From a virus, in the IMG/VR virus record IMGVR_UViG_3300032296_002019, positions 35,489 through 99,488 of that record: a stretch of DNA of 64,000 bases. One strand, 5' to 3'. The notes beneath the pieces were generated by a model. The model was not told where the DNA came from and searched no databases. It worked only from the letters and a program-made list of their open reading frames with translations. This document shows positions 1 through 64,000 of this stretch, piece after piece. Within the stretch, counting starts at the first letter, position 1, and every line of letters starts with the position of its first letter. The translations under genes and the position numbers were made by a program.

Positions 1-384
1 AGATAGAGTCATGTAGTGCTGCCTGTCTCTATTCCACCACTCTTCGTGTCTTTTATATATCAGCTTATTTTGTTTGTACATGTACTTAAAGCTGTCTAAT
101 TCTGCTTTATACTTTAACGAAGATACAGTTAATTGGTTGTATTTATTTTCATTGTCAACTATGTACTTATTAAAATCAAATTTAGAAACTTCTAAAGATT
201 TGTTTAATGTTTTAATACTATCATTCAACAAAGTAAATTGTTTGTTAATATCATTACCCTGCTTTAAAGTAATTAATACTATAGAATCATTACCAATTTT
301 CTTTACCTGAGGATACTGGGAGTAAGTCGAATTTGATATCAACACTACCATTAGAAACAGAATCAAGTTTCTTATTAGCTTCAT
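1..384 (-). CDS. exported/membrane coiled-coil protein, 3' partial (missing from ORF track)
   Basis: ATG at 384 opens MKLIRNLILFLMVVLISNSTYSQYPQVKKIGNDSIVLITLKQG..., open to position 1; signal-peptide-like N-terminus; overlaps the 3' end of 290..631 by 95 nt in another frame. Confidence 0.75.
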   Translation of the reverse strand, partial: MKLIRNLILFLMVVLISNSTYSQYPQVKKIGNDSIVLITLKQGNDINKQFTLLNDSIKTLNKSLEVSKFDFNKYIVDNENKYNQLTVSSLKYKAELDSFKYMYKQNKLIYKRHEEWWNRDRQHYMTLS

Positions 385-631
385 TTAATTCGGATTTTAA
401 TTGTTTAACTTCTTTTTTGAGAGAAACTATTTGTTTTGCTGTCTTAGTGATTATCTCACCAGTTTTTTTATCAGCCTGTTGAATAGCTACTTTATTGACT
501 TCCTGCGTCTGCTTTATCTTTTTCATTAGTTCTACAAACTCATTATCTTTCTTAGCCTCTTCACTTGGAGTTTGACCTATGATCAAACAGGCTGAAAAGA
601 ACATAATCAGTATAACTATAAAAACTTTCAT
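290..631 (-). CDS. membrane-anchored coiled-coil protein (spanin-like candidate)
   Basis: Hydrophobic N-terminus with possible lipobox FSAC, then heptad-like coiled coil. Confidence 0.55.
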   Translation of the reverse strand: MKVFIVILIMFFSACLIIGQTPSEEAKKDNEFVELMKKIKQTQEVNKVAIQQADKKTGEIITKTAKQIVSLKKEVKQLKSELNEANKKLDSVSNGSVDIKFDLLPVSSGKENW

Positions 632-939
632 TACTGTGGGATTTTATTTAATTTATTAACTACTTCGTTTTTAGCTTCTGCTGCTGCGGCTTGGCCTATG
701 AATATTCTTAATTGATCTTCTAAAGTATCTATTTTAGTTTCTAACTTCTCTATCTTAGCATCTTGCTTGGCAATGATATCTTTGTTAGTCATTTTACCGT
801 CTACATAAAGATATCCTATAGCTATTAGTACTATAAATAATAAACCTTTAACTGGGTCTTTAGAAAATTCTTTAAAGGATATAGGAGGCTTTATTGCGCC
901 TGCTACTGAATCTACTGCTGATGTTTTTTTTGGTGCCAT
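631..939 (-). CDS. single-TM coiled-coil membrane protein (lysis-cluster candidate)
   Basis: TM segment GLLFIVLIAIGYLYV followed by coiled coil. Confidence 0.55.
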   Translation of the reverse strand: MAPKKTSAVDSVAGAIKPPISFKEFSKDPVKGLLFIVLIAIGYLYVDGKMTNKDIIAKQDAKIEKLETKIDTLEDQLRIFIGQAAAAEAKNEVVNKLNKIPQ

Positions 940-942
940 TTT

Positions 943-1215
943 TTATTTACTATTTTTTCCGTCTTCGAAAGATTTCCACTCTTCCAGATCATCTATACGC
1001 TGTTCTTGTTCCTCTAGCCAGTCAGCCTTTCTTTCTCTCTCGTCTATAATCTGTTGTATTTTTAATTCTAACTGCTTTTTATCTTCTTGATGTTCAGCTC
1101 TCATTAAACGAAACTCACTGAAGATACCTCCCGCAGCAAAAGCTACGGTGAGGATACCTCCAATGATACTCCAGTTTTGAGATATAAACTGGGATGTTTT
1201 AGATTCGTTTTGCAT
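943..1215 (-). CDS. small membrane protein with coiled coil (holin-like candidate)
   Basis: TM WSIIGGILTVAFAAGGIF then charged coiled coil. Confidence 0.5.
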   Translation of the reverse strand: MQNESKTSQFISQNWSIIGGILTVAFAAGGIFSEFRLMRAEHQEDKKQLELKIQQIIDERERKADWLEEQEQRIDDLEEWKSFEDGKNSK

Positions 1216-1448
1216 TATTTTACGCTGTCAACTATATCAACTACTACACTGTCAACTACTGGAACTTGTTTTGTTTCAAATAAATCACTTACGTGACTTA
1301 CTATCAACTTAATGTTCACTAACTCTTCTGGAATGTATCCATACTTAACTCCAGCTAAAGCGAGAGCTATTACTACTATAGAAATAACTACTACATGCTT
1401 AGCTTTTCCTTTCAATGCGTCTAATAATACTTTTAATTTTTCTAACAT
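1215..1448 (-). CDS. small membrane protein
   Basis: One TM helix; C-terminal VDSV...VDSV. Confidence 0.6.
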   Translation of the reverse strand: MLEKLKVLLDALKGKAKHVVVISIVVIALALAGVKYGYIPEELVNIKLIVSHVSDLFETKQVPVVDSVVVDIVDSVK

Positions 1449-1474
1449 TTAATTTAATTTTGGTTATGTAATGT

Positions 1475-1735
1475 TTATACAACAGAATCTTCGCTATCCT
1501 TATCTGCCTTCTTGTTAATGAATTTGTCTACTGAGGATATACCAAAGCAGCCTAGAGTCAACCAAAGAAAGGAATTGAAGATAAATTCTTGAATAACCAA
1601 TTCTTTTCCTAAACTACCTGTTATAATGTCAGCTACAGCGAACACTACCATCATAGTAAAAGCTAAAAAACCTATAAAAGATTTTTCATTAATGTCATTA
1701 CTGTCTTTAAATAGGGAACTAAAAAATTTTTTCAT
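1475..1735 (-). CDS. two-TM holin-like membrane protein
   Basis: Likely start MKKFFSS at 1735 (track starts at TTG 1780); two TM helices and charged C-tail. Confidence 0.55.
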   Translation of the reverse strand: MKKFFSSLFKDSNDINEKSFIGFLAFTMMVVFAVADIITGSLGKELVIQEFIFNSFLWLTLGCFGISSVDKFINKKADKDSEDSVV

Positions 1736-1810
1736 AATATTAAATAATTGTTTTATAATACAGAACCTAATATTATGCAACCAGAAAACCTATGTGTTAT
1801 AATAAATATA

Positions 1811-2722
1811 CTACTTCAACCCTAATTTAGATGTCAATATGGCATTGTCATCTTGAATAGTAGTGCAGCTTGTTGGTGTTGGTCCTACCCACCATAAAGG
1901 TAAGCAGCTACCTCCAATAGACCCCATAATAGGCCCTGAATTTGTTGAGTAATCGCAAGGCTTATAAGTGTACACAATATTGCAATTTGCATCCCATTGT
2001 GCCTGGTGGAATAGTCCAACCGTATGTCCTGATTCATGAGACACTGCTACTCTTATTCGGAGAGTATTAAATGACATAGTATTTGAAAACACGAAGCATT
2101 CAGGCGTTCCTCCGAACATAGAGCCAACATAAGCAATACCAGCCACACCAGGATATATTTCACTTGAAGTAGTAACAACTACTCTCATTCTTTTAGCTAC
2201 GCTTGCTGCTAAATAAACATTTTCATCTGTTGTAACAGTAATGTTATACTTAGCAAAATCTTTCTTAACACTATCGAGAATAGTTTGTATTTGTTCGGGT
2301 AATAATCCACTTGGTTGGCAATAGGTAGCAACACCATTATTCCAAGCACTACCAGCTGGTAGGTTATATCCATCAAAGTCAAGTAATAATACAGATGATA
2401 CAGAAGGTTCATTACCATATGGATATGGATCGCAAGCATCTCCTATACCATCTTTATCTGTATCCTTCTGATCAGAATTTCTAGTTCTAGGACAGTTGTC
2501 GTTTATATCCGGTACTCCGTCTTTATCGGAGTCTCTAAGCTTAGTAGATCCTCCTCCTGATCTAGCCATCTCGAATTCCTCAGCAGTTCTGAATGAATTA
2601 TTGCTTAATGGGCCAAAGTCACAAACTTCTGGTTTAGACGGTTTAGAAGGGGATATTTCTTTTGTGCAAGTTGCTACGAGTAAAGATGCAAATGCTAGGA
2701 TGAAAAGGATTTGTTTTTTCAT
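1811..2722 (-). CDS. lipoprotein: metzincin zinc metalloprotease with thrombospondin type 3 (Ca-binding) repeats
   Basis: Lipobox LVATC; DSDKDGVPDINDNCP...DQKDTDKDGIGDACD; HESGHTVGLFH (HExxHxxGxxH) and Met-turn PIMG. Confidence 0.8.
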   Translation of the reverse strand: MKKQILFILAFASLLVATCTKEISPSKPSKPEVCDFGPLSNNSFRTAEEFEMARSGGGSTKLRDSDKDGVPDINDNCPRTRNSDQKDTDKDGIGDACDPYPYGNEPSVSSVLLLDFDGYNLPAGSAWNNGVATYCQPSGLLPEQIQTILDSVKKDFAKYNITVTTDENVYLAASVAKRMRVVVTTSSEIYPGVAGIAYVGSMFGGTPECFVFSNTMSFNTLRIRVAVSHESGHTVGLFHQAQWDANCNIVYTYKPCDYSTNSGPIMGSIGGSCLPLWWVGPTPTSCTTIQDDNAILTSKLGLK

Positions 2723-2775
2723 GTTCTGTAATTATTATATAAATTATACATAACACAAAACAAAATTCTGCCTAC

Positions 2776-2783
2776 TATAAATA
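2776..2783 (-). promoter_or_regulatory. recurrent intergenic motif TATTTATA (putative phage late promoter)
   Basis: Same octamer upstream of many minus-strand genes. Confidence 0.5.
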
Positions 2784-2815
2784 GAGAAAGGGAGTAGAAA
2801 CTCCCCTTCGTTTTT
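2783..2815 (-). terminator. hairpin terminator downstream of tmRNA
   Basis: GGGAGT-TTCT-ACTCCC stem (2790-2805) flanked by pyrimidine/T tracts. Confidence 0.6.
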
Positions 2816-2839
2816 CCTAACCTTAACCTACCTTTTGAG

Positions 2840-3349
2840 TGGAGATGGTGGGATTCGAACCCACGTCTCCGAAAGAGACAATAATACTAACGTCTCACAT
2901 GCTTAGTACTAATTAGTGTTCGTCTTACGTTAGCTCAACGAGTCATTTCGTAAGCTGGTACGATACTAATCTGCACCGTAAGAGGCCAACCGTATAGATC
3001 GGGGTCCACCACCTTGTTTTATGACTACAAGGAAAACTTTTGTTAGTGTTTCGCCCCCTATATCACTAACTAAGACGCTCAAAGTCGGCTTTGACCATTA
3101 AGGGAGCCCTCAATCCACAGTCCTTATTTAACGAGTCGATCGTGAATACTCAGAGTAGTTCTGTTCCTAGGTTACTCACCCGACGCGGACTAGGCTGCTA
3201 CAGCGTAGTCGGCACCAACGAAGTCCATAAGATCTTCGAAGGTCATTGTTGACATTTCGTCATTTACTGTTTGGTATCTTCTAAGGCAGTATACCCAAAT
3301 GCCTGCATGTAGTATTACCTCTGCATCCGGATCGATACCGGTCATCCCC
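2840..3349 (-). ncRNA. ssrA: tmRNA, 510 nt
   Basis: 5' GGGGATG pairs with 3' CATCTCC(A) including the G3.U alanine determinant; T-arm GTGGGTTCGAATCCCAC; tag frame after TAAAT at 3261-3190 encodes DEMSTMTFEDLMDFVGADYAVAA*; CCA not encoded. Confidence 0.93.
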
Positions 3350-3352
3350 ATA

Positions 3353-3535
3353 TTACTTCAAACTAGAACTGTCCGGTGTGTTCTTACTGTCAGGATCCTC
3401 AGCAATTATAGAGGAACCTATAGTAGGCGTACCAGGTTCTTTTTTAGACTTCTTACCGCTAAAAGCGATATAAAGAACAGCAGCCCCTATAAGACAGAGA
3501 CCAACTACTAACAATACAAGATCTAATTTTTCCAT
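3353..3535 (-). CDS. small membrane-anchored protein between unknown RNA and tmRNA
   Basis: TM LVLLVVGLCLIGAAVLYIAF then KKSKK; stop codon ends 3 nt before the tmRNA 5' end. Confidence 0.65.
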   Translation of the reverse strand: MEKLDLVLLVVGLCLIGAAVLYIAFSGKKSKKEPGTPTIGSSIIAEDPDSKNTPDSSSLK

Positions 3536-3552
3536 TTTTTATAATTTTAAAT

Positions 3553-3584
3553 AAAAAAATCTGGCGGGAATACTGATTACCCGC
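3553..3584 (-). terminator. intrinsic terminator closing the unknown RNA
   Basis: GCGGG-TAATCAGTATT-CCCGC followed by CAGA and TTTTTTT. Confidence 0.65.
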
Positions 3585-3860
3585 AACCCCTGGACGGACC
3601 CCTTTTCACCCATAGTCCACAAAGATGATCAGTCCTTGTGTTGAGACTAGCTGGATTGACTACCAGCAACGCCTGCGGAGATCAGTTGCAATTTCTTCGG
3701 CGTATCCAGAGCACTGTTGGGTTGCGCATTCTACCCTTAGTGATGGTGGTTTTAACTCATCCGTCTGTGATACCCAACTCAACAGCTTTTCAGCTATCTC
3801 GCCAGTGCTTTAGCAGCTCTCAACCGCTTATTCAGCCACAGTTTTTCTTAAAAGAACTTC
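3553..3860 (-). ncRNA. unidentified GC-rich multi-helix structured RNA (~290-305 nt)
   Basis: No coding-strand ORF of 60 aa or more; much more GC-rich than flanks; nested stems GTTGAGA/TCTCAAC, AGCACTG/CAGTGCT, TTGGGT/ACCCAA, AGCT-GAAA-AGCT, ACGCC/GGCGT, GCTGG/CCAGC, CACAAGGA/TCTTTGTG; own promoter motifs and terminator. Confidence 0.72.
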
Positions 3861-3862
3861 TA

Positions 3863-3880
3863 CAAATGTATATATAAATA
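3863..3880 (-). promoter_or_regulatory. tandem promoter motifs for the unknown RNA (TATTTATA and Bacteroidota -7 TACATTTG)
   Basis: TATTTATA at 3880-3873, TACATTTG at 3870-3863, then boxA-like AGTTCTTT. Confidence 0.55.
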
Positions 3881-3899
3881 TCTATAATTTATATTTTTT

Positions 3900-4211
3900 T
3901 TAAATATTTTTTTTGTTGTAGTTATCTAAATGTTTTTGAGCCCTAGCACATAGTTCGTAATTTTCGTATTTAATTAGGTTTTCCATGTTTGTATCTAGAG
4001 TTTCATAGAAATTGTAATAAGAAGCATGTAATGTTATTGTATGTATCTTAGTTATTATCTGGGCTATGGTTACTCTCTTTAAGTCATTCTCTATAGCATA
4101 GCATATCTTTTCTACAATAGCAGTAGACAATCCTTCTTCATGTTCTGCCATTATATTTGCAAAAGTCATATCATTATCTAGAACTTCTATTAAATACAAA
4201 TCAGAATCCAT
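3900..4211 (-). CDS. hypothetical protein with C-terminal UVR-like motif
   Basis: ENYELCARAQKHL; apparent paralog of 5655..6017. Confidence 0.6.
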   Translation of the reverse strand: MDSDLYLIEVLDNDMTFANIMAEHEEGLSTAIVEKICYAIENDLKRVTIAQIITKIHTITLHASYYNFYETLDTNMENLIKYENYELCARAQKHLDNYNKKNI

Positions 4212-4566
4212 ATTTCTCCCAAATTTTATAGTACCAATCTAATATAAATTTAAGATCTTCAATACTAGTTTGACCTTTTAATGAGTCAATATATTGATCG
4301 CATTTATTTATTTCATTATTTAGATTTCTAATATTGTCGCTTTTTATTGTCTTTCTATCAAAGAAGTCCTTCTTTTCTTTTAACTTTTCTTTTAGTATAG
4401 GGATTTTTTTATCAGCCTCATTCTTTAAAATCTCCTCTTTAGATTTATTAACCATAAAAGCAGTGAGACCAGAAGCTCTTCCAGAAAATCTAAGCAGAGA
4501 ATCAGCTTTATCTTTTACTTTTAAAAGATCATCAGCCATTTTATCTATGCCTACTTTCCTTTTCAT
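4201..4566 (-). CDS. hypothetical protein
   Basis: 121-aa ORF overlapping both neighbours. Confidence 0.6.
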   Translation of the reverse strand: MKRKVGIDKMADDLLKVKDKADSLLRFSGRASGLTAFMVNKSKEEILKNEADKKIPILKEKLKEKKDFFDRKTIKSDNIRNLNNEINKCDQYIDSLKGQTSIEDLKFILDWYYKIWEKYGF

Positions 4567-5261
4567 TTTTTATAGCGGACTATTAGATCATCTCCAAAAT
4601 CATCTTTCTTATCACTCTGATCATAAATATAGTTATTTTCTAGGTCAATAGATTTTTTTATGTCCTCCTCATGCTTTACAGGAAGATCAAGATCTATTTT
4701 TACAGGTCTAACGTCCGTATAGTCTTCCATAACTGACAGTTGCTTTTGGGTGAATACTTCCCCTACGCAAAGGAAATAACAGTTATAGCATAGAAACTCT
4801 ACGTTCTCTAATCTCCAGTTTTTCTTATTGCCATCTTTAAAATTCAAGATCAGCGGAACTTTATAATCTATTAATCTTTTTTCTTTAAACCCACATCTAG
4901 AACATTGTTCTGGTAGTATGCAATGCTCTATCATTTGGGTTTTTAATATCTTTATAGACACAAAGGTTTTGGGAACCCTCTCTTCCATTATATCGATTAT
5001 AGAAGCTTTATCGTGTCTTCTCTTTCCAAATTTAGGAATACCTTTAGCTGCTTGATTTTTATGTACCTCAAAGAGAGTCTTTCCCTCTTCATTTCGATAC
5101 ATGTTAGCATATTTTTTATAGGTCTTAAAAGACACTCCCAGGAACTTTGCAGCTGCTTTATTTGAAAGAGTCTCTCTCATGGCCCTTTCTATTGTCTGTC
5201 TTTCTATATTTAAGTCCTGGCCTCTATTTGACTTCTGCTTTCTAAAAGACTTTATCTGCAT
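4563..5261 (-). CDS. HTH plus degenerate HNH-like zinc-finger protein
   Basis: HTH-like SNKAAAKFLGVSFKTYKKYA; CSRC...LILNFKDGNKKNWRLENVEFLCYNCY with the usual His residues replaced. Confidence 0.7.
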   Translation of the reverse strand: MQIKSFRKQKSNRGQDLNIERQTIERAMRETLSNKAAAKFLGVSFKTYKKYANMYRNEEGKTLFEVHKNQAAKGIPKFGKRRHDKASIIDIMEERVPKTFVSIKILKTQMIEHCILPEQCSRCGFKEKRLIDYKVPLILNFKDGNKKNWRLENVEFLCYNCYFLCVGEVFTQKQLSVMEDYTDVRPVKIDLDLPVKHEEDIKKSIDLENNYIYDQSDKKDDFGDDLIVRYKK

Positions 5262-5263
5262 AA

Positions 5264-5677
5264 CTAGAAGTTTTTATTTATCAGATACCACAAATCGTTT
5301 CCGTTATTTAGAGGTATGACATTCTTCTCATCGTCTACTAGATCCAATACAGATCCATCTGCACAATACCTATCATACAAATAAAAATTTATTAGATTAA
5401 GCTGTTGCTTATTAAAGTTGAAAGTTAAAAAATCTGTTATTATATTTAGAAAAAGCTCGTTGTACTTATTCATGTCTATCTGATAGGCCTCCTCTATCAT
5501 AACGGCCCTTTCTTCCGCTACTACTATAGATTCTATTATTCGATTGAATAGTATTCTTTTCTGATCTTCTAAAGTTTTTTTTGTCTTCCTTAAAGAAGTT
5601 TCTTGCCCTAGTATTTTATCTATGGCTATTTTAACATTTTGATCATGACTGTTTCTAGGATCGAATTCTTTCTTCAT
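5264..5677 (-). CDS. hypothetical protein
   Basis: 137-aa ORF in operon. Confidence 0.65.
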   Translation of the reverse strand: MKKEFDPRNSHDQNVKIAIDKILGQETSLRKTKKTLEDQKRILFNRIIESIVVAEERAVMIEEAYQIDMNKYNELFLNIITDFLTFNFNKQQLNLINFYLYDRYCADGSVLDLVDDEKNVIPLNNGNDLWYLINKNF

Positions 5678-6017
5678 AACAAAGTTTTTCTATAATATCT
5701 GTACATTGTTTGCATTTCTCATAATCTTCCATCTCAGGACGGGAATAATATTCTATTGCTTTTTTTAAAGCTGGTTCCCATTTGTCTTTAGATAAAGATA
5801 CGTAAACATCTTCATTTAATTTGAAGATCTCAGCATTTGATTTATTCTTTTGCAAACTAAATTTTATGGCTTCTATTAGATTATCAAACACTATTTTTTG
5901 AGTTTCAGGCATATCCGATATCTCACTGTAATCTGAGAAGTCTCGTACTGTATAATTCAAGAAGGGCACCACTCTTTTTTTTGCCACTTTTCTATCTTTC
6001 TTCTTGTTCATATGCAT
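5655..6017 (-). CDS. hypothetical protein with C-terminal UVR-like motif
   Basis: AIEYY...EDYEKCKQCTDII. Confidence 0.6.
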   Translation of the reverse strand: MHMNKKKDRKVAKKRVVPFLNYTVRDFSDYSEISDMPETQKIVFDNLIEAIKFSLQKNKSNAEIFKLNEDVYVSLSKDKWEPALKKAIEYYSRPEMEDYEKCKQCTDIIEKLCYEERIRS

Positions 6018-6021
6018 GATT

Positions 6022-6822
6022 TTAAAAGATTTTAATTGCGTCTTTTATCACTGACAGTATGCTACTCTCTTGTAGAAGAGAGCTTTTAGGAGAATCATCT
6101 TGTGAAAAGTCAGATATACAGAATATTGAATCCATTAATTTATCTCCCTTAGGATTAAAATCAGCCCTAGGTGGAGTTTTAAAAGTTTTTGTGGCATCAA
6201 CATCCCAAGTCTTTATCCTGTCTTCCCTAAAGAACCTCCAACCTGGGAGGGCTTTTTTCTGAGGATTTTTATCTGCACTGACTGATTTACCTGATCCAAC
6301 CCAGGCACGTACATACTTTATACCCTTTTTAGATCCATATGCTACAGGCTGTACGTCTGTACGCCATCCTGGAGCCTCTTCTTCGTCCCCTTGATAGTAA
6401 AGCTTTACGAATCTCTTATTTGTTATTGCATCGCATATATCGTCTCCTTTGCCTCCTAGATTTCTTTTCTTAACTGTAGGGGGAGTAGTTGGAGGTTCTT
6501 TTTTAGTTTTACTCTTGGCAGTTTTAGGACCTACGTCAATAGTTCTAGATTTCTTTCCTAGTATATTCCAGTTAACTATTTTATCTTGTTGATATCTTTT
6601 TATTTCAGCTTTCTTACCTGCCTCTTTAGGAATCTCATAGGCTACTAAATATTTCTTTCCTTTTGTGTCTTCTACCTTGATAGCTTCTATGGTTTTCCAG
6701 CCTCTAGGAGAATCACTGTCGCCTTGATAATATACGGATACTTGAGAGCCAGAATCCAGCATTTTCTTAGCTGTGGCGTCATCAAGAGGGGCTTCTAATA
6801 GTAGTCTTAATAAATTTCTCAC
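6022..6822 (-). CDS. tandem WYL-domain protein
   Basis: Two repeats: VSVYYQGD..GWKTIEAIKV..YLVAY..RYQQDKI and VKLYYQGD..GWRTDVQPVAYG..YVRAW..GWRFFREDRIKTW; K/P/T linker; no HTH. Confidence 0.8.
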   Translation of the reverse strand: MRNLLRLLLEAPLDDATAKKMLDSGSQVSVYYQGDSDSPRGWKTIEAIKVEDTKGKKYLVAYEIPKEAGKKAEIKRYQQDKIVNWNILGKKSRTIDVGPKTAKSKTKKEPPTTPPTVKKRNLGGKGDDICDAITNKRFVKLYYQGDEEEAPGWRTDVQPVAYGSKKGIKYVRAWVGSGKSVSADKNPQKKALPGWRFFREDRIKTWDVDATKTFKTPPRADFNPKGDKLMDSIFCISDFSQDDSPKSSLLQESSILSVIKDAIKIF

Positions 6823-6825
6823 GTA

Positions 6826-6872
6826 TATAAATATCTTAGTACAAAGATAATCATTATACGTTATATATCAAA
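6826..6872 (-). promoter_or_regulatory. Bacteroidota-type promoter plus TATTTATA motif upstream of WYL operon
   Basis: TTTG(6872-6869)-N19-TATCTTTG(6849-6842); TATTTATA at 6833-6826. Confidence 0.75.
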
Positions 6873-7684
6873 TCTTTATAAAAATGGTAATGGCATACCC
6901 CTATCTTTTCAAAATATATATTCTTATGAGATGGGTCTCCTATCTTATGCATTTCTACCATATAGAGAAGATCTTCGAATTGGTCTTTTATTAAACAGTA
7001 TTTTTTTAGATCTTTAGTAGTTCTTCCTAGGTGGGTTTCGCAATCAAACTTAATATCAAAAGGCAGTTCCCAAGGCTTTATATTTTGATTCCGTGCCTTT
7101 TCTTGGTGATAAACAGAAGTTTTATACTCGATATCAGAACCGTAAATGCTATCAATATTAGTGATGTCAAGAATAAAAAAAGTAGTTTGAGGAGTGTAAA
7201 AGCCTGAATCAAACACTTCATAAGTTTTATGTAAATTCTTTTTTCCACCTGCTTTTAATATTGATTCATAACTAAATCCTGGTATATAATAAAACTCTGC
7301 CTCTTCTACTTCGGAATCTAGTATATCATCCGTAGATATAACATCATCCATGCTCTTCCATAAATATCTAACATCCGGTATATTATTCTTTACATAATTC
7401 AATATAGATTCCTCTAAGTCTATTGTACCGAACATATGTCCTTTATTTACATCTGACTCTAATATAATAGAGCTAGGGAATGATTTTAACCAGGTATTTT
7501 TAAAAGCATTTAATGCATGGTTAGATAGATCTGGGATTTTATTTACAGATAAAACTATATAGGGAAAATTTTTTATGAAGGATTCGTTGTATTGTAAAAA
7601 GAATTTAAGTTGTTCCCAACTATCTTCTTTTACTGTAGCTATTGTAGAAAAACAAGAAACGTTAACTAACGACCTCAGTTTCAT
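6854..7684 (-). CDS. putative glycosyltransferase-like protein (GT-A fold?)
   Basis: Last gene of GT island; NKGHMFG and LWKSMDDVI resemble GT-A elements; weak. Confidence 0.4.
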   Translation of the reverse strand: MKLRSLVNVSCFSTIATVKEDSWEQLKFFLQYNESFIKNFPYIVLSVNKIPDLSNHALNAFKNTWLKSFPSSIILESDVNKGHMFGTIDLEESILNYVKNNIPDVRYLWKSMDDVISTDDILDSEVEEAEFYYIPGFSYESILKAGGKKNLHKTYEVFDSGFYTPQTTFFILDITNIDSIYGSDIEYKTSVYHQEKARNQNIKPWELPFDIKFDCETHLGRTTKDLKKYCLIKDQFEDLLYMVEMHKIGDPSHKNIYFEKIGVCHYHFYKDLIYNV

Positions 7685-8510
7685 TTTTTAAAAATTGTGG
7701 GTATTGAACCATAAGAGATTTTATTACTTCTGGATACCTATCTATGGAAACTGTCTTATAGTTTATACCTAATCTTTTCAACACATCTTTTCCCTCTTTT
7801 AAAGATGTATTTATGTTATCCATAGAAGTTATATCTGGTCTATTAAACTCTGTATGGGCGAATGATTCTATCTTAGTTTTTACTTTCTCGGAGCCTCCTA
7901 AATAAGAGAAGTGCCACCCAGCATTTGGTATTCTCATGAAGGTGTTCCTATTATCTCTTAGGTATTGAGGACCATTGCTTTTAAAGAAATCTCCTGTGCA
8001 CATTACAGTTCCGTTCCAATCCCTATCAAATCCCTCCATTTGGCAATTCATGTAGTAATAATGAAAAAGGAGAGTTAGAGAGATAGCTTTACTTTTATGT
8101 TTTAAAAAAACATTACCATTCCTAACATAAGTAATAACTTCTGGATTAGGTATTTCATCTAGGTCTCCTACTAAAATTACATCAGAATCTTCCATCAGAT
8201 CTTGTGCATAAGTTATCCCTAATCTCTGTTGATTTTCTAATGTCCAAGATCCATCAGTTGGGGTATACCCATTTACCTTCTCAAACTTTAAATCCTCTAT
8301 AGATTGTTCTATAGGAAGGTATACTATCTTATCAATCCACTTTTGATATCTTTCTTTGTTTTGTTCAAAGAAGTACGGTTTAGGCTTCCCACTATGAGTG
8401 TAGTTTGATTCACATATAACAAACTTATCAACTACATCATATAACAACTTTAATCTAAACTCTAATAAATCTAATTCATTAAAAAAAGTAAAACAATCAA
8501 AGATTTTCAT
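7662..8510 (-). CDS. GT17-family beta-1,4-N-acetylglucosaminyltransferase-like protein
   Basis: DCFTFFNELDLLEFRL..VVDKFVICES..THSGKPK, ENQQR, GDLDEIP, GWHFSY..KIESFAHTE. Confidence 0.85.
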   Translation of the reverse strand: MKIFDCFTFFNELDLLEFRLKLLYDVVDKFVICESNYTHSGKPKPYFFEQNKERYQKWIDKIVYLPIEQSIEDLKFEKVNGYTPTDGSWTLENQQRLGITYAQDLMEDSDVILVGDLDEIPNPEVITYVRNGNVFLKHKSKAISLTLLFHYYYMNCQMEGFDRDWNGTVMCTGDFFKSNGPQYLRDNRNTFMRIPNAGWHFSYLGGSEKVKTKIESFAHTEFNRPDITSMDNINTSLKEGKDVLKRLGINYKTVSIDRYPEVIKSLMVQYPQFLKNETEVVS

Positions 8511-8514
8511 AACG

Positions 8515-9147
8515 TCACTTAAATTTAAAACCTGTATTTTTTTCTATAAAGGATTTATTTACTTCATGAGATTTCAATCCTGTTCTATCTATTTTTGAAT
8601 TATAAAAATGAAAGGCCATCCATTCTTTAGATTTTACTATGTAAATCACTTTCCAACAATCCGTAGGTACTGTCACTCCCCCTATTTTCTGTTTAGATCC
8701 CCATGAACCAGCCCACACTTTTACAGAATCATACTTCATAGACATTTCTCTAGTAAACTCTTCTAGATCCTTCCAATCTCCTCTATTCAAAGTAGGATGC
8801 TGTGGGGTCATGTTTGAAAAGAAAAAAGACTCCCTCATAGCTGTAGAATCACATCCTCCATCTGCTGCTGGAAAATTATGCCCTCTATCATACCCTGAGT
8901 TCAGGTAGTCCTTTTCCAAATTTGTATGTCGATACAATGTAGGATCTGGGACGAATTTATTGGTTCTAGGATACTTCTTTACGCAAGTTATATCTTTTTT
9001 TGTTACTACCCAATAAACTTTTTTAGGGTACTTTAAAACGGTATCAAAATCAGCTTGATACCTTTTATGTTTTATTAAAACAGTGTGTTGAGATGCTGCC
9101 TGTAATACTAAAAATACTGCTAGAAAAAATAAAGTAAAGCGTTTCAT
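8515..9147 (-). CDS. secreted DNA/RNA non-specific endonuclease (NucA/EndoG-like)
   Basis: Signal peptide MKRFTLFFLAVFLVLQAAS; YDRGH, SNMTPQ, LNRGDWKDLE motifs. Confidence 0.9.
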   Translation of the reverse strand: MKRFTLFFLAVFLVLQAASQHTVLIKHKRYQADFDTVLKYPKKVYWVVTKKDITCVKKYPRTNKFVPDPTLYRHTNLEKDYLNSGYDRGHNFPAADGGCDSTAMRESFFFSNMTPQHPTLNRGDWKDLEEFTREMSMKYDSVKVWAGSWGSKQKIGGVTVPTDCWKVIYIVKSKEWMAFHFYNSKIDRTGLKSHEVNKSFIEKNTGFKFK

Positions 9148-9881
9148 TATCTGTCTATTCTATAGTGGGTGAACAATCCTTCTCCGTGAGACACTACAAA
9201 GTTTTGTTCTTGCCACCATCCATCTATCTTTCCTTCCAAATCAACACCTTCCCCAGAGAAAGGGGATATCTTTTCTATGTAAAAATCCTTTTTATACATA
9301 CAAGGGTTGTTAGTTTGGTTGGCGTATCTAGAGTTGCAGTAAAACAATCCAGTGTAATCATCCTTAAATATATATTCAGGAAAATCTTTTTCTGGGGTTT
9401 CTCTCCAATGTACGCACTCAAATAAATGTTTGGGGCTGTCGAATTCGCGGTTCGCGAACTGCAAAGTGTATAGCGGCTCTCCTGGAACTCTTCTGCTTCT
9501 GTATTTTACTACATCCGCTTTATTAGATTCTATCATGTGCAGACCTCTAGTCAATTCGTCCAATACAGTAGGAAAGAAATCATCTATAATAATCCAATCA
9601 TTTTCTAGTAAAAGTATATTATCTGTTTTAGAGTTAGTAGCTAAGGTAGTCAAGGCTCTTCCTATACCAATATTAGTAGCGGAGAGTATATAGTCAACCC
9701 CATAATTTTCAGCTATCTCCCTATCAACATTACTACCCTCCTGTGCAAAAAGACATACGTCGTTAACTAAGTCAAGCAGTCCCGATCTCTTGTACGTATT
9801 TAAAGTGTTATTAAGTGTATTGTATGACTTCCAAGTCAGTATTCCTACTGACAGATTAAGCTTGTTCATTTTTATAATCAT
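9147..9881 (-). CDS. GT-A fold glycosyltransferase
   Basis: SVGILTW, NIGIGRA, ILLLENDW. Confidence 0.7.
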   Translation of the reverse strand: MIIKMNKLNLSVGILTWKSYNTLNNTLNTYKRSGLLDLVNDVCLFAQEGSNVDREIAENYGVDYILSATNIGIGRALTTLATNSKTDNILLLENDWIIIDDFFPTVLDELTRGLHMIESNKADVVKYRSRRVPGEPLYTLQFANREFDSPKHLFECVHWRETPEKDFPEYIFKDDYTGLFYCNSRYANQTNNPCMYKKDFYIEKISPFSGEGVDLEGKIDGWWQEQNFVVSHGEGLFTHYRIDR

Positions 9882-10455
9882 TTATAAAGTCTTCAAAGGA
9901 AATTACCCCCAACATGCCATTCCTATGAGAAACATATGTATTCCAATCTAAGCTATCGATATCTTTAAACTCTGTTAGAGTCTGGGCACCTTTCTTTACT
10001 ATTCCGCATCCCCAATCATGATCTACTACTTTTATGTCTAGATCCTCTCTTGTTCCTTTTAGTACAGCAATAGATTTCCATACATCACCAGTCCATGCTC
10101 CCCCATGATTATCTCTGACTTGATCTTTCTCTATTGTAGGTAAACAATCATGTACTACTATAACCCCTCCCTCATTTAGATGATTTAAGGAATTTTCTAT
10201 ATCTTTTAACACTTGTTCACTATGATGTAATCCATCTATAAAGATTATGTCAAACATTGTAGTATCATCTATAGACGCAAAATAAGAATCTGATGTGCCT
10301 ATATAATCACAGTATCCAGTTGGAGCTGGGTCCACAGCGTATTTATACTCAGCGTTAATTTTTGCACAGTTACTATTGTACTCCTGAACTCCTACTTCTA
10401 AATATCTTTTGTAATTATTTTGATCTACTAGATAATTTATTATATCCCATCTCAT
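9856..10455 (-). CDS. class I SAM-dependent methyltransferase (Methyltransf_24-like)
   Basis: YLEVGV, FDIIFIDGLH, LNEGGVIVVHD. Confidence 0.85.
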   Translation of the reverse strand: MRWDIINYLVDQNNYKRYLEVGVQEYNSNCAKINAEYKYAVDPAPTGYCDYIGTSDSYFASIDDTTMFDIIFIDGLHHSEQVLKDIENSLNHLNEGGVIVVHDCLPTIEKDQVRDNHGGAWTGDVWKSIAVLKGTREDLDIKVVDHDWGCGIVKKGAQTLTEFKDIDSLDWNTYVSHRNGMLGVISFEDFINDYKNEQA

Positions 10456-10458
10456 AAA

Positions 10459-11121
10459 TTATATTTTATATTTTTGATTGTAAAATTGCACGTCTCTAAT
10501 TTTTATAGAATCAAATATTGAATCATCGGATGTTGCACTCATTTTAGTTTGTATAGAACATCCTAATCCGTAATTAACTCTACCTTTACTTACAGTTTGA
10601 TGAAATATATAATCATCTCCACACCATACCAACATATCCTCTGGTATTGGAATATAATTATTTTTATTCATTACCATTAAAATTCCAAACCCCCATGTTC
10701 TTTGATTTAAAATAAAAAGAGCTAGTTCATCTATAACGAACTTTTCTGGTTTTTCTACTTGAGATATATAAGGCTGGAAGGCTCCTACTATTCCCATATT
10801 ATCTAAATCAAGTTGTGCCAGTCCCCAGAACAAATTACTCGGTATAGTTATGTCATCATTTAGAATAGCTATATAATCTTGAGTAGCCATGCTAACTCCA
10901 AGATTCCATGATGGATTCACATATAGATTTTTATTTTCTTTGTGTACCCTAAGCTTTGGATTGTCTACAACAAAATCAGAATAAGTTTTACTTTTATCAG
11001 TGTTATCTATAAGAATAACTTCATGTATATGAATATCTTGATATAATATATCTAGAAGTGTATTTAGAATGTCGGGTCTTCTAAATAGAGTTGGGATAAT
11101 TATAGAGAATTTTCTTTCCAT
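10459..11121 (-). CDS. GT2-family glycosyltransferase
   Basis: FSIIIPT, EVILIDN, SWNLG, ILNDDI, CGDD. Confidence 0.85.
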   Translation of the reverse strand: MERKFSIIIPTLFRRPDILNTLLDILYQDIHIHEVILIDNTDKSKTYSDFVVDNPKLRVHKENKNLYVNPSWNLGVSMATQDYIAILNDDITIPSNLFWGLAQLDLDNMGIVGAFQPYISQVEKPEKFVIDELALFILNQRTWGFGILMVMNKNNYIPIPEDMLVWCGDDYIFHQTVSKGRVNYGLGCSIQTKMSATSDDSIFDSIKIRDVQFYNQKYKI

Positions 11122-12050
11122 TCAATATATTTTTCTAATATTCTCCCTACTCTTTTAATTTGAGTGTGATGCTCCATAGTTTTGTTATAACCATTTAAAG
11201 CTATCCGTTCTCTTTCTTCAGAACCTTCAGGACTTAGGTAATAGTTTATCTTAGATATGCACTCCCCCAAATTATCATAATAAACTATATCTTCTCCTTC
11301 AATAAACAAATCATTTATTTTAGTATGTTCTGGTAACCTATCCGTAATCACTAATCTTCCGCAAGCCATTCCTTCAAACACTCTTCTAGTTATCTCCTTC
11401 CATCTACTGTTTTGAATAACTACTAATCCGCTATTTAAAAAATCTGAGTATTCGCTACCTACAAGTCCATTCTTGTTTATAAACTTGTGAGGCATTATGT
11501 TGCTTAGGTAGTCCATTAAATGAGACCCGCCATGTCCTCTAGTAGACCTGGCTTTAGGAAGATCATCAAATGGAGTAAACCCATCATAAGGCTTGTGTAT
11601 TTTAGTATCAGCAAAATGAGTCCACCATAATACGTTACACCCTTTCTCTTTGTACTTAAGATAAGAATCATGAGCTGGAGTCAATATCAAATCAAACTTA
11701 TGCGCTTTTACAGAGTTTCTTTCAAAGTTCTGAGGATCATCTCCGGACTCCATAACCCAAAAAGCATTTGGTATACTTTTTTTATCTAGAATTGGAGAAT
11801 CAAATCTACCCCAGTCCATATAAATAACCATCTCTGGACAGAAAGTTCCTGATTTATTTTCTTCTATTAAGAGATGTATTCCTGAGTCTGTGTAGTTGTC
11901 ATACATGTCAAATAGAGAATATATCTTAACCTCACAACCTATTTCTTTAAATTGTTCTACTATTGACAATGGAGTATTCCACACATCAGTAGGTCTGTGA
12001 GCAAATATAAAAGCTACTCTGTTTAATATATTAGTACTCCCCATTTGCAC
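11100..12050 (-). CDS. GT-B glycosyltransferase (CgeB/Glyco_trans_1_2-like)
   Basis: DDPQ, RRVFEGMACGRLVITD, ERERIALNG..HT..RV. Confidence 0.85.
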   Translation of the reverse strand: MQMGSTNILNRVAFIFAHRPTDVWNTPLSIVEQFKEIGCEVKIYSLFDMYDNYTDSGIHLLIEENKSGTFCPEMVIYMDWGRFDSPILDKKSIPNAFWVMESGDDPQNFERNSVKAHKFDLILTPAHDSYLKYKEKGCNVLWWTHFADTKIHKPYDGFTPFDDLPKARSTRGHGGSHLMDYLSNIMPHKFINKNGLVGSEYSDFLNSGLVVIQNSRWKEITRRVFEGMACGRLVITDRLPEHTKINDLFIEGEDIVYYDNLGECISKINYYLSPEGSEERERIALNGYNKTMEHHTQIKRVGRILEKYIEWKENSL

Positions 12051-12964
12051 TAAAGATTTAAAAAATAATTAAACTTCTGCATTACTGTCTCCGGTTTAAA
12101 CTTTTCTACCAATGGTTTTACATTGTAGTCCTTTTTTTCTATAGACAGTAATATATTGTACAATTCGTTTGGATTTTCATAATAAAACCCTTTATCTTTT
12201 AGAATGTACATTTGATTTTTATCTCTGCACTGTAAGTTAGTAACTACAGGTTTATTCTGATGCAGGAACTCAGACACAGCTAAACCAAAAGATTCTCCTT
12301 CTGATCTGCCATGAATCATGGCATCACATGTATTTATGAAAGCTGTCTTAGTGTGCAAATCAGTTGTAGGCTCTATATAGACAATTCTAGGATGTTGGCA
12401 TCTTAACATGTTAGTATTTAACAATAAGAACCAATATCCCTGTTCTGCCAACTTACAAAGTACATCTGCAAGATACGGTATATCAAATTGTGCGTTTCCT
12501 CCATGCCTTCCAAAAACTATAGCTTCTTTAGGGATTCCTATGTAATCTCTAAAATCTTCTTTTACATCAGGTAGAGTAACTATGTAAGGTAGAAAATCTA
12601 TATTATGTCTATTACCTAGCCACTCACTGATAGCTATGTATACGTCTCCATGTTTGTCAGATCCCTCAAACACAGCATGTACTATATTTTTTGAACGTGG
12701 AAATAATATGCCATCATAATGTCCGGCTTTTTCTAGAAATGCAACATCTATTTTATAGTTTCCTACTTCACTAAAAGAATTGTATAGTATAACTCTATCT
12801 TGAAATCTATTCCTAAATTTATCTAAAGCAGCTAGATCTGAATTGGCAGGAGCAAATACATAAGATGTGTTTCCTAGTATAGCTTCATTATAATGTGCAT
12901 AATCATACAAAGATACTTCTGTCCCTCTTATTCCAAGTTGATTGGAATGAAATCCTACGTTCAT
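12050..12964 (-). CDS. GT-B (GT4-like) glycosyltransferase
   Basis: RGTEVSLYDYA; CDAMIHGRSEGESFGLAVSEF. Confidence 0.8.
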   Translation of the reverse strand: MNVGFHSNQLGIRGTEVSLYDYAHYNEAILGNTSYVFAPANSDLAALDKFRNRFQDRVILYNSFSEVGNYKIDVAFLEKAGHYDGILFPRSKNIVHAVFEGSDKHGDVYIAISEWLGNRHNIDFLPYIVTLPDVKEDFRDYIGIPKEAIVFGRHGGNAQFDIPYLADVLCKLAEQGYWFLLLNTNMLRCQHPRIVYIEPTTDLHTKTAFINTCDAMIHGRSEGESFGLAVSEFLHQNKPVVTNLQCRDKNQMYILKDKGFYYENPNELYNILLSIEKKDYNVKPLVEKFKPETVMQKFNYFLNL

Positions 12965-13584
12965 ATAGTTTCGTATAAATTATTTTGAGCCTCCTGTCTT
13001 TTTATATCTTTAATATGCAACAAACAATAATCTTCAGTTTCAAAAGGTAATAAACTATATACGTTGTGCCCTACTAATATTTCATGCACTTTATTTTGCC
13101 AGTATATCTCTGGTTTGTTTATTACTATTCTAGTTTGCGGATCTGGGTAGTTAACATATCCTTTATCATTTACACTCCATCCCCACCTATCTATATGTTG
13201 TTGAGTTAATCCTTGAACAACATTTATTCTTGGGACCGCAAACATCTCCACATCTTGATTATTATATAAGATTTCTTTTATAGTAAGAAGAAGATTCTCA
13301 TGAACATTTTCATCTGCATCTATAAAGAATATGTACTCTTTTGTACATTTAGACTTAGCGAAGTTTTTGTGTTTAGAAAAATCTCCTTCTAAATGATTGT
13401 AGTGTAATGACACTCTATCTTTATACTCCTCAAGTATTTTTATTGTTGAAGGCTCATCAGAATAATCATCTACTATTACTATTTCATCTTCAGGTTGAAT
13501 ATGCTTTAACAACCTTTCTAGTAAAGGTTTTATATATACTGCTCCTTCATTGTGAGTAGTTATACAATAAGATATGCTAACCAT
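12961..13584 (-). CDS. GT2-family glycosyltransferase
   Basis: ISYCITTHNE, EIVIVDDYS, FFIDADE, YPDPQTRI, KVHE. Confidence 0.88.
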   Translation of the reverse strand: MVSISYCITTHNEGAVYIKPLLERLLKHIQPEDEIVIVDDYSDEPSTIKILEEYKDRVSLHYNHLEGDFSKHKNFAKSKCTKEYIFFIDADENVHENLLLTIKEILYNNQDVEMFAVPRINVVQGLTQQHIDRWGWSVNDKGYVNYPDPQTRIVINKPEIYWQNKVHEILVGHNVYSLLPFETEDYCLLHIKDIKRQEAQNNLYETI

Positions 13585-13585
13585 T

Positions 13586-14353
13586 TTATACTAATTTATA
13601 GAATTGTTTTAATTGTTCGTTTGTATCAAAGGTATTAATTAAAGAAACATGTTTTTCATTATCTTTATTAAAACATATGCAATCTTCTTTTGGAAGAGGA
13701 TTATCGTCCGATGGTCTGTATACAATATAATTAAGAGATTTTAAAAGCTCTATTACTTTTTGGTCTTTCTCGATTTCCCTGTAGTTCTCAAGCATCATCC
13801 AGGGCTTACACCTATTCAAAGTGTCTAACATCCCAGTTAGAGCTTCTAGTTCATAATTTTGAACATCCATCTTTATGACGTCAATATCAAGACCTAAAGA
13901 GTCAAAAGGTACTACTTTTATTTCCTCGTTACCTTCTTCTCCTTCTACAGCTATGCCTCTACCTCCATAGTTATCGGTACCATCTTTCTCTCTGTACTTG
14001 TCTAAGGAACACATTTTAACAGTAGAATTAGAATTGCCTAGTCCCAATCTGAACTGTTCTACCTTTCTTGTAGAATCGTTGTAAAGAATGTTAGTAGTTA
14101 GAATATTATATATAAGTGCCTGGGGCTCAAACGCATACACTTTTTTAGAAAACTTAGCCAGTCCAATAGTATGAAATCCTATGTTAGCTCCTGCATCTAA
14201 AACTACATCTGTTTCTTTTAATAGTTTTGAATAGAGTTGATACATGTGTATCTCCCAAAACCCTAAAGTATTTATGTATCTGCCAATTAAGTCTTCTAAA
14301 ATTACTACAAAAGATCCGTAACCTTTATCTGGAGTCTGCGCTAATGTTATCAT
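13586..14353 (-). CDS. FkbM-family methyltransferase
   Basis: VLDAGANIGFHT, VYAFEP, IDVIKMDVQNYE. Confidence 0.9.
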   Translation of the reverse strand: MITLAQTPDKGYGSFVVILEDLIGRYINTLGFWEIHMYQLYSKLLKETDVVLDAGANIGFHTIGLAKFSKKVYAFEPQALIYNILTTNILYNDSTRKVEQFRLGLGNSNSTVKMCSLDKYREKDGTDNYGGRGIAVEGEEGNEEIKVVPFDSLGLDIDVIKMDVQNYELEALTGMLDTLNRCKPWMMLENYREIEKDQKVIELLKSLNYIVYRPSDDNPLPKEDCICFNKDNEKHVSLINTFDTNEQLKQFYKLV

Positions 14354-14793
14354 ATTAGTTGTGCTGCTTCTAATGCTCTTGAGAAGTATTCTTTATCAAA
14401 ATGAAGAACGTTTTTCATATCAGTTTTGTATTTGTGATATGTACCGTCTGGTTTCCTAAACCTTTCTTTTTCTTCTTCTTTTACTGGTACCTGGGGTGCA
14501 AACGCCCATTTCCAATCATCTTTTGATGTTCCGTCTGGAAATATCATCCCTATGCCTTCTTTAGTTATGGTGGTAGGATACCAAGTGAACCCATCAGAAT
14601 CTACATACTTTATATCTCTAAATAAATTAGGAATCATAGATTCATAAGAAGCCACAGCCTCTGTGTTGGCTAATAAGAGAGTATTGGTAGTGAATCCACA
14701 TTGAAGACAATCCCAACTTATAATACCATCAGAATGTCTCTCATAACATAACGGGCTATTGCATTTTCTGCAACTTACTAATTGATCTTGCAT
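14350..14793 (-). CDS. zinc-ribbon hypothetical protein
   Basis: CRKC..C..CLQCG. Confidence 0.65.
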   Translation of the reverse strand: MQDQLVSCRKCNSPLCYERHSDGIISWDCLQCGFTTNTLLLANTEAVASYESMIPNLFRDIKYVDSDGFTWYPTTITKEGIGMIFPDGTSKDDWKWAFAPQVPVKEEEKERFRKPDGTYHKYKTDMKNVLHFDKEYFSRALEAAQLI

Positions 14794-14794
14794 T

Positions 14795-15205
14795 TTAATC
14801 TAATAATTGTTTTTTTGTATTTTCTGGAGTTGTCTGAGTTAATGTGCTATTTGTAAAGTAATATCCAAATCCTTCTGGGTAGTTCGTATAGTGCCAACAT
14901 CCCATTTTATCATTCCATACAGTGGCATTTATATGCGTAGTATTAGATCCACTAGTAATAGTAATAATAGGATTGTTTGTTACAGTTATAGATCCTGATA
15001 AAGGGAATTGATCCTTAGCATTTTGTTGATACCAATCATCACAGTCATCTGGATCTTCTTCAAAATCAAGATCAAGATTAAGATCAGGGTCTTCCACTTC
15101 TTCCAGCACTTCCTTAAGTCTATCCCACTGTTTTGGAGTCGGATGAAATTCAGGACACGCTTCTGTAAAACCTTTTAACCATATTACAAAATCTCTTGGG
15201 CTCAT
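14795..15205 (-). CDS. hypothetical protein
   Basis: Helical N-terminus, acidic tract, S/T-rich C-terminus with two SGS. Confidence 0.6.
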   Translation of the reverse strand: MSPRDFVIWLKGFTEACPEFHPTPKQWDRLKEVLEEVEDPDLNLDLDFEEDPDDCDDWYQQNAKDQFPLSGSITVTNNPIITITSGSNTTHINATVWNDKMGCWHYTNYPEGFGYYFTNSTLTQTTPENTKKQLLD

Positions 15206-16476
15206 CCAGTTATAGTTTTAAGTTTTGGGAGATTGAGAGTTTTAGGTAAGCTTATCTTTGGAACATTCTTTTCTAATATCTCAGACAACCTTTCTACCAT
15301 TTTATCAAAACTATATTGAGATCTTGATACATGTCCTTGTCTCTTTGCGTTATCTATGAACTTATTGTAGTTCTCATAAACATTCTTCAAAGTGTTTTCC
15401 ACTGACTTACCGTCTGCCTTAAACCAACTTGCTTCTTTTAAAAGAAACTGATTGCTTGCAGATTGATGCAGCTTATCTACTTTACCTTCTACAAATACGT
15501 TAAACTCTTCTCTTAAGAAGTCCGTATGTCCACTAAATGGAGAGGTTATTATAGGCTTACTAGAAGCTGCTGAAAACTCCAGGTAAGGTCTTCCAAATCC
15601 TTCATTACCTACTAAAGCAAATGCTTTTACTTTAGGATGGTTGTATAGCTCATTCATCTCTTCATCTGTAAGCTCTCCATATACTAAGTAAATGTTAGGA
15701 AGATCTCCATCAACAGTCCTTCTAATATTATCTATTGCATCTAGTATGTACTCTTCTTCTATTATACTAAAGCCAGCCAAACTTGTTTTTAACAACAAAG
15801 CAGGTCTCTTACTCTTATCTTTAAAAGCAGATAAGAAAGATTTTATAAGAGTAGTTAATTGTTTTCTATCTTCTCCTAACTCTCCGGTCAACCAATGACC
15901 GACTGATAAGAAACAGAACTCTTCTTTAACTTCTGATAGATCAAACTTTGAGGTCTCTAACCTTTTGTATTTGTTTGTATCAACTCCTTCGAACAAAACT
16001 TCTATAGGTTTCTCTAATTTTAGAAGACCTAAACTTTGTTTTGTTTGATTATCGGTTTTCTCAAAAGAAGTTTGCTCAGCTACTTTCTTTACGAAATCAG
16101 AAGATACAATATTGAAAGTCATTTTGTTCAAACCTTCCAAACACTCTGCTGGTAGAATGGTAGTTTCAACTAAAGCAGACACTCCTATATTGACTTTGCC
16201 TACTGGTTGAAATTCATTAGATACAGTTACTTGTATCCATACATCAGGCTGTCTATTCAACCCTTCTGCTAAAATCCTATCTAATAGATCTAAATCTTCT
16301 GGGATTTCTCTATCTAAGGCTCCGAAAGGACATTCTCCCCATTTCTGCGATAGGATTTTGATATCCCACTCTTCCCCTTTTAATTTAATTAAAGCTTTTA
16401 CAAAATCTCTGGACCTTGCTCCGTATCCGCTTACTGTGTCTATAGGACAAGAAACTACTGCTAATAATTTATTCAT
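15202..16476 (-). CDS. GT4-family glycosyltransferase
   Basis: SGYGARSR, RKQL, EGFGRPYLEF. Confidence 0.88.
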   Translation of the reverse strand: MNKLLAVVSCPIDTVSGYGARSRDFVKALIKLKGEEWDIKILSQKWGECPFGALDREIPEDLDLLDRILAEGLNRQPDVWIQVTVSNEFQPVGKVNIGVSALVETTILPAECLEGLNKMTFNIVSSDFVKKVAEQTSFEKTDNQTKQSLGLLKLEKPIEVLFEGVDTNKYKRLETSKFDLSEVKEEFCFLSVGHWLTGELGEDRKQLTTLIKSFLSAFKDKSKRPALLLKTSLAGFSIIEEEYILDAIDNIRRTVDGDLPNIYLVYGELTDEEMNELYNHPKVKAFALVGNEGFGRPYLEFSAASSKPIITSPFSGHTDFLREEFNVFVEGKVDKLHQSASNQFLLKEASWFKADGKSVENTLKNVYENYNKFIDNAKRQGHVSRSQYSFDKMVERLSEILEKNVPKISLPKTLNLPKLKTITG

Positions 16477-16485
16477 AACGTATTA

Positions 16486-17916
16486 TTACAAAGATATATA
16501 ATGTTTTAATGTTTTTAAAGGCCTTTCTTCTATTTTTCTAATCTTGTATTTTTTCTTAGGTTTAAAAACTTCCAGAGTTTCATTTACTGTATCTATAAAA
16601 GTATTTGACATAGCTTCAGCTGTCATCATAGATTCTTTAGATGTAACCCACTCTCTTCCTAACCCACCTCTTCTATCTCTCTCATCTTGTCCTAAATTAT
16701 ACACATCTAAGATAGCTTTAGCGACATCTCTAAAATCAGCTCTGTCATCTGATATATAAGGGGTGGGAGGAGATCCTTGAATGCTTATACCAGATGGGAA
16801 TACAGGAATGGCCCAATCTCCACATTTCTTATGTCTTCCTAAATGGTTAGTGCAGAAAGACTCATCAAATTTAATCCACTCTCCATTCTCATCCTCAAAT
16901 CTCATTTGATCTTGCATACCCCCTGTTACAGTAGCTATGATCATTTTTCCACACATCATAGATTCTGTTAATGATAATCCCCATCCTTCGTTAGAAGATA
17001 CCAGAATTGTAGCATCAATAGAATTGTACAGCAGGTTCATCTTTTCCGCACTAAGACCTAAATTAGAAAATATAACCTGATTTTTTCTTTCTCCTAAGAA
17101 CAATTCTATTACTACTGGTAGATCTGTTCCGTTATCATCTACTTTATGAGTATGCAATACTAAACAGCATTTATCTGCTTTTTCTTTAGGGAGCTTATCT
17201 AAGAAGAACCTAAAAGCTAAAATAGTATCCGGTATAGATTTTCTTCTTATGTTCCTACTATTGAAAAATAAAACAAAATCATAATCTTTCTTTCCAAGAA
17301 GTTCAGATCTAAATTCTTTTACTCTATCGTCATTTTTATCTATAGGGAAAAAGATATTATGATTTATACCATGAGGAAAATACTTAATAATTTTCTCATC
17401 AGCATAATCTCCCAAAACTACCTTGTTAAGTATTTCTGTTTGTTTTGAGATAGCTAAAAGAGTATCACAAGATCTATAGAAATTTTTATTGTATAAAGGA
17501 GCTGGTTCACAATCCCAGATGTTTATATAAATCATTGGAATTTTTTGCCTTATCTCATGCTCTATTCTAAACAACCAATCATAATATCTTGGATCTGTTA
17601 TAAAAACTATAGCATCTGGATTCTCTAACTGTAGTAGGTACCTTATCATAGCTGGATTGCCATATCCGTTAGTTGGATACAATACTACGGAGGAATCAGG
17701 AATACCTGCTATTTCATTTGTCGATTGGGACAAATCCATCCTTGTATTCTTTTCTGGATGTTCTATAGCCCCTCCTATACAAACGTAGTTAAATACATGT
17801 GAAGTTCCTAATACTATCTCCCTAGATACTGTAGCAATCCCTGAAAAAAACCTGATGTCATCTCCTATGAAAAGGATCTTTTTTCTGTCTTCTCTTTTTA
17901 TATAACCTGGCTTCAT
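16486..17916 (-). CDS. GT4-family glycosyltransferase
   Basis: SGIATV, PHGIN, RNIRRK, SSNEGWGLSLTESMMCGK. Confidence 0.9.
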   Translation of the reverse strand: MKPGYIKREDRKKILFIGDDIRFFSGIATVSREIVLGTSHVFNYVCIGGAIEHPEKNTRMDLSQSTNEIAGIPDSSVVLYPTNGYGNPAMIRYLLQLENPDAIVFITDPRYYDWLFRIEHEIRQKIPMIYINIWDCEPAPLYNKNFYRSCDTLLAISKQTEILNKVVLGDYADEKIIKYFPHGINHNIFFPIDKNDDRVKEFRSELLGKKDYDFVLFFNSRNIRRKSIPDTILAFRFFLDKLPKEKADKCCLVLHTHKVDDNGTDLPVVIELFLGERKNQVIFSNLGLSAEKMNLLYNSIDATILVSSNEGWGLSLTESMMCGKMIIATVTGGMQDQMRFEDENGEWIKFDESFCTNHLGRHKKCGDWAIPVFPSGISIQGSPPTPYISDDRADFRDVAKAILDVYNLGQDERDRRGGLGREWVTSKESMMTAEAMSNTFIDTVNETLEVFKPKKKYKIRKIEERPLKTLKHYISL

Positions 17917-17939
17917 TGTAACGATTTGTTTTTTATTTT

Positions 17940-18134
17940 TTAAAGACTTCCGCTTGTTGCTAGTTTATTGTAAGTCAACATTTTAACTTGAAATTCCGGA
18001 TCCGTAAGATATAAGTGGATGGTTCTGTTTACAAATTTCTGTAATGATAACCCTGTCCTAGCACTTTCTACCTTGAAATTTTCAGATAGATCTTTGTGTA
18101 TTTTAACACTTGTCAATTTTAATTTATCTTTCAT
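17940..18134 (-). CDS. small ribbon-helix-helix-like DNA-binding protein
   Basis: Probable start MKDKLKLTSVKIHKDL at 18134; strand-helix-helix pattern; TATTTATA motifs at 18137-18144 and 18161-18168 upstream. Confidence 0.6.
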   Translation of the reverse strand: MKDKLKLTSVKIHKDLSENFKVESARTGLSLQKFVNRTIHLYLTDPEFQVKMLTYNKLATSGSL

Positions 18135-18192
18135 ACTATAAATAATATATAATTTGTATATATAAATATACAGTATTTGGGAAAAAATAAGA

Positions 18193-19137
18193 TTAAATAG
18201 TATTTTTTTTATCACAAAGATCGGGTCTATCTTTAAAAGGACAGAACCTACAGTTATTATTTGAAAATACTTTTGTATGGATCTTTTCTTTGGCAGTACC
18301 GTCTACATTAAAACATTCTTTTATAAAGTTAATTAGACGTTGTTCTGCTTGATGCACCTTACTTTTTCCATTAGCAGGCTCATGAACTTGGATTCTAGAC
18401 TGAGGGAAGTCCGCATTTTCATACAGCTTTCTCTTCAATATCCTAAATCTAGGAACAATCTTGGACTCATCCACTCCAAACTGTTTAGAAAAAAACTTTT
18501 TATATAAGAGAATCTGAGATTGTTTAATCTCATCTTTCTTCTCGTAATCCTTCCAGCCTTTAGTAGATGTCTTAAAATCTTCTATAAAAATAGTCCCTTC
18601 AGTTTTATCTTTTAAAACTAAGTCCACATATCCCTGGAATAAAAATACATCTTCTGTATCTCTTATTTCTGTTAAAATAGGGATTTCCATGCCCAATAAC
18701 TCAAGATCTCTGGTAGAGAAGTATGCTACTCTTTTCTTCTTAAAATGATCTAGGATTTGAATTCCGTCTTCATAGAACTCTGCCATCTCTTCTTTAGTAG
18801 AAAAATGGTTTCCTCCATTATTAGAAACTTCTTTAACGTACTCATCTCTGAATACCTTCTCAAAATGTTTCTCCATATCAAAAGCATCTGAAGCTTTTAC
18901 AGATTCTTTGAATAGGATTTCCAGGTACTTCTGTAGGGTCTCATGTATGGCGGTTCCAAAAACAGTATTTATACTTGCTGTAAATAAGTAATTACCCTTA
19001 GCATAAGTCATATACCATCTATGAGGACAAGACTCATAAACAGAGTATTGAGAGAAGGATATTTGTTTTTGCCCTTCTCTCTTTTCTTTTCTTATCTTAG
19101 GAGATATACTTTCTGATAAAGCGATTGCTTCTTTCAT
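18193..19137 (-). CDS. PD-(D/E)XK (RecB/Cas4-like) nuclease
   Basis: SFSQY..CP, FGTAIHE, GYVDLV..IEDFKT, C-terminal CRFCPF..C. Confidence 0.88.
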   Translation of the reverse strand: MKEAIALSESISPKIRKEKREGQKQISFSQYSVYESCPHRWYMTYAKGNYLFTASINTVFGTAIHETLQKYLEILFKESVKASDAFDMEKHFEKVFRDEYVKEVSNNGGNHFSTKEEMAEFYEDGIQILDHFKKKRVAYFSTRDLELLGMEIPILTEIRDTEDVFLFQGYVDLVLKDKTEGTIFIEDFKTSTKGWKDYEKKDEIKQSQILLYKKFFSKQFGVDESKIVPRFRILKRKLYENADFPQSRIQVHEPANGKSKVHQAEQRLINFIKECFNVDGTAKEKIHTKVFSNNNCRFCPFKDRPDLCDKKNTI

Positions 19138-19331
19138 TTTATTTTAGATACTAGTACTTCTATTTCATCAATAGTTTCCGAGATTTTACGTAACAGGTAA
19201 TCAAATTGAGATTGAGAGTTTTCATTTTCCAAATCCCCCTGAATTGTGAGAGCCTCCATTTGAAGTTGGTAATCTTCTAATCTTTTTTGACACCTTTCAA
19301 TTTCTTCATTCAATTCTTTTTCTGAGCTCAT
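19134..19331 (-). CDS. small coiled-coil hypothetical protein
   Basis: 65-aa ORF with 4-nt overlaps to both neighbours. Confidence 0.55.
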   Translation of the reverse strand: MSSEKELNEEIERCQKRLEDYQLQMEALTIQGDLENENSQSQFDYLLRKISETIDEIEVLVSKIK

Positions 19332-19579
19332 TCTGTATCAGTTTTTTCATCTGCTATTCCAAATGGAAGAAAATCTTTATTTACATGTTGACACTTTACA
19401 CAATAGAAAGTGGGGACCGGAATAACTTGATCTTTATCGCTAGAAGAAGCTACTAAAAACTTGGACACCCTCCTAAGGAGCAATCCTTCAGTAAAGATGT
19501 TACTTCCACAATTTTCACAGATAATACCTGTTGTCTGATCAAATCTTACGTTTGCTAATGGATTTTGTTGCTGTTGCAT
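19328..19579 (-). CDS. zinc-ribbon hypothetical protein
   Basis: CENC...CVKC. Confidence 0.7.
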   Translation of the reverse strand: MQQQQNPLANVRFDQTTGIICENCGSNIFTEGLLLRRVSKFLVASSSDKDQVIPVPTFYCVKCQHVNKDFLPFGIADEKTDTE

Positions 19580-19592
19580 ATTTTATTTTTTA

Positions 19593-21245
19593 TTACATGA
19601 ATTGACTATAATCTATATCTTCTTTTTTATCTTCTCCTACAAAGTAAACTGTAGATTCAGTAGTTAGGATAGTTCCTGCTACGCTTGCAGCATTCTCTAT
19701 GGCTGTCCTAGTAATTTTTGTAGGATCCAGAATACCGCTAACCAAGAAGTCTTCTACTTCACCATTCTTAGCATTATAACCAACCCACTCAGAATTTTCT
19801 TCTTCACTAGCTCTTTTATCTACCTTACCGAGAATCTCATAAACATTCTCTATACCAGCATTAGATAAAATCTTTTTGAATGGTGCAGACAATGCCTTCT
19901 CTACTATCTTAACTCCCAACTCTTGATCATCGTTATCACATTCAAGATATGCGTCTTTAACAAAATCCTTACAGTTAATTAAAGCCATACCACCACCAGG
20001 TACAATACCTTGATCTAAGGCTGCTTTAGTAGCGTGTAAAGCGTCATCAACTCTATCCTTCTTCTCCTTCATCTCTACTTCACTAAGGCCTCCTACATTG
20101 ATTATAGCCACCCCTCCTGTGAGTTTAGATAATCTCTCTTGTAATTTCTCTACTTCGAAGTTAGATTTAGCTATCTCAATCTGAGCTTTTAGATCAGACA
20201 ATCTTTGTTCTATCTTTTCTATATCTCCTTTTCCGTCAATGATAGTAGTGTCTTTACTTGTGATATTGGTAACACGGGCTTTTCCAAATGCAGCCTTAAA
20301 CTCATCAGCTTTCATTTTATCTACCTTGTGACCTTTAGTAGGAGATATGACAGTACCGCCAGTCAAGATAGCAATATCTTCTAGAATAGCTGTTCTTCTA
20401 TCTCCAAAGTCTGGTGCTTTTACCGCACATACTTTTATAGTATTGTTAGCTTTATTAACTACCAACAGTGCCAACGCTTCGTTCTCAATATCCTCTGCAA
20501 TGATCAATAGAGGCAAGTTTTCAGAATGTGCAGCTTGAAGCAGCGGAAGAACGTGTGCTGTAGTGCTGAGCCTTCCATCATATAAAAAGATAAGAGGCTT
20601 TTCAAAAACAGTTTGCATTGCTGTGTTGTCTGTTACAAAGTATGGGGACTTATACCCACGCTCAAACATCATACCCTCAACAACTTCTAAAGTAGTTTCC
20701 CCAGTCTTAGATTCTTCTATTGCCACTACACCGTCTGTTCCTACTTTATCTAAAGCAGTAGCAATCAAAGTACCAATCTCAGAATCATTGTTGGCTGATA
20801 TTGTTGCTACTTGTTTTATTTGATCTTCTGATGATATATCTTTTGATATTGACTTAAGACCTTCTACAACTTTAGCAACTCCTCTATCTATTCCCTTCTT
20901 TACTTCAACTGCATTGGAGCCTTGAGTAATTGCTTTCATTCCATCATTGATCATTACAGTTGCCAACAATGTAGAAGTGGTAGTACCGTCACCAGCTTTA
21001 TCGGCTGACTTTATAGATACCTGTTTTACCATTTGTGCGCCAATATCTTCTACAGGATCTTCTAATTTAGAGAAAGCCTTAGCCACTGTTACACCATCTT
21101 TAGTAACCTTAATTGAACCGTCAGCATCTCTGATTATAACATTTCTACCAGCAGGTCCAAGTGTGGATGATACACTATCATTAATCTTATTGATTCCGCC
21201 TAATAACTTTTTCTTTAACTCTGTTCCGAACTCTGTCTTTATCAT
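19593..21245 (-). CDS. groEL: chaperonin GroEL
   Basis: TLGPAGRNV, VTKDGVTVAK, AGDGTTTST, KAPDFGDRR, GIVPGGG. Confidence 0.97.
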   Translation of the reverse strand: MIKTEFGTELKKKLLGGINKINDSVSSTLGPAGRNVIIRDADGSIKVTKDGVTVAKAFSKLEDPVEDIGAQMVKQVSIKSADKAGDGTTTSTLLATVMINDGMKAITQGSNAVEVKKGIDRGVAKVVEGLKSISKDISSEDQIKQVATISANNDSEIGTLIATALDKVGTDGVVAIEESKTGETTLEVVEGMMFERGYKSPYFVTDNTAMQTVFEKPLIFLYDGRLSTTAHVLPLLQAAHSENLPLLIIAEDIENEALALLVVNKANNTIKVCAVKAPDFGDRRTAILEDIAILTGGTVISPTKGHKVDKMKADEFKAAFGKARVTNITSKDTTIIDGKGDIEKIEQRLSDLKAQIEIAKSNFEVEKLQERLSKLTGGVAIINVGGLSEVEMKEKKDRVDDALHATKAALDQGIVPGGGMALINCKDFVKDAYLECDNDDQELGVKIVEKALSAPFKKILSNAGIENVYEILGKVDKRASEEENSEWVGYNAKNGEVEDFLVSGILDPTKITRTAIENAASVAGTILTTESTVYFVGEDKKEDIDYSQFM

Positions 21246-21248
21246 ATA

Positions 21249-21545
21249 TTAACCTTTTACAATTGAAAGAATCTCTACTTCTCTACAAACATAATACTCT
21301 TCCTCATCAACGATGATTTGAGTTACTACGGCTTTAGGTACAATTACCACATCTCCTACTTCTACTTTCATAGGATAGTAATTTCCCATGTGTGGATTGA
21401 ACATACCTTCTCCACGATCTACTACTTCAAAATAATTTGATTTTTCTCTACCAGTGTCAGGGACTATAATCCCCCCTACCATTTTGTCTTCTGCGTCTAT
21501 CTTTTTTAAGATGACTTTGTCATGTAATGCAACTAATGTACTCAT
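21249..21545 (-). CDS. groES: co-chaperonin GroES
   Basis: LHDKVILK, mobile loop VGGIIVPDT, VEVGDVV, REVEILSIV; directly upstream of groEL. Confidence 0.92.
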   Translation of the reverse strand: MSTLVALHDKVILKKIDAEDKMVGGIIVPDTGREKSNYFEVVDRGEGMFNPHMGNYYPMKVEVGDVVIVPKAVVTQIIVDEEEYYVCREVEILSIVKG

Positions 21546-22195
21546 AATTTATTTTTGTTATTTTTACAGTTATTAAAATGGTACTTTATCATACCAGATG
21601 CTCCCCCTATTAATAAACAGTGCGGGCATTGTATTTTTCTTTGAGGCGAATGTACTCTATTTTTATGAGACTCTTTCATTTTTTTTATGGATTCCTCAGA
21701 ATGTTTTTTTCCGTACAAAGGATGCTTTTCTCCAGCTTGAACACCTTTAGTAGCTTTGGAAGCTTTTATTTTACTATCTGGTTTTTTCCAATATTCTTTT
21801 AGGCTATTAGACAATTTTTTTAAAACCTCAGGATTACCCATCGCTTTTCTAGTTTTTTCACTTATCTCTTTTATTTTCTCCTTTGTGTGTTTATAACCAC
21901 TTTCAACCCCTCTAGTACCAGATAACCTTTCATTTACTAGATTCCCAGTTCCATGTTTTATGGTTCCGTATTTCTTTATATACACTTCTTCTAGTCGCAG
22001 TGATTCTTCTCTTGTCAAATTTTGTGCCAAAATATCCACTTCAAAACCTCCACACTTTTTTACTATGTCTAACCAATTGGTATTTCTCCTATTATTAATA
22101 CTTTCATAGGCTCTTTTTAGAGTACCTTGTCCCACATAAAATACTTCGTTAGTATCTTTTCTTCTATGTTGATACACCACATAATCGTTATTCAT
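21542..22195 (-). CDS. free-standing GIY-YIG homing endonuclease with NUMOD3 repeats
   Basis: YVVYQH..FYVGQG..R; E..YI..YG..LVN; GYKHTKE and HPLYGKKHSEESIKKM; likely start at 22195 with TATTTATA at 22207-22214. Confidence 0.85.
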   Translation of the reverse strand: MNNDYVVYQHRRKDTNEVFYVGQGTLKRAYESINNRRNTNWLDIVKKCGGFEVDILAQNLTREESLRLEEVYIKKYGTIKHGTGNLVNERLSGTRGVESGYKHTKEKIKEISEKTRKAMGNPEVLKKLSNSLKEYWKKPDSKIKASKATKGVQAGEKHPLYGKKHSEESIKKMKESHKNRVHSPQRKIQCPHCLLIGGASGMIKYHFNNCKNNKNKL

Positions 22196-22255
22196 AATAT
22201 TTTTATTATAAATAGTGAAAATTTGTGCATGCCCTTCTATCAAATATTGTGTTTT

Positions 22256-24562
22256 CTAATGGCCGTCCCTTAGGTTATGTGCCAAAGCAGGAGGAGCTAC
22301 TAAATCTAATGACAACTTGGTAGTATTTTCCATTTTGTCTTGAACAATCTTAGAAGCTTCTTCCACTATACCCTCTTCCACTTCTATAACCAATTGGTCA
22401 TGAATCTGCGCCACCACCTGTCCTTTCATTCCTCTTTTTTTAAATTCCCTGTTTATTTCAATAGCGGCACGATTTACTATAGAAGCTGCTAAACTCTGGA
22501 TTTGATAGTTCATTCCGTTGTTTAATCCATTCTTGTAATCTCTCACCATATTTAACACAGTATCTTTATCTAGCTGATCTTCTAGTTTCTTCTGAAACTT
22601 CCACTCTAATAGCTTGTCTCCAAACTTTTCATAAAGATATGAAACTTTTGGCAAATGGCGAATTCTTCCTACTTGTGTTTTTATATATCCATTTTTTTTA
22701 ACAAATTCTTTAGATGTTTCCATCCACTTTTTAAGATTAGGGAATCCATCTAAGTATCCATCTATAAGCTTCTCTGCATCTTCTGTAGACACGTCTATGC
22801 TCTTTCCTAGTGCGTAAGCTCCCATCCCATATGGAATACCTAAAGAATATGCTTTAGCCTTCTGTCTAACGTTATTAGCCATCTTCTTTAGATAATTGGG
22901 GGCTTTTTTATCTGGAGAATACTGGTCTAGCTTTTCTGTTTTTATTGCAATGGTAGAATAGAAATCCCATCCATTTCTAAAAATATCTTTCAATCCCTCA
23001 TCATCTGCCACATGAGAAAATACTTTTGGCTCTAGAGACTCATAATCACAATCTATAAAAATATTACCTGGTTTAGATATAAAGAATCCTCTAATCATGT
23101 TGGTATACTTTATGACTATAGGATCATCTTCGCCATCTTCTTTAGGCCTCGGTAACTGTTGTGCATCTGACCCATACCTGCCTGATACGGTAGCATGTTG
23201 CTTATAATAGAAATAATATAACCCATCCTCTACTTTATCTAAAAATCTATCCATATAGGTAGATTTTATCTTAAGAAGTTTATTGTAGATTCTTAGATTC
23301 TTAGCCCACTCGTGTTTGTCAGATATAGATTGAATAAACTCATCATCAAACTTATCTTTCCCCTTATCTGTGGTAGATATCGGCTTCATCCCTAGTACTT
23401 CAAAAGCAATACTACCCATGTGATCTTTTGACTGTATATTGAAGTATTCTGATTCCTGACTCTCTTTCCACAATCCCATGCTAATTTTTATAGCCGCTTT
23501 CTCATCTAGTTGATCTATATTTCCAGTTGTCAAGTATTCCTTGACAGTTGAATCCGGTAACTCACTTATATTTTTAGCAGTTATAGAGTATTTACCAGAT
23601 TTCTCAGAAACAGGTAGCGGTAAATTATAATACTCTACTAATCTTTGAGCATAGGTACCTTTATTGCTAGGCGGGAACTTCTCTAAAGACTTATCAACAA
23701 TCCACTCTTTTACTGCTGGATTTTTTAATAGTTCTGATATAACTAGCTTTTTATATGATTCTAGATCAGCTATTATCTCTTCTCTGGCCTTATTCATTAA
23801 ATCTACGTCTACCATAACTCCATTACTCTCCATTGGGATAGTAACTTCTTTATATAGAGGCATTACTTCGTCTTCGAAGAAGAATTTTTCCAGTCCCTCC
23901 CTTACAAGCTTTTCATAGTAATAGTTGTATACTCTAAGAGTTAAATCAGTATCCGCACAAGCATACTTAGATAGTATTGGGAGATCGGCTTTCCATATCT
24001 CATAGTTCTCTTTTGTAGTAGTGCCTCCATTAGATTTTATAGATTCTTTTAGGAGAACCTGTTCTTCGTTAGCCTCCTTCTCCATATCCAAACCTAATTC
24101 AGCTTGAATAGCTATCGCTATGTCCTTCAATCCAAATGATCCTCCGAATCCTTCCCCAGCGCCTTCTTCAGATACAGTGTGAACAAGCAATATAGTATCT
24201 GCATGTATGTGTGGAGTTATGTCTATTCCGTAAAAACACTTAACGAATCTAGAATCAAACGATAAGTTGTGGCCTATTATCTTTTTACTACAGAGAAGAG
24301 ATATAACTTTCTTAGCCAATTCATGACAGCTTTCTCCGTATATATTACTTTCAACAAGCTCTCCGTCTTTGTATATCATTGTGGGCATGTAGTACCCTAC
24401 CCCTACTTCTCCTGAAACTGATAGCCCTATTACACTTCCCTTTCTAGGATTTAAAGATGTGGTTTCAGTATCAAAAGCAATTATATCGTTTGCTTTTATA
24501 TGCCTAACCATCTCCCTCAAAGTATCCGGAGTGTCTACCGTTATGTACTTTTTGTCTTGCAT
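22256..24562 (-). CDS. polA: family A DNA polymerase with 3'-5' exonuclease domain
   Basis: AFDTET, GHNLSFD, YACADT; SGRYGS, DYESLEPK, RQKAKAYSLGIPYG, NYQIQ, QIHDQL. Confidence 0.95.
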   Translation of the reverse strand: MQDKKYITVDTPDTLREMVRHIKANDIIAFDTETTSLNPRKGSVIGLSVSGEVGVGYYMPTMIYKDGELVESNIYGESCHELAKKVISLLCSKKIIGHNLSFDSRFVKCFYGIDITPHIHADTILLVHTVSEEGAGEGFGGSFGLKDIAIAIQAELGLDMEKEANEEQVLLKESIKSNGGTTTKENYEIWKADLPILSKYACADTDLTLRVYNYYYEKLVREGLEKFFFEDEVMPLYKEVTIPMESNGVMVDVDLMNKAREEIIADLESYKKLVISELLKNPAVKEWIVDKSLEKFPPSNKGTYAQRLVEYYNLPLPVSEKSGKYSITAKNISELPDSTVKEYLTTGNIDQLDEKAAIKISMGLWKESQESEYFNIQSKDHMGSIAFEVLGMKPISTTDKGKDKFDDEFIQSISDKHEWAKNLRIYNKLLKIKSTYMDRFLDKVEDGLYYFYYKQHATVSGRYGSDAQQLPRPKEDGEDDPIVIKYTNMIRGFFISKPGNIFIDCDYESLEPKVFSHVADDEGLKDIFRNGWDFYSTIAIKTEKLDQYSPDKKAPNYLKKMANNVRQKAKAYSLGIPYGMGAYALGKSIDVSTEDAEKLIDGYLDGFPNLKKWMETSKEFVKKNGYIKTQVGRIRHLPKVSYLYEKFGDKLLEWKFQKKLEDQLDKDTVLNMVRDYKNGLNNGMNYQIQSLAASIVNRAAIEINREFKKRGMKGQVVAQIHDQLVIEVEEGIVEEASKIVQDKMENTTKLSLDLVAPPALAHNLRDGH

Positions 24563-24583
24563 TTCATAACCTTTATTTTAATT

Positions 24584-25030
24584 TTACAATCCAGTACTAC
24601 CGAAACCGCCCAGACCTCTATCAGTTTCGGACAGCTCTTGCGTCTCATAGAATATAGGCCTTTGAGGCAGTTTCATTAGTACTCCTTGGGCTATCCTCTG
24701 CCCTGTTGTATAAGTAAAAACATAATTTCCATGATTAATAAGTACAACTTTTATCTCTCCTCTATAATCTGAATCTACTGTACCTGGAGAATTTAAAACT
24801 GTTATACCGTTTTTTAAAGCTAGTCCACTTCTAGGCCTTATCTGTAACTCATATCCTTCCGGGATTTCCATAGCCAACCCAGTACTAATACATTGTATTT
24901 GTCCTGGCTGAACAGATCCACCATGACAAGATCTCAAATCAAATCCAGCAGATCCTGATGTTTCATAAGAAGGAACTGTTGCGTTTTCATTTAATCTCTT
25001 TATGCGGACTGTTGTAATCTTTGTATCCAT
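24584..25030 (-). CDS. dut: dUTPase (trimeric)
   Basis: [34 protein letters not shown]. Confidence 0.97.
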
Positions 25031-25033
25031 AAA

Positions 25034-25261
25034 TTAGTTTTGAATTTCACAATCACACAACAGCTCTAGCATCAAATCTTCAAATACATCAGGTTCTTGT
25101 ACTTCACGAAATCTTTCTTTCATAAAAGATGTATAAGGATGGGGAGGTTCCACTTCATATAAGAATATTCCATTTTTAATATCCCTAATTGTGTAATACT
25201 GTCCTTGTTCTATAACCCCAGGATGTCCTACTATGCACTCAACAATAGATCCTATTTTCAT
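25034..25261 (-). CDS. hypothetical protein
   Basis: 75-aa ORF in operon. Confidence 0.6.
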   Translation of the reverse strand: MKIGSIVECIVGHPGVIEQGQYYTIRDIKNGIFLYEVEPPHPYTSFMKERFREVQEPDVFEDLMLELLCDCEIQN

Positions 25262-25482
25262 ACTTTCTCAATTTTTTCTTTTAATTCTTTTAGTTCTTCT
25301 TTTAACTTACCAGATAAAATAGTCAACTCTTCAATCTCCTGTCTCTGAACTTCAACAACTGCATTTATAATTACAGCATTTTTAAGAAACTCTGTGTTGA
25401 CTTGCATCTGTTTTTCTCTGGAATAAAATAAGTACCCCATCCCTAATAGATTCAGTACCAGAAAGATTATGTATACGGTCAT
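25258..25482 (-). CDS. small membrane-anchored coiled-coil protein
   Basis: N-terminal TM, C-terminal coiled coil. Confidence 0.6.
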   Translation of the reverse strand: MTVYIIFLVLNLLGMGYLFYSREKQMQVNTEFLKNAVIINAVVEVQRQEIEELTILSGKLKEELKELKEKIEKV

Positions 25483-25508
25483 TTTTGTTATTTGAACAAA
25501 TATACAAA

Positions 25509-25682
25509 TTATTGTTTTACTTCCAAATTTTTATTTCCTTTTACCCATTTTGGAATATAAGGACATTCTTTGCATTTAGCACCGCAACAAACCATTCTTC
25601 GAGAAAGGTAGAGAGCGGTGAATACTATGTACCCAGTCCGCTCATCTATGTAGTAATCTTTACCTTCCTCTAAGTTCTTCAT
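25509..25682 (-). CDS. small Cys-rich protein (DUF5522-like)
   Basis: DYYID..GYIVFTALYL.RR..CCGAKCKECPY; start at 25682 overlaps the RNR stop. Confidence 0.75.
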   Translation of the reverse strand: MKNLEEGKDYYIDERTGYIVFTALYLSRRMVCCGAKCKECPYIPKWVKGNKNLEVKQ

Positions 25683-27532
25683 TATTCCACAGCACAGGCA
25701 CCTCCAGCACAAGCTGCTATGGCACCAAAATTAACAGTGTCATCTTCTTCTACAACATTAGTCAAATCAATAGAAGTAAGATGTTTTACTTTCTCTTCGT
25801 ATTGTTCTTTTGTAATGTCTTCAAAAGGAGCTTGAACATATGTGCCTCCCCAATAAGGAAGTACTGATAGTCCGTTATAGTGAGCCCTGTTTTCCCACAT
25901 CCACTTTCCTACTTCTTCCCATTCATCTTGTTTTATAGATACGGTGGCAGAAACATTGTGAGTATTATACCCGTTTCTATGACCATTTTTTATCCAATTA
26001 ACAGAGAAGTGCTTAACTCTTTCTAAAAGTTCAATAGGAGTTTCTGATCTCAGGATTGAGTTTTCTGGGGATTTGATAGGAATCCTAACACACAAAGTAT
26101 CATGAGATCTCAATTGATCATCTTCACAAATCTCTGGATGGTTCTGCATAAGATACTTTGCAACATCTTCTGATTTGTTGAATCTAACAGTTCTAAGATA
26201 GTAGTCATTATGCCAAGCATGGATGCCTGAAGAGGTTCCTAATACGCAAGAAGTTGTTCCTGAAGGCTTAATACAAGTTACACGAGCTGCCTTATTCACA
26301 CCAATCTCTTCAGCATAGAACGCATTTACCTCTTTAGCTAAATCTGCTGCCTTTTTAAGATCATACTTCAAGATCTCACCACTTCCTATTCCAGTCATTC
26401 CAATTCCTAACAAAGCATCTTTTTCTGTAGTTTTCTGCCAGATAGAACGGAGATAGTGAAAATCAGTGAATGAAGCCTGTAGAGTTCCGAAGAATGAAGC
26501 CACTCTTACACGCTCCATAAGATCATCTTCATCTACTACATCGGACACATTTACCTCACAAAGATTACAGAATTGGTAAGGCTTAAGGGCGATTTCACAG
26601 CAAGGGTTAGTTCCCCACTCAGCATTCTTAGTCCAATAGAAACCAGGTTCTCCAGAATTACTAAGTTCTACTTTCTTCCACAAAGCTTTAAACTCTTCTT
26701 CACTTATTTGACCTCTTTCCAATACTGCAGAGTTATTAGCCCTTCCCCTTTGTTCATTAAGTTCCCACCAATTACCAAACTTACAAGTAAGCATGTCTTC
26801 ATCATCATGGCTAAACAAAGCAATCATAGCAGCTCTTCTGATACCACCTGATAGTACGCTATTAGCAATGTGACACATAATATCGTGTACTTCTAGGGTT
26901 GAAAGCTTTTCTCCGTTGTGTTTACGTTCAAGAATAGATTCTATATGAAATAAACAAACCTTAAGTGGTTCGGGACCAGGCGCTTTACCTCCAGCTGTAA
27001 TAAGTCTAGCTCCCTTAGGACGAATATCTCTAAAATCAAAAATAGGTTTAGGACCTTTTCCAAAATAGGATTTCATTAAAACTTTTACTGCATCAGCCCA
27101 TCCTATAATGCTATCTTGGATAAGAAATCTTTTTTGCTTTGTTGGTTTGATTATCTCAGGTAGCTTCTCAACATGTTGAAACTGAACGGAATATCCAACT
27201 CCTGTTCCTCCTAACAAAAGAAACATAGATTCAGAAAAACAATGAATGCTATCCATTGGAAGGTAGCAACAGTTGTATATCCTGGCATTGTTTACTTCTG
27301 CAGCTGCACCTGCAAACTGCAAGGCTCTCATAGAAGGAAGAACCTTTTTTTGCCTTATAAATTCGGCATTTTCAATTATTTCCTTTCTCAGTTTAGGAAA
27401 TTTCTGCATCATCATTACTTCGTATCTAGTAACAATTTCATCCCACGTTTCCCTTCTTTTTACTTCTGGTAAATACTTTGAATACTTAGAGAAAATGGTA
27501 ATCTGACTTAAGATTTCTGATCCTAATTCCAT
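25682..27532 (-). CDS. nrdJ: class II (adenosylcobalamin-dependent, monomeric-type) ribonucleotide reductase
   Basis: RRETWDE, LPSMRAL, YNCCY, GGIRRAA, GTNPCCEI, IKPSGT, C-terminal ACAGGAC; no beta subunit adjacent. Confidence 0.9.
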   Translation of the reverse strand: MELGSEILSQITIFSKYSKYLPEVKRRETWDEIVTRYEVMMMQKFPKLRKEIIENAEFIRQKKVLPSMRALQFAGAAAEVNNARIYNCCYLPMDSIHCFSESMFLLLGGTGVGYSVQFQHVEKLPEIIKPTKQKRFLIQDSIIGWADAVKVLMKSYFGKGPKPIFDFRDIRPKGARLITAGGKAPGPEPLKVCLFHIESILERKHNGEKLSTLEVHDIMCHIANSVLSGGIRRAAMIALFSHDDEDMLTCKFGNWWELNEQRGRANNSAVLERGQISEEEFKALWKKVELSNSGEPGFYWTKNAEWGTNPCCEIALKPYQFCNLCEVNVSDVVDEDDLMERVRVASFFGTLQASFTDFHYLRSIWQKTTEKDALLGIGMTGIGSGEILKYDLKKAADLAKEVNAFYAEEIGVNKAARVTCIKPSGTTSCVLGTSSGIHAWHNDYYLRTVRFNKSEDVAKYLMQNHPEICEDDQLRSHDTLCVRIPIKSPENSILRSETPIELLERVKHFSVNWIKNGHRNGYNTHNVSATVSIKQDEWEEVGKWMWENRAHYNGLSVLPYWGGTYVQAPFEDITKEQYEEKVKHLTSIDLTNVVEEDDTVNFGAIAACAGGACAVE

Positions 27533-27641
27533 GGCTTTTTTAATTAAATTTTTAAGAAGACAAAAATAAATACTGTATATATAACCAAAAAAAAGTTTAA
27601 TTGCTCTGCTTTTTTTTAGTTAGGACTCTATGCTTATAAAA

Positions 27642-28994
27642 TTAATTCCTGCTGAACTTTTTCTTAAGCATTGATATATCATCCGAACTAAAATCTCCCT
27701 TCCCTCCATCTTCTTGACTTTCAGATTCTTCGTCATAAAGATCTTCTGATACATCGATAAAGCCTTTGTTTAGGTCTATTTTTGCAGAATATGTCATGCC
27801 GTCTGGGCCTAGCCTAGATTTCATTATATGGAAACGACCTGTACCGTTTATTTTATCTTTACGTCTCCTAGATAAGGAAACGCTAAAGTCTGCTATCATC
27901 ATTTTTTGAAAGCTTCCGGCTACCTTGTCTCCCTCAATAATCTCATCCTTGGCTCCCATCCTGTTAATCTGGGAAGGACAAACAAAAGGAATCTTTAGAT
28001 CCTTCGCCATACCTTTCAGATCTGTATAGATGTCATCGAGTTCCTCCTTAGCCTCTTTTCTTATCTTTCTAGGCTTTAAAAGATCCGGGTAATCTATTAT
28101 TATCAAATCTGGGATGAAGTCGCTATTGGCTTCTAATTGCTTTATATGCGATTCTATAGTATCCAAAGAAGCCCTACCTGGGGAGTATTCCTTGATTATT
28201 ATTCTGCCTTTTAGGTTTTTTACTGCCGTTTCCACTTCTTTCCTGTGAAACTTCAGCATCTTAACCTCTACTCCGGTAAGTATAGAATCTATTTTTTTAC
28301 CTACATACTTCTCATCCAACTCTAAAGTATAGTATACAACATTGTATCCATTCTTAATACAATGGGAAGCTATGTTACAAACAACAGTAGATTTACCGAT
28401 ACCAGGAGGTGCAAACAATAGCATAAGATTACTTCCACCAATTCCACCATCTGTTATATCATTAAAGACTTTCCAAGGAAAAGGAATCTTCCTATCCTCT
28501 TCTTCCCTAAACCTACTCTCTACATCCTTATGATACTCGTGTCCTATATTCTTTTCATTCCCTGCTTTCAATGCCTCATCGATCATTTTCCTGATTCCCT
28601 CAAACTCTCCGCCATTTAAAAGATCTACGGAAGCCAGAAGTGCTTCTTTTAGTTTCTGGTTTTTACAGAAATTAAAAAACTCTTCTTTTACATACTCCAC
28701 ATCATCCTGGGTAGCAGTATATGCCTGTTTTAACTCTTCTTTGATGGATAGCTGCAACACTTCGTTCTTCTCTTTCTTAAGTTCTATTTTTAGAACTTCC
28801 ATAGTAGGATACGTATGGTACTTGCCATAATAATCTAATATGGTTTTTATAATCCACTTATGTGCAGGAGACTCAAAATAATCTGCAGTTATAACGTCTG
28901 CTATATTCTGTAGAAAAATTTTATCATTAAGTAAAGAGTATAAAACTTTTATCTGGAACCCATGTCCATACTGATTCAATCTGTTAGCTGTCAT
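27642..28994 (-). CDS. replicative DNA helicase (DnaB/gp41-like)
   Basis: APPGIGKS, YYTLE, IIIDYPD, SQINR, KSRLG. Confidence 0.92.
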   Translation of the reverse strand: MTANRLNQYGHGFQIKVLYSLLNDKIFLQNIADVITADYFESPAHKWIIKTILDYYGKYHTYPTMEVLKIELKKEKNEVLQLSIKEELKQAYTATQDDVEYVKEEFFNFCKNQKLKEALLASVDLLNGGEFEGIRKMIDEALKAGNEKNIGHEYHKDVESRFREEEDRKIPFPWKVFNDITDGGIGGSNLMLLFAPPGIGKSTVVCNIASHCIKNGYNVVYYTLELDEKYVGKKIDSILTGVEVKMLKFHRKEVETAVKNLKGRIIIKEYSPGRASLDTIESHIKQLEANSDFIPDLIIIDYPDLLKPRKIRKEAKEELDDIYTDLKGMAKDLKIPFVCPSQINRMGAKDEIIEGDKVAGSFQKMMIADFSVSLSRRRKDKINGTGRFHIMKSRLGPDGMTYSAKIDLNKGFIDVSEDLYDEESESQEDGGKGDFSSDDISMLKKKFSRN

Positions 28995-29000
28995 AACTTA

Positions 29001-30041
29001 TTAATAATTGTTCAATGTTGAAAATATATTAGTCCACATATCAAGATTTGGAATAGAGTCTCCCATTTTATCTTGATGATATAACTTCATAAAATCAAAC
29101 TTTTTAAGAATAGGCGGCTTCGTATGATAACTGTTTAGGATATCCAAAGATAACTCTTCTGATATATTAGGTTCTTTAATGTTCATTATTTTGTAAAAAA
29201 TTTCTACTTGCTTTTGAACATTCAAAATCCTTTGATATAAAACAGATTTCTTGGGCGGATTAGAGCAGACCTCATAAATGTCCTCTAATGTTTTCCTTTC
29301 CGGCTTAGATAAAAATTCAAAGAGTTTCACAGCAGTCTTATCTCCTACACCATTAACTCCAGGAACATTATCTGAGGTGTCTCCTACTAAAGCTTTATAC
29401 AGAAGAAAATTATCTGGGTGTATTCCGAAATCATCCACGACGTTTTGTATTCCATATATTTTTTTCTTAGTAGGACTAAAAACATTTACTCTATCATTTA
29501 CAAGCTGCATAAAATCATTGTCAGACGACATTACAAAAACTTTAGAATCATCATAAGTTTTGTAGATCTGACCGCATAAATACCCAATTACATCATCAGC
29601 TTCCAATTTATCAAAGGACATTAAAGTAACAGGCAGATACTGAAGATAATCTATTAACCTTGTTATTTGGTTATATTGAGCATCTTCTTCTTCATTTTTA
29701 TTTTGGAAGGACTTATAGTTCATGATCCTTCCTGTATCTCTGTTTGCTTTATACTGACTGTAAAGATATTTCCTGTTTACCGACCCGCCTTCACCGTCAA
29801 AGACAATTACTACGCGAGTCGGTGTTAACAGTTTGATTGCATGCCCAAGAGACTTAAGAAACCCCACCAAACCTCCTATGTCCACTCCCACTATGTTAAC
29901 TCTGTTAACAACAGCAAAGCTTCTAAGGAATGTGTTCATTCCATCTATAATAAGAACTTTGCTATTCCAGTGTAGGTTAGGTGTTTTTTCTTCTTTGTTT
30001 ATTTTAGAAAAAATATCTAATAGCCTATCTTTATTCATCAC
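29001..30041 (-). CDS. 5'-3' exonuclease / flap endonuclease (RNase H-like)
   Basis: LIIDG, VFDG, YKANR, EADDVI, SSDNDF, GDTSDNVPGVNGVGDKTA. Confidence 0.93.
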   Translation of the reverse strand: MMNKDRLLDIFSKINKEEKTPNLHWNSKVLIIDGMNTFLRSFAVVNRVNIVGVDIGGLVGFLKSLGHAIKLLTPTRVVIVFDGEGGSVNRKYLYSQYKANRDTGRIMNYKSFQNKNEEEDAQYNQITRLIDYLQYLPVTLMSFDKLEADDVIGYLCGQIYKTYDDSKVFVMSSDNDFMQLVNDRVNVFSPTKKKIYGIQNVVDDFGIHPDNFLLYKALVGDTSDNVPGVNGVGDKTAVKLFEFLSKPERKTLEDIYEVCSNPPKKSVLYQRILNVQKQVEIFYKIMNIKEPNISEELSLDILNSYHTKPPILKKFDFMKLYHQDKMGDSIPNLDMWTNIFSTLNNY

Positions 30042-31107
30042 CAGATGTGTTATCTACTACGCTGCCATTATCTTCTTCCTCAATCACGTCATAATCATCA
30101 CTGCCTAAGATCTTCAACCACTCTGCTGAGTGTTCTTTCTTATAGGCATCAATGTACTTTTTATCATCAACGATAAATCCATGAGGAGTAGCAATAATTT
30201 TACCTGTAGTAGTTACACCATTAATATGATTCTTATCTACTGAGATTTTTGTTCTCTTTGCAAACTCAACGTCTTTGCCATTCTTGGTAGCTTTGATTTT
30301 ATTCGTACCAGCTCCGGTAGCATTACCAAAAGTTACAACTAGGGTAGAATCTAGAAACATAGTATTTCCTCCTTTGTTTTTCAACTTGGGCAGCTCTCCG
30401 TATACAGAAGGTTTTTCTACCCACACTTTATTTACTACAATAAGAGTGTTTGTATACTGAGAATTTTCTTTCCTAGACCTGGTTATTCTTTGGTTTACAA
30501 AGTTACCAAACTGAACAGACATTGCTCCTGCATTCCATTCATTGTTGTTCTTATTAGATTCAACAGACATTTTACATGGGATAGATCCTACTGAATCCCA
30601 TAGAAATACTAGATCTACTGGTAGATTTCCTTTCTCTTGTTCATCTAGCAAATCCATTATAAACCCAGCAACATCTTCAATAGTAGACAAATGATCTCTA
30701 TCCACATAGATAAAATTGCCTCCGTAAGAAACTTCCCCTGTCTCCTTATCAACTGTCTCGTTCACTTGGAATCCCATAATCTTTGCGTGATTCCAATCCC
30801 ATTTCATCTCTGTGATAATGAATACAGGAAGCTTTCCTAACTTTTGAACATTAATAGCTGCTTCAATCATAGCAGTAGTCTTTCCGGTATCACTATGGCC
30901 ACGGAATGTAATTACATGTCCATGAGGAATGCCAGGTAAACTAATAGCTTCTTGGAAAGCATCGGACAAAGGAATCCATTCTTGCTTTTTGAAAGCTACG
31001 TTCTGCGTAAGGTTCTTAGATTTTTTAAAGTTCTCTAAGTTAAAAGACGCATTTCTACTAAGGGCATCTCCAACAGCGCCCTTTATATTTTTCTTTTTTT
31101 CCGACAT
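30031..31107 (-). CDS. RecA/UvsX-like recombinase
   Basis: Walker A GHSDTGKT, Walker B FLWDSVG, KNKGG, DKNH. Confidence 0.85.
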   Translation of the reverse strand: MSEKKKNIKGAVGDALSRNASFNLENFKKSKNLTQNVAFKKQEWIPLSDAFQEAISLPGIPHGHVITFRGHSDTGKTTAMIEAAINVQKLGKLPVFIITEMKWDWNHAKIMGFQVNETVDKETGEVSYGGNFIYVDRDHLSTIEDVAGFIMDLLDEQEKGNLPVDLVFLWDSVGSIPCKMSVESNKNNNEWNAGAMSVQFGNFVNQRITRSRKENSQYTNTLIVVNKVWVEKPSVYGELPKLKNKGGNTMFLDSTLVVTFGNATGAGTNKIKATKNGKDVEFAKRTKISVDKNHINGVTTTGKIIATPHGFIVDDKKYIDAYKKEHSAEWLKILGSDDYDVIEEEDNGSVVDNTSGDE

Positions 31108-31116
31108 AGATTAAGT

Positions 31117-31977
31117 TTAATTTTCGTCTCCGAAAAGATCATCAAATTTAGAAGCTACCGTACTTGTTTTATTTCCTACTACAGGAGTTGCTTGTTGATA
31201 AGGTCCTTCAAATGGAGGAGTATCATCATCTTCTGTTGCGGTAGCGGTATCTGCTGTAGGGGCAGATACTTCCTCAGTTGTGCTTTCTTGAGGATTGATA
31301 TAATCGTGAAGCATCTTCTTAATCTCATCATAAGAATACTTCTTATAGATCTCAGTAATTTCTTTTTGATTTTCCAGAACTTTTTTAACTAGTTCAGCAT
31401 CTTCAGAAATAGCAGAGATGTTTCTTTTAGGAGTAACGTTTACTGCAATGTAGTTTACGTCTCTTTTACCGATTTTAATAACATCATTGTATCCTTCTAC
31501 AGTAATATCGGTACCTTGAGTTACATCATCGATAGATCCAAAATCTTCGTCAGCCATAATGCTAAGAAGCTTTTCGTATGTGGTTTTATTAAACTCCCAC
31601 AATCTAGCTCCCATACCTTCTTCGCCACGAACTAGAACTTGAGCAAAGTACTTAGTACGGGGTCTGAGTTTACGAGCCAACTCTTTGCTTTCTTCTGTAT
31701 TCTCATCATACAGTTCTTTCATAAGTTGAACTACTGGATCTTTCTCTCCAAAGTTTTCAAGACTGTAAACATTCTTTTTGAAGATGTTGTACTGATGGAA
31801 ACTTACTTCTGCGAATGGGAAGTCCTTGTTTGTTTTCCTGGGGAGAATTCTGACTACTTGTTTTCCCAATTTTGGTTTCCAGAAAATTGTAGTGTAGTCG
31901 ATCTTTTCAAATGCAGAGCTTGAGTTTTTAGACTGCAGCTTATTCAGTCTTTCTTTGATCAAATCAATCTTGGACAT
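31117..31977 (-). CDS. single-stranded DNA-binding protein (gp32-like)
   Basis: FWKP..VRILP..PF; GEKDPV; GTDIT; acidic tail FDDLFGDEN; upstream of recombinase. Confidence 0.85.
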   Translation of the reverse strand: MSKIDLIKERLNKLQSKNSSSAFEKIDYTTIFWKPKLGKQVVRILPRKTNKDFPFAEVSFHQYNIFKKNVYSLENFGEKDPVVQLMKELYDENTEESKELARKLRPRTKYFAQVLVRGEEGMGARLWEFNKTTYEKLLSIMADEDFGSIDDVTQGTDITVEGYNDVIKIGKRDVNYIAVNVTPKRNISAISEDAELVKKVLENQKEITEIYKKYSYDEIKKMLHDYINPQESTTEEVSAPTADTATATEDDDTPPFEGPYQQATPVVGNKTSTVASKFDDLFGDEN

Positions 31978-32001
31978 AACTTGTTTTTTTTAAGTGAATA
32001 A

Positions 32002-32032
32002 CAAAGATAAAAATTGCAGGTTATCCTGCAAA
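32002..32032 (-). promoter_or_regulatory. Bacteroidota-type promoter for ssb-recA-exo-helicase operon
   Basis: TTTG(32032-32029)-N19-TATCTTTG(32009-32002). Confidence 0.8.
32009..32031 (-). terminator. hairpin terminator superimposed on the ssb promoter
   Basis: TTGCAGG-ATAA-CCTGCAA followed by TTTTT. Confidence 0.55.
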
Positions 32033-32039
32033 ATATTTT

Positions 32040-32480
32040 TTAACTATTTTTTTCAACATTTACAATGTTGTGGATTTTTGTTTTGAGCTGGACAAACTGA
32101 TTGTTCTGAGTAAGTAGTATACTGTTTTCGTAATCTTTCCAATTAACTTTGTAATTGGTATCCCTTACTCCGTTGTTTAGAGATTCTATAAGTTTGTTTA
32201 GAGAGTTGATAGTATACAGAACATTGCATTCCTTCCTTCTGTGCATTAGGATTGTATTTGGTAGGATATTGTTCTTATTTATATTTTCACTATCAATATT
32301 GTATGTGCATACGTATTCGTTTTCATTATTAGTCTCTAATATGAAAATTTTTGAATAGATTATATCATATCTGCTTTTTATATCAGATATGGTGACTTGC
32401 AAGTCTTCTTTTTTCGTAAACGTGCAAAATAGCTTATTCAAGTAATCGTATGTTAAATCAAAAAAGGTTTTATTATTCAT
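32040..32480 (-). CDS. hypothetical protein
   Basis: NKLFCTF, TYNI, NTILMHRRKECNVLYTINSLN; TATTTATA at 32482-32489. Confidence 0.75.
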   Translation of the reverse strand: MNNKTFFDLTYDYLNKLFCTFTKKEDLQVTISDIKSRYDIIYSKIFILETNNENEYVCTYNIDSENINKNNILPNTILMHRRKECNVLYTINSLNKLIESLNNGVRDTNYKVNWKDYENSILLTQNNQFVQLKTKIHNIVNVEKNS

Positions 32481-32510
32481 ATATAAATATCTAATAAAAG
32501 TGCTAAAATT

Positions 32511-33848
32511 TTACAAATTTTTCATTTCTTTATAGTTCTTACCGTATTTACAAGAGGTTTTGTATCCATCTTGTTCTAAGATATTCTGTAAGTTACATAA
32601 AATACTCTTACCATCAATCTTGTCATAATCAAAAAGAAAAGAATCATAGTTGTATAAAACTAGTCTTGACTTCTTATCTTTTAAGTACTCTATTATATCC
32701 CGTAAAATTACGATATTTCTCTCTGTCTCGTAGCTTTGAAGTATAAAAGGAAGTATCTGCGTTTTAGAAATAATTCCTTTTATTTGCTTTTTAGATAGAA
32801 GACTTTCAATGTATCCTTGTTTTTTGTATAAATTCCACAGATAATCTTTAAATTCTTTTACTTTAGCAAAAAAAGGAATGTCTTTTATCTCTTCTTTTAT
32901 AGAATCTGTGTATAAAAGTTTGAAAGTCAAGCCTTTACTCTCTTCATACTGGGCTCTTGTGATATCCTTAGTTCCGAAATAGTACTTTGCTAAGTGGGTG
33001 TGAATATCATCATCCTCAAAACTATATCCGATATGATACGATAATATACGAATATGGTACGAATTGTAGTCAAATTCTATCAGAACCCCTTTGTCTGAAA
33101 CAAAAGATTGCCTACTGCCATCATTCTTATTCATAGCACTAAAATTAATGCCATTAAAGGAATTAGAAGGCCTTCCTGTAGACGTAAATAAGTTATAATT
33201 AGTGTATACTTTGTCTGATTTAACACTCATTAAAGCCTCTTTAGGGGTATAATGACTGAAAAATACGTCATTATTTATCTTTATTCCTTCTAATTCTATG
33301 TCGTGGAATACTTGTGTGGCCAAGTTTCCATACAGTTTATATCCCCTGGTTTTAAACCAGGACATGTCTATCTTAATATCAGAAACTAATTTCTCATATT
33401 TTTCGAAATGCTTACAGATAGGGACAATTTTGTTAAGATCTTCTCTGTATTCATACTTCTGATATAAAAATCTTTGAACTATTGTATTATAGGAAGACTC
33501 ATCTAATATAGTTCCTGTATGTAAAAACTTAGCTGTTTTTACGCAGTATACTCTATCTCTTCTACTTGTGAAGAAAAAAAATCTTTTAGAATCTACAGCA
33601 TATACGTTTCCCAATCTGTTGAGAATAAAGCTCTCTACGGATTCTTTAGATAAAGAAAAAGCTTCAGTATGGTCTACTGATAGTATAAATCCCATTCTTG
33701 ATCTGAATGGCTTTATATAAACTAAGGAAAGGCTTGCTATTTTGGGATGGCAGTTATCATTTGAAGGTATGACATCCACAAAACAATTTGTAAAATCGTA
33801 TTTAGAAAACTTTTCGAGCTGATCTTCAGTCTCTATGATATAGTACAT
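32511..33848 (-). CDS. second, reduced family A DNA polymerase-like protein
   Basis: TGRPSN, motif A IEFDYNSYHIR, DIHTHLA, motif B SKGLTFKLLY, LQSYET, motif C LYNYDSFLFD; thumb largely missing. Confidence 0.8.
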   Translation of the reverse strand: MYYIIETEDQLEKFSKYDFTNCFVDVIPSNDNCHPKIASLSLVYIKPFRSRMGFILSVDHTEAFSLSKESVESFILNRLGNVYAVDSKRFFFFTSRRDRVYCVKTAKFLHTGTILDESSYNTIVQRFLYQKYEYREDLNKIVPICKHFEKYEKLVSDIKIDMSWFKTRGYKLYGNLATQVFHDIELEGIKINNDVFFSHYTPKEALMSVKSDKVYTNYNLFTSTGRPSNSFNGINFSAMNKNDGSRQSFVSDKGVLIEFDYNSYHIRILSYHIGYSFEDDDIHTHLAKYYFGTKDITRAQYEESKGLTFKLLYTDSIKEEIKDIPFFAKVKEFKDYLWNLYKKQGYIESLLSKKQIKGIISKTQILPFILQSYETERNIVILRDIIEYLKDKKSRLVLYNYDSFLFDYDKIDGKSILCNLQNILEQDGYKTSCKYGKNYKEMKNL

Positions 33849-33864
33849 TTACAAAACCTTTAGA

Positions 33865-33895
33865 CAAAAGTAGTCTATTTTAGGTATTGTGCAAA
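33865..33895 (-). promoter_or_regulatory. Bacteroidota-type promoter for second polymerase
   Basis: TTTG(33895-33892)-N19-TACTTTTG(33872-33865). Confidence 0.8.
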
Positions 33896-34402
33896 ATTTG
33901 TAAAATAATTTTTTACGCCAGGTATTTTTGGTTCCATGGCTTCTACAGTTTTTTGATTAGTATTGACTACTCCAGGTATTGTAAAATCTTTGCTAATTTC
34001 TACATCATATAGAGGACCTGTTATTTTCCAAGAGAAAGATTCTACTACGTATAACGGATTTAACTTTGCTTTATTATAGTCATTTTTATCCACTTCCAAT
34101 ATAGTTTCAAAACCGCTATTAACTCTTTTTATCACATATCTTGTAAAAACCCCCTTTTCGTAGTCTTTATCATCTGGAGTTGGGTAATGGAACTCGTATG
34201 ACTTAGAATCTTGGGGAAGGGATTTAAAATCATATTCGGGAACCAACTCTTGTGTAGAAGCGCTATACTCTTTACCAGAAAAATATTTACCATCATTAGT
34301 AAAATAGTAATACCCTGTATAAGAAGCTTTTGTAGATTTTACAAAAAGTATTCCTCCATTTGTGTAACTTACTTCTAATATTTCTGATTTAGGATAATAC
34401 AT
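33875..34402 (-). CDS. probable baseplate-associated protein
   Basis: Last gene of tail operon; YTGYY, YPTPDDKDYEKG.FTRY, WKITG. Confidence 0.5.
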   Translation of the reverse strand: MYYPKSEILEVSYTNGGILFVKSTKASYTGYYYFTNDGKYFSGKEYSASTQELVPEYDFKSLPQDSKSYEFHYPTPDDKDYEKGVFTRYVIKRVNSGFETILEVDKNDYNKAKLNPLYVVESFSWKITGPLYDVEISKDFTIPGVVNTNQKTVEAMEPKIPGVKNYFTNFAQYLK

Positions 34403-34416
34403 TTAATTAGATATTT

Positions 34417-37400
34417 TTATTTTTTATTATATTCTTTTATATCTATTTTATATCCATTGTATAGTTGTATTGGAGTTATTATTCTACCAGTAGTTTCTGA
34501 AACAGACTTAGGGTCTAATATTCTAAATTCAAGAAATTCCTGAGTTGTATTTACTACTGCTCCAGAACCTACTCCTGCTGTAGCCGATTGCTGTACTTGG
34601 GTATTTATTTTTTCAAAATTAGAACTTAGTACTTTATTCAATTCTTGATCAAAAACAGATCTTACTTCTGGTATCATGTAATTGTAATAAGTAAAATTTT
34701 TTATCAAATTGGATAAAACTTCTTTGTTTTTTAAATTTACATATACCTCTTTTTTTATATAAGAAGACTTATCATCACTTTTAGGTAGTTCTCCACTAAT
34801 AATTTTATTTCCTTTACCTACAAAAGATGTTTTAGCTCCTCCTATTGACTTTATAGAAGTTATATACTCATCTCCATAATACATATTATTAACAAGATTT
34901 CTATTCCCTCTTAAACCTTGAAAATCAGATTCTGAGATAGGTCCTTCTTTTGCTGGATACAATCTCAAATAGTTATTTGAAAATTGAACTACCATATCAT
35001 CAGAATTAACTATACCAGGAGTATAAGTTCTTGTAGCAGCTACAATATAGAAATTTATATTTTGTTTTTCTATTTCACCTTCTATATTAATAACTTTAAA
35101 TCCTCCTCTAAGAACGTCTGCAGTAAATGCTGCAAGTATGTTGTAATACCTAATAGAATTTAAACTGTTATATCTATTTTCATCCTTAGCTTCTCTAAGT
35201 TGAGATAATAAAGAATCGGCTGCATCTTTACTTGTAAGCTGTAAATCTTCTTGGTCTAGCAAACACATTTGCGTAGTTAGAGTAGTTAACCAAGAAGTGG
35301 TAGACACTTCATTACTTATTCCTGTTAATATAAATCCTACGGCTTTACTTTCGTAATCTTTAGGCAAGACTTTCTTATCTAAAGTAAATATCTCACCTAT
35401 AGTTAATCCAGATATTCCATCTAAAGTTAAATCTGCAGCTATTGGAACTACTGCTTTATAATCTGTTCCTTTCTCTAGTTCTACTAACAAAGTATTTAAA
35501 TATCCATTCATAGAAGTAACACTAGACATATAGTACTGCTCTTGAATCCTATTTTTCATTATATACTCATTAACAAAATCTATTAAGGATATTATAGCTT
35601 GCAGTTTAGATTTTCTTGCCTCTTGTTGATCAGCAGATTGATCATCACTGTCATTAGTTATATTTCCAAATAGTCTATCTTTTAAACCTTTATTAAGGTA
35701 CGTATATGTAGAAGTTTGTACAGCTGCTATATTCTCTCTATCTTGAGCAGCTATAGCTATCATACTAGCTTGAGACGGAAATATCTTAGATTGAATCTTA
35801 TGACTTCTTACTGTGGTATTATTCCCAGCAATTTTTAGCATAAATTTAGAAGTATAACTGCTATCTTCTGGTAATTCAGTGTAGTGTTTGTCTATTATTA
35901 CTATTTTATTGTCCTTTATAAATTTATCAAAATCATTTAGAGATCCTAAAGAATACGCTATTTTAGATAAAATATCTGATATTAGTTTTCCTACATATAC
36001 ATACCCCGCATTTGATAGCGACTGTTGTTTGTATAAAGAAACTATCTCATGTATGTTTATATATATGTTACCTATAGTTCCAAAATTAGTATTAGGATAC
36101 AAATACTCTTTCATGTTTGGATCCACATTAACAAATCTTCTACCAGAAGGATTTGCTATTTGAGCAGTAGTTTCAGTTTTAAATACTTGCGGCCTAAACC
36201 CTGGGTTCCCTTCCGGGTCTTTGAATAAAGTAGCTTGTCCGTTTCTTATAATAGCTACACCAGGGTCTATTGATATTGAATTATAAGATGCTTGACATAG
36301 ACCATTTGCTATGGAATCTGGGTCTAAGGGACTGGATGGAATCTCTATGTCTACAACTTTTTTATCAGTACCTTTTACGAATAAGTTTTTATACGTATTT
36401 AAAACATGTAAAAAATAAGCAAATTGGATATAGTGGTGTGCTCTTTTATCTACCTGTCCGTTTTTAGACAAAGCTATAGGAGGTTCTGACAACCTTGATA
36501 AATATTCTCTGGCTTTATCTACTCCTAAAGCAACTTGTTGAGTATCAAAAGATAAACCTTCGTAAGAACCTAAAAAACCTTCTTTATATTTGTATATAAA
36601 TGGATCTACGTAATCTACTTTATTTAAAGGTATTTTAGAATCTATTGCTTTTATTATTTTTGAATTACTTCTAGGATAGGAGTCTCCTAATTTGCAATAC
36701 TCGTCCATAAGAAGCTCAAACTGACTTTTAATTTCTTCTTCAGGTTTTACTTCTTCTGTATTAGTATTATCTGATATCTCTGTAGTCTGTTGACTTTCTG
36801 AAAACTTTGACCCTATTGTATCATTCATTCTTATGGTATCTATCACATCTCCCATACTTATAAGAACAGTAGTACATTCAAAAGATCCGTTAGGCATTAA
36901 AGTAAAATCAAAGTTCTTTATAGATCCAAGATTAGCATCATAATTACCACAAAATCTATATCTAAGTTCATCTATTTTTTCATATATAGCATCTTGATCA
37001 AGCCCTGTATCGAAGCAATTAATAGTGTTATATATGCTTGGGATTACTTCGTATTTTTTAGCTGCATCATATCTGTTCTTAGAATCGGTTCTAGATCTAT
37101 AAGAATCATTTACTACATATCTATTAGTTTCTAGATAAGCAGACCATCCCCACTCTACTAGAACTTTGTATCCTGGTCTTAGAAATAATACACTGAGATC
37201 TTCCATTTGTTTCTTATCCCAAGCAATAAACTTAATTGTAGTTTCAGTTAAAGATCCATAAGCACCTAAAGATTTAGTCCTCAGTCCTGTTATACCGGGC
37301 ATCGGTCTTATGCCGTATTGCATATTTCCTAGATCACTTGCGTATGCTCCTCCTCTACCCCCTATTCCTGCTCTAGTGTAATATGCATCTATTATTTCAT

Positions 37401-37647
37401 CAGTATCTGGGTCAGTTATTTTTTTATTGTATAAAGTACCTCCCATCAAGATATATTTCTTGGCAAGATCAGGAGTTTCTTTCCCTTCTTCTCCAGTATC
37501 CACAAAAGATGTCATTCTTATCCAAGGAACTTTACTGGAGACGTAGTAATTAAAATCTACGGGCCTTTTTTCTTCGGCTAGTAAATTCTGCCTTGTATTA
37601 ATCTGGCGTACTACAAAGGGTTTGAAAGTACTTTTAAATATAGACAT
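34417..37647 (-). CDS. baseplate hub-like protein (gp27/VgrG-like)
   Basis: Position after tape measure/LysM-type gene; LRPGYKVLVEWGW, LTLDGISGLTIGEIF, ISNEVSTTSWLTTL. Confidence 0.6.
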   Translation of the reverse strand: MSIFKSTFKPFVVRQINTRQNLLAEEKRPVDFNYYVSSKVPWIRMTSFVDTGEEGKETPDLAKKYILMGGTLYNKKITDPDTDEIIDAYYTRAGIGGRGGAYASDLGNMQYGIRPMPGITGLRTKSLGAYGSLTETTIKFIAWDKKQMEDLSVLFLRPGYKVLVEWGWSAYLETNRYVVNDSYRSRTDSKNRYDAAKKYEVIPSIYNTINCFDTGLDQDAIYEKIDELRYRFCGNYDANLGSIKNFDFTLMPNGSFECTTVLISMGDVIDTIRMNDTIGSKFSESQQTTEISDNTNTEEVKPEEEIKSQFELLMDEYCKLGDSYPRSNSKIIKAIDSKIPLNKVDYVDPFIYKYKEGFLGSYEGLSFDTQQVALGVDKAREYLSRLSEPPIALSKNGQVDKRAHHYIQFAYFLHVLNTYKNLFVKGTDKKVVDIEIPSSPLDPDSIANGLCQASYNSISIDPGVAIIRNGQATLFKDPEGNPGFRPQVFKTETTAQIANPSGRRFVNVDPNMKEYLYPNTNFGTIGNIYINIHEIVSLYKQQSLSNAGYVYVGKLISDILSKIAYSLGSLNDFDKFIKDNKIVIIDKHYTELPEDSSYTSKFMLKIAGNNTTVRSHKIQSKIFPSQASMIAIAAQDRENIAAVQTSTYTYLNKGLKDRLFGNITNDSDDQSADQQEARKSKLQAIISLIDFVNEYIMKNRIQEQYYMSSVTSMNGYLNTLLVELEKGTDYKAVVPIAADLTLDGISGLTIGEIFTLDKKVLPKDYESKAVGFILTGISNEVSTTSWLTTLTTQMCLLDQEDLQLTSKDAADSLLSQLREAKDENRYNSLNSIRYYNILAAFTADVLRGGFKVINIEGEIEKQNINFYIVAATRTYTPGIVNSDDMVVQFSNNYLRLYPAKEGPISESDFQGLRGNRNLVNNMYYGDEYITSIKSIGGAKTSFVGKGNKIISGELPKSDDKSSYIKKEVYVNLKNKEVLSNLIKNFTYYNYMIPEVRSVFDQELNKVLSSNFEKINTQVQQSATAGVGSGAVVNTTQEFLEFRILDPKSVSETTGRIITPIQLYNGYKIDIKEYNKK

Positions 37648-37653
37648 AACTTT

Positions 37654-37956
37654 TTATATTCCGTTTAGTGTGTCATAATCTTGCAATATTCTGTCTAAGC
37701 TGCCAGGAATTCTTAATTGTGTTCCTGGAGGGACAAATATACTATCTCCTGGTAAATTATTCGCTACAATAAGTACCCAATAATAATCTACAGATTTATA
37801 ATAATCATATGAGATAATGTCCAATCTATCTCCATAAGCCGTTTCTATGTATATATCAGAGTCACTAAACAACACTTCCGGGTATTTAACCGATCTTAAA
37901 TACCTTTTTGTGTTTATGCTATCTTTAAGTACTTTTATATCTCTGTATCTGTTCAT
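37654..37956 (-). CDS. LysM/gpX/gp53-like baseplate protein
   Basis: GDRLDIISYDYY..YWVLIVANN..PGTQLRIP. Confidence 0.8.
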   Translation of the reverse strand: MNRYRDIKVLKDSINTKRYLRSVKYPEVLFSDSDIYIETAYGDRLDIISYDYYKSVDYYWVLIVANNLPGDSIFVPPGTQLRIPGSLDRILQDYDTLNGI

Positions 37957-37960
37957 GTTA

Positions 37961-39820
37961 TTACTTATTTACAAAAGCGTCAGGGTCTTGTAAATTATTT
38001 ACCTTCTGCGGCTCTGGTACAGAAACTGTGCCCGCTTTTTTTACTTTAGTAGGATTAGGAGATGTTTCTTTGAGTGTATTACTACTATCTTTTAGCCATT
38101 GTTTTAAAGGTTTATTAGGCTCTCTCAATCCATCTATTCCTATAAATGGAGCCTCAGATGATTTTCTTACTAAGAAGTTGTAGATAGGTATAAATGTCAT
38201 GGTACATTTTATAAGCTGAGGAAGCTCATGCATGTCCACATCTGATCCCTGTTCTAATTCATTTATTGCTATTTCCCAGTTAGAGTCCTCATCTATTATC
38301 ATATCTAGATTAGTTATTATTCCTGGCTGGAATAATATAAAATCTCCTACTGTAAGTTCTGATATATTGCCTCTCATCAAATTATCCTTATAATCTGGGG
38401 CTAATGAAGATATAAGGTAGTTTAGTTTTTGATATAGAGGTTTCATTTCCATCCTAGATGAAGCGGCTATGGTAAATGAAATAGTTATAGTTTCTGTAAC
38501 TCCATCATATGCATAGAAGGATTCCCCTCTTCCTACGTATTTATACGGATCCCACTTAGAAATAACACCTCTTCTTATGTTGTTTATATAAGCTCTGAAA
38601 ATAATATATACCCCAGCGCTATTACCTGCTGGGTCAGGTCTTACATTATTATCTAATACTTTTATTCTAAATTTTATAATGTCTCTTATTGATGTACTAG
38701 GATCATCTGCTACATTTATTTGTTTCCCATTTATGTCCACACCAGTTGCTGTTTTCGAATAAAAAAGACTTATGGCATTTATTCTATCAGCAGTGTCGGC
38801 ATTAGTATTATAATTTGACCTTTCTTCAGGTTTTCTTACCCTGGCTATACCTATTCTTCTTTCCAAATTAAAATACTCATAATTTGTTTCAGGAAGTGTA
38901 TACCCCTTTATATCAGATTTACTATTTAGAGCATTCTTATATTTTCTAAAGTCTTGATTGCTTTTTAACTGATAAGAATTATTTGTATAATCTTTAACAT
39001 CATTTGGACCTATTACTGGTCTATTATAGTTTTCTCCTTCAAATTCTACAGGTCTTGACGGATCTAGTAGTATATCCCTAGATACAGGATTTAAAGTTTC
39101 TAAATTCCATACTGGTATGGAAATAAATCCGCTTTCATCCTGAACTCCATTATAGTTAGTAGTAGATTTTTGTAATAAAGAATATGAACTTCTAGGTATT
39201 GTAGTATTGCCTATTCCATAAAAAGATTTAGGGCCCCCAGCATATCTAAGTATAAAATTCTGCCTTTGTTTAGGATTGCTTAATTTTTGAACTAATATAG
39301 CTAACCTATTTACATTATCCGCATCTCTTTTTAATACAAGTTTTTCATAAGAATTTTGCTCACTAAATGTTGGATATAATCCGTGTTTTACAAAATGCAA
39401 ACCAAATGCATTAACTCCAACTTGAGCTAGAGTATTTATACCTAAAGGATTATAAGTTCTAAGTGGCCCGAATCTTTTACTCTCATCTTCCTTCTCTATA
39501 TCAGGATTCATTCTTTGTAATCCTGCTTGCTTTAGTAGAAATAAAGGACCTTGTATAGTAGTGTATAAAAACTTAGATATTCTTTCTACGTCAGCAGCAG
39601 CTCTTGATACTGTAGTTACAATTCCAAATCTAGTAAGCCCATCATTAAAATTAGAAGGAGACCATCTTTGATCTATAGCTCTTACCACAAATGGTTGATT
39701 GCTAGATCCATTACCAGGCTTATCATTTCCAAACTTTAATTTATTTTGAGTAAAATTACCTACCCCACTATAGTATTTATAGTTTGGAAGATTATTAGCT
39801 AGTTCTTGTAATGATGGCAC
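37961..39820 (-). CDS. tail tube initiator / baseplate protein
   Basis: FRAYI..KWDPYKYVGRGESFYAYDG..ISFTI..LTVGD tube-like fold; follows tape measure. Confidence 0.6.
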   Translation of the reverse strand: MPSLQELANNLPNYKYYSGVGNFTQNKLKFGNDKPGNGSSNQPFVVRAIDQRWSPSNFNDGLTRFGIVTTVSRAAADVERISKFLYTTIQGPLFLLKQAGLQRMNPDIEKEDESKRFGPLRTYNPLGINTLAQVGVNAFGLHFVKHGLYPTFSEQNSYEKLVLKRDADNVNRLAILVQKLSNPKQRQNFILRYAGGPKSFYGIGNTTIPRSSYSLLQKSTTNYNGVQDESGFISIPVWNLETLNPVSRDILLDPSRPVEFEGENYNRPVIGPNDVKDYTNNSYQLKSNQDFRKYKNALNSKSDIKGYTLPETNYEYFNLERRIGIARVRKPEERSNYNTNADTADRINAISLFYSKTATGVDINGKQINVADDPSTSIRDIIKFRIKVLDNNVRPDPAGNSAGVYIIFRAYINNIRRGVISKWDPYKYVGRGESFYAYDGVTETITISFTIAASSRMEMKPLYQKLNYLISSLAPDYKDNLMRGNISELTVGDFILFQPGIITNLDMIIDEDSNWEIAINELEQGSDVDMHELPQLIKCTMTFIPIYNFLVRKSSEAPFIGIDGLREPNKPLKQWLKDSSNTLKETSPNPTKVKKAGTVSVPEPQKVNNLQDPDAFVNK

Positions 39821-39852
39821 TTCTTGTTATTTAAAATAAATATAATTTAGTT

Positions 39853-42117
39853 TTATTCCCTAGACCCCATTCCTAAAGCTGTATTTACTTTAGTTGTATC
39901 AAAGTATATATTTCTGTCTTTTTCTATGGCTGTAGCTAATCTATCTAGTTTTTCTTCTAATTTTTGAGAAGATGCTGCATTATCTGTTGCTCCTGCAGCG
40001 GTTCTTGTTGTAGTTGATACTGCTGGTGCTGGTGGTTGTCCGGAAGGAGTTTCTCCTCCGCCAGATAATGCCATAGCTGTTAAACCTCCTGCTAGCAATC
40101 CTGTTCCTACTATAGCACCAGCGGCCACTAAATTAGATCCTCCAGATGCTATAGTAGCTGCTACAGCAGCAGTAACTAGAGAAGCTGCTATAACTCCAGC
40201 TATTGTTGATATAGCTATCAATGTTACTTTCAACGCAGTTGTATTTTGTAAAAAGGTAGCAATACTTTCTAACATACGTGTAAGTGGGCCTGCTGCTATT
40301 TCAGTAAATACTTGCTTTACTCTTTCCATAGATTCTTCAAATCTAGTTTGCAAGTTTGCTTTAGCTATGTCTTGTAATAAAGCTTTTCCCCCTTCTATTC
40401 TAGCAGCTTCTTCTTGTAACTTAGCTAGACCTGCCAAGTCCCCACTTCTCCTTAGCATTTCATACCTCTCTTCTAATCCCTCTTTATTTTTTTCTCCTAA
40501 TTTATTTAGGACTTCTTGTCTTTTAGCAGAAGTAAGAAGTTCTTCAGAAGATAAATTAATTGAAGCAGCAAGTCTATCTCTCTGAATTACATTCATATTA
40601 GTAAGAGCATTTAGTCCTCCTACCTGGCTCATTAACTCAGCTGCTGCCTCTGCTGATTTGCCATCTAAGGCTAAAGCTCTGGCTTTTTCAAAATTTAACT
40701 GTCTTCCTAATAAAAGTTCAGATTCTAATTCTCCTGATATAGAAGTTTCGAAATCTAACAATCCTTTACTTATCTTTTCAGTTTGTTCTAAAGATAACCC
40801 TAATTTATTAGCTTGAATAACAGCTTGCCTTATTAACTCAGGATTGTTTTTATATGCTACAGATATGCTAGCACTTACTTTAGCTATATCTGATATTATT
40901 TTTTTGTAAGAGAGGGCTATTCCATTTTGTTTATTGGACAGATCTACTTGTCTTCTTGTATCCAATAACATTTTTTCTACGCTTTGTCCACTTAACAGGA
41001 ACATTTCTTGAAGTCCTTTAGATTCCTCACCAGTCAGTCCCATCTGCTTGGTTAAGAATATCTGGCTTTGTACCATCTCATTTGTAACCATTGCATTTGT
41101 TTCAAGGAGATCTTGAATTTCTCCCATAGCAACTGCTTGATTTTTTATAGATAAAAATGATTTATCTAGAGAGGAAACAACATTATTAGCTCCATTAGAA
41201 ACTAATCTAAAAGTATCCATCAACTCGACTGATGCGTCTCTAGATATTCCTAGATTATTTCCTACTTTAGTAAGTAATTTATCAAATTCAAAAGTAGCCT
41301 TTATTATAGACTTAAAAATAGATACAATTGCTAGTAATCCGGCTGCTAATAAAAATAAAGGGCTTTTTACTATGAGCAGTATTTCAGATCCTATGCTTCT
41401 CATACCAGCCCCAAACCCTTCTTTAAAAGAATCAGAAATCTTTTTAAAGTTCATAAATTCTTTTAAGAATGGTATACCAGAAAAAGTCCCAAATATTTTT
41501 GATAGAGCTTGCGCTCTTATTTGTGTTTCTGCTACTTTCTTATTTCCTTCCTCTAATTTTTCATTAACTTGATCTAAAGACAACGCTATTTTTTCTCTCT
41601 GCCTCAATTGTTCTACAAGAAGAACTATTGCTTTCTCTTCTTCCGTAACGCTTTTTCTTTCGGCTTTTACTTTACTTTCCAACCTACTAATTATATTGTC
41701 ATAAACAGCTGATTGTCCTTCTAACATTTTTTGCATTTCGGCTTCTCTAGTAGCCTCATCTGCATACTTAGATTTTAAGTTTTCTGAAAGCTCTGTCTGT
41801 AAAAGTTTTTGTTGTTGTTGATTCTCAAGAACTCTTTTTTGAATTTGTTCATGGTTTATATATTCAGTTCCTAGCTTAGCAGCTAAAGATACTACATCGT
41901 ATATATCATTTTTTACATCTGTACTATATTCATAGATACTTCTTAATCCAGCGGAACTCTTTTTGAACTCTTGAGATAGATCACGTACAGAATCAGTTAT
42001 ACCTAAAACCTGTCCTTTAGCTTTAGCCAATGTCTCAGCTACTAAGTTAGCTGCTTTCTGTAACTCAGTTAAGTTATCTTGAGGATTTGATTGATTATTT
42101 GAGGGCGTTGTAGCCAT
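39853..42117 (-). CDS. tail tape measure protein
   Basis: Long helical Ala/Leu/Gln-rich protein with hydrophobic segments, downstream of tail chaperone. Confidence 0.8.
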   Translation of the reverse strand: MATTPSNNQSNPQDNLTELQKAANLVAETLAKAKGQVLGITDSVRDLSQEFKKSSAGLRSIYEYSTDVKNDIYDVVSLAAKLGTEYINHEQIQKRVLENQQQQKLLQTELSENLKSKYADEATREAEMQKMLEGQSAVYDNIISRLESKVKAERKSVTEEEKAIVLLVEQLRQREKIALSLDQVNEKLEEGNKKVAETQIRAQALSKIFGTFSGIPFLKEFMNFKKISDSFKEGFGAGMRSIGSEILLIVKSPLFLLAAGLLAIVSIFKSIIKATFEFDKLLTKVGNNLGISRDASVELMDTFRLVSNGANNVVSSLDKSFLSIKNQAVAMGEIQDLLETNAMVTNEMVQSQIFLTKQMGLTGEESKGLQEMFLLSGQSVEKMLLDTRRQVDLSNKQNGIALSYKKIISDIAKVSASISVAYKNNPELIRQAVIQANKLGLSLEQTEKISKGLLDFETSISGELESELLLGRQLNFEKARALALDGKSAEAAAELMSQVGGLNALTNMNVIQRDRLAASINLSSEELLTSAKRQEVLNKLGEKNKEGLEERYEMLRRSGDLAGLAKLQEEAARIEGGKALLQDIAKANLQTRFEESMERVKQVFTEIAAGPLTRMLESIATFLQNTTALKVTLIAISTIAGVIAASLVTAAVAATIASGGSNLVAAGAIVGTGLLAGGLTAMALSGGGETPSGQPPAPAVSTTTRTAAGATDNAASSQKLEEKLDRLATAIEKDRNIYFDTTKVNTALGMGSRE

Positions 42118-42148
42118 TCCTTAGCTTTATATATAAATATGAAAGCCG

Positions 42149-42430
42149 CTATTTTTTACTAGCGGCTCTCGGAGATACAAAATCTGGCATTTGTTCTCTT
42201 CTCTTTGTTAAATCTTCCATTGAGAGGCTATTTCCTCTCCTAGATTTCTCCATTTCCTCATTTTGTTTCTTTATTATATCAGATATCTTTTTTATATTAA
42301 CAAATCTATATGCTATAGGCATATTATACGCGGTAGAATATGAAATTCCTCCATTACTATTCATGGAAAGCCAAAGGATTTCATCAAATACTTGGCTTCT
42401 ATACTGAGAGGTCAGGCCAAAAAAAGTCAA
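42149..42430 (-). CDS. tail assembly chaperone extension (gpT-like), probably reached by frameshift
   Basis: Overlaps chaperone end in +1 frame across a T7 run; only a TTG start in the overlap; AYNMPIAYR motif. Confidence 0.65.
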   Translation of the reverse strand: MTFFGLTSQYRSQVFDEILWLSMNSNGGISYSTAYNMPIAYRFVNIKKISDIIKKQNEEMEKSRRGNSLSMEDLTKRREQMPDFVSPRAASKK

Positions 42431-43163
42431 CCGTCATAGGTATGCTAAGGCCCTCCACTACCTCACCATTTTTCCTAGTAAAATCAAATTTCATTACGAT
42501 ATCTGGAGTAGATTCTATAATCTTTCTTCTAAGATCTTGAGAATCCCTCATAGGAATAGTCTTCACAAAATCTCTGACAATCTTCCTATCCCTGTCTCCG
42601 TTAACAGCTACTATGGATTGAGCCAGTCTTATAGTGGTCTCTGCAGACATATTCTTATTTACCTTCTGCAATCCCTTTATTTCGGCTTCTATAGCCATCT
42701 CATCTTTATGAGAAAGGATCTTAAATGTTACAAGTTGCTTTGACAAAGGCAGTTGATACTCAAATTCGTTAGTTCCTTTCTTTATAGAACTCCAATCTAG
42801 TTCTTTTTCTTGTAGTTCTGAAAGGTCTACAGCTACTTCTTCTGCCTCTCTTGTCACAGGATCTGTGTATTTAAAAGCATACTTACTGCCATAAGCTAAG
42901 ATCCTAGCTCCTATCATGATAGCATTCTTATCTCCTACTAAAAGATCATTATAATCGATCTTAGAAGCTATAATAGCTTGTAGGAACTTGTCAAGAACTA
43001 CACCCTGCTGTATGAAGTTTTTATTAGTTAAAATATCTTCATGCATAGCAGTAGGCATGTACAAATCTACTTTTCCTGAACTTAGGGGGTTTCCTTCTGG
43101 ATACATCATCCCTTTAGAAGGAAGATCAAGGGTTTGAGTTGGAACATTCATTAAATCGGACAT
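42399..43163 (-). CDS. tail assembly chaperone / gp26-like baseplate hub assembly protein
   Basis: LPSKG..Y, EDILT, LLVGDKNAI..ARILAYG, LPLSK, C-terminal FFWP. Confidence 0.75.
   Translation of the reverse strand: MSDLMNVPTQTLDLPSKGMMYPEGNPLSSGKVDLYMPTAMHEDILTNKNFIQQGVVLDKFLQAIIASKIDYNDLLVGDKNAIMIGARILAYGSKYAFKYTDPVTREAEEVAVDLSELQEKELDWSSIKKGTNEFEYQLPLSKQLVTFKILSHKDEMAIEAEIKGLQKVNKNMSAETTIRLAQSIVAVNGDRDRKIVRDFVKTIPMRDSQDLRRKIIESTPDIVMKFDFTRKNGEVVEGLSIPMTVDFFWPDLSV
42419..42425 (-). other. candidate programmed-frameshift slippery site (GAC TTT TTT TGG)
   Basis: Seven consecutive T shared by both overlapping ORFs directly upstream of the tape measure gene. Confidence 0.6.
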
Positions 43164-43207
43164 AAACTATATTTTATATATATAAATATACGATTTTTAT
43201 TTTTTAT

Positions 43208-43242
43208 AAAAAAGAAACCCACCTTTTATTGGTGGGCCTTTT
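43208..43242 (-). terminator. intrinsic terminator
   Basis: CCCACC-AATAAAA-GGTGGG then TTTCTTTTTT. Confidence 0.75.
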
Positions 43243-43262
43243 GTATGGGATTTATACAGGGG

Positions 43263-43922
43263 TTACTTAATCCAACCTTCTTTTAACGAATGCTGGAGCA
43301 TTACTTTTGCAAGTTTCTCTTCATCTAATTCACCACTCTTTATTTTCTTTTTAAGTTCTGCCATCTTTTTAGCATCCATTTTTGCAGAGATCTTTTCTAC
43401 AGCAGCGGGTTCTTTAACAAGTTTAGTTAAAGCCTTCTTAAACTTACCTACGTGCTTTTCTGCCTCTTTTTCTTCTTCTGCCTGCTGCTTCTCTTCAAGC
43501 ATCACTTCATGCGCTGCAAGGGTATGTAATGCGGCTTTAGCGGACTCCATTTGTTTCATTGCCTTAACAGCAAGCTTTTGTTTCTTAACGTCGTCTCCGC
43601 CTTCTGACATGGTCTTTAATTTGTCTATCATCTCTGATACCTGACCAGCTAGATCAGATGCTTTTACTTCGTTTTCCATAATTTCTGTATCTGCTATTTT
43701 TTCTTCTTCTGATTCTTTTTCTTTTAGACTTGGTATTTCTTCTGGTTTTACTAATTGTACGGATTTGCCTGTTCTAAGATCAGTTTTTGCCTGTTCTCTA
43801 TCTTTAGTATCTACTATACCTCCTATACTCCCTGTCTTGCTTGGGTATATTGTCTTTCTTTCTTCAAGCTCCTCTTTAATTATTTTCTTAATAAGACTAT
43901 CAAGTTTTTCAGTTTGCTTCAT
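43263..43922 (-). CDS. Lys/Glu-rich helical protein (possible internal head protein)
   Basis: LDSLIKKIIKEE N-terminus; several L/I/M-x-E motifs; TATTTATA upstream at 43942-43949. Confidence 0.55.
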   Translation of the reverse strand: MKQTEKLDSLIKKIIKEELEERKTIYPSKTGSIGGIVDTKDREQAKTDLRTGKSVQLVKPEEIPSLKEKESEEEKIADTEIMENEVKASDLAGQVSEMIDKLKTMSEGGDDVKKQKLAVKAMKQMESAKAALHTLAAHEVMLEEKQQAEEEKEAEKHVGKFKKALTKLVKEPAAVEKISAKMDAKKMAELKKKIKSGELDEEKLAKVMLQHSLKEGWIK

Positions 43923-43974
43923 TTTCAATGCAATTTGTGTATATAAATATCAAATTTAAGACATAAATATCAAA

Positions 43975-44565
43975 CTATATACCCTCCTCAATAAAAATCT
44001 TCTCTATCTTTTTAGAGAGCTTTTTATATCCCATATTAAACTTTGGAGACATTATTTCCATTATCCTTTTATTACTGTAAGGACTGTTCTTAGAGTTTGA
44101 CCACTTTCTAGATATCAATAGGTAGTTATAAAAATGAATATAAGAGTTTGCTTTCTTTATGTAATTTTCTACGTTTATAGGCAGTTCAAATTCTTTTATA
44201 AGCTTAGCAGATCTTTTTTCGTTATCTAGTTCTAGGTCCCTGGCATTTGCTATATGCTTCTCTATATTTCTAATATTCTTACCTCCTAACCATTCATCTA
44301 TAGCAAGATTTGCATCATTTGCTTTTTTCCATAATGGAATATTCTCTCTCCACTGAGTTAGATGACCGTATTCATGTACTAAGATTTCTATAGAATCCTT
44401 ACGATTCATAGAACAAACTAAGATTGGAACTGATTCATCAAAGTATCCTGAGGCTTGTATGGAGTCCGAAACCTTTACATAATATGTATTTCTTAAGTCG
44501 CATTTAACGCCTTCTTTTCGGCATTCTGCCTTCACAAAAGCGATAAAGTACTTAATTTTATTCAT
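43975..44565 (-). CDS. HEXXH zinc metallopeptidase-like protein
   Basis: ILVHEYGHLTQ and downstream LELDNE. Confidence 0.65.
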   Translation of the reverse strand: MNKIKYFIAFVKAECRKEGVKCDLRNTYYVKVSDSIQASGYFDESVPILVCSMNRKDSIEILVHEYGHLTQWRENIPLWKKANDANLAIDEWLGGKNIRNIEKHIANARDLELDNEKRSAKLIKEFELPINVENYIKKANSYIHFYNYLLISRKWSNSKNSPYSNKRIMEIMSPKFNMGYKKLSKKIEKIFIEEGI

Positions 44566-44592
44566 TTTGGAGACTTTGTATGGCAATATAAC

Positions 44593-44623
44593 AAAAAACC
44601 CGCCATAAATAAATATGACGGGT
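44593..44623 (-). terminator. intrinsic terminator after tail tube gene
   Basis: ACCCGTCATA-TTTATT-TATGGCGGGT then T run; TATTTAT embedded at the loop. Confidence 0.8.
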
Positions 44624-44645
44624 CTTTCATTTTTAAGGATTTTTA

Positions 44646-45134
44646 TTAGAAATTCAAAATCATACCGGAATTTCCTAAAGTCATTTCAATTGTGGTGTAT
44701 GCATCCAATGACCAGTCCCAGTCACCGAAGGAAGACACACTTTTAATGAAAGCCTTCTTAATTACCCACTCATTTACTACGTTACCGACAGGATCGATGG
44801 CATTGAAAGTGATGTCTTTCCAGTAGAAGTCACCATAGCCAGCACGACCTGTTACAGTCTCGTATCCTAAACGAGCCCATTCCATTACTGCTTGGGCACC
44901 GGAAGGTGTTACTGGGTTGTACAAACTAAGAGTTACGTCATTCCACCTGCGCTTTGCACGGAATTTAACATAGCTGTTAATATTGTCAATGATTACTTCT
45001 CCATCGTCGTATCCAATTCCACCTACTTTTTTGATCAAGTAGGAAGGAATTCCGTCAATGTACATAATAAACCTGTGTTGGAGGATGGGTTCAAATAATG
45101 TACCCAACATTTCATCTGTACTAAGCAATGCCAT
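44646..45134 (-). CDS. tail tube protein (gp19-like)
   Basis: FEPILQHRF, WNDVTLSLYNP, VMEW, DPVGNVVNEW..KAF; follows sheath. Confidence 0.9.
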   Translation of the reverse strand: MALLSTDEMLGTLFEPILQHRFIMYIDGIPSYLIKKVGGIGYDDGEVIIDNINSYVKFRAKRRWNDVTLSLYNPVTPSGAQAVMEWARLGYETVTGRAGYGDFYWKDITFNAIDPVGNVVNEWVIKKAFIKSVSSFGDWDWSLDAYTTIEMTLGNSGMILNF

Positions 45135-45167
45135 TTTGTATTATTTTACTTTATTATAAATATTTGA

Positions 45168-47414
45168 TTATTGGAAACTTACTCCAGTTCCGGTGATGTT
45201 GAATTCCAACAAGATAAATTCGATGGACTTAACAGGAGATACGTAGATCTTACCTATAAGTTGGTTACGATCGATTACATCATTGGTATTTAAAGCATCA
45301 CTAATGTCTACTCTGAAGGCATACAGACCTTGACGGGACTGTACGTTCTCCATGTAAGGAGTTATGGCACTGATGAGTTTATTTCTGGTTGCTATTGTAT
45401 TGTTCTCGAACACATAGTTAACAGCTACTCCACTGATATACTCACGAAGATTGATTAACAACCTACGTACATTGATACGGTTAAGAGCTGTGTCCCTAAC
45501 TTGAAGAGTTTTTTGACCCCAGATTACTACTCCAGTGTTCTGGAATTTAGCGATTGGGTTTACCCTACCGTTGTAAAGAGCGTCCCTATCAGCCTTAGTA
45601 AGACGGATACGAGTGTCGATTGCACCTCCGAGACCGCCACGATTCAGACCAGCAGGAGCAAACCATTCAGCAGCTACTTTATCATTATAAGCATATGCCT
45701 GTGGTACTACAACTGTTGGAGGAACGTAGATATCTTTAGAGCTGTTGAGATCTCTTACTTTAACCCATGGGAAGTAAGTAGCACTGTAGCTAGAGTCTAG
45801 ACCAGCAGCGGTGGTTATAGCGGTAACAACTGATGCATTTAAACCAGTCAGGTCACGCAAGTATACACAATCGGTACGCTCTTCTGCAATGTTTTGAGCT
45901 ATTGCAGTTACTGCACCATGATACTCTTCTATAACACCAGGAAGAGCAAGAAGATCAAAATTGTACTGTTCTGTATTAGAAAGTATATTCAAAGCTTTTA
46001 TGTAAGAAGCGGCTCCACCTGCAGTAGCACTTGATAAGTCTAAACCAAACAAGTTAGATGCAGCTATTTTATCTCCTTTCTTCTTGATTACGGTATAGTT
46101 CATACCATCAGTACCCCCTTGGAAAGGAAGAATAAACTTGTTATCACCAGTTGGCTTAGTAAACGCTGCATTCAAACCTAATCCAGCTCCAGAAGGAATT
46201 GGGTTCAGGTAGTTCCAGTTATCAGAATTTGTGTAATCAAATCCAGAATAAGTTGCGCTAGAAGCACTGCTACTTAACAATATTGCAGGAGGCAGATTCT
46301 TACTGGTAAACCCTGTTATTGTTTCATACAAAGCAGCGTGCCCATTAGGATACAACTGAGGATGTGTTGCTTTATCTGCAACACCTTCAGCTACTTGTAC
46401 TCTAATATAGTTAGAATTATTTACAAAATCTCCGTATTCGATAACTCTTTGGAGAGTCTCATTGTATTCAGAGTATTTGTCACCAACTATCTTTCCAATA
46501 TATCTTGGAGAATCTGGATCTAAGTTTACTCCTACGAATTGTTCTAATATAGAAGGAATCCTATCAGTGTCATTCCACTGACGTACATATACGTCAAAGC
46601 TAGAATAATCTTCTGCTGTGGCTCCTTGACTAATGTTAGCTATAGCTACTTTTACGTCTTTATTTGTTTTGAAGCCATCAGACCTATGATGTAATTTGAA
46701 GAGCTGAACTCCACTATCAGAAAGAACCCATGGAGTGGCAGCATGATCATATCCACCAGCATTTGAACTAGTGAACACACAGTTACCACCACTAAATACT
46801 AAAGAACCGGAAATATCCACAGTACTATTAAGAACTCCACTAGAAGTGATAAAGTTGCTAAAAAGTAAATAAGGGAATATTGATCCAGTTTGATAGTTTT
46901 CGTCAGTTCCTATTACTTTAGAAATAAAGTTAGTAGCAGTAGGATTCAAAGAAGCACTAAAGGATGCTGACATGATTCCAGATCCAGATGTAGCAAAAAG
47001 TGTTGCACTGAATGAAGAAGACACTGGGCCTTTCATGGAACCTGAGATTCCTACGGTAGGAGTGTCGTTCTTAGTAGGATACAGTACAGAAATAATATAA
47101 GATCCGCTACAAATAGCTGCTAAAGGTCTAGAGGAACCGTAAAGAAATCCTCCGTTACCCAACACTCTTGTTACTTTTACATTATTTCCTGCCTGTAAAT
47201 AACTAAAGGCAGTTTGTGGGACATATGAGTTAGAGCTGTCTCCACCAAAAATGGAAGTAAACTGTCCATAGCTAGTTACATCAGTAGGAACAAAAGCAGG
47301 TCCTTTTTCGGTAGGGCCTACTAATGACAATCCAGTTTGAATAGTACCTTGGCTGTAATAACTCTGATCATTTTCGGAGGTATAGACTCCAGCAGAGAGA
47401 ATTTGTTCTGTCAT
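45168..47414 (-). CDS. contractile tail sheath protein
   Basis: SAGVYTSEND, GPTEKGPAFVP, YFPWV, WFAPAGLNRG, RVNPI, WGQKTL, RINVRRLL, IEFI. Confidence 0.96.
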   Translation of the reverse strand: MTEQILSAGVYTSENDQSYYSQGTIQTGLSLVGPTEKGPAFVPTDVTSYGQFTSIFGGDSSNSYVPQTAFSYLQAGNNVKVTRVLGNGGFLYGSSRPLAAICSGSYIISVLYPTKNDTPTVGISGSMKGPVSSSFSATLFATSGSGIMSASFSASLNPTATNFISKVIGTDENYQTGSIFPYLLFSNFITSSGVLNSTVDISGSLVFSGGNCVFTSSNAGGYDHAATPWVLSDSGVQLFKLHHRSDGFKTNKDVKVAIANISQGATAEDYSSFDVYVRQWNDTDRIPSILEQFVGVNLDPDSPRYIGKIVGDKYSEYNETLQRVIEYGDFVNNSNYIRVQVAEGVADKATHPQLYPNGHAALYETITGFTSKNLPPAILLSSSASSATYSGFDYTNSDNWNYLNPIPSGAGLGLNAAFTKPTGDNKFILPFQGGTDGMNYTVIKKKGDKIAASNLFGLDLSSATAGGAASYIKALNILSNTEQYNFDLLALPGVIEEYHGAVTAIAQNIAEERTDCVYLRDLTGLNASVVTAITTAAGLDSSYSATYFPWVKVRDLNSSKDIYVPPTVVVPQAYAYNDKVAAEWFAPAGLNRGGLGGAIDTRIRLTKADRDALYNGRVNPIAKFQNTGVVIWGQKTLQVRDTALNRINVRRLLINLREYISGVAVNYVFENNTIATRNKLISAITPYMENVQSRQGLYAFRVDISDALNTNDVIDRNQLIGKIYVSPVKSIEFILLEFNITGTGVSFQ

Positions 47415-47494
47415 TTTCTATTAAGTTTGAAAATATTATGTATTGATACGTTAATAAATATCAATATTTTCTAGCAAAAATGACAAAAACAATT

Positions 47495-47764
47495 CTAGAG
47501 TAGTTCTATTTTTCCGGATTCTATGTCTATTTTACCTTCTCCGTACTTTTCTAGAAGTCTATTGGTAATTTCTGTTTCTTTTGTGTTTAACTTTTCGTAG
47601 TCAGAGAGTAAAAATTCTTTCTCTTTTAGCAATTCAACCTTCTTTTTATCTAAAAGTCCAATTTTTACTTCTGTCTCTCCTATTGAAGATATAACACTAT
47701 TAAAACTTTTGTTTAAATCTTTTAATTCGTTAATTTCCTGTGCGGTAAGCATTTTTTCTGCCAT
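47495..47764 (-). CDS. small coiled-coil protein
   Basis: Coiled coil ending EKYGEGKIDIESG. Confidence 0.65.
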   Translation of the reverse strand: MAEKMLTAQEINELKDLNKSFNSVISSIGETEVKIGLLDKKKVELLKEKEFLLSDYEKLNTKETEITNRLLEKYGEGKIDIESGKIELL

Positions 47765-47774
47765 ATATAACTTT

Positions 47775-48008
47775 TTATACTTCCCATTTAGCTAATGGAC
47801 AAGCTTCTTTCCCTGGTAGGGGGGAGAATATTTTCTTTTCTAAAGGACATCCACACTTGCCACAATAGTGATAATTTAAAATTTCACTTATTTTATTCTC
47901 TTCACAAGTGTCACAAATCTTTATTCTACTCTCAGCCCTTTCTTTCTCATCTGCAGAAGGGTTGGCAGCAGAAATCCAAGCCGTAGCTATTTCTACTAAC
48001 TTATTCAC
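47775..48008 (-). CDS. Cys-rich small protein (DUF6171-like)
   Basis: R..ICDTC...CGKCGC...K...CPLAKW. Confidence 0.7.
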   Translation of the reverse strand: MNKLVEIATAWISAANPSADEKERAESRIKICDTCEENKISEILNYHYCGKCGCPLEKKIFSPLPGKEACPLAKWEV

Positions 48009-48017
48009 CCTTTATTC

Positions 48018-48299
48018 TTATTTAGATTTTTTAGCGTCAGATTTCTTAGCGGAAGTTTTTGCTTTTGGTTTTGACTTCTTAACCACTTCTTTTTGTACTA
48101 CTTCTTCTTTTGGTTCTTCTACCTTAGCTGGCTCAGTCGCTAATTGAGTTCCTTCTTTAATTCCCTCTGGGAACTCTACGTCAATTCTTAAATCTGGTTT
48201 AGATTGAACCTCTGGTTCTACGTTCTTAGACTTTTTAACTGATAAATAAACTACGACAGCTACAGCTGCTGCTAAAAGAAGAATAACTACTAAATTCAT
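48018..48299 (-). CDS. membrane-anchored Lys/Glu-rich protein
   Basis: N-terminal TM and lysine-rich basic tail. Confidence 0.65.
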   Translation of the reverse strand: MNLVVILLLAAAVAVVVYLSVKKSKNVEPEVQSKPDLRIDVEFPEGIKEGTQLATEPAKVEEPKEEVVQKEVVKKSKPKAKTSAKKSDAKKSK

Positions 48300-48368
48300 A
48301 ATTTAAATTTTTGTTCTATTATAAATATATGCAAATATATACTTTTGTATATAAATTTTATATTTTTT

Positions 48369-51300
48369 TTATTCTATTCTGGATTTTACTCCTAAAATAG
48401 CATCAAATTTTACGAATATACCATTTACTGGTTCTTCAAAAGAAGCATCTGTATACCCAGCTACTCCTATTTGTCCTCCCCCTAAATAGAATACAGTAGT
48501 TCCATTTTCATTACCTGCGGTACCTATTTGATATTTTTTATAGGTTCCATCAGATAAATCTAAAATACCTAAAAACATATCTGTATTTCCGTAAGATTGT
48601 CCACCATCTGAGAAAGGACCTAAAGTCTTTCCTGTTATAACTATCCTTCCGTCTGGTAATAGGCAGGATGGTTTCCCGTCTTGAGACAGAAACTCATCTT
48701 CATCGCTACCTGCTTGAAAAGAAGCAGTGGCCCATGTATTTGTGTTGTAGTTAAATTTTATTACTCCTATATCAAATCCTCCAGCAGAAGTAGATGTTCC
48801 AACTGAATCTGCTGTTTCATACACAATAGCTAATTCGTTATTTCCCAGATCGTGAACATTAACTCCTCTATCATTTAAAATAGAACCATAACTAAAGTAT
48901 CTCCTATTATCATTTATTGGATTATATATCCCAAGAAATATATCGTATCCCCCAAAACTAGAAGTAGCAAAAGTTCCTATACTCCTTCCGACGAAAGCTA
49001 TACTACCACTTCCATCATTTAATTCTGTACAAGCGTATATTTCTTCATCTTGAGATGATCCAGATTGGTAGAATTCAAAACTTTCTGTCTCAGGATCAAA
49101 AACAGCTAAGCAATAGTCATATATACCAGAACCTCCTAAGTTATAAAAAGCAATATCTCCAGAAGATTGTCCTGCGACAAATACTTTATTGCTACCTGTC
49201 ATGAGTAAAAGATCGTATCCAAAATAGTTTCCATCATCAGCAGTCCCATCTCCAGAAGTTCCTACTTGGTAAAAAGTAAAATTGTCGTCTACATATTCAG
49301 GTCCTGCATTACACACAGAATTATGAGCTTTGTGTTCTTCTGTGTTTTTGTGTGTTTGTAGAGTATCTAAATCTAGTTTAGCTATAAACATATCATAGGA
49401 TACTCCTCCATCATATATTTCTTCAGAATATTGGAGATTTTGACTTGTATAACTTTGAGAAGCTCTTGTTACTGATCCAACAACATCAGAAAGGGCACTT
49501 ATGGTAGATAGAGACCCGCTACTAAACAATACTGAAATAGAACTGCTTTTATATTGCATTTCAAGTCCGGCATATCCTTCCAAATGGTAATTACCAGTAC
49601 CGAATCCAGTATTTGAACTTCTGAATAAAAAAGTCCTTCTTCCATTAGTATGGGATTCTGACCATCCTACACTTAAAAGATTGTCTTGAGTAACATCATT
49701 TACTGTGGATAACAATCTATCATTCCCCATGTGCCCTAAAGTATTAGACCACAATCTATCTCCATTATAATCAAATTTAGCTATAATAGCATCATCTAAT
49801 CCCTCTCCTTCTGCTGAAGCAGATGTATATCCTATTACATAGGTTGATAAGCTAGAAGTAGGAGAAGTTGTATATAAAGTATTAGTAAGAGACGCTATAG
49901 AAGAAGAAGCGATAGTTCTTGCCCATAATCTAGAGGCTTGAAATGTCCCTATTCCATCATCATCTACTACTATCTTAGTTATAAAACCATCAGCACCGTT
50001 ATTACCAACTATATGGTATTTGGGGCCTAATCCAGAACCCAAAGTGTTTCCCACTCCAGCCTCTGTATTTTTTATATCAAAGGCCTCGAAAGCCTTAGTT
50101 GTAGAACTAACTACATTAATAGTTCCAGACATCCCTGAATGGATTTGACAAATGTAGTATAAAGTACTTGGAGCTGTATCAGATACCTCCCAGATTATAG
50201 ATCCGCTACTTGTACCGTTGTTTGTAACTCCAACATTATAAGCACTTCCAGTACCTGTTACTTGAGCAGTTTTTATCCAAAAAGGATGCCCAGTAGCATT
50301 TACATTAAATACATATGTAGCTCCTCTTACAACAGTTAGAGTGGGATCTGTTTGATCAACAAAACCTCCGCCATTAAATACATAGTTGTTGAGACCTTGA
50401 TTGGTTACAGTATATGTGGATCCAGTAGGAATACTTCCACTAGAAAAGGTATACATCCACTTTAACATGTCACCAGTAGCTAAAACTTCTGCTTTAGCAA
50501 ATTTAGCTTGAGATATAGATCCAGAAGTTTTTCCTGCTAACAGGAAATATCCTTGTTCGGAATCAGATTTTCTTACTTTATTTACTATAAAATTAGATAT
50601 AAAATTTTGTTCAACAATGCTTCCTGTAGTATCTAAAATTGTTATAGTAGTTGAAGATCCGCTTACTATAGGAACAACAATATATTCTTGAGAAGATTTA
50701 GCTACTGTAGCTATAGAAGTGGCATAGTTTTCACTATTACTACTGCTATATAAATTAGAAAATAGTAAACTTCCTGTTGAATCAAATTTTATAACTAAAG
50801 CCTTCCCTCCACTTTTACCAGCTATGTAAGAATTATTATTAGAATCTACTGTAATTCCATACATAGAATTTGTCGCAAAAGAATTATTAGATATGTCTCT
50901 TTGCCATACTAAATCTAAATTAGCGTCATATTTGGCAGCTACTACTCTATCCCCTGTTATATGATTTCCTACTATGTATTGACTACCGCTGATGTCTGTT
51001 GACACATCTCTCCATTCCAGAAAGTTATCACCGTCAATTAATCCTCTACCAAAAGCATGTATTTTAATATCTTTTTTACTTGCTAGATATCCTCTTGTAT
51101 ACCCAGTCATCCATAAACACCTTCTCTGTGTATCTTCCACTATCCCTGTAAAATAATCAATATCGGAAGTTCCGGCTGCATAGTATTCTACATCTCCTCC
51201 ATCTTCCGGGTATACAGCCAATAACAAATCCGCTCCTCCTTTATTATCTTCGTTACTTTCTATGTTTCCAACTAAAATAGTTCTTCCATCTTGTAGTTTA

Positions 51301-52841
51301 GTTCCAGCATAAAAATACTCTTTTCCCCCTATATGAGTTTCATGTTGGTCAAAAAACTTAGGAGATGCTATATCGTATTTAAGTACCTGATAAGCTTCAT
51401 CTACACTTTGAGGCTCTGACCCAGTTTGAAATACCAAAGACCCATCTAACTTAGTATATTTTAAATACCCAGGAGATAGTGCATTTTTTAATTGAAATCC
51501 ATAACTTGAAGTAATATAGCTTATATGTTCATATCCTGTAAAAACGGCTCCATCAGAAAAGCTATATATACCAGATCCGGAATAAGTTCCTGATCCCGTT
51601 ATATTACCTGATATTAAAGTATAGAATAAATTATCTTGTGGATTATAATTAAATCCGTGTATTCTTAAAACTTCCTGAGTTCCATTAGTTACTATATCAC
51701 CTTGTTTAACCCACGCACTGCTGGACAATTTATAGTAACCAACACACCCAGCATTTACGTCACTAACTACAGCATTTAATTCATTATTAGCGGTTGTCAA
51801 ATGACAATCTGGTTGAAAATTAGATCCTGTTAAAAGAGTTGTTACAACTATGTCTCCTGTAGAAACACTAGTTGCTGAAGGAAAGCTCCAAATATTTAAA
51901 TTAAATTTAGATCCTGAAGTGTATATTACAGGTACATATACATTAGATCCTAACAGAGCTCCTACACTTGCTCTTAAAGGAGGCTTTTCATATCTAGCAG
52001 AGGCCACACTAAAAGTAGGAGCTGCTAAATCATAAGCTCCGTGATTAATCTCAGAAGTAAAAGAACCGTTAGCCAGTACATAAGTTCTGCTAAACACTTC
52101 CCATTTAGAAGAACTAGCAGCTATATAAAAAGCATGAAACTTATCAGAAGTACCAGGTATAATTCCAGCTATTTGATAATTTTTTGTTGTGCTACTACCT
52201 AATTCTATATCATTATGAGAGTTGTGCGCACCTCCTACAGAAGGTTGGTGTATTCTAGCTAATACTTGTAAATAGTTTGTGCCCATGTTGGACACCTGTA
52301 TCGGTTGTAAATATGCAAATCTCTTGTCAGATTCGTTAATATATGTATAACCTGCTTGTGCTATCCTAGCGCTATCATAGCTGGCATATACGTTAGGAGA
52401 GTGTTGATGGTATTGATAATAGTCCCACTCTCCTCCCCCTACAGATAATTTAAAAGCTCTATCCCAATATCCTGGAGTATCTCCTGCAGACAATGCGCCT
52501 ATATGATAGAAGTAAAAAGCATCTTCCTCTTGAGCTAGTGTAATATCATTAATTCCAGGACCTATTCTTGTGATAGTAGATCCGTGAAATATCCTTTGCC
52601 TATTTAAACTTTCAGTAGCTAAAGGTATAGTACCTTCCATAGTTAGAGTTTCCCCTTCTACTGTAGTAAGTTGGGTGCCCCAACGATATGGAACTATCTT
52701 TCCTGGTATAGTACTATTAGCAGAGCTAGCTGAATAATAAAACCAATAGCCAGAACTTAATCCCGCATTAGAAGGCAAGTTTAGATAATAATTTGATTTA
52801 TTATTTAAATTAACGCTTTGAGATATATTAGTTATTGGCAT
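48369..52841 (-). CDS. large beta-propeller-repeat protein with inserted cupredoxin-like domain (putative virion appendage)
   Basis: Repeats like GGYDIFLGIY, GNTDMFLG, DDAIIAKFDYNG; insert GHPFWI...YYICQIHSGMSGTI. Confidence 0.7.
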   Translation of the reverse strand: MPITNISQSVNLNNKSNYYLNLPSNAGLSSGYWFYYSASSANSTIPGKIVPYRWGTQLTTVEGETLTMEGTIPLATESLNRQRIFHGSTITRIGPGINDITLAQEEDAFYFYHIGALSAGDTPGYWDRAFKLSVGGGEWDYYQYHQHSPNVYASYDSARIAQAGYTYINESDKRFAYLQPIQVSNMGTNYLQVLARIHQPSVGGAHNSHNDIELGSSTTKNYQIAGIIPGTSDKFHAFYIAASSSKWEVFSRTYVLANGSFTSEINHGAYDLAAPTFSVASARYEKPPLRASVGALLGSNVYVPVIYTSGSKFNLNIWSFPSATSVSTGDIVVTTLLTGSNFQPDCHLTTANNELNAVVSDVNAGCVGYYKLSSSAWVKQGDIVTNGTQEVLRIHGFNYNPQDNLFYTLISGNITGSGTYSGSGIYSFSDGAVFTGYEHISYITSSYGFQLKNALSPGYLKYTKLDGSLVFQTGSEPQSVDEAYQVLKYDIASPKFFDQHETHIGGKEYFYAGTKLQDGRTILVGNIESNEDNKGGADLLLAVYPEDGGDVEYYAAGTSDIDYFTGIVEDTQRRCLWMTGYTRGYLASKKDIKIHAFGRGLIDGDNFLEWRDVSTDISGSQYIVGNHITGDRVVAAKYDANLDLVWQRDISNNSFATNSMYGITVDSNNNSYIAGKSGGKALVIKFDSTGSLLFSNLYSSSNSENYATSIATVAKSSQEYIVVPIVSGSSTTITILDTTGSIVEQNFISNFIVNKVRKSDSEQGYFLLAGKTSGSISQAKFAKAEVLATGDMLKWMYTFSSGSIPTGSTYTVTNQGLNNYVFNGGGFVDQTDPTLTVVRGATYVFNVNATGHPFWIKTAQVTGTGSAYNVGVTNNGTSSGSIIWEVSDTAPSTLYYICQIHSGMSGTINVVSSTTKAFEAFDIKNTEAGVGNTLGSGLGPKYHIVGNNGADGFITKIVVDDDGIGTFQASRLWARTIASSSIASLTNTLYTTSPTSSLSTYVIGYTSASAEGEGLDDAIIAKFDYNGDRLWSNTLGHMGNDRLLSTVNDVTQDNLLSVGWSESHTNGRRTFLFRSSNTGFGTGNYHLEGYAGLEMQYKSSSISVLFSSGSLSTISALSDVVGSVTRASQSYTSQNLQYSEEIYDGGVSYDMFIAKLDLDTLQTHKNTEEHKAHNSVCNAGPEYVDDNFTFYQVGTSGDGTADDGNYFGYDLLLMTGSNKVFVAGQSSGDIAFYNLGGSGIYDYCLAVFDPETESFEFYQSGSSQDEEIYACTELNDGSGSIAFVGRSIGTFATSSFGGYDIFLGIYNPINDNRRYFSYGSILNDRGVNVHDLGNNELAIVYETADSVGTSTSAGGFDIGVIKFNYNTNTWATASFQAGSDEDEFLSQDGKPSCLLPDGRIVITGKTLGPFSDGGQSYGNTDMFLGILDLSDGTYKKYQIGTAGNENGTTVFYLGGGQIGVAGYTDASFEEPVNGIFVKFDAILGVKSRIE

Positions 52842-52989
52842 CTTCTCTACATTTACATTTATTACATTTCTTACCAGACCATTGATAATATTTAAATTTT
52901 ATCCATTTTGCTGCTTTGGTAAAACCAAATATTCCGATAGCCCATGCTAAAAAATAAACTACAGTTGATATTATACAAATAGGACACAT
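52828..52989 (-). CDS. 53-aa Cys-rich membrane peptide (missing from ORF track)
   Basis: MCPICIISTVVYFLAWAIGIFGFTKAAKWIKFKYYQWSGKKCNKCKCREDANN*; exactly fills the gap between neighbours. Confidence 0.65.
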   Translation of the reverse strand: MCPICIISTVVYFLAWAIGIFGFTKAAKWIKFKYYQWSGKKCNKCKCREDANN

Positions 52990-52990
52990 T

Positions 52991-53680
52991 TTAGTATGAT
53001 ATAGCTTGTGAATCTAACCATGTGTGATCTTCATTTACTGTGCTCCACTGAGATAGTTCTTTTTGAATAAACATAGGGCCGCAATTAGTGTCTACTATGT
53101 GTATTATATTTTTTTTTGATTTATTAGGATTTAAAATGCCTTCTAAATTATTAAAGAAATTAATATAAGATTCCTCACTATACGATGTTAAAACATCTTC
53201 AGTTATAACATAGTCAAAGTAATATACCCCTGTTTCTTGTCTGATTAAATCTACAAAATTAGAATCTAATAAATCAATATTATGAATAGGATAAGAAGCT
53301 TCTGTATCTATGTTTAGTTGTATATATGGAGAATTGTCACATCCCCAAACATTCATTCTTTTATCAGCTAGATGTTCCATTAAATAACCAAATCCACACC
53401 CACCAACAAATATCTTACTGCCTACTGGTATATTTAAAGTATTAATTAAATTTTCTGCCCTGTGTTTGAAAATAGGATCTTTTTCAAAAAATAATTTTGA
53501 ATAAGTAATCATCTCATCCTCAAAAGCACAAATACAAGAAGCCCTCCCACATTCATGCTGAGTGTCGTGAAAATGGCCGTGTTCATCAATGCCATCTTCA
53601 CAATCACTCAAATGCGGCATATAGTGGTATTTACTATACGCTTTTTCAAATCCTTCTAAATCCCAATTATATATCTTCAT
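52991..53680 (-). CDS. class I SAM-dependent methyltransferase-like protein with His/Cys-rich N-terminus
   Basis: IFVGGCGFGYL, VWGCDNS, FDYVITEDVL; N-terminal H..DC..HGHFH..HEC..CIC. Confidence 0.7.
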   Translation of the reverse strand: MKIYNWDLEGFEKAYSKYHYMPHLSDCEDGIDEHGHFHDTQHECGRASCICAFEDEMITYSKLFFEKDPIFKHRAENLINTLNIPVGSKIFVGGCGFGYLMEHLADKRMNVWGCDNSPYIQLNIDTEASYPIHNIDLLDSNFVDLIRQETGVYYFDYVITEDVLTSYSEESYINFFNNLEGILNPNKSKKNIIHIVDTNCGPMFIQKELSQWSTVNEDHTWLDSQAISY

Positions 53681-54045
53681 TATCCTGATATTGGTATACC
53701 TGGTCTAAAAACTAAATCTGTACTATTAATAGCAAATCCTACATATAAAGATCTTACTGTAGATGTTGGAAATGGAGGAGTAGATACCAAACTACCATCA
53801 GACCCTAAGAAATAAGGAGATCCGGCAGCTAGAGAAGTCAGTCCTGTAACAACACCTTCGGCATAATATATGCCTCCTACTTTTAGTAGGACAGCATTTA
53901 GTTGAGACACACTATCTGTATTTGCAGCATTTGTTACAGTATTTTCTCCATTCACTCTAACCAACTTTCCATTGGTACCTCCAGTTAGTCCCGGAACTGT
54001 TATAGCAGTGCTTGTTATTGTACTTGTTGATTTTATAAAAGGCAT
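53680..54045 (-). CDS. small structural (decoration/fibre-like) protein
   Basis: GVVTGLTSLAAGSPYFLGSDG..VGFAINSTDL. Confidence 0.55.
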   Translation of the reverse strand: MPFIKSTSTITSTAITVPGLTGGTNGKLVRVNGENTVTNAANTDSVSQLNAVLLKVGGIYYAEGVVTGLTSLAAGSPYFLGSDGSLVSTPPFPTSTVRSLYVGFAINSTDLVFRPGIPISG

Positions 54046-54057
54046 ATCTTATATTTT

Positions 54058-55014
54058 TTATACTCCTAATCTAATTAACTCAAAAAAACTATCGGTTGTT
54101 ATAGTGCCTATTCCCCCACTTTCTTTAGCAAAAACTTGTATGTAACTTCCAGAAGCTAAGCTGTAAACATTATCAAAATCTAAAGAATCATTCGGACTTA
54201 AGGAAGAACTAGCATATGAAGTATTGTCTATTCTTAAATCTATAGTATAAGAATTATTGCTTCCTAATGTACTCGCTTTAAAATAACTTTTTAATCTATA
54301 ATAACCATTAGTATATATTTTTGCTTTGGATGAGTCACTTATACTCCAATACGAGTTTCCGTTTATATCTGCGTTTGTATTGAATTGTGCGCTATCCCAT
54401 GTTATGGCAGAAAAAGAGGCTAATAAAGATTCTTCAGACGTTAAATTTAATTTTAGACCGCTAAATTTAGTAGCAGTAGATTGTGCTGATCCTATAGTAT
54501 CTCCTATGTTTTGAATTTCAAAAAAAGATCCAGCTACTATATCCCCTACTCCATCTGTTTCGGAAGCATATAATTCTACATAATCTCCAGATACTAATTC
54601 TAAAATTTCATCATATGTTACCGATTGATTGGCTCCCGCAATTGTAGTAGTTATTGTTGTACTACCGTTTTTCTTAACTGTAAAAGTATAGGAAGCGCCG
54701 CTACCCAAAGACCCTGCTAATACCAATAAATTAATTCTATAAAACCCTGGTCTACTGATATTAAGTTTGGTAGGGCTTACCAAATTAAAATACTCTCCTA
54801 TATCAAAGGCTTCCGAATCAAAAGCAACAGCGGTTAGAGTAGATATTAAAGATTTGTTTGTATCTAATACTATTTTAGCCCCTAAAAATTCTTTTAAAGC
54901 ATCATCTCTATACACATTCCATATCCCTTTTGTAGAAATATATTGCCATACAATACCGTTATCGTCCGTGTATTGCTGCAAATTAGCGGGGTTTGATGGA
55001 AAGTTTAGTGCCAT
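54058..55014 (-). CDS. fibre/adhesin with two C1q-like domains
   Basis: N-terminal MALNFPSNP..QQYT..WQY; two repeats F/W-DS..G-F/Y-YR..L.SG-D/S-Y-V/I. Confidence 0.7.
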   Translation of the reverse strand: MALNFPSNPANLQQYTDDNGIVWQYISTKGIWNVYRDDALKEFLGAKIVLDTNKSLISTLTAVAFDSEAFDIGEYFNLVSPTKLNISRPGFYRINLLVLAGSLGSGASYTFTVKKNGSTTITTTIAGANQSVTYDEILELVSGDYVELYASETDGVGDIVAGSFFEIQNIGDTIGSAQSTATKFSGLKLNLTSEESLLASFSAITWDSAQFNTNADINGNSYWSISDSSKAKIYTNGYYRLKSYFKASTLGSNNSYTIDLRIDNTSYASSSLSPNDSLDFDNVYSLASGSYIQVFAKESGGIGTITTDSFFELIRLGV

Positions 55015-55025
55015 ATAGATAAATA

Positions 55026-55718
55026 TTAATCAGAGGTTATATTATAGGATCGTTTTCTAAAATTAGGGGAGACCATACTAGCTCCTGTACCATATCTTAA
55101 TACTACGTCACTAGCATTATTATTAGTTGCACCTGTAATCTCCCAAGCCATTTTTATTATAAGAAATTCATAATTTAATCTAACAATAGGAGCTGTCCAC
55201 GTTACTGTACTAGTTTGTGCAACTGTTGTTGCTAAGTTAGATACAGTAGTTCCAACTAATCTAGCTGCAGTTAATTGTGTTGTTCCGGAAAATGCAGTTC
55301 CAGACCTAGACGCTTTAAAAACTCTTATACCCATTCTACCATCCTGCTGACCCCCTGCACCTACTGCAATAACAGGAAAGTTAAATGTCCAATCTCCTGC
55401 TGGAAAATACCCATTGTATTCATATAAGGTAGATATACTTTCAATATCACTTAATAAATCTGGTGGTGTATAAATTGCGGTAGCATTATATGAGTTATCT
55501 ACAACAGGTGCTGTAGCCGTAGGTTGAATGGTTGTTGAAAAACCTGCTACTTCGGCTCCTTGAGATAATAAGCGGTAATTACCAAGTGCTGTTTTAGCTA
55601 CAGTCCATCCTGTTACTGATGTTGCTGCTGCAACAGCGGCTGCTTCATCCCACCATAATCTATTTGGGTTTGTACCGCCAACGTTAATTTGATTTAAATT
55701 CCATGTTTTTATAGGCAT
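55026..55718 (-). CDS. putative structural beta-rich protein
   Basis: T/A/G-rich; within fibre locus. Confidence 0.55.
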   Translation of the reverse strand: MPIKTWNLNQINVGGTNPNRLWWDEAAAVAAATSVTGWTVAKTALGNYRLLSQGAEVAGFSTTIQPTATAPVVDNSYNATAIYTPPDLLSDIESISTLYEYNGYFPAGDWTFNFPVIAVGAGGQQDGRMGIRVFKASRSGTAFSGTTQLTAARLVGTTVSNLATTVAQTSTVTWTAPIVRLNYEFLIIKMAWEITGATNNNASDVVLRYGTGASMVSPNFRKRSYNITSD

Positions 55719-55725
55719 ACATAAC

Positions 55726-56070
55726 TTAATTTATTTTAGTAAATTTATAGGTACAATTAGGCCAATCTGTTATATGATTAGGTTTTGAAGGTTGAAATTT
55801 ACATCCATTTAAATAATAATGTGTATCCCTCCCTGTGCAAAATCCTTTATTATCTTCTGTTAGTCTAAAGTAAGCACATTTACCATGTATTACAGGATCT
55901 AATCCCTGTCCTTGAACCCAATTTCCATCTTGGTTTTTAAATAGGTGATCTACAGGATCATCATCACAACAATCCCCACATTGGGAACACCCGCCTGTTC
56001 TTTCCCAAACATCCCCATTTGAAGGATCTATCCAATATATTGTTTCGTCTTCTATGTAGTCTAAAGGCAT
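55726..56070 (-). CDS. YkgJ-like CxxCxxCC cysteine-cluster (Fe-S/Zn) protein
   Basis: GGCSQCGDCC...KCAYF...FCTG...GCKFQP...WPNC. Confidence 0.75.
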   Translation of the reverse strand: MPLDYIEDETIYWIDPSNGDVWERTGGCSQCGDCCDDDPVDHLFKNQDGNWVQGQGLDPVIHGKCAYFRLTEDNKGFCTGRDTHYYLNGCKFQPSKPNHITDWPNCTYKFTKIN

Positions 56071-56079
56071 AAACTAAAT

Positions 56080-56883
56080 TTAATATATTAATCCGATAAA
56101 TAATTCATTGACAGTTCCAGCTAAAGCTGTTGTTTCTAGCCATACAAAGTTATTAGCAGGTACGGTAGTATTTGCTGTCAAAGCTAAGTTAACACTACTT
56201 GTGGTACTAGTAACAGTCTGTGCACTTACTATAGCAGTTCCAGCAGCGTTTCTATCAGCATCATATCTCAAAGTCACAGTAACGGAAGGGTTAGCAGATC
56301 CTCTTATAACTCCTCTTACAGATCTAATAACAGTACTTCCAGAAGTGAATAATAGTGTGACGTCTTCCGCAGAAGTAGGGTCAGCTATAGATATACCTGT
56401 AGCTGTTACTAAAAAAGTACCCGCTGCTATTCCAGTAAGGCCGCTACCATCCCCTCTAAAAGATCCTGTAAAAGCAGACCCTGTGAAAAAAGATCCTGTT
56501 ATAGAAGTAGCCCTAGAAAAATCAACAAACGATTGGGTTACTAATAAACTACCAGTTATTACAGCTGATCCTGAAAAAGGAAATCCAGCCCCAGAACCCC
56601 CTGCCGATCCTGATAAGGAACCAGTTATTCCGCTAGTTACTACCAAAGACCCTGATATTACGACTCTTGTGCTAGGTTCTATATAAAACACATCCACACT
56701 ACCAGAAGTAAGTGTAAATATATTATTTCCTGCCTTTAAATCAGATAACTCCAATAAAGGTCCTGATGAGCCGGAAACAACTAAAATTGCGGATCCGCTA
56801 CCTCTTACGGTAAGTACTTTCTCTGCACTAGCGGATACTTCTAGCAGTCCTAAACTTCCGGTATCTGTGTAAAATATTGACAT
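56080..56883 (-). CDS. S/T-G-S-rich fibre protein
   Basis: More than a dozen (S/T)GS triplets; beta-sandwich-like C-terminus; TATTTATA at 56888-56895. Confidence 0.65.
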   Translation of the reverse strand: MSIFYTDTGSLGLLEVSASAEKVLTVRGSGSAILVVSGSSGPLLELSDLKAGNNIFTLTSGSVDVFYIEPSTRVVISGSLVVTSGITGSLSGSAGGSGAGFPFSGSAVITGSLLVTQSFVDFSRATSITGSFFTGSAFTGSFRGDGSGLTGIAAGTFLVTATGISIADPTSAEDVTLLFTSGSTVIRSVRGVIRGSANPSVTVTLRYDADRNAAGTAIVSAQTVTSTTSSVNLALTANTTVPANNFVWLETTALAGTVNELFIGLIY

Positions 56884-56921
56884 TTATTATAAATATTTTA
56901 TCTGTATGTTATTCTACAAAG

Positions 56922-57113
56922 TTAATTATTAAATGTGGGGGGATATGTCTTTATCCACCACTCTTCTGGAGTAATGTATGTAGTGTCTTCATTAATGTAA
57001 TTATATATCTGATATTCTTCAACAGGCCTATAGTTATAGTAATATAAAAAGAAAAAAAATGATAAAAGAATAATACCTAGTATTTTAAAATTTACAGTTA
57101 TTGTGTTTTTCAT
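56922..57113 (-). CDS. small membrane protein
   Basis: Probable start MKNTITV at 57113; one TM. Confidence 0.45.
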   Translation of the reverse strand: MKNTITVNFKILGIILLSFFFFLYYYNYRPVEEYQIYNYINEDTTYITPEEWWIKTYPPTFNN

Positions 57114-57126
57114 ATTCAATTTTTTA

Positions 57127-58734
57127 TTACACATATCTATTAAGCTCATTATTATAAAGACGAATTATTTGTTGTTCAGTTAAAGCGTCAGAATATACTT
57201 TAAAATTCCCTATGGACATGTCAAAAAACCCAATTGTTGATAAACTAGCTACAGCTATACCTTCTGTAGAACTCCTTAAACTAGTTCCAGTATTATTACC
57301 AGATGTCTCTAATACACTATTAACATACAGGGCTTGAGAAACCCCACCTGTCCATACCCCTACTAAAAAATACCATTCATTTGTAATTATTGCTGAACTT
57401 CCTGAAATTATAGAAGATACTGTACTAGGAGCTGTAGTAACTACTCCGAATACTGGCTTGGTGTTTGAATCCGTACCTAAATATAAACTCCATCCGTCCC
57501 CAGAAAAGTCTCTTCCTCTAGATAAAAACGATCTACCACCAGTTGTTGGAATTTTTACCCAAGCTGTTAATGTAAAATTGGATGTTGCAGACCCAGAATA
57601 TGGAAATATAGCATATTGATTTGTTCCATTAAAACTAAAATTAGCTGGAGGTGTACTAGTATAAGTGGGAGAATTGAATAGTGATCCTGTAAAATTATTA
57701 AATGATAAATCATACCAAGAAGTACCTGATCCTGGGTAACTTAGAGAATTTTGCGGGTCTACTGATAGTTGGGGGACAACTGGATATATTAATCTAATTA
57801 GACCTTGAGCTCCACTGCCTCCTGAACGGTTTGCGCCTGAAACTTTTACAGCTCCGCCACCTCCCCCTCCATAATTTTCTCCTGGATTTCCATTTGCAGA
57901 AGAATTAGCAGCTCCTATTCCACCAATTCCCCCATACTCCTTAAAATCAGATAACTCAACTGTTTTTCCTCCTGATCCTGCTCCTGCTCCTCCATCTCCT
58001 CCGAATGGAACGAAATCTGGAAAAGTGGCTGACCCAGCAGTCCCATCTGCTCCGAAATAAATCACATCCCCTATGGAACCGCTTCTATTTCCTATTCCCC
58101 CTGGTGCGGGTTGATCAACTGTTCCTCCTACATCGCCTCCCGTTCCTCCTACGGCAATAACTACGTTTGTTTCCCAAGTAGTACTGCTACCAGTAGCGCC
58201 AATACCCGTTCCTCCTGCTGTAGAACTTCCTACTGAATAGGATTTACTACTTTGAGATAAATCATATGTTACTAATTTTCTCGAATACTGTCCTCCACCT
58301 CCTCCTCCACCTGTAGTACCGTTTATAGTAGATCCTCCACCAGCACCACCGCCGCCCCAACATTCAACTATAACTTGAGTTACTCCAACTGGTTTTGTCC
58401 AAGTTCCAGATCCTACAGTTGTTATTAACTGTTCTGTAAACACAAAATCATCAACGCTAGAAGTTATAAGCAAGTTTGTTACAGTTACTGTACTAAATGC
58501 GCCTGCTTGTGTATTATCTGGTATAGATCCGGATACTGCCAATATATATTGAGGTACATCTTGAGCTAAATTTACTGTTTCTAATGTTCCATCCACTTTT
58601 TGATACTCTAACGCATCCAAAGTGTTAACAGTTACTGCTCTATAGACTTGTCCAACTATTGGAGCAGACAAACTTAGGTTTCCTACTTTAAAAATAGAAT
58701 TTGTTAATCTAAAAGATGTGTTTATTAGTCGCAT
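57127..58734 (-). CDS. tail-fibre-type protein: glycine-rich domain plus LamG/concanavalin-like domain
   Basis: GSGTWTKPVGVTQVIVECWGGGGAGG...GAQGLIRL; SYPGSGTSWYDLS..FNGTNQY..FTLTAWVK..WYFLVGVW..VYSDALT; probable start 58734. Confidence 0.8.
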   Translation of the reverse strand: MRLINTSFRLTNSIFKVGNLSLSAPIVGQVYRAVTVNTLDALEYQKVDGTLETVNLAQDVPQYILAVSGSIPDNTQAGAFSTVTVTNLLITSSVDDFVFTEQLITTVGSGTWTKPVGVTQVIVECWGGGGAGGGSTINGTTGGGGGGGQYSRKLVTYDLSQSSKSYSVGSSTAGGTGIGATGSSTTWETNVVIAVGGTGGDVGGTVDQPAPGGIGNRSGSIGDVIYFGADGTAGSATFPDFVPFGGDGGAGAGSGGKTVELSDFKEYGGIGGIGAANSSANGNPGENYGGGGGGAVKVSGANRSGGSGAQGLIRLIYPVVPQLSVDPQNSLSYPGSGTSWYDLSFNNFTGSLFNSPTYTSTPPANFSFNGTNQYAIFPYSGSATSNFTLTAWVKIPTTGGRSFLSRGRDFSGDGWSLYLGTDSNTKPVFGVVTTAPSTVSSIISGSSAIITNEWYFLVGVWTGGVSQALYVNSVLETSGNNTGTSLRSSTEGIAVASLSTIGFFDMSIGNFKVYSDALTEQQIIRLYNNELNRYV

Positions 58735-58745
58735 ATCCGTAACTA

Positions 58746-61700
58746 TTAACTTTCTCCATAAGCTGTGGCTACCCAATATGTTGTTCCTGTTAAACTTACA
58801 TTACTATTTGAGTCTATTACAAAACTACCTGTTAATTTACTTTCTATAGTCCAAGTTCTTGAGTCCTCACCTGTTACTACTATTGCGTAGTTTGTATTTC
58901 CAAAAGCTGTAGTGAATGTTACAGTAGCTTTCCTAGGATTGCCAGTGAAAGATGTATTAGCTATAGATCCTGCTTTAGTGGTAAGACCTCCACCTCCTAT
59001 AGTTATAGATCCAGTACTATTAGATACTGTAGCACTAACACCTGCACCTATAAAGTTTAAGAACGTAGCAGTACCTTGAGCCGTACCTTCATCAGCAATT
59101 GTAAGAGATATAGAAGATCCGCTACTTCCTGAGCTACCTGATGAGCCTGCAGTGCCTGAAGACCCAGTTGAGCCGCTACTTCCTGAACTGCCTGTGCTAC
59201 CAGATGATCCACTAGAACCTCTACTACCAGAAGATCCAGAAGAGCCAGATGTTCCGGAAGAGCCACTAGACCCAGAAGTACCTGAAGAACCGCTTGTACC
59301 TGTGCTACCAGATGAACCAGTAGAACCACTAGAACCTGAAGTTCCAGTAGATCCAGAACTACCGGAAGTACCTGAGGAACCATCTCTACCTGATGATCCG
59401 CTAGATCCACTAGTACCAGAACTACCGGAAGTACCTGTAGAGCCAGAGGAACCAGTAGAACCACTAGAACCTGAAGTTCCGGTACTACCAGATGAACCAG
59501 ATGTTCCTGAGGAACCACTAGAACCAGTAGACCCACTAGACCCAGATGAGCCAGAGGTTCCTGAAGAACCATCTCTACCTGAGGAACCAGAAGATCCACT
59601 AGAACCTGAAGTTCCAGAAGAACCAGAACTTCCTGAGGTTCCTGTAGATCCGGAACTACCACTAGTTCCAGTAGAACCTGAGGAGCCTGCGCTTCCTGAG
59701 GATCCACTTGTACCCGAAGTAGCTGCTGTATATGAGGTTCCATTTATTATTAAAGAACCGCTAATGCTAACACTTCCAGTAAACTGGTGGGTATTTTGTA
59801 TAGTAGTACCGAATTGAGTAGATCCAGTAATATAACTTACAGAGGAAGTAACGGTTTGTACTACTAATGTAGTAGCGTTTATAGTATTGGTTACAGTTAA
59901 AGATCCTGTTATAATTGTACTTCCAGATACACTGAACGCTGTTCCATTGTATACTAAAGCTGCAGAAGCTGTAGCCGCATTTGTACTATTATCAGCAAGT
60001 AATACTCGGCCTATAGCTGGACTATTGATAGTATTAAATCCTGTTCCAGAAGAACCGCTGCTACCAGAAGAGCCTGATGATCCAGTAGAACCACTGCTTC
60101 CTGTGCTTCCTGATGAACCGGATGAGCCTGTGCTTCCTGATGAACCTGAGCTTCCTCTGGTACCAGAAGAGCCGCTAGAACCGCTAGTTCCTGTTGATCC
60201 AGAAGACCCAGACGTTCCAGTAGAACCAGAAGATCCAGAAGTTCCTGATGAACCATCTCTACCTGAGGAACCAGATGAACCAGAAGATCCACTAGTTCCT
60301 GTACTACCACTAGACCCAGAACTACCTGTTGAACCAGAGGATCCTGTAGACCCAGAACTGCCAGAGGAACCTGATGTACCTGAGGATCCTGAAGTACCAG
60401 ATGATCCTACAGATACCAAGTTAGTACCAACTCCTGCTGCGCCTGTAGTAATGTCTATATAATATCCACGAGCGTCACCACCCTGTTCAAAAAATCTAAG
60501 TCTATTTTGCCAAATATCTATTGTTACACCGCTACCAGTTATTGATGTGTTAGTTTGAGCTTTTCCTAATAAAAGTTCTCCACCTTCATCTCCACCAACA
60601 GTACCTAAAATTAATTTTGGACTAGCACTACCAGTAATAGTAAGTATAGATCCATCAAATATTAAATTAGCTTCTGCATTTGCTGCATTTGCAGTACCGT
60701 CTGATGTTAATAATCTATTATCAGCTGCATTAGCTATTGTAGTAAATCCTGTACCACTAGTCCCTGAACTTCCTGAAGAACCTGAGGTTCCAGAAGATCC
60801 TGATGAACCAGATGTTCCGGAAGATCCGCTAGTACCTGTTGATCCGGAGGATCCGGTAGATCCTGATGAACCAGATGAACCAGTAGAGCCAGAAGAACCT
60901 GAAGATCCTCTAGTTCCTGAAGAACCTGAAGAACCGCTAGTACCTGTGCTTCCGCTAGTTCCAGTACTTCCTGAACTACCGGAAGAACCGGATGATCCAC
61001 TTGTTCCAGCACTACCACTAGTTCCTGTAGAGCCAGATGAACCAGTAGAGCCGCTAGATCCAGAAGTACCTGTGCTACCACTAGTTCCAGTGCTTCCTGA
61101 ACTACCGGAAGAACCAGATGAACCTCTAGTACCAGACGAACCGGAAGAGCCACTAGTTCCAGAAGATCCAGATGTTCCGGAAGTTCCTGAACTAGCTGCT
61201 GTATAAGAAGTACCGTTTATGGTTAAAGTACCTTGTACTACAAAATTTGTTGAATAAGAAGAGGTTGCTGCGTATGAAGCTGATAACGGACTTCCATTAA
61301 CCCATAAACCAGCATTGTAAACAAGTGCTTGTCCAGTACTTGGAGTTGTAATTGTTACATCCCCTAGATCATCTAAGTTTTGTGCAGCAGCTCCACCTCC
61401 ACCTCCAGAGGATCCAGCAGTATTTCTAAATAGACCTGCTTGTATAATCCTATTATCTGTAGTATTATTTAAATCGGTTGTATTTCCTTTAGCAATTATA
61501 TAGCCAATAAACGGTAAAGCTATTATACTAGTTTCTGATTCTACGAAAGAATCTGTTGATATAGCTTGTAATGCTAAAGCAAGGCTAGCATATGTGTTTT
61601 GACCATAGTAAACATAGCTTATCCCGTTTACTACTCCTTGGAAAACCCTTTGAATAGTCCATTCATCAGTTCCAACACTAGCTAAGGTACCAGATCCATT

Positions 61701-63998
61701 ATCATATTTAGTAGGATCTATAGTAGTGTAAGGAACTCCAGCATTTGTTGCAGCCCTAAATCCTCCAATTGCTGATGGGTCTCTGTATACCCTTACCAAA
61801 CTACCAGTAGCTATAGCTGCTGAATCATATATTGAAGGTTCATCCGGACTTTGTGAGTAGAAACCTCCATATCTATAGGATTTACCGCTTGCTATACTAA
61901 TTCTTAAACTTCCTGATTGAGGGCTTATATCAAATCCGTTTAATTTTAACGGACCAAACGCCCTAACAAATTGACTATGTTGCTCAGATATACCATAAGT
62001 AGTTACACGAGAATCTGCAAATGAGCTAATACTTGAAGTGCTTAAAGAAAATATATATCCTAATGGAAATTTCTCATTGTATTGCTGAGGGGTGAATGGA
62101 GTAGTTTGCTGAATTAAACTGCCATCACTATCTATCAACAAATAAGTTACTTGTGAGGATGTTATGTATGTGGCACTAGCTGTTATTGGTCCAAAAGAAA
62201 CATAAGTAGGTACTGTATCTCCGTGTGATCCAGTAGAAGAGTTATGGTTTATAATTAAACCTGCTCCTTTAGTTACATATATAGTAGACCCACTAAATGT
62301 AGTAACGCCTCCCCACACTATACCAGTATCAGTTCTTTCCTCTAACCAGTGAGTTTCCCACAATTTACCATGATTTCTATACTGTAAATTAGGTACAGTA
62401 TCATCTGTGGAAGAGGTTGTAAAGAAGTAGGAAGATGTTGTATTTGAAGTTCCTGGATCCTTTCCTAAAGCTAATTCTAACCAATTATTGATAGACAAAC
62501 TTCCAGTTATTCCATATGAACCAGTTAATTGTTTGGAATTAATCCAAACACTTCCACTCTTAACCAGTAAATCTCCATAAGAAGATGTAGTGGTAAAATC
62601 TAATATGTCGTGTAATTCTGTTAATTCGTATCCATTATCAACCTTAATATATATTTTACCTTGAGTAGGATCTGCATTTAAAACATATCCCAATCTTACT
62701 GCATGTAATGGAGCATCTGGTTCTGTTTGTGTGTATTGTCCTGCTGAACTACTTACGAATATTAAATTACCTGGAATATACCCCGATGTGTTTAATCCTT
62801 TAAGAACACCTTCGGTTATTACCCAACCTTCGCTTCCTGCTGTTATTGTTTCCGCAACTAGTCCCAGAGTGCCTGCTGATCCTCTTTCTCTGTCAGCAGA
62901 AGCTAATCTAACAGCAGCTCTTCCGCCTTGAGAACCTGAAACATATACTACTTGTCCTTTTGATAAAGATGAGGTTTCTGAATTATAAACATACAAGTAT
63001 AGGTCCTCTCCTATGTTTAAGTCTACATTTCCTCCTCCTAATCCCATCTGTAGGGTTCCTTCCCCACTGTCCCATACCATTCTAGCCTCTTGTATATTGG
63101 AGGTAGAATTTGTATTAAAATCAATGTGAGATATGTTCTCTAAAGATCCAGATGTAGATATTATAGAACCTGAAATATAAACAGAACCTGTTATATATAA
63201 AGCACTTCCTGAATAAACCAAATTAGCGGATGCTGTTGCTGCATTAGTAGATCCATCTGATAATAAAACTCTTCCTATTGCTGGGCTATTGATAGTATTG
63301 AACCCTGTTCCACTAGATCCTGATGATCCACTAGACCCCGTAGAACCGCTACTTCCTGAAGAACCAGAACTTCCTGATGTGCCGCTAGAACCACTTGTAC
63401 CAGTAGAACCAGAACTTCCTGCAGTTCCTGAAGAACCTGAAGTACCCGTAGATCCGCTAGTACCAGTAGAGCCACTGCTTCCTGCAGTTCCTGAAGAACC
63501 AGCACTTCCGCTTGATCCTGAAGTTCCTGTAGAACCGCTACTTCCTGTACTACCGCTAGAACCACTAGTACCAGTAGAGCCGCTAGTACCTGTACTACCG
63601 CTAGAACCTGAGGTACCTGTGCTTCCGCTAGACCCAGTAGAACCGGAACTACCACTAGATCCGGATGTACCAGTACTGCCTGAAGATCCAGATGTTCCTG
63701 TGCTACCACTAGAACCAGATGTCCCAGTAGACCCAGAAGAACCACTAGTACCTGTACTACCAGAAGATCCAGAAGTACCTGTAGATCCGCTAGATCCAGA
63801 AGTACCTGTGCTTCCAGATGATCCACTTGTACCAGAACTGCCTGAGGAACCAGAACTACCTGAAGTTCCTGTAGAGCCAGATGTCCCAGTAGACCCAGAA
63901 CTACCTGAAGTTCCGGAAGATCCGCTACTACCAGCAGTACCAGAACTACCTGTTGATCCTGATGATCCACTAGAACCTGAAGTGCCGCTAGTACCTGA
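58746..63998 (-). CDS. giant collagen-like (Gly-Ser/Thr) fibre protein, 5' partial (at least 1750 aa)
   Basis: Frame of 58746..63221 continues upstream through GTGFNTINSPAIGRV and the Gly-X-Y block to the window end; four collagen-like blocks between globular modules. Confidence 0.85.
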   Translation of the reverse strand, partial: SGTSGTSGSSGSSGSTGSSGTAGSSGSSGTSGSSGSTGTSGSTGTSGSSGSSGSSGTSGSSGSTGTSGSSGSTGTSGSSGSTGTSGSSGSTGTSGSSGSTGTSGSSGSTGTSGSSGSSGSTGSSGSTGTSGSSGSTGTSGSTGTSGSSGSTGSSGSTGTSGSSGSAGSSGTAGSSGSTGTSGSTGTSGSSGTAGSSGSTGTSGSSGTSGSSGSSGSSGSTGSSGSSGSSGTGFNTINSPAIGRVLLSDGSTNAATASANLVYSGSALYITGSVYISGSIISTSGSLENISHIDFNTNSTSNIQEARMVWDSGEGTLQMGLGGGNVDLNIGEDLYLYVYNSETSSLSKGQVVYVSGSQGGRAAVRLASADRERGSAGTLGLVAETITAGSEGWVITEGVLKGLNTSGYIPGNLIFVSSSAGQYTQTEPDAPLHAVRLGYVLNADPTQGKIYIKVDNGYELTELHDILDFTTTSSYGDLLVKSGSVWINSKQLTGSYGITGSLSINNWLELALGKDPGTSNTTSSYFFTTSSTDDTVPNLQYRNHGKLWETHWLEERTDTGIVWGGVTTFSGSTIYVTKGAGLIINHNSSTGSHGDTVPTYVSFGPITASATYITSSQVTYLLIDSDGSLIQQTTPFTPQQYNEKFPLGYIFSLSTSSISSFADSRVTTYGISEQHSQFVRAFGPLKLNGFDISPQSGSLRISIASGKSYRYGGFYSQSPDEPSIYDSAAIATGSLVRVYRDPSAIGGFRAATNAGVPYTTIDPTKYDNGSGTLASVGTDEWTIQRVFQGVVNGISYVYYGQNTYASLALALQAISTDSFVESETSIIALPFIGYIIAKGNTTDLNNTTDNRIIQAGLFRNTAGSSGGGGGAAAQNLDDLGDVTITTPSTGQALVYNAGLWVNGSPLSASYAATSSYSTNFVVQGTLTINGTSYTAASSGTSGTSGSSGTSGSSGSSGTRGSSGSSGSSGSTGTSGSTGTSGSSGSTGSSGSTGTSGSAGTSGSSGSSGSSGSTGTSGSTGTSGSSGSSGTRGSSGSSGSTGSSGSSGSTGSSGSTGTSGSSGTSGSSGSSGTSGSSGSSGTSGTGFTTIANAADNRLLTSDGTANAANAEANLIFDGSILTITGSASPKLILGTVGGDEGGELLLGKAQTNTSITGSGVTIDIWQNRLRFFEQGGDARGYYIDITTGAAGVGTNLVSVGSSGTSGSSGTSGSSGSSGSTGSSGSTGSSGSSGSTGTSGSSGSSGSSGRDGSSGTSGSSGSTGTSGSSGSTGTSGSSGSSGTRGSSGSSGSTGSSGSSGSTGSSGSTGSSGSSGSSGSSGTGFNTINSPAIGRVLLADNSTNAATASAALVYNGTAFSVSGSTIITGSLTVTNTINATTLVVQTVTSSVSYITGSTQFGTTIQNTHQFTGSVSISGSLIINGTSYTAATSGTSGSSGSAGSSGSTGTSGSSGSTGTSGSSGSSGTSGSSGSSGSSGRDGSSGTSGSSGSSGSTGSSGSSGTSGSSGSTGTSGSSGSTGSSGSTGTSGSSGTSGSSGSSGRDGSSGTSGSSGSTGTSGSSGSTGSSGSTGTSGSSGTSGSSGSSGTSGSSGSSGSRGSSGSSGSTGSSGSSGSTGSSGTAGSSGSSGSSGSSISLTIADEGTAQGTATFLNFIGAGVSATVSNSTGSITIGGGGLTTKAGSIANTSFTGNPRKATVTFTTAFGNTNYAIVVTGEDSRTWTIESKLTGSFVIDSNSNVSLTGTTYWVATAYGES
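59113..59717 (-). repeat. collagen-like (G-S/T-S/T)n block, ~200 aa
   Basis: Gly every third residue; degenerate 9-nt DNA periodicity. Confidence 0.9.
60040..60407 (-). repeat. collagen-like (G-S/T-S/T)n block, ~120 aa
   Basis: Gly every third residue; includes in-register GRD and GTR triplets. Confidence 0.9.
60748..61193 (-). repeat. collagen-like (G-S/T-S/T)n block, ~150 aa
   Basis: Gly every third residue. Confidence 0.9.
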
Positions 63999-64000
63999 AG
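63304..64000 (-). repeat. collagen-like (G-S/T-S/T/A)n block, at least 230 aa, runs off window
   Basis: tca ggt act agc ggc act tca ggt tct agt gga... in frame with the fibre gene. Confidence 0.9.

Follow-up and report, generated by a model that had tools for sequence, protein, structure and literature searches.

A phage family of one-piece tmRNAs with a long conserved tag and apparently exchangeable RNA modules

Results

A one-piece tmRNA gene in a large phage genome

The window, by which we mean the whole 64-kb stretch of DNA analysed here, is the final part of a 99.5-kb IMG/VR virus record with an estimated completeness of 57%. Nearly all of its genes lie on one strand, and they include those for a tail sheath, a family A DNA polymerase (PolA), a GroEL-type chaperonin, a ribonucleotide reductase (RNR) and a DnaB-type helicase, together with glycosyltransferases and a collagen-repeat fibre. 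Its nearest isolate is Flavobacterium phage immuto, with 56% identity in PolA and ~45% identity over half the length of the sheath; no tmRNA was found in this phage.

A real tmRNA gene of the standard one-piece form, from an uncultured freshwater phage, lies on the minus strand of the window (Table 1). The Rfam tmRNA model RF00023 matches positions 2837–3349 along its complete length (model positions 1–374) with 59.6 bits (E 8e-21), above the gathering score of 47 that sets membership by covariance model. Counted up to the discriminator A, the mature RNA has 510 nt, and its 7-bp acceptor stem, including G3.U, and its T-arm and T-loop are intact. A sequence-only reading made before our analysis had placed a tmRNA with tRNA-like ends and G3.U at the same coordinates, and had proposed Infernal with RF00023 and ARAGORN as checks. 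The first, as described, scores above threshold over the whole model; ARAGORN did not call the gene at default or lowered thresholds, returning either nothing or spurious permuted calls.

Two other gene forms were considered and rejected. For the permuted, two-piece form, RF04321 gave sub-threshold scraps of 14.8–18 bits against a cut-off of 47, and the standard gene order is intact. For the intron form, the group I intron model RF00028 gave no match between positions 2500 and 3700 at E values up to 5, and the T-loop runs without interruption. The terminator-like hairpin beyond the 3' end makes it probable that the tmRNA forms its own transcription unit.

Several neighboring features deserve mention. 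Just upstream of the tmRNA, a GC-rich, ORF-free segment (3554–3856, minus strand) matches the manA motif RF01745 over its full length at a sub-threshold score (29.4 bits, where the cut-off is 55.2; E 1e-5), and may be a divergent manA-like structured RNA adjoining the tmRNA. Just downstream, positions 1811–2722 of the minus strand encode a protein of 303 aa that contains a thrombospondin type 3 repeat and, below the Pfam cut-offs, weakly matches reprolysin-like (M12B) metallopeptidases. Genes for tRNA-Met (CAT) and tRNA-Leu (TAA) lie on the tmRNA strand ~2 kb before the window start (G000:C1:32961–33437).

Table 1 Features of the tmRNA locus in the window (RNA numbering runs 5' to 3' along the mature tmRNA)
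Feature	Window positions	Strand	Remarks
Terminator-like hairpin, then T-rich run	2786–2809	-	31 nt past the tmRNA 3' end
One-piece tmRNA gene, complete	2840–3349	-	RF00023, 59.6 bits; ends from acceptor pairing
T-arm (2848–2864) and acceptor 3' strand (2841–2847)	2841–2864	-	discriminator A at 2840
Helix 2, 3' strand, RNA 448–481	2869–2902	-	conserved; served as tag-independent scan pattern
Hairpin immediately ahead of the helix 2 return strand, RNA 374–444	2906–2976	-	4-bp base in common with relatives
Module B, hairpin extension	2910–2972	-	lengthens a stem that in relatives ends in a GNRA tetraloop after 2–3 bp
PK3 region common to normal-sized relatives, RNA 314–372	2978–3036	-	aligns with L042, L022 and others
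Module A, pseudoknot-like, between PK2 and PK3, 70 nt, RNA 239–308	3042–3111	-	absent from L042
Pseudoknot PK2, RNA 199–237	3113–3151	-	two interleaved stems in the sequence
Helix 5 hairpin with stop codon inside, RNA 156–184	3166–3194	-	5-bp pairing, partly conserved in the family
Tag frame, DEMSTMTFEDLMDFVGADYAVAA	3190–3261	-	resume codon GAC 3259–3261; 23 sense codons; stop TAG 3190–3192
Pseudoknot PK1, RNA 46–77	3273–3304	-	stem 1 covaries in the family
Helix 2, 5' strand, RNA 20–45	3305–3330	-	pairs with 2869–2902
Acceptor stem, 5' strand, RNA 1–7, holds G3 of G3.U	3343–3349	-	pairs with 2841–2847

Probable dependence on host factors

As the sequence-only reading had stated for the window, smpB is missing: we detected no SmpB domain in the window, the full 99-kb record, two complete relatives (174 and 169 kb, genomes with terminal repeats) or three further relatives, and host SmpB would therefore be needed. 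The gene also lacks CCA, the discriminator A being followed directly by CTC, and a search for a phage CCA-adding enzyme found none; maturation would thus depend on the host. In the searches for ClpP, SmpB and CCA-adding enzymes, a single ClpP-family gene appeared, in one relative (G409), where it could be a head-maturation protease.

Clustering of the genes around 111 tmRNA loci revealed no protease, unfoldase or adaptor gene consistently near the tmRNA. The commonest neighbor occurs at no more than 39 of the 111 loci, and the commonest neighbors have no Pfam match. As the tmRNA is not accompanied by a phage gene for a protease or adaptor, genomic context lends no support to a special fate for tagged proteins.

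A family of related tmRNAs in uncultured phages

Scanning viral contigs with a degenerate tag pattern gave 55 contigs with nearly the same tag, a sample biased by the pattern itself. A second scan, which for this reason used a pattern that lies in the helix 2 return strand and avoids the tag, showed that at least 119 IMG/VR contigs carry related tmRNAs; an exact 5'-end pattern had no match among viral contigs. So far, the family is known only from uncultured, mostly freshwater phages. Many relatives that could be read as split genes proved mostly to be ordinary intact tmRNAs with variant T-loops.

The 108 complete, intron-less members have a median length of 385.5 nt and range from 307 to 510 nt. 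The window tmRNA is the longest of them, followed by copies of 504 and 492 nt, in line with the earlier description of the RNA as oversized; the spliced RNA of one intron-bearing relative reaches 511 nt. Two apparent members of 567 and 589 nt (L129 and L135) had false 5' ends and were dropped. Oversize is a recurrent trait of the family, the same hairpin being expanded in many relatives, and nothing in the family data ties it to the tag.

ARAGORN detects 77 of 93 unique relatives and misses 16, including nearly all family members of at least 435 nt (missed loci include L019, L128, L130, L156, L173, L191, L206 and L213, besides the window). Size is thus the likely reason that the window gene was missed, and probably explains why large phage tmRNAs stay unannotated in viral catalogues.

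Upstream sequences fall into more than one kind. In about half of the family, a conserved AGTTCTTTAA motif lies 6–8 nt ahead of TAT|GGGG at the tmRNA 5' end, and comparison of 40 nt of upstream sequence places the window among variants of this type. Other members have TATATTTG/TATATTTA ~20 nt upstream of the 5' end, resembling the Bacteroidota -7 box.

Conservation of the tRNA-like domain, helix 2 and pseudoknots

In the family alignment, all 93 unique relatives have G-C at acceptor pairs 1 and 2, and 90 have G.U at pair 3. Relatives were delimited by a 7-bp acceptor stem with G3.U and a paired T-stem, so only the window's own acceptor stem is independent evidence, and for the T-stem, paired in all 93 with up to four pair types per position, covariation is the informative part. 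Counts beyond acceptor pair 3 are low in the family table; this is an alignment artefact, as every relative was chosen for a paired acceptor stem.

Pairs of the T-stem, H2a, H2b and H2d are kept in 92–93 of the 93 relatives at nearly all positions, and the T-stem and main helix 2 segments show two to five pair types per position. The short H2a2 segment (three pairs) and the first H2b pair are paired less consistently (32–68 relatives). PK1 stem 1 is paired in 75–93 of the relatives, with A-T/G-C and C-G/G-C exchanges; its stem 2 is visible in the window sequence, the corresponding family counts being blurred by alignment. Covariation among phage homologs, another check proposed from the sequence alone, is thus present in the T-stem, H2a, H2b, H2d and PK1 stem 1.

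The standard form has three further pseudoknots (PK2–PK4) from the tag to the return strand of helix 2. PK2 is clear in the window, and most relatives alignable over it retain its stem pairs; on inspection of the alignment by eye, L044 shows an apparent exchange of CAC/GTG for CCC/GGG. The PK3/PK4 region is defined by alignability with relatives rather than by a pairing scheme. A minimum-energy fold of all 510 nt fails to give the tmRNA architecture and was set aside.

Two inserted modules enlarge the RNA

We took L042 as the reference for the excess length, as this 387-nt tmRNA from a complete 174-kb genome is the nearest relative of normal size. The window tmRNA exceeds it by ~125 nt, in two separate insertions. 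The sequence-only reading had described one extra domain of ~100 nt at ~2905–3003, containing ATTAGT/ACTAAT and CTTACG/CGTAAG stems. Extra folded RNA is indeed there, and these stems fall within the insertion that we call module B, but positions 2978–3003 belong to the ordinary pseudoknot region, and the second insertion, module A, had been missed.

In module A, two 7-bp stems can interleave, the first loop containing a 6-bp hairpin (in RNA numbering, stem 1 243–249/291–297, inner hairpin 256–261/266–271 and stem 2 280–286/302–308). A double 7-bp pseudoknot also arises in 297 of 5,000 shuffled sequences (5.9%), which is not significant alone, and the case for the module therefore rests on homologs. 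Most relatives lack it. Three other loci (L180, its metagenome twin L215 and L214) have it at the corresponding position, giving four loci and three distinct sequences with the window's included. In these loci module A is 84–94% identical, compared with only 40–52% for the flanking tmRNA; the differences are mostly compensatory, affecting three hairpin pairs and one stem-1 pair, and the loops do not vary. Module A has no match in Rfam, and a search for its core in 401 sampled genomes of the phylum to which G006, an uncultured Bacteroidetes MAG, belongs did not find it.

Module B extends a hairpin that in short relatives consists of a 4-bp base, an A/A mismatch, two to three more pairs and a GNRA tetraloop, and whose base covaries between subfamilies (GTGC/GTAC versus GATC/GATC, as seen in the alignment). 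Many relatives carry unrelated extensions of 25–120 nt at exactly this point. One relative, L124, has module B itself, at 91% identity and with a compensatory change of the apical stem from CTC/GAG to CCC/GGG.

The extra domain is thus real, yet consists of two modules with separate histories, and each looks to be an exchangeable part of the pseudoknot ring. Most likely, the extra length, with module A as a fifth pseudoknot-like element and module B as a longer hairpin, only enlarges the ring and leaves the basic mechanism unchanged.

A long tag with a conserved peptide sequence

The frame from GAC to TAG agrees with the unusually long, acidic tag of 23 encoded residues that had been read from the sequence alone, about twice the bacterial norm. 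It ends in A-V-A-A followed by TAG, and the stop codon sits inside the 5-bp hairpin of helix 5. Ahead of the resume codon, position -5 is U and position -4 is A, as in the E. coli tmRNA. By comparison, the commonest tag length in a tmRNA database of 97,179 sequences is 10 (PMC11915505).

Among the matches listed from the tag-independent scan, the same tag type, with 22–24 residues, is present in 88 of 96 unique complete tmRNAs. In relatives found in this way, entropy summed over the 16-codon core is 7.0, 4.4 and 14.6 at codon positions 1, 2 and 3, respectively, and the mean residue entropy of the core is 0.67 in frame as opposed to 1.26 and 1.21 out of frame. This concentration of variation at third codon positions shows that the tag peptide is under selection, and is the signature expected of a translated tag. 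The residue at the resume codon varies (Asp, Val, Ala) and its first base is almost always G, with AAC in one of 27 unique 23-codon tags; for most of the 77 relatives that ARAGORN detects, its independent prediction agrees in resume codon and tag type.

The tag appears to have two parts. Its last seven residues, with their Y-A-V-A-A end, look like an ordinary bacterial non-polar degradation tail. Its first 16 residues are acidic, with Phe, Leu, Met and Val at intervals, are specific to the phage family, and are as strongly conserved as the C-terminal degron-like end. No ORF of the whole record has a tag-like tail or the tag core.

These properties bear on the possibility that the RNA is mainly a decoy that titrates host SmpB or blocks host trans-translation, its tag frame going unused, a role also proposed for a molecule of mycobacteriophage DS6A that has only the tRNA-like domain. 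A tmRNA from a phage without SmpB must compete for the host protein, and a DS6A-type molecule inhibits tmRNA (PMC4131195, PMC11915505). A decoy, however, needs no conserved peptide, and third-position variation is seen in relatives that were found independently of the tag; moreover, the RNA retains a full message part with its stop codon, as well as PK1 and helix 5. We consider such a role very unlikely.

A different question is whether the first 16 residues act as a functional peptide rather than a degradation signal, one that would stabilize, localize or aggregate rescued chains or recruit a ribosome factor, in combination with a module A that would bind a protein or small ligand to regulate the tmRNA. 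The strong conservation of these residues would fit the first proposal. For the second, the contrast between module A and its flanks and the constancy of its loops are suggestive, and a riboswitch inside the tmRNA gene of phage Melnitz provides a precedent (PMC9004378). Against them stand the canonical non-polar A-A tail, which is still present, the failure to find a partner gene, the lack of an Rfam match for module A and its absence from most family members. On balance, this combination seems unlikely.

Comparison with tmRNAs of the likely host phylum and other cellular tmRNAs

The host of the window phage is probably a member of the Bacteroidota, as suggested by one cultured relative, an upstream motif and an intron subsite: Flavobacterium is the host of the nearest isolate, a TAnnTTTG-type motif stands ~20 nt ahead of the 5' end in some family members, and group I introns of relatives lie after the second U of the T-loop. 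This position (subsite 3) in tmRNA genes is reported only from the class Bacteroidia (PMC11915505).

The sequence-only reading had noted that host-lineage tmRNAs of the same length and with the same tag would speak against it. Ten sampled tmRNAs from the likely host phylum have 368–402 nt and tags of 9–10 residues of the G-E-N-N-Y-A-L-A-A kind. A search for the tag core in 185,579 prokaryote species, each represented by one genome, gave 14 matches, all inside protein genes and none in a cellular tmRNA; as several residues are fixed in the pattern, it could miss a host version that has diverged. In the genomes searched, a host counterpart of the same length and tag was thus not found. When the RNA was compared by BLAST with the 401 genomes from the phylum of G006, matches covered almost only the T-arm and acceptor end, with two listed matches reaching back to position 443.

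Could the gene nevertheless be a recent capture of a host tmRNA, for example by imprecise excision at an ssrA attachment site, that has no phage-specific role and bears the tag of an unsampled host? tmRNA genes often serve as sites of integration (PMC11915505, PMC9004378), the assignment of the window phage to a host phylum is a probable one, and IMG/VR classes one relative as a provirus. Recent capture is nonetheless hard to reconcile with a family that spans several synteny groups of viral contigs, with a tag core found in no cellular tmRNA of the 185,579 species genomes and with similarity to the 401 genomes from the phylum of G006 almost confined to the T-arm and acceptor end. The gene is also complete rather than a fragment, and no integrase context was seen nearby. 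We regard capture without a phage-specific role as highly improbable.

Discussion

The best explanation of these observations, to which we assign a probability of roughly 0.75, is a functional one-piece phage tmRNA that depends on its host and appends alanine plus 23 residues, including a phage-specific stretch of 16, to stalled chains. Host RNase P and 3' trimming would process the RNA, the host would add CCA to its 3' end, and host AlaRS would charge it with alanine through G3.U. The charged tmRNA would then work with host SmpB on stalled ribosomes, where translation would restart at GAC and alanine followed by the 23 encoded residues would be appended to the stalled chain. The window tmRNA has each of the sequence features that charging and the templating of a tag require; we infer that it would be aminoacylated, use host SmpB and tag chains, and that the 16 extra residues would give tagged chains a fate beyond that provided by the host's 9–10-residue tag. 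Our best guess is that the 16-residue stretch could serve as a second determinant, additional to the C-terminal tail, for a protease or adaptor. The sequence-only reading had also proposed that the phage re-routes trans-translation, that the FEDLMDF stretch could dock a phage or host adaptor, and that the RNA may stand in for host tmRNA lost to defence nucleases; for these proposals our analysis yielded neither favourable context nor opposing evidence.

Long tags of Mollicutes, also about twice the usual length, offer a model for the 16 extra residues. Gur and Sauer reportedly found in 2008 that these tags (~27 residues) are degraded by Lon. In Mollicutes, whose cells lack ClpXP, residues inside the tag, beyond the last few, carry the protease determinant. 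By contrast with the phage family, the Mollicutes tmRNAs are cellular, and their tags have no sequence similarity to that of the window.

Among the closest known systems is the bacterial one-piece tmRNA (SsrA, RF00023) of the Bacteroidota type, which shares with the window tmRNA the tRNA-like domain with G3.U, helix 2, PK1, a resume codon starting with G, a Y-A-x-A-A tag end, helix 5 and, probably, the pseudoknot ring. The window RNA differs from it in its length (510 nt as against 368–402 nt, n = 10), in its 23 rather than 9–10 encoded tag residues and in being phage-borne without smpB, with DNA similarity almost limited to the T-arm and acceptor end.

Phage tmRNAs as such are already known, in the mycobacteriophage Bxz1 group and Bacillus phage G (PMC4131195). 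Of all sequenced phages, ~2.3% carry a tmRNA, with two-piece forms in marine myophages (Melnitz and the pelagimyophages; PMC9004378). Like these, the window comes from a large phage of lytic type that has a complete ssrA gene and lacks smpB. Two-piece tmRNAs of the Melnitz type group with tmRNAs of cellular lineages (PMC9004378), whereas no cellular counterpart was found for the tag of the window family. In 50,697 GenBank phage records, blastn with the window RNA gave no match, and neither did tblastn with the tag, which is weak evidence given a query of only 23 residues.

One isolated phage does have a comparable RNA. In Cellulophaga phage phi14:2 (NC_021806.1, ~4031–4500; locus L216), ARAGORN finds a tmRNA of 470 nt, in which a long open frame precedes the tag as called. 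It scores below the Rfam gathering threshold and is unannotated, the region holding only removed 'hypothetical protein' features. Like the window tmRNA, it belongs to a phage of a flavobacterial host, is oversized and has a long frame ahead of a hydrophobic, A-ending tail; in contrast, its tag is unrelated, and its genome is of the crAss-like, podovirus type rather than the myovirus lineage of the window. Oversized, long-tag tmRNAs thus also occur in isolated phages of flavobacteria.

More broadly, the features of the family may be joined in a single reading, which we put forward as tentative and on the whole doubtful. In it, phages of Bacteroidota-type hosts would have a tmRNA lineage of their own, in which the tag extension sets the fate of tagged chains and the pseudoknot ring is a platform for module swapping. 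Instead of plain decay by ClpXP, the extension would direct chains to a different protease or an adaptor, or to protection or sequestration, and module A, with its 70 nt and invariant loops, could be a regulatory element that binds a protein or ligand.

The literature that we searched contained nothing on a phage-only tag family or on tmRNA module exchange. There are several implications. First, phage tmRNAs are usually regarded as borrowed host genes of unclear use, whereas in at least 119 uncultured phage contigs we find a tag of about twice normal length, conserved as a peptide and without a cellular counterpart in the genomes searched. Whether phages rewrite the fate of stalled-ribosome proteins during infection thereby becomes a testable question. 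Second, the pseudoknot ring of tmRNA tolerates and apparently exchanges structured modules. Finally, a standard annotation tool misses the larger members, leaving these genes unannotated in viral catalogues.

The family also contains variants of other kinds. A minority of members (L130, L138, L169, L176, L180, L202 and L211) combine the same tmRNA scaffold with a second, unrelated tag type of 26–29 residues, in which a conserved I-N-M-A-F-A-N-like stretch precedes an A-L-A-A end. Group I introns (RF00028, 96–98 bits) interrupt the tmRNA genes of L015 (7691–8488), L016 (13094–13371, the same as L043) and L180. The intron site in L015, L016/L043, L180 and L211 is in the T-loop, past GGGTT and after the second U; for L211, only the split T-loop was seen. 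The L015 intron, of ~800 nt, contains on its opposite strand a 198-aa ORF without a Pfam match. Intron-form tmRNA genes with the same T-loop position, subsite 3, have so far been described only from chromosomes of Bacteroidia (PMC11915505); in contrast, the intron copies here are in phage contigs, and the window gene has none. In L059, which has only 307 nt, and in L066, a premature stop or deletion has shortened the tag, and these two may be decaying copies.

What the first reader, a model, noticed from the sequence alone, without database searches (positions are those of the whole stretch)
3553..3880. Unrecognised ~290-nt multi-helix RNA with its own promoter, boxA-like leader, terminator and a possible kissing loop
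Seen: a GC-rich island with no coding-strand ORF of 60 aa or more. Nested helices in + coordinates: 3818-3824/3640-3646, 3803-3809/3710-3716, 3772-3777/3717-3722, GAAA-tetraloop hairpin 3784-3795, 3699-3703/3669-3673, 3663-3667/3650-3654, and hairpin 3618-3640. ACUGAUC occurs twice (3686-3680 and 3633-3627), and the loop of the terminal GCGGG/CCCGC hairpin carries the complement AUCAGU (3577-3572). TATTTATA, TACATTTG and AGTTCTTT lie upstream. I cannot match it to RNase P, SRP, 6S, a group I/II intron or a riboswitch. Inference: either a new phage ncRNA/ribozyme, or a leader/antiterminator switch controlling read-through into the 60-aa membrane gene and tmRNA, which lack an obvious promoter of their own.
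Basis: partly seen in the sequence, partly recalled or inferred. Interest (0 to 1): 0.85.

Follow-up and report, generated by a model that had tools for sequence, protein, structure and literature searches.

The report
Enlarged manA-like RNA gene in phage
The flagged stretch is a real, evolutionarily maintained gene for a ~300-base folded RNA that large uncultured water phages keep among their tRNA and tmRNA genes. It is an enlarged, uncatalogued relative of the known manA RNA, and its loops look built for RNA-to-RNA self-assembly rather than for switching a neighbouring gene.

Summary
On the minus strand, about 3857-3553, lies a GC-rich, ORF-free, highly structured RNA. I collected 62 distinct full-length homologues from phage contigs and metagenomes. 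None came from 50,697 GenBank phage records, and none was confirmed in bacterial genomes.

On their alignment 93% of predicted pair cells are standard pairs, against 33-45% in slid controls. 49 of 86 pairs show changes on both sides.

Its three long-range helices are not conserved.

The RNA is not unmatched. It gives a sub-threshold, full-length Rfam hit to manA (RF01745, 29 bits, cut-off 55). It shares manA's 5' motif, closing stem, GNRA hairpin, 3' hairpin and loop-loop pairing. One domain is reduced and another is expanded by about 160 nt.

Relatives place the RNA directly behind tmRNA, inside tRNA arrays or before tRNAs, often with their own terminator. It is therefore a stand-alone stable-RNA gene, not a conserved leader switch.

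One hairpin loop holds a 6-nt palindrome (UGAUCA) that is replaced by another palindrome (UAGCUA) in nine relatives. A 2026 preprint reports manA RNA-only cages. Together these point to self-assembly, which is inferred and not shown.

Other agents of this scan found the same class on six other genomes.

The parts
3863..3880 (-). Promoter-like motifs: TATTTATA (3880-3873) and TACATTTG (3870-3863, fits the Bacteroidota -7 consensus TAnnTTTG)
   Evidence: Sequence read. TATATTTATATAC-type motifs recur 12-25 nt upstream of the RNA in about 22 of 62 homologues. The sigma-70 consensus scan finds no site on this strand here. Function is inferred.
3848..3857 (-). boxA-like leader GUUCUUUUAA, at or just after the likely transcription start
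   Evidence: The same G(U/C)UCUUU(A/G)A motif lies 16-25 nt before the RNA in L265, L255 and the L002/L012/L244 group. It lies 5-6 nt before the tmRNA 5' end in at least 17 loci where tmRNA comes first. Resemblance to E. coli rrn boxA is from my own knowledge. NusB/S10 binding is not tested.
3553..3849 (-). Mature RNA body, from the 5' strand of closing stem P1 to its 3' strand (about 297 nt)
   Evidence: nhmmer with the family profile covers it at E 1.5e-95. The manA covariance model aligns 3856-3554 end to end.
3839..3849 (-). P1 5' strand AAGAAAAACUG, pairing with 3563-3553 CAG-A-UUUUUUU
   Evidence: RNAduplex per sequence. The stem is kept with unrelated sequences in other subgroups: L249 UUUGAUUUGUGUUUG/CAAACAACAAAUCAA, L251 AAAAGUAAUG/CAUUACUUUU, L265 14 bp. 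It is weak in the L240/L279 groups.
3807..3840 (-). Domain A: invariant UGUGGCUGAAUAA, helix 3836-3834/3809-3807, hairpin 3828-3824/3816-3812 with invariant loop UUGAGAG, then UAA
   Evidence: Matches manA model positions 23-60. All 8 pairs covary and 100% of cells are paired (helices 2 and 3).
3774..3805 (-). Domain B: hairpin 3805-3801/3778-3774 plus 3798-3792/3787-3781, capped by GNRA tetraloop GAAA
   Evidence: 9 of 12 pairs have changes on both sides (helix 5). The loop is GAAA in 57 sequences and GCAA in 5.
3593..3765 (-). Expanded domain C: base helix 3765-3759/3599-3593, and an invariant core (GAGUUAAAACCAC 3757-3745; GGGUGAAAAGGGG about 3610-3598) carrying four arms
   Evidence: The base helix has 5 of 7 pairs with changes on both sides (helix 6). 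cmscan places a 162-nt insertion here relative to manA stem C. The core pairs never vary, so their pairing is untested.
3706..3746 (-). C arm 1: 3746-3744/3708-3706, 3742-3739/3715-3712, hairpin 3736-3733/3722-3719
   Evidence: Covaries: CACU/AGUG here, CUUA/UAAG in the L012 group, CGUUC/GGACG in the L257 group (helices 9-11).
3669..3703 (-). C arm 2: helix ACGCC/GGCGU (3703-3699/3673-3669) closing a 25-nt loop that carries the kissing strand ACUGAU (3686-3681)
Evidence: Helix: AU:42/CG:20, GC:41/CG:9, CG:42/GC:9 (helix 12).
3650..3667 (-). C arm 3: hairpin GCUGG/CCAGC with loop UAGUCAAU
   Evidence: 100% paired, 3 of 5 pairs with changes on both sides (helix 14).
3613..3649 (-). C arm 4: helix 3649-3645/3617-3613 and hairpin 3640-3633/3625-3618. 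Its 9-nt loop ACUGAUCAU holds the palindrome UGAUCA (3631-3626).
   Evidence: Helices 15 and 16 covary. The loop is (A)N-UGAUCA-U in 52 sequences, UAGCUA (also self-complementary) in 9, and CGAUCA in 1.
3564..3584 (-). Domain D: hairpin GCGGG/CCCGC with 11-nt loop UAAUCAGUAUU. AUCAGU (3577-3572) pairs with 3686-3681.
   Evidence: Matches manA model positions 161-182 almost letter for letter. Loop-loop pairs: CG33/AU14/GC1 and UA49/CG13 (helix 13). Own pairs beat shuffled partners 5000/5000, and 4945/5000 on the 13 unique haplotypes.
3353..3535 (-). 60-aa ORF with one hydrophobic segment, between the RNA and the tmRNA. Context only, not part of the RNA.
   Evidence: No PHROG match.
2837..3349 (-). 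Phage tmRNA, starting 4 nt after the ORF stop, so probably co-transcribed
   Evidence: Rfam RF00023, 59.6 bits, above cut-off. Not called by ARAGORN.
2786..2809 (-). Intrinsic-terminator-like hairpin ending the RNA-ORF-tmRNA unit
   Evidence: 10-bp stem, 5 G-C pairs, T-rich tail.

Best explanation
The region encodes a stand-alone stable non-coding RNA of about 300 nt. It is an enlarged member of the manA-like RNA lineage and is carried only by large uncultured aquatic myoviruses.

Shown:
- The RNA is conserved in at least 62 distinct phage or metagenome sequences.
- Its fold is maintained by compensatory changes.
- It has manA's order of elements. These are a closing stem P1, the UGUGRCNGAAUAA motif with hairpin A, a GNRA hairpin (B), a long arm (C), and a last hairpin (D) preceded by UUG with an 11-nt loop. 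The D loop pairs with a loop in C.
- Domain B is cut down to one hairpin. Domain C is expanded by about 160 nt into four arms around an invariant core.
- The gene always lies on the strand of, and next to, tmRNA and tRNA genes.

Inferred for this window:
- Transcription starts about 3857 from phage or Bacteroidota-type promoter motifs and passes a boxA-like leader.
- It continues through the RNA into the 60-aa ORF and the tmRNA, ending at the terminator at 2809-2786.
- The RNA is then released by processing.

Inferred function:
- Canonical manA RNAs were reported to form 10-mer and 60-mer RNA-only cages through intermolecular kissing loops and a GNRA-receptor contact.
- This RNA keeps a covarying loop-loop pair, an invariant GNRA loop and a palindromic 9-nt loop like a retroviral dimerisation site.
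- It therefore most likely self-associates into homo-oligomers.
- What such an assembly does in the infected cell is unknown.
For: - Homologues: 19 from an 18-mer scan, 10 more from a two-block pattern, 45 metagenome loci. All were confirmed by nhmmer at E 1e-61 to 1e-100.
- Covariation: 93.1% of cells paired against 33-45% slid. 49 of 86 pairs and 687 cells have changes on both sides. 0 of 500 shuffles reach this.
- manA link: the only Rfam hit, full model 1-192. Scores are 29.4 bits here, 33.5 in L002, 31.1 in L251, 20.1 in L241 and 19.8 in L250. The expansion falls inside manA stem C.
- P1 covaries between subgroups.
- Loop-loop pair.
- Palindrome UGAUCA replaced by UAGCUA.
- GNRA loop kept as GAAA or GCAA.
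- Context: tmRNA at most 60 nt upstream on the same strand in 19 loci. A tRNA lies 8-11 nt upstream in about 10 loci. tRNAs or terminator hairpins follow.
- Distribution: single copy in this genome. Absent from 50,697 GenBank phage records. The one bacterial-genome pattern match was a chance hit.
- manA cages: preprint 10.64898/2026.07.01.735769.
Against: - The manA score is about half the curated cut-off. The middle 200 nt have no counterpart in manA, so common descent is likely but not proven.
- Covariation cannot tell an intramolecular pseudoknot from an intermolecular kissing contact.
- The palindrome switch is probably a single lineage event. The chance that a replaced 4-nt centre stays self-complementary is about 1 in 16.
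- My mapping of the preprint's L8-L9' and L6 onto these loops is inferred from the Rfam consensus, not read from its figures.
- No expression data exist for this uncultured phage.
- In this window no separate terminator follows the RNA, so a local cis effect on the ORF and tmRNA is not excluded.
Confidence: 0.7

Rival explanations
1. It is a cis-acting leader or riboswitch. The folded RNA would decide, by termination or read-through at the last hairpin plus U7, whether the 60-aa ORF and the tmRNA downstream are transcribed.
For: - In this window no promoter-like site and no room for one lies between the RNA and the ORF or tmRNA. The tmRNA starts 4 nt after the ORF stop.
- The last hairpin is followed by U7.
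- Canonical manA was proposed as a cis-regulator in 5' UTRs (PMC2864571).
Against: - The arrangement is not conserved. In at least 19 relatives the RNA follows tmRNA. In others it is flanked by tRNAs 8-21 nt away on both sides.
- The U run is the 3' strand of the covarying closing stem P1.
- The hairpin is a conserved family element whether or not a terminator follows.
- The terminator stems that follow in relatives differ in sequence (GGGAGGUCA, GGGUAACC, AGCAACC). L256's AGCAACC stem has no G run that could pair with the CCC arm of the last hairpin, so I saw no conserved alternative pairing. This was checked by eye only.
Confidence: 0.1
2. It is a protein-binding stable RNA. As a decoy or scaffold it would capture a host or phage factor of translation or RNA processing, for example a partner of tmRNA or tRNA metabolism, and would act as a monomer.
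For: - Constant placement in tmRNA/tRNA operons.
- Long invariant single-stranded blocks such as GAGUUAAAACCAC and GGGUGAAAAGGGG, which could be protein or tertiary contact sites.
Against: - I noticed no recurring neighbouring protein gene in the loci inspected, but did not test this systematically. The flanking ORFs differ: an HNH endonuclease here and small membrane ORFs elsewhere.
- The palindromic loop and the manA precedent fit RNA-RNA contacts better.
Confidence: 0.15
3. It is a ribozyme, either self-cleaving or acting on the neighbouring tRNA/tmRNA precursors.
For: - Size, invariant core, pseudoknot-like contact and position in precursor transcripts.
Against: - No Rfam ribozyme, RNase P or intron model matches even at E up to 10.
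- manA relatives are not known to cleave.
- tRNA ends can be made by host RNase P and RNase Z.
Confidence: 0.04

Closest known systems
manA RNA motif (Rfam RF01745; Weinberg et al. 2010, PMC2864571; cryo-EM assemblies in bioRxiv 10.64898/2026.07.01.735769)
   Same: - Closing stem P1.
- GUG-R-C-N-GAAUAA followed by a hairpin and UAA.
- A GNRA-capped hairpin in the second domain.
- A long third arm.
- UUG plus a 5-bp last hairpin whose 11-nt loop UAnnCAGnAnU pairs with a loop of the third arm.
- Found in phages of aquatic bacteria.
   Different: - Scores 20-34 bits against a cut-off of 55.2. A canonical copy (L013) scores 80.5.
- About 300 nt instead of about 190.
- The three-hairpin second domain, with GUGGUG and ACCA loops, is reduced to one hairpin.
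- The third arm carries about 160 extra nt with four arms, an invariant core and a palindromic loop.
- It lies in tmRNA/tRNA operons with its own terminators, not in 5' UTRs of protein genes. 12 of 15 canonical loci have no tRNA nearby.
- It is carried by uncultured myoviruses whose nearest cultured relatives are Microcystis phage Mel-JY01 and Flavobacterium phages, not T4-like cyanophages.
Large RNA-only multimers ROOL, GOLLD and OLE, as cited in the same preprint (my knowledge of their phage and tRNA association is from memory)
   Same: - Ornate RNAs, often in phages or prophages near tRNA genes.
- They assemble through intermolecular loop contacts.
   Different: - No sequence or model match.
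- Those RNAs are 580-800 nt.
HIV-1 dimerisation initiation site hairpin (from my own knowledge)
   Same: - A 9-nt hairpin loop with a central 6-nt palindrome flanked by unpaired bases.
- Alternative palindromes occur in different lineages.
   Different: - Unrelated molecule.
- Here it is one arm of a 300-nt RNA, and dimerisation is untested.
T4 species 1 and 2 RNAs (rnaC, rnaD) in the T4 tRNA cluster (from my own knowledge)
   Same: - Stable small RNAs of unknown function, co-transcribed with phage tRNAs and cut out by processing.
   Different: - No sequence relation.
- Much smaller (about 120-140 nt).

Membership tests
manA RNA (RF01745) | Covariance-model score at or above the curated gathering score (55.2 bits) | tested here: not met
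   29.4 bits, E 1.3e-5 on 801 nt. Relatives score 19.8-33.5 bits. The canonical control L013 scores 80.5 bits.
manA RNA (RF01745) | 5' block GUGaCUGAAUAA followed by a hairpin, UAA, and a 2-3 bp return helix | tested here: met
   GUGGCUGAAUAA at 3839-3828, hairpin 3828-3812, UAA, helix 3836-3834/3809-3807. All pairs covary.
manA RNA (RF01745) | Closing stem joining the 5' end to the sequence just after the last hairpin | tested here: met
   Present with different sequences in the window, L265, the L249/L244 groups, L254, L268/L282 and the L251/L296 groups. Weak in the L240/L279 groups.
manA RNA (RF01745) | Second domain with three hairpins (loops GUGGUG, GNRA, uaACCA) | tested here: not met
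   Only one hairpin, with a GNRA loop, lies between domain A and the long arm.
manA RNA (RF01745) | Third arm is a simple hairpin with loop UaCUguA | tested here: not met
   The base helix aligns, but 162 nt replace the 15-nt top. The complementary strand ACUGAU sits in the loop of an inner arm.
manA RNA (RF01745) | Last hairpin: UUG, 5-bp stem, 11-nt loop UAnnCAGuAnU, complementary to the third-arm loop | tested here: met
   UUG-GCGGG-UAAUCAGUAUU-CCCGC at 3587-3564. The pairing covaries.
manA RNA (RF01745) | Position in the 5' UTR of a protein-coding gene | tested here: not met
   Relatives lie after tmRNA, between tRNAs or before tRNAs, mostly with a terminator hairpin. In this window a 60-aa ORF starts 18 nt downstream, but this is not conserved.
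manA RNA (RF01745) | Homo-oligomeric RNA-only assembly (decamer or 60-mer) | not testable with these tools
   Reported for canonical manA only. Here there is only indirect support from the loops.
Transcription-terminating riboswitch or leader | Conserved position upstream of the regulated gene, and an alternative pairing between sensor and terminator | tested here: not met
   The downstream gene varies or is absent. By eye, no conserved alternative pairing with the variable terminator stems.
boxA antitermination leader | GCUCUUUAACAA-like sequence near the 5' end of a stable-RNA operon, bound by NusB/S10 | tested here: inconclusive
   The G(U/C)UCUUU(A/G)A motif recurs at the operon 5' end whichever gene is first. 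Binding and antitermination are not testable here.

The most novel reading that the evidence does not exclude
Large aquatic phages express, together with their tmRNA and tRNAs, an enlarged manA-type RNA. It would self-assemble through a self-complementary loop, a covarying loop-loop pair and a GNRA contact into a defined RNA-only oligomer or cage inside the infected cell. This would be a phage-made RNA compartment or scaffold whose cargo or target lies in translation or RNA metabolism.
Probability: 0.3. Interest if true: 0.85.

Novelty: new variant of a known kind. Interest (0 to 1): 0.6.

Why it matters
manA has been an orphan 'riboswitch candidate' since 2010, and only in 2026 was it reported to build RNA-only cages. 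This enlarged class shows three things:
- The manA core is reused in a different genomic role, as a stand-alone gene in stable-RNA operons.
- Its assembly-type loops evolve by compensatory change.
- One interface module (the GUGGUG/ACCA loops) has apparently been swapped for a palindromic loop.

It gives a natural second test case for RNA self-assembly. It argues against a purely cis-regulatory reading of the manA lineage. It adds an uncatalogued family of at least 62 distinct sequences that current Rfam thresholds miss.

Tried and rejected
- Rfam at gathering thresholds gave only tmRNA.
- The single-sequence fold is not significant (z = -1.1).
- Exact 14-mer GTGGCTGAATAAGC in viral contigs gave more than 118 hits, all chance. 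None has the 3' motif within 450 nt.
- Synteny through the upstream 103-aa ORF found no relatives.
- Synteny through the 232-aa ORF found 80 loci, but it is a mobile HNH endonuclease and none carries the RNA.
- BLAST against GenBank phages found nothing.
- The genome contigs pattern scan gave one Saprospiraceae MAG hit, shown to be chance.
- What looked like a Shine-Dalgarno sequence after the RNA in the L240 group is the 5' arm of a terminator hairpin.
- An alternative helix UGUG/CACA (3840-3837/3769-3766) proposed by RNAalifold competes with P1. It has almost no covariation and fails in the L012 group. I prefer P1.
- A loop A contact with the junction UCAA (4 bp) shows only one-sided changes, so it is inconclusive. 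I considered pairing of loop A with the UAGUCAAU loop and rejected it, because the variants listed do not match up (read by eye).
- The D loop pairing with the second ACUGAU copy fits less well (4.92 against 5.23 of 6 positions) and fails for the AUCGUU haplotype.
- No covariance model was built. A model of about 300 positions exceeds the calibration limit, so nhmmer profiles were used instead.

Full report
**What is there**

The minus strand of 3880-3553 reads as follows:
- an AT-rich spacer with TATTTATA (3880-3873) and TACATTTG (3870-3863)
- GUUCUUUUAA (3857-3848)
- a GC-richer stretch of about 300 nt, ending in the hairpin GCGGG-UAAUCAGUAUU-CCCGC followed by CAGAUUUUUUU (to 3553)

GC is 0.41-0.45 here against 0.27-0.30 in the flanking genes. 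The RNA strand has no ORF of 60 aa or more in the interval.

Downstream on the same strand come:
- a 60-aa ORF (3535-3353)
- a tmRNA (3349-2837; Rfam 59.6 bits; missed by ARAGORN)
- a terminator-like hairpin (2809-2786)

The window is the last 64 kb of a 99.5-kb IMG/VR virus record estimated 57% complete. It is a myovirus with tail sheath, GroEL, RNR, DnaB and DNA polymerase genes. Its nearest cultured relatives by tail sheath are Microcystis phage Mel-JY01 (40% identity) and Flavobacterium phages.

**Is it more than chance?**

Folding the single sequence says little (z = -1.1). Comparative data decide the question.

- A scan for the last-hairpin motif found three full-length relatives among canonical manA loci.
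- Conserved blocks from that alignment then retrieved more: 22 loci with an 18-mer, 29 viral loci with a two-block pattern and 45 metagenome loci.
- nhmmer confirmed them at E 1e-61 to 1e-100, giving 62 distinct full-length sequences.
- Pairwise identity over the core ranges from 54% to 100%, with a median of 71%.

On their alignment (A4) the consensus structure has these statistics:
- 93.1% standard pairs, against 33-45% when partners are slid by 1-3 columns
- 49 of 86 pairs and 687 cells with changes on both sides
- no shuffle out of 500 reaches this

This is a real structured RNA.

Supported by covariation:
- the GAAA-tetraloop hairpin
- 3703-3699/3673-3669
- 3667-3663/3654-3650
- the 3640-3618 hairpin
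- the terminal hairpin

Not supported:
- The three long-range helices are perfect in this window.
- The latter two show no matching complementarity in the L012-group rows of the alignments.
- All three overlap helices that covary.
- At most UUGA/UCAA of the first could be a tertiary contact. It shows only one-sided changes.

The proposed kissing loop is supported:
- The strand NNNGAU in the 25-nt loop of arm 3703/3669 and the loop of the last hairpin change together.
- The observed combinations are ACUGAU/AUCAGU, GACGAU/AUCGUU, UCUGAU/AUCAGA, CAUGAU/AUCAUU and UGUGAU/AUCACU.
- The pair counts are CG33/AU14/GC1 and UA49/CG13.
- Own partners beat shuffled partners in 5000 of 5000 trials, and in 4945 of 5000 on the 13 unique haplotypes.
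- The second ACUGAUC copy is not the partner. It fits less well and does not track the AUCGUU loops.

**What it is related to**

At permissive thresholds the only meaningful Rfam match is manA (RF01745), aligned over the whole model 1-192.
- The score is 29.4 bits, E 1.3e-5 for the 801 nt searched, against a cut-off of 55.2.
- The same full-length, sub-threshold match recurs in divergent subgroups: L002 33.5, L251 31.1, L241 20.1 and L250 19.8 bits. A canonical manA (L013) scores 80.5.

Shared with manA:
- the 5' block GUGRCNGAAUAA-hairpin-UAA
- a closing stem
- a GNRA hairpin
- the base of the third arm
- UUG plus the last hairpin with its 11-nt loop
- complementarity between that loop and a loop of the third arm (manA consensus UaCUguA with uacAguA)

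Different from manA:
- manA's three-hairpin second domain is reduced to one hairpin.
- The top of the third arm is replaced by about 160 nt.
- These 160 nt form four arms around invariant blocks GAGUUAAAACCAC and GGGUGAAAAGGGG.

The closing stem P1 covaries between subgroups with unrelated sequences. In this window it uses AAGAAAAACUG (3849-3839) and CAG-A-UUUUUUU (3563-3553). The U run is therefore part of the fold rather than simply a terminator tail.

I file this as a structural variant related to manA, not as a member of the curated family.

**Context**

The RNA always lies on the same strand as stable-RNA genes:
- In 19 of the 62 loci a tmRNA ends at most 60 nt upstream. In several it ends 8-16 nt upstream, so the RNA starts just after the tmRNA CCA end.
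- In about 10 loci a tRNA ends 8-11 nt upstream.
- In the L002/L012/L244 group and L265 a tRNA starts 15-25 nt downstream.
- Most of the others have a strong hairpin plus U run right after the RNA, sometimes abutting the next tRNA.

By contrast, 12 of 15 canonical manA loci have no tRNA in the fetched DNA.

Distribution:
- It is single copy in this phage.
- It is absent from 50,697 GenBank phage records.
- The one pattern match in 185,579 species genomes was a chance hit.

The window is unusual only in gene order, with the RNA first, then a small ORF, then tmRNA.

A boxA-like motif G(U/C)UCUUU(A/G)A sits at the 5' end of the operon whichever gene is first. It lies before the RNA here, in L265, in L255 and in the L002 group. 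It lies 5-6 nt before the tmRNA in at least 17 other loci. Any antitermination function is inferred.

**How it most likely works**

The conserved position argues against a leader or riboswitch as the family's function, and for a trans-acting stable RNA.

A 2026 preprint reports that canonical manA RNAs form decamers and a 60-subunit cage. These are held together by intermolecular kissing loops (L5-L7', L8-L9', L3-L8') and a GNRA-receptor contact. Counting hairpins in the Rfam consensus puts the GNRA loop at L6, and the third-arm and last-hairpin loops at L8 and L9. This mapping is my inference.

The enlarged RNA keeps these elements:
- the L8-L9-type pair, which covaries
- the GNRA loop (GAAA in 57 sequences, GCAA in 5)

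It lacks the L5 and L7 hairpins. In their place it has a 9-nt loop whose central six bases are self-complementary. The six bases are UGAUCA in 52 sequences, UAGCUA in 9 and CGAUCA in 1. Going from UGAUCA to UAGCUA changes four bases and keeps the palindrome. This is what selection for loop-loop self-pairing would give.

I therefore think homo-oligomerisation is the most likely mode of action, at roughly 45%. The biological role of such an assembly is unknown.

What is shown: conservation, fold, loop complementarity and context.
What is inferred: processing, assembly and function.

**Other notes of this scan**

After I had reached the manA reading, a look-up showed that other agents had reported the same enlarged manA-like class on six other genomes. 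Their claims that I re-tested hold here: real RNA, sub-threshold manA hit, tmRNA/tRNA context, phage-only distribution.

The preprint turned up in my own literature search, made in the same turn as that look-up, whose notes also name it.

This report adds:
- the palindromic-loop switch
- the per-haplotype test of the kissing pair
- the covarying P1 stem, which reinterprets the U run
- the operon-level boxA-like motif

**Verdict**

This is a genuine, conserved phage RNA gene and a new structural and contextual variant of the manA kind. It is not a categorically new class, and it is not a shown ribozyme or switch.

Noticed in passing
window 3848-3857 (-); L229, L241, L274, L279, L288, L292, L267, L300 and others, upstream of tmRNA: A boxA-like motif G(U/C)UCUUU(A/G)A(C/A)A marks the 5' end of the stable-RNA operon. 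It sits before this RNA when the RNA is first, and 5-6 nt before the tmRNA 5' GGGG when tmRNA is first.
   Followed up: partly
window 3871-3880 (-); 5' flanks of about 22 of 62 loci in alignment A4; after many terminators: A recurrent TATATTTATATAC-type motif, a candidate phage promoter shared across this phage group.
   Followed up: no
window 2837-3349 (-): The phage tmRNA is 513 nt long. Rfam finds it (59.6 bits) but ARAGORN does not. Relatives have 385-396-nt tmRNAs with long acidic tags ending in YAVAA, YALAA or ATFA.
   Followed up: partly
L019:512-1000: A manA-type last-hairpin motif (977-993) lies about 150 nt after a tRNA-Thr/Ser/Arg array (512-830). Its size and Rfam score were not checked. 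If it is a canonical-size manA, this context would be intermediate between 5' UTR manA and the enlarged class.
   Followed up: no
L235:2770-2802; L229, L259, L278, L303: Terminator-like hairpins plus U runs after the RNA end 1-3 nt before the next tRNA gene. They may serve as 3' protective hairpins after RNase P cleavage rather than as full stops.
   Followed up: no
window 3353-3535 (-); L250, L243, L247 downstream ORFs: Small single-pass membrane ORFs (60-90 aa) follow the RNA in several loci. They are not obviously homologous to each other and have no PHROG match.
   Followed up: no
window 4563-5261 (-): A 232-aa HNH endonuclease ORF lies upstream. It has 80 relatives in viral contigs in unrelated contexts, so it is probably mobile.
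   Followed up: partly
L014:10941-11374 (-): A viral contig with a canonical manA-type motif also carries a tmRNA with a long basic tag (GAKKHVRALGFKNRIAAKRFGYKSRKLALAA), about 9 kb away.
   Followed up: no

Follow-up and report, generated by a model that had tools for sequence, protein, structure and literature searches.

A glycosyltransferase island in an aquatic myovirus as a candidate lineage-wide system for late virion protein O-glycosylation

A dense run of glycosyltransferase (GT) genes in an uncultured, aquatic phage raises the question of what its enzymes decorate: a virion protein, the host envelope, the phage DNA or a soluble molecule. The run occupies positions 6854-17916 of the window, that is, the whole 64,000-nucleotide stretch analysed, which belongs to a 99-kb contig. 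A sequence-only reading described it as a co-oriented ~11-kb island of eight or nine GTs and two methyltransferases, paired with Ser/Thr collagen fibres. The layout is as described, with all genes on the - strand and either close-packed or overlapping. GT assignments, which rest mainly on Pfam and are supplemented by an AlphaFold model (GT424) and ESM Atlas features (12050-12964), give seven supported GTs, one weak GT2-like gene and two methyltransferases (FkbM and Methyltransf_24). The features are as follows.

18161-18169, - strand: ATATTTATA, promoter-like motif heading the island, upstream of the operon
17940-18134, - strand: small RHH-like gene, ~64 aa from an internal ATG, first of the operon; strand-helix-helix by eye
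16486-17916, - strand: GT476, core GT-B enzyme, GT4-like, retaining type (Pfam Glycos_transf_1, 9e-11)
15202-16476, - strand: GT424, core GT-B enzyme, distant GT476 paralogue (weak GT1 Pfam match; clear GT-B AlphaFold model)
14795-15205, - strand: 136-aa acidic protein (no Pfam match)
14350-14793, - strand: core 147-aa protein (P147) with an N-terminal Cys-rich (CxxC) Zn-ribbon-like segment
13586-14353, - strand: FkbM-family SAM methyltransferase (Pfam 6e-17; NCBIfam fkbM_fam 3e-22, above cut-off)
12961-13584, - strand: core 207-aa GT2, SgtA/GmaR/SunS-like (Pfam GT2, 4e-18)
12050-12964, - strand: probable GT-B glycosyltransferase (no Pfam match; GT-B-like ESM Atlas features)
11100-12050, - strand: CgeB-like GT-B (Glyco_trans_1_2, PF13524; Pfam 1.4e-19), clade-specific
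10459-11121, - strand: clade-specific GT2, not SgtA-like (Pfam 7e-12; genome scan 2e-13)
9856-10455, - strand: Methyltransf_24-type SAM methyltransferase (Pfam 8e-11)
9147-9881, - strand: weak GT2-like protein, unconfirmed GT (Pfam GT2 20.6 bits, cut-off 23.3)
8515-9147, - strand: DNA/RNA non-specific endonuclease (Pfam 1e-37), signal-peptide-like hydrophobic N-terminus (KD 1.81)
7662-8510, - strand: GT17-family glycosyltransferase (Pfam PF04724, Glyco_transf_17, 6e-30)
6854-7684, - strand: conserved phage protein with invariant His and Asp residues
58746-64000, - strand: Gly-Ser/Thr collagen-like fibre ORF, 5' open, at least 1750 aa (Pfam Collagen matches)

The island represents, in this phage, a feature that Immutovirus-like aquatic myoviruses share across their lineage. 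Its conserved core, found in about 45-60 IMG/VR contigs, consists of the RHH-like gene, two B736L-like GT4 enzymes, the Zn-ribbon protein and the 207-aa GT2. The first of these encodes a product that appears RHH-like by inspection of its translation only, and its orthologues precede GT476 in relatives with 41-89% identity. GT476 has relatives at 67 IMG/VR loci, and its AlphaFold model (pLDDT 88) finds its best PDB match in chlorovirus NY-2A B736L (3oy2; sequence 5e-11, fold 4e-15), with E310 and E318, in E-x7-E spacing, invariant. GT424 adjoins it in 51 loci, is related to it by hhalign (96.7% probability), and has the same top fold match (5e-16; pLDDT 91) and its own invariant pair, E292 and E300. 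In the core GT2, residues D89, D91, E92, H167 and E168 are invariant. P147 is kept in 47-49 loci, usually directly upstream of the core GT2, and its look-alikes in the ESM Atlas are exclusively viral hypothetical proteins; it is a candidate partner or adaptor of that enzyme. The 136-aa protein has homologues in some relatives only (eight loci and genome G006).

Downstream of the core follows a hypervariable glycan arm of 9-16 kb. The genomes G002, G003, G004 and G006 and phage immuto, which are complete or near-complete, all carry the core, accompanied by another 9-16 kb of genes for GTs and sugar tailoring; immuto, whose core is orthologous, has six GTs. Relatives' islands add GT10/GT11 fucosyltransferases, GDP-mannose-dehydratase-like enzymes, aminotransferases and acetyltransferases. 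The arm of the present phage features two further GT-B enzymes, one or two GT2, a GT17 and both methyltransferases. The FkbM gene has a clear orthologue in G001 only, and homologues of the probable GT-B at 12050-12964 are confined to the five closest loci. The latter scores 0.97-1.0 in the ESM Atlas against viral clusters with PF00534 in 20-70% of their members, and matches the NCBIfam GT4-type synthase GlcN_PG_synth at 2e-5, far under its cut-off. Reported family lists for the islands of G002, G003 and G006 do not contain PF13524. Homologues of the GT17 are present at loci L006 and L007 as well as in G006, which has no collagen. The weak GT2-like protein shows no significant hhalign similarity to the core GT2.

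The protein at 6854-7684, previously counted as a possible ninth GT, has no support as such and shows no likeness to a GT-A profile. Neither the sequence nor its 28-sequence profile matched anything in Pfam, PHROGs, NCBIfam or PDB, and none of its 128 homologues contains a Pfam domain. Separately, a non-specific endonuclease of secreted type, absent from the earlier account, is embedded in the run of glycan enzymes (8515-9147); it is probably unrelated to glycan synthesis.

The core GT2 bears on the nature of the acceptor. In BLASTP it shares 30% identity with Clostridioides difficile SgtA across its whole length (3e-13), and hhalign relates the two with 98.6% probability (7e-16). When SgtA was searched against all ORFs of nine phage genomes, the core-GT2 orthologue group was the sole match, and a control comparison of SgtA with the island's other GT2 (10459-11121) gave 1% probability. 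SgtA is a proven O-GlcNAc transferase acting on the collagen-like BclA3 of C. difficile (PMC7157674). Against the PDB, the core-GT2 profile retrieved GmaR first (1.6e-15), the Listeria enzyme of flagellin glycosylation, and SunS next (3e-9). This likeness makes a protein the most likely acceptor of the island, as had been proposed, and marks the core GT2 as a candidate initiating protein O-glycosyltransferase. However, SgtA, GmaR and SunS carry a C-terminal domain that the 207-aa phage enzyme does not have, and the GT2 orthologue is missing from G005, which retains the two GT4 enzymes GT476 and GT424 together with P147. The location also fits a virion target less well: the island's neighbours are replication genes (PD-(D/E)XK nuclease, GroEL and DNA polymerase), with the sheath gene ~27 kb and the collagen gene ~41 kb away.

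The motif heading the island connects it to virion genes. All 14 matches to ATATTTATW in the window lie on the coding strand, 10 of them immediately before a tail, baseplate or fibre gene; the replication genes at 19-32 kb have no such match ahead of them. At a distance of 170-253 nt, the motif is also kept ahead of the GT476 orthologues of G001, G002, G003, G005, G006 and immuto, and in immuto it also precedes the terminase, tail spike, tail fibre, structural protein and sheath genes. From this gene context, ATATTTATA would be a late-type motif.

The enzymes appear to act in the cytoplasm. No GT or methyltransferase of the island contains a hydrophobic 19-mer above 1.6 on the Kyte-Doolittle scale, and they are thus without a membrane segment. 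The 99-kb contig encodes no polytopic membrane protein and no NDP-sugar epimerase or dehydratase; ORFs with more than four hydrophobic segments were likewise not found in G000, G002, G003 and G006, and the reported families of the three annotated islands (G002, G003, G006) include no flippase, polymerase or priming transferase. The proposal of a cytoplasmic multi-enzyme assembly line drawing on host nucleotide sugars is upheld.

The pairing with collagen fared differently. The ORF at 58746-64000 does contain 702 residues in Gly-X-Y runs, in agreement with the ~700 first estimated, and its X and Y positions are 72% Ser and 24% Thr. It lies within the tail-fibre module beside a tail-fibre-assembly-like gene and runs off the contig. 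A system dedicated to this fibre would stabilise or camouflage a proline-free Gly-Ser/Thr triple helix, and the two features would co-evolve. Thr glycosylation stabilises BclA-type collagens, the core GT2 is related to an enzyme whose substrate is a collagen-like repeat, the CgeB-like GT is seen in this clade only, and the clade with this exact variable arm (G000, G001 and G010) carries giant Gly-Ser/Thr collagens. However, the only core-bearing relative outside this clade with a collagen gene is Mel-JY01, which has nothing but core genes in common with this phage. None of 21 further contigs with the core has a collagen match, including four whose completeness is 90% or more; no collagen-like gene occurs in G002, G003, G004 and G006 or in immuto. 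Even so, collagen-less genomes carry islands of similar size. Islands without Ser/Thr collagens were what the sequence-only reading had named as evidence against itself, and for this island type they exist. Co-occurrence reflects one or two evolutionary events and is thus inseparable from shared ancestry, and the ~41-kb separation adds to the difficulty. Because related phages hold the same island type without a collagen-like fibre, the island is neither specific to collagen nor dependent on it, and a dedicated system is improbable; within this clade, collagen is a plausible candidate acceptor.

Remodelling of the host envelope is unlikely, but deserves more weight. Here, soluble GTs would modify undecaprenyl-linked O-antigen, capsule or general O-glycosylation intermediates at the cytoplasmic face, with priming enzyme, flippase and ligase supplied by the host, and the altered surface would serve superinfection exclusion or avoidance of grazers or phages. 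Soluble GT2 and GT4 enzymes also modify lipid-linked acceptors on the inner side of the membrane, and O-antigen GTs normally have no transmembrane segments either, so the missing segments are compatible with a host-glycan target. The gene set resembles O-antigen or capsule clusters less their export genes, as do the fucosyltransferase and sugar-tailoring genes of relatives, and cyanophage papers customarily interpret such blocks in this way (PMC12801897). Against it, the core occurs in Flavobacterium and Microcystis phages (GT476 also in a Rhodothermus phage), hosts of at least two phyla with different envelope glycans, which points to a phage-intrinsic acceptor. Furthermore, the core GT2 is nearest to direct protein glycosyltransferases rather than polymer GT2s, the promoter motif is common to virion genes, and a lytic phage would presumably have little time in which to remodel a surface polymer. 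Metabolic reprogramming that yields a glycan or glycoconjugate of soluble or storage type (e.g., a compatible solute or oligosaccharide), with no macromolecular acceptor, seems quite improbable. The GT4 fold neighbours do include small-acceptor enzymes (GlgM, sucrose-phosphate synthase, BshA and MshA), but these are generic for GT4 and rank under viral B736L; surface glycans, not metabolites, typically come with hypervariable enzyme sets of this kind (up to ~9 GTs plus enzymes for methyl capping), and the SgtA/GmaR-like GT2 favours a protein. DNA hypermodification, in which glycans on modified bases would block restriction, was an alternative of the earlier reading and is now highly improbable. 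Known routes depend on either a thymidylate-synthase homologue or the pairing of a methyltransferase with TET. The contig's sole thymidylate-synthase homologue, outside the window, meets the ThyA equivalog cut-offs with canonical motifs, and G001, G002, G003 and G006 have no PF00303 gene; a Tet/JBP search of the contig found no match, but carries little weight as it was silent in all control genomes. 5hmC or 5hoC DNA can receive multi-sugar glycans from phage GTs (10.1101/2023.12.21.572611; PMC13326640), the island adjoins replication genes, and PHROGs labels the Methyltransf_24 family 'DNA methyltransferase'. However, neither this protein nor FkbM contains a DNA-methyltransferase catalytic motif ([DNS]PP[YFWH] in the FkbM search), and the best PDB fold matches of GT476 and GT424 include no T4-type DNA GTs. 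In immuto virion DNA, dA, dC and dT are canonical and fdPreQ1, which is not glycosylated, takes the place of dG; no glycosylated nucleoside was reported (10.1101/2023.04.13.536721).

Ultimately, the region may well be a lineage-wide, late-expressed island for cytoplasmic O-glycosylation of virion proteins, a reading we place first among those considered but regard as evenly balanced, with collagen as one possible acceptor only. In such a system, the SgtA/GmaR-like GT2 would add the first sugar to Ser/Thr of phage-made proteins folding in the cytoplasm, the two GT4 enzymes would assemble a conserved core glycan, the variable-arm enzymes would lengthen it, and the methyltransferases would cap it with O-methyl groups. 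The donors would be host UDP- and GDP-sugars, because the contig encodes no sugar-nucleotide pathway. Ser/Thr-rich virion fibre proteins are the most likely acceptors, and in this clade the collagen fibre would be the most obvious candidate. Chlorovirus B736L is the nearest fold of both GT4 enzymes, and chloroviruses furnish their capsid protein with a glycan whose core is conserved and whose further decorations differ between strains (PMC9614988).

The source contig (99,488 bp) has a CheckV completeness of 57%, and in the window GC is ~33% and the credible genes all lie on the minus strand. PHROGs matches outline a replication block (family-A DNA polymerase, ribonucleotide reductase, DnaB-like helicase, exonuclease, UvsX-like recombinase and SSB) and a contractile-tail block (baseplate hub, sheath, baseplate-wedge connector and a tail-fibre-assembly-like protein). 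A phage GroEL is also encoded in the window, and the capsid module is not on the source contig. The nearest cultured relatives are the Flavobacterium phage vB_FspM_immuto (Immutovirus, 160 kb; immuto below) and the Microcystis phage Mel-JY01 (190 kb), on which the literature search found no paper. The Rhodothermus phage RM378 is a more distant cultured relative that shares only GT476, one of two core GT-B glycosyltransferases (GTs).

An island of eight or nine GTs and two methyltransferases had been proposed from the sequence alone, and Pfam, AlphaFold and ESM Atlas evidence confirms it, apart from the ninth GT.

Genes of the glycan island as checked (window coordinates, strand, assignment, evidence)
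7662-8510, minus strand: GT17 (Pfam)
9147-9881, minus strand: weak GT2-like protein (sub-threshold GT2 match)
9856-10455, minus strand: Methyltransf_24 methyltransferase (Pfam)
10459-11121, minus strand: GT2 (Pfam)
11100-12050, minus strand: CgeB-like GT-B, Glyco_trans_1_2 (Pfam)
12050-12964, minus strand: GT-B-like protein (ESM Atlas features and a weak NCBIfam match)
12961-13584, minus strand: core GT2 (Pfam)
13586-14353, minus strand: FkbM methyltransferase (Pfam)
15202-16476, minus strand: GT424, GT-B (faint Pfam match; AlphaFold model with pLDDT 91, unambiguous GT-B)
16486-17916, minus strand: GT476, GT1/GT4 (Pfam)

The GTs had also been described as free of signal peptides and transmembrane (TM) segments, in agreement with a hydrophobicity scan that finds no TM-grade segment in the island GTs or methyltransferases. 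PDB searches with the FkbM and Methyltransf_24 proteins returned generic matches or none. The supposed ninth GT (6854-7684, minus strand) was rejected, as it matched nothing in Pfam, PHROGs, NCBIfam, the PDB (as single sequence and as profile) or an hhalign comparison with a GT-A profile. Its 128 homologues, at 38-73% identity, form a well-conserved family confined to phages, in which H83, D114, H253, H265 and H267 are invariant. A metal-dependent enzyme not described before may be encoded at this edge of the island. Also inside the island, and overlooked in the sequence-only reading, is a DNA/RNA non-specific endonuclease of the NS type (8515-9147, minus strand; Pfam 1e-37) that has a signal-peptide-like N-terminus and is kept in the closest relatives; a secreted-type nuclease is unusual in a lytic phage. 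At the other end, a listed 91-aa GTG ORF (17940-18215, minus strand) probably starts at an internal ATG near 18134, giving a protein of ~64 aa that by its sequence looks like a ribbon-helix-helix regulator. In most relatives, the gene for this small protein comes first in the island.

In IMG/VR, a search with GT476 (476 aa) recovered 67 loci at 39-76% identity. Across these loci and eight relatives fetched whole, a gene order recurs: a PD-(D/E)XK nuclease, a small gene, GT476, GT424, sometimes a small acidic protein, the 147-aa Zn-ribbon protein and the 207-aa GT2. Downstream of this core the gene content differs between relatives, and the source genes at 6854-12964, together with the FkbM gene, are confined to the two to six closest loci.

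Variable arms downstream of the core in four relatives
immuto: further GTs, two WecE-type aminotransferases, an acetyltransferase, an epimerase and a methyltransferase
G002 (relative contig, 100% complete): three GT2, GT10, DUF5672, three GDP-mannose-dehydratase-like enzymes and DegT
G003 (relative contig with terminal repeats): two GT2, two GT1, methyltransferases, PhyH dioxygenases, WbqC and a hexapeptide transferase
G006 (relative contig, 100% complete): four GT2, GT11, GT17, DUF5672, DUF3431 and four dehydratase/epimerase-like enzymes

NUMOD3 and GIY-YIG homing-endonuclease genes lie between the GroES and DNA polymerase genes of the source phage (window 21542-22243, minus strand) and also within the glycan islands of G003 and G006. 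Such endonucleases could help to shuffle the variable arm. In Mel-JY01 the GT476 orthologue (L003, record 83441-84932) is annotated as two ORFs of 190 and 302 aa, and is split or frameshifted; an orthologue of the 147-aa core protein is not detectable in this phage.

The core GT2 was compared with C. difficile SgtA, whose gene was retrieved via a primer sequence printed in PMC7157674. SgtA has 358 aa, with the GT domain at residues 1-260, and puts beta-O-GlcNAc directly on Thr of the BclA3 collagen-like repeats (PMC7157674). BLASTP aligned SgtA with the whole length of the 207-aa core GT2 (30% identity, 3e-13), and hhalign against a profile of 28 core GT2 sequences gave a probability of 98.6%. 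When all ORFs of nine phage genomes were searched with SgtA, the matches fell in the core GT2 orthologue group only, and the island's other GT2, used as a control, gave a probability of 1% and no match. The best match of the core GT2 profile in the PDB is GmaR, the Listeria flagellin O-GlcNAc transferase (1.6e-15), followed by SunS (3e-9) and polysaccharide GT2s (~1e-8). Residues D89, D91, E92, H167 and E168 are invariant in the 28 core GT2 orthologues and align with the DADD/DADE and IHE motifs of SgtA and GmaR. The similarity of the catalytic GT-A domain to the SgtA/GmaR/SunS type thus goes beyond that of a generic GT2, and this likeness to SgtA and GmaR suggests that the core holds an enzyme of the direct protein-glycosylating kind. 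A C-terminal extension beyond GT-A is missing in the core GT2, which ends at residue 207 and aligns with SgtA residues 1-176 only. We infer that the missing SgtA-type part is acceptor-binding and is supplied by the adjacent 147-aa Zn-ribbon protein.

The two core GT4 enzymes, GT476 and GT424, are distant paralogues, each with two invariant Glu at E-x7-E spacing. Their best PDB match is B736L of chlorovirus NY-2A (3oy2), for GT476 by sequence and fold and for GT424 by fold, at 13-17% identity; generic GT4 enzymes rank after 3oy2 in the fold searches. A search of viral folds in BFVD with GT476 returned generic viral GT-B proteins, none of them diagnostic. An analogy of these two adjacent proteins with GtfA/GtfB, the transferase/chaperone pair that puts O-GlcNAc on serine-rich repeat adhesins, was rejected, as neither was among the best PDB matches. 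Because both GT476 and GT424 keep the invariant Glu pair, neither resembles an inactive chaperone.

The motif ATATTTAT[A/T] has 14 matches in the window, all on the coding (minus) strand, and 10 of these stand immediately 5′ of tail, baseplate or fibre genes.

Example sites of ATATTTAT[A/T] in the window
6826-6834, minus strand: motif site
18161-18169, minus strand: motif site between the nuclease gene and the small gene heading the island
32482-32490, minus strand: motif site
47453-47461, minus strand: motif site
56888-56896, minus strand: motif site

None was found before the replication genes at 19-32 kb. The position at the island head is kept in six relatives (G001, G002, G003, G005, G006 and immuto), and in immuto the motif also stands 5′ of the annotated terminase, tail spike, tail fibre, structural protein, sheath and GroES genes. 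Judged from this gene context, ATATTTAT[A/T] is probably the late promoter of the lineage. A second motif, TAnnTTTG, which matches the Bacteroidota -7 promoter consensus, occurs 5′ of several non-structural genes, at 25483-25681, 31978-32039, 33849-33874 and 6823-6853 (e.g., TATATTTG, TATCTTTG and TACTTTTG), and these examples hint that the host is one of the Bacteroidota and that the early promoters are of host type. Directly after the island lies a gene for a WYL-domain protein (6022-6822, minus strand) with TAnnTTTG-like and ATATTTATA motifs upstream.

The sequence-only reading had paired the island with collagen fibres of Gly-Ser/Thr type and named, among its refutations, retention of the island without such collagens and vice versa. 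The collagen itself is real: the ORF on the source contig has 702 residues in Gly-X-Y runs, with X and Y 96% Ser+Thr, and matches Pfam Collagen. A strict DNA pattern of six Gly-Ser/Thr triplets missed the Mel-JY01 collagen, and a protein-level Gly-X-Y scan with Pfam Collagen was used instead. Ser/Thr collagens were thereby found in four genomes, namely the source contig, the relative contigs G001 (three ORFs of 570, 948 and 1059 Gly-X-Y residues) and G010, and Mel-JY01 (606 Gly-X-Y residues), the last of which has only core genes in common with the source phage. Another 21 core-bearing contigs, of which G002, G003, G004 and G006 are at least 90% complete, gave no collagen match, and immuto has a single Gly-X-Y run of 18 residues. 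Islands of comparable size are present without collagen, and on the source contig ~41 kb separates the island from the collagen gene, so that the two are not adjacent. The island does not show the adjacency to, or co-inheritance with, a collagen gene that marks systems of the BclA/BclA3 type. Both collagen and the source-type variable arm characterize a single small clade, and their co-occurrence is therefore inseparable from common descent. Since the core and large islands persist in collagen-less relatives, the outcome that the sequence-only reading had named as refuting, the specific tie of the island to collagen fibres, an attractive idea, is unsupported.

Ser/Thr-rich fibre proteins or ORFs are present in most, indeed nearly all, relatives. 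Because they are nearly universal, and usual for fibre proteins, they do not separate the hypotheses on the acceptor. The IMG/VR contig of locus L069 (G005; 173,677 bp, GC 22%, 72% complete) is the sole fetched relative without the SgtA-like GT2, and also the sole one without a Ser/Thr-rich ORF (at least 200 aa and at least 22% S+T); as a single case at 72% completeness, this pairing is anecdotal.

Taken together, the core suggests, as the likeliest mechanism, a route that opens late in infection with the GT2, which would start an O-glycan on Ser/Thr residues of phage proteins; GT476 and GT424 would then add a conserved core glycan. The clade-specific GT-B, GT2 and GT17 enzymes would lengthen it, and FkbM and Methyltransf_24 would methylate the terminal sugars. 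Donors would be host nucleotide sugars; no sugar-nucleotide gene was found on the source contig at its 57% completeness. We tentatively propose, as a possibility short of probable, that a "phage glycocalyx" is common to the Immutovirus-like aquatic myoviruses as a group. In this reading, a conserved core O-glycan would be laid on virion proteins by two B736L-like GT4 enzymes and a minimal SgtA-like GT2, perhaps with the 147-aa protein as the guide of the GT2; the hypervariable arm would decorate this glycan strain-specifically (fucose, amino sugars, O-methyl caps), and the giant proline-free Gly-Ser/Thr collagens of the source clade would be coated as well. The collagen fibre of this clade offers hundreds of Ser/Thr sites. 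In Riftia cuticle collagen, Thr glycosylation stabilizes proline-poor collagen helices, and in Bacillus BclA the collagen-like region is O-glycosylated. By analogy with these precedents, it is plausible that glycosylation serves fibre stability.

That the GTs instead glycosylate bases of phage DNA is very improbable. LC-UV-MS of immuto virion DNA revealed canonical dA, dC and dT, with dG wholly replaced by 7-(formylamino)methyl-7-deazaguanine (fdPreQ1), and glycosylated nucleosides were not reported for this relative (10.1101/2023.04.13.536721). Known routes to glycosylated pyrimidines require a thymidylate-synthase homologue, or a methyltransferase together with TET (10.1101/2023.12.21.572611; PMC13326640). 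PF00303 is absent from G001, G002, G003 and G006, and the copy on the source contig passes the NCBIfam ThyA equivalog cut-offs and has the canonical PCH and ...LGLPFNIASY motifs. This canonical ThyA gene lies upstream of the window (contig 29504-30568, minus strand), and extra segments bring its product to ~354 aa. DNA-methyltransferase motifs are absent from both island methyltransferases. A Tet_JBP search gave no match, a result that carries little weight because the search had no positive control. Remodelling of the host surface, with the island GTs modifying envelope glycans, is a more serious alternative, as soluble GTs act on lipid-linked acceptors too, yet we consider it unlikely. No priming transferase, flippase, transporter, polymerase or ligase family was reported for the islands of G002, G003 and G006, no ORF with more than four hydrophobic segments was found in these three genomes or the source contig, and no TM segment was found in the island. 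Furthermore, phages of Flavobacterium and of Microcystis have the core in common, which speaks for an acceptor intrinsic to the phage.

Aquatic myoviruses with GT-rich blocks were already known (PMC12801897), and virion glycosylation is proven in mycobacteriophages (as cited in PMC12619734). New for this lineage are the syntenic conserved core, the placement of its GT2 in the SgtA/GmaR group and the link to a late motif, as well as the argument against DNA drawn from the published nucleoside analysis of immuto and the finding that specificity for collagen is not borne out. Such islands in aquatic phages are usually taken, without evidence, to modify the host surface or DNA. Glycosylation of virion proteins offers a concrete alternative that can be tested in a widespread lineage, known from 67 IMG/VR loci and from the cultured phages immuto, Mel-JY01 and RM378 (the last through GT476 alone). 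This alternative builds on a conserved core of four to five genes whose initiating enzyme would be of protein type, on a probable late promoter motif, on a hypervariable decoration arm and on published nucleoside data from a relative that speak against DNA as the target. Since immuto is culturable and has the same core, the hypothesis is directly testable. Should it prove true, environmental phages would commonly carry glycan coats, as a trait that diversifies, with consequences for adsorption, particle stability, grazing and aggregation and for how "auxiliary metabolic" GT genes are read in viromes.

Among known systems, SgtA/BclA3, together with GmaR and SunS, shares the catalytic GT-A domain with the phage GT2, a soluble enzyme that keeps the DADE and HE motifs, and SgtA/BclA3 further shares a Ser/Thr-rich collagen-like protein in the same genome. 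However, SgtA, GmaR and SunS carry a C-terminal domain that the phage GT2 does not have. Unlike SgtA, the phage enzyme is not beside a collagen gene, is kept in many collagen-less phages, and sits within a far larger set of GT and methyltransferase genes. T4-type DNA glucosylation and arabinosylation (alpha/beta-GT; RB69 5hoC, PMC13326640) also features soluble GT-B enzymes near replication genes, but here there is no homologue of the hydroxymethylase/5hoC-synthase-type thymidylate synthases, the TET search had no match, and the immuto pyrimidines are canonical.

Marine cyanomyoviruses carry GT sets for putative "cell-wall synthesis and modification," as in S-SCSM2R (13 GTs), P-SSM2 and S-SCSM1; these are large soluble GT2/GT4/GT10/GT11 sets with nucleotide-sugar enzymes in lytic aquatic myoviruses that have no export machinery, much as here (PMC12801897). 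They are interpreted there as modifiers of the host surface or DNA, and the parts of that account consulted do not describe a syntenic conserved core, an SgtA-like enzyme or a late-motif link (PMC12801897). A further large aquatic phage lineage, "Moraphage," has four core GT orthogroups; kinship was rejected, as nothing connects it with the source lineage (PMC12619734).

Mycobacteriophages are likewise tailed phages with their own GTs, which glycosylate their capsid and tail-tube proteins at subunit C-termini (Freeman et al., 2023, as cited in PMC12619734), and in the literature found, experimental virion glycosylation by phage enzymes was limited to them. The island here differs in having seven to eight GTs and in lying beside replication genes; with regard to mycobacteriophage-type placement, it is outside the structural block but carries the promoter-like motif of the structural genes. 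Chloroviruses (PBCV-1 A064R and A111/114R; NY-2A B736L/PBCV-1 A546L) build a conserved glycan core with virus-specific decoration (PMC9614988). They differ in having a eukaryotic host and N-linked glycans on the major capsid protein. The two share virus-encoded soluble cytoplasmic GTs and methyltransferases, and a GT-B of the B736L/A546L type is present here, at low identity, in both core GT4 enzymes. The conserved gene core and variable arm parallel the glycan core and its decoration, and if the glycocalyx reading is true, these phages would provide a bacterial-virus counterpart of the conserved-core, variable-decoration glycans of chloroviruses.
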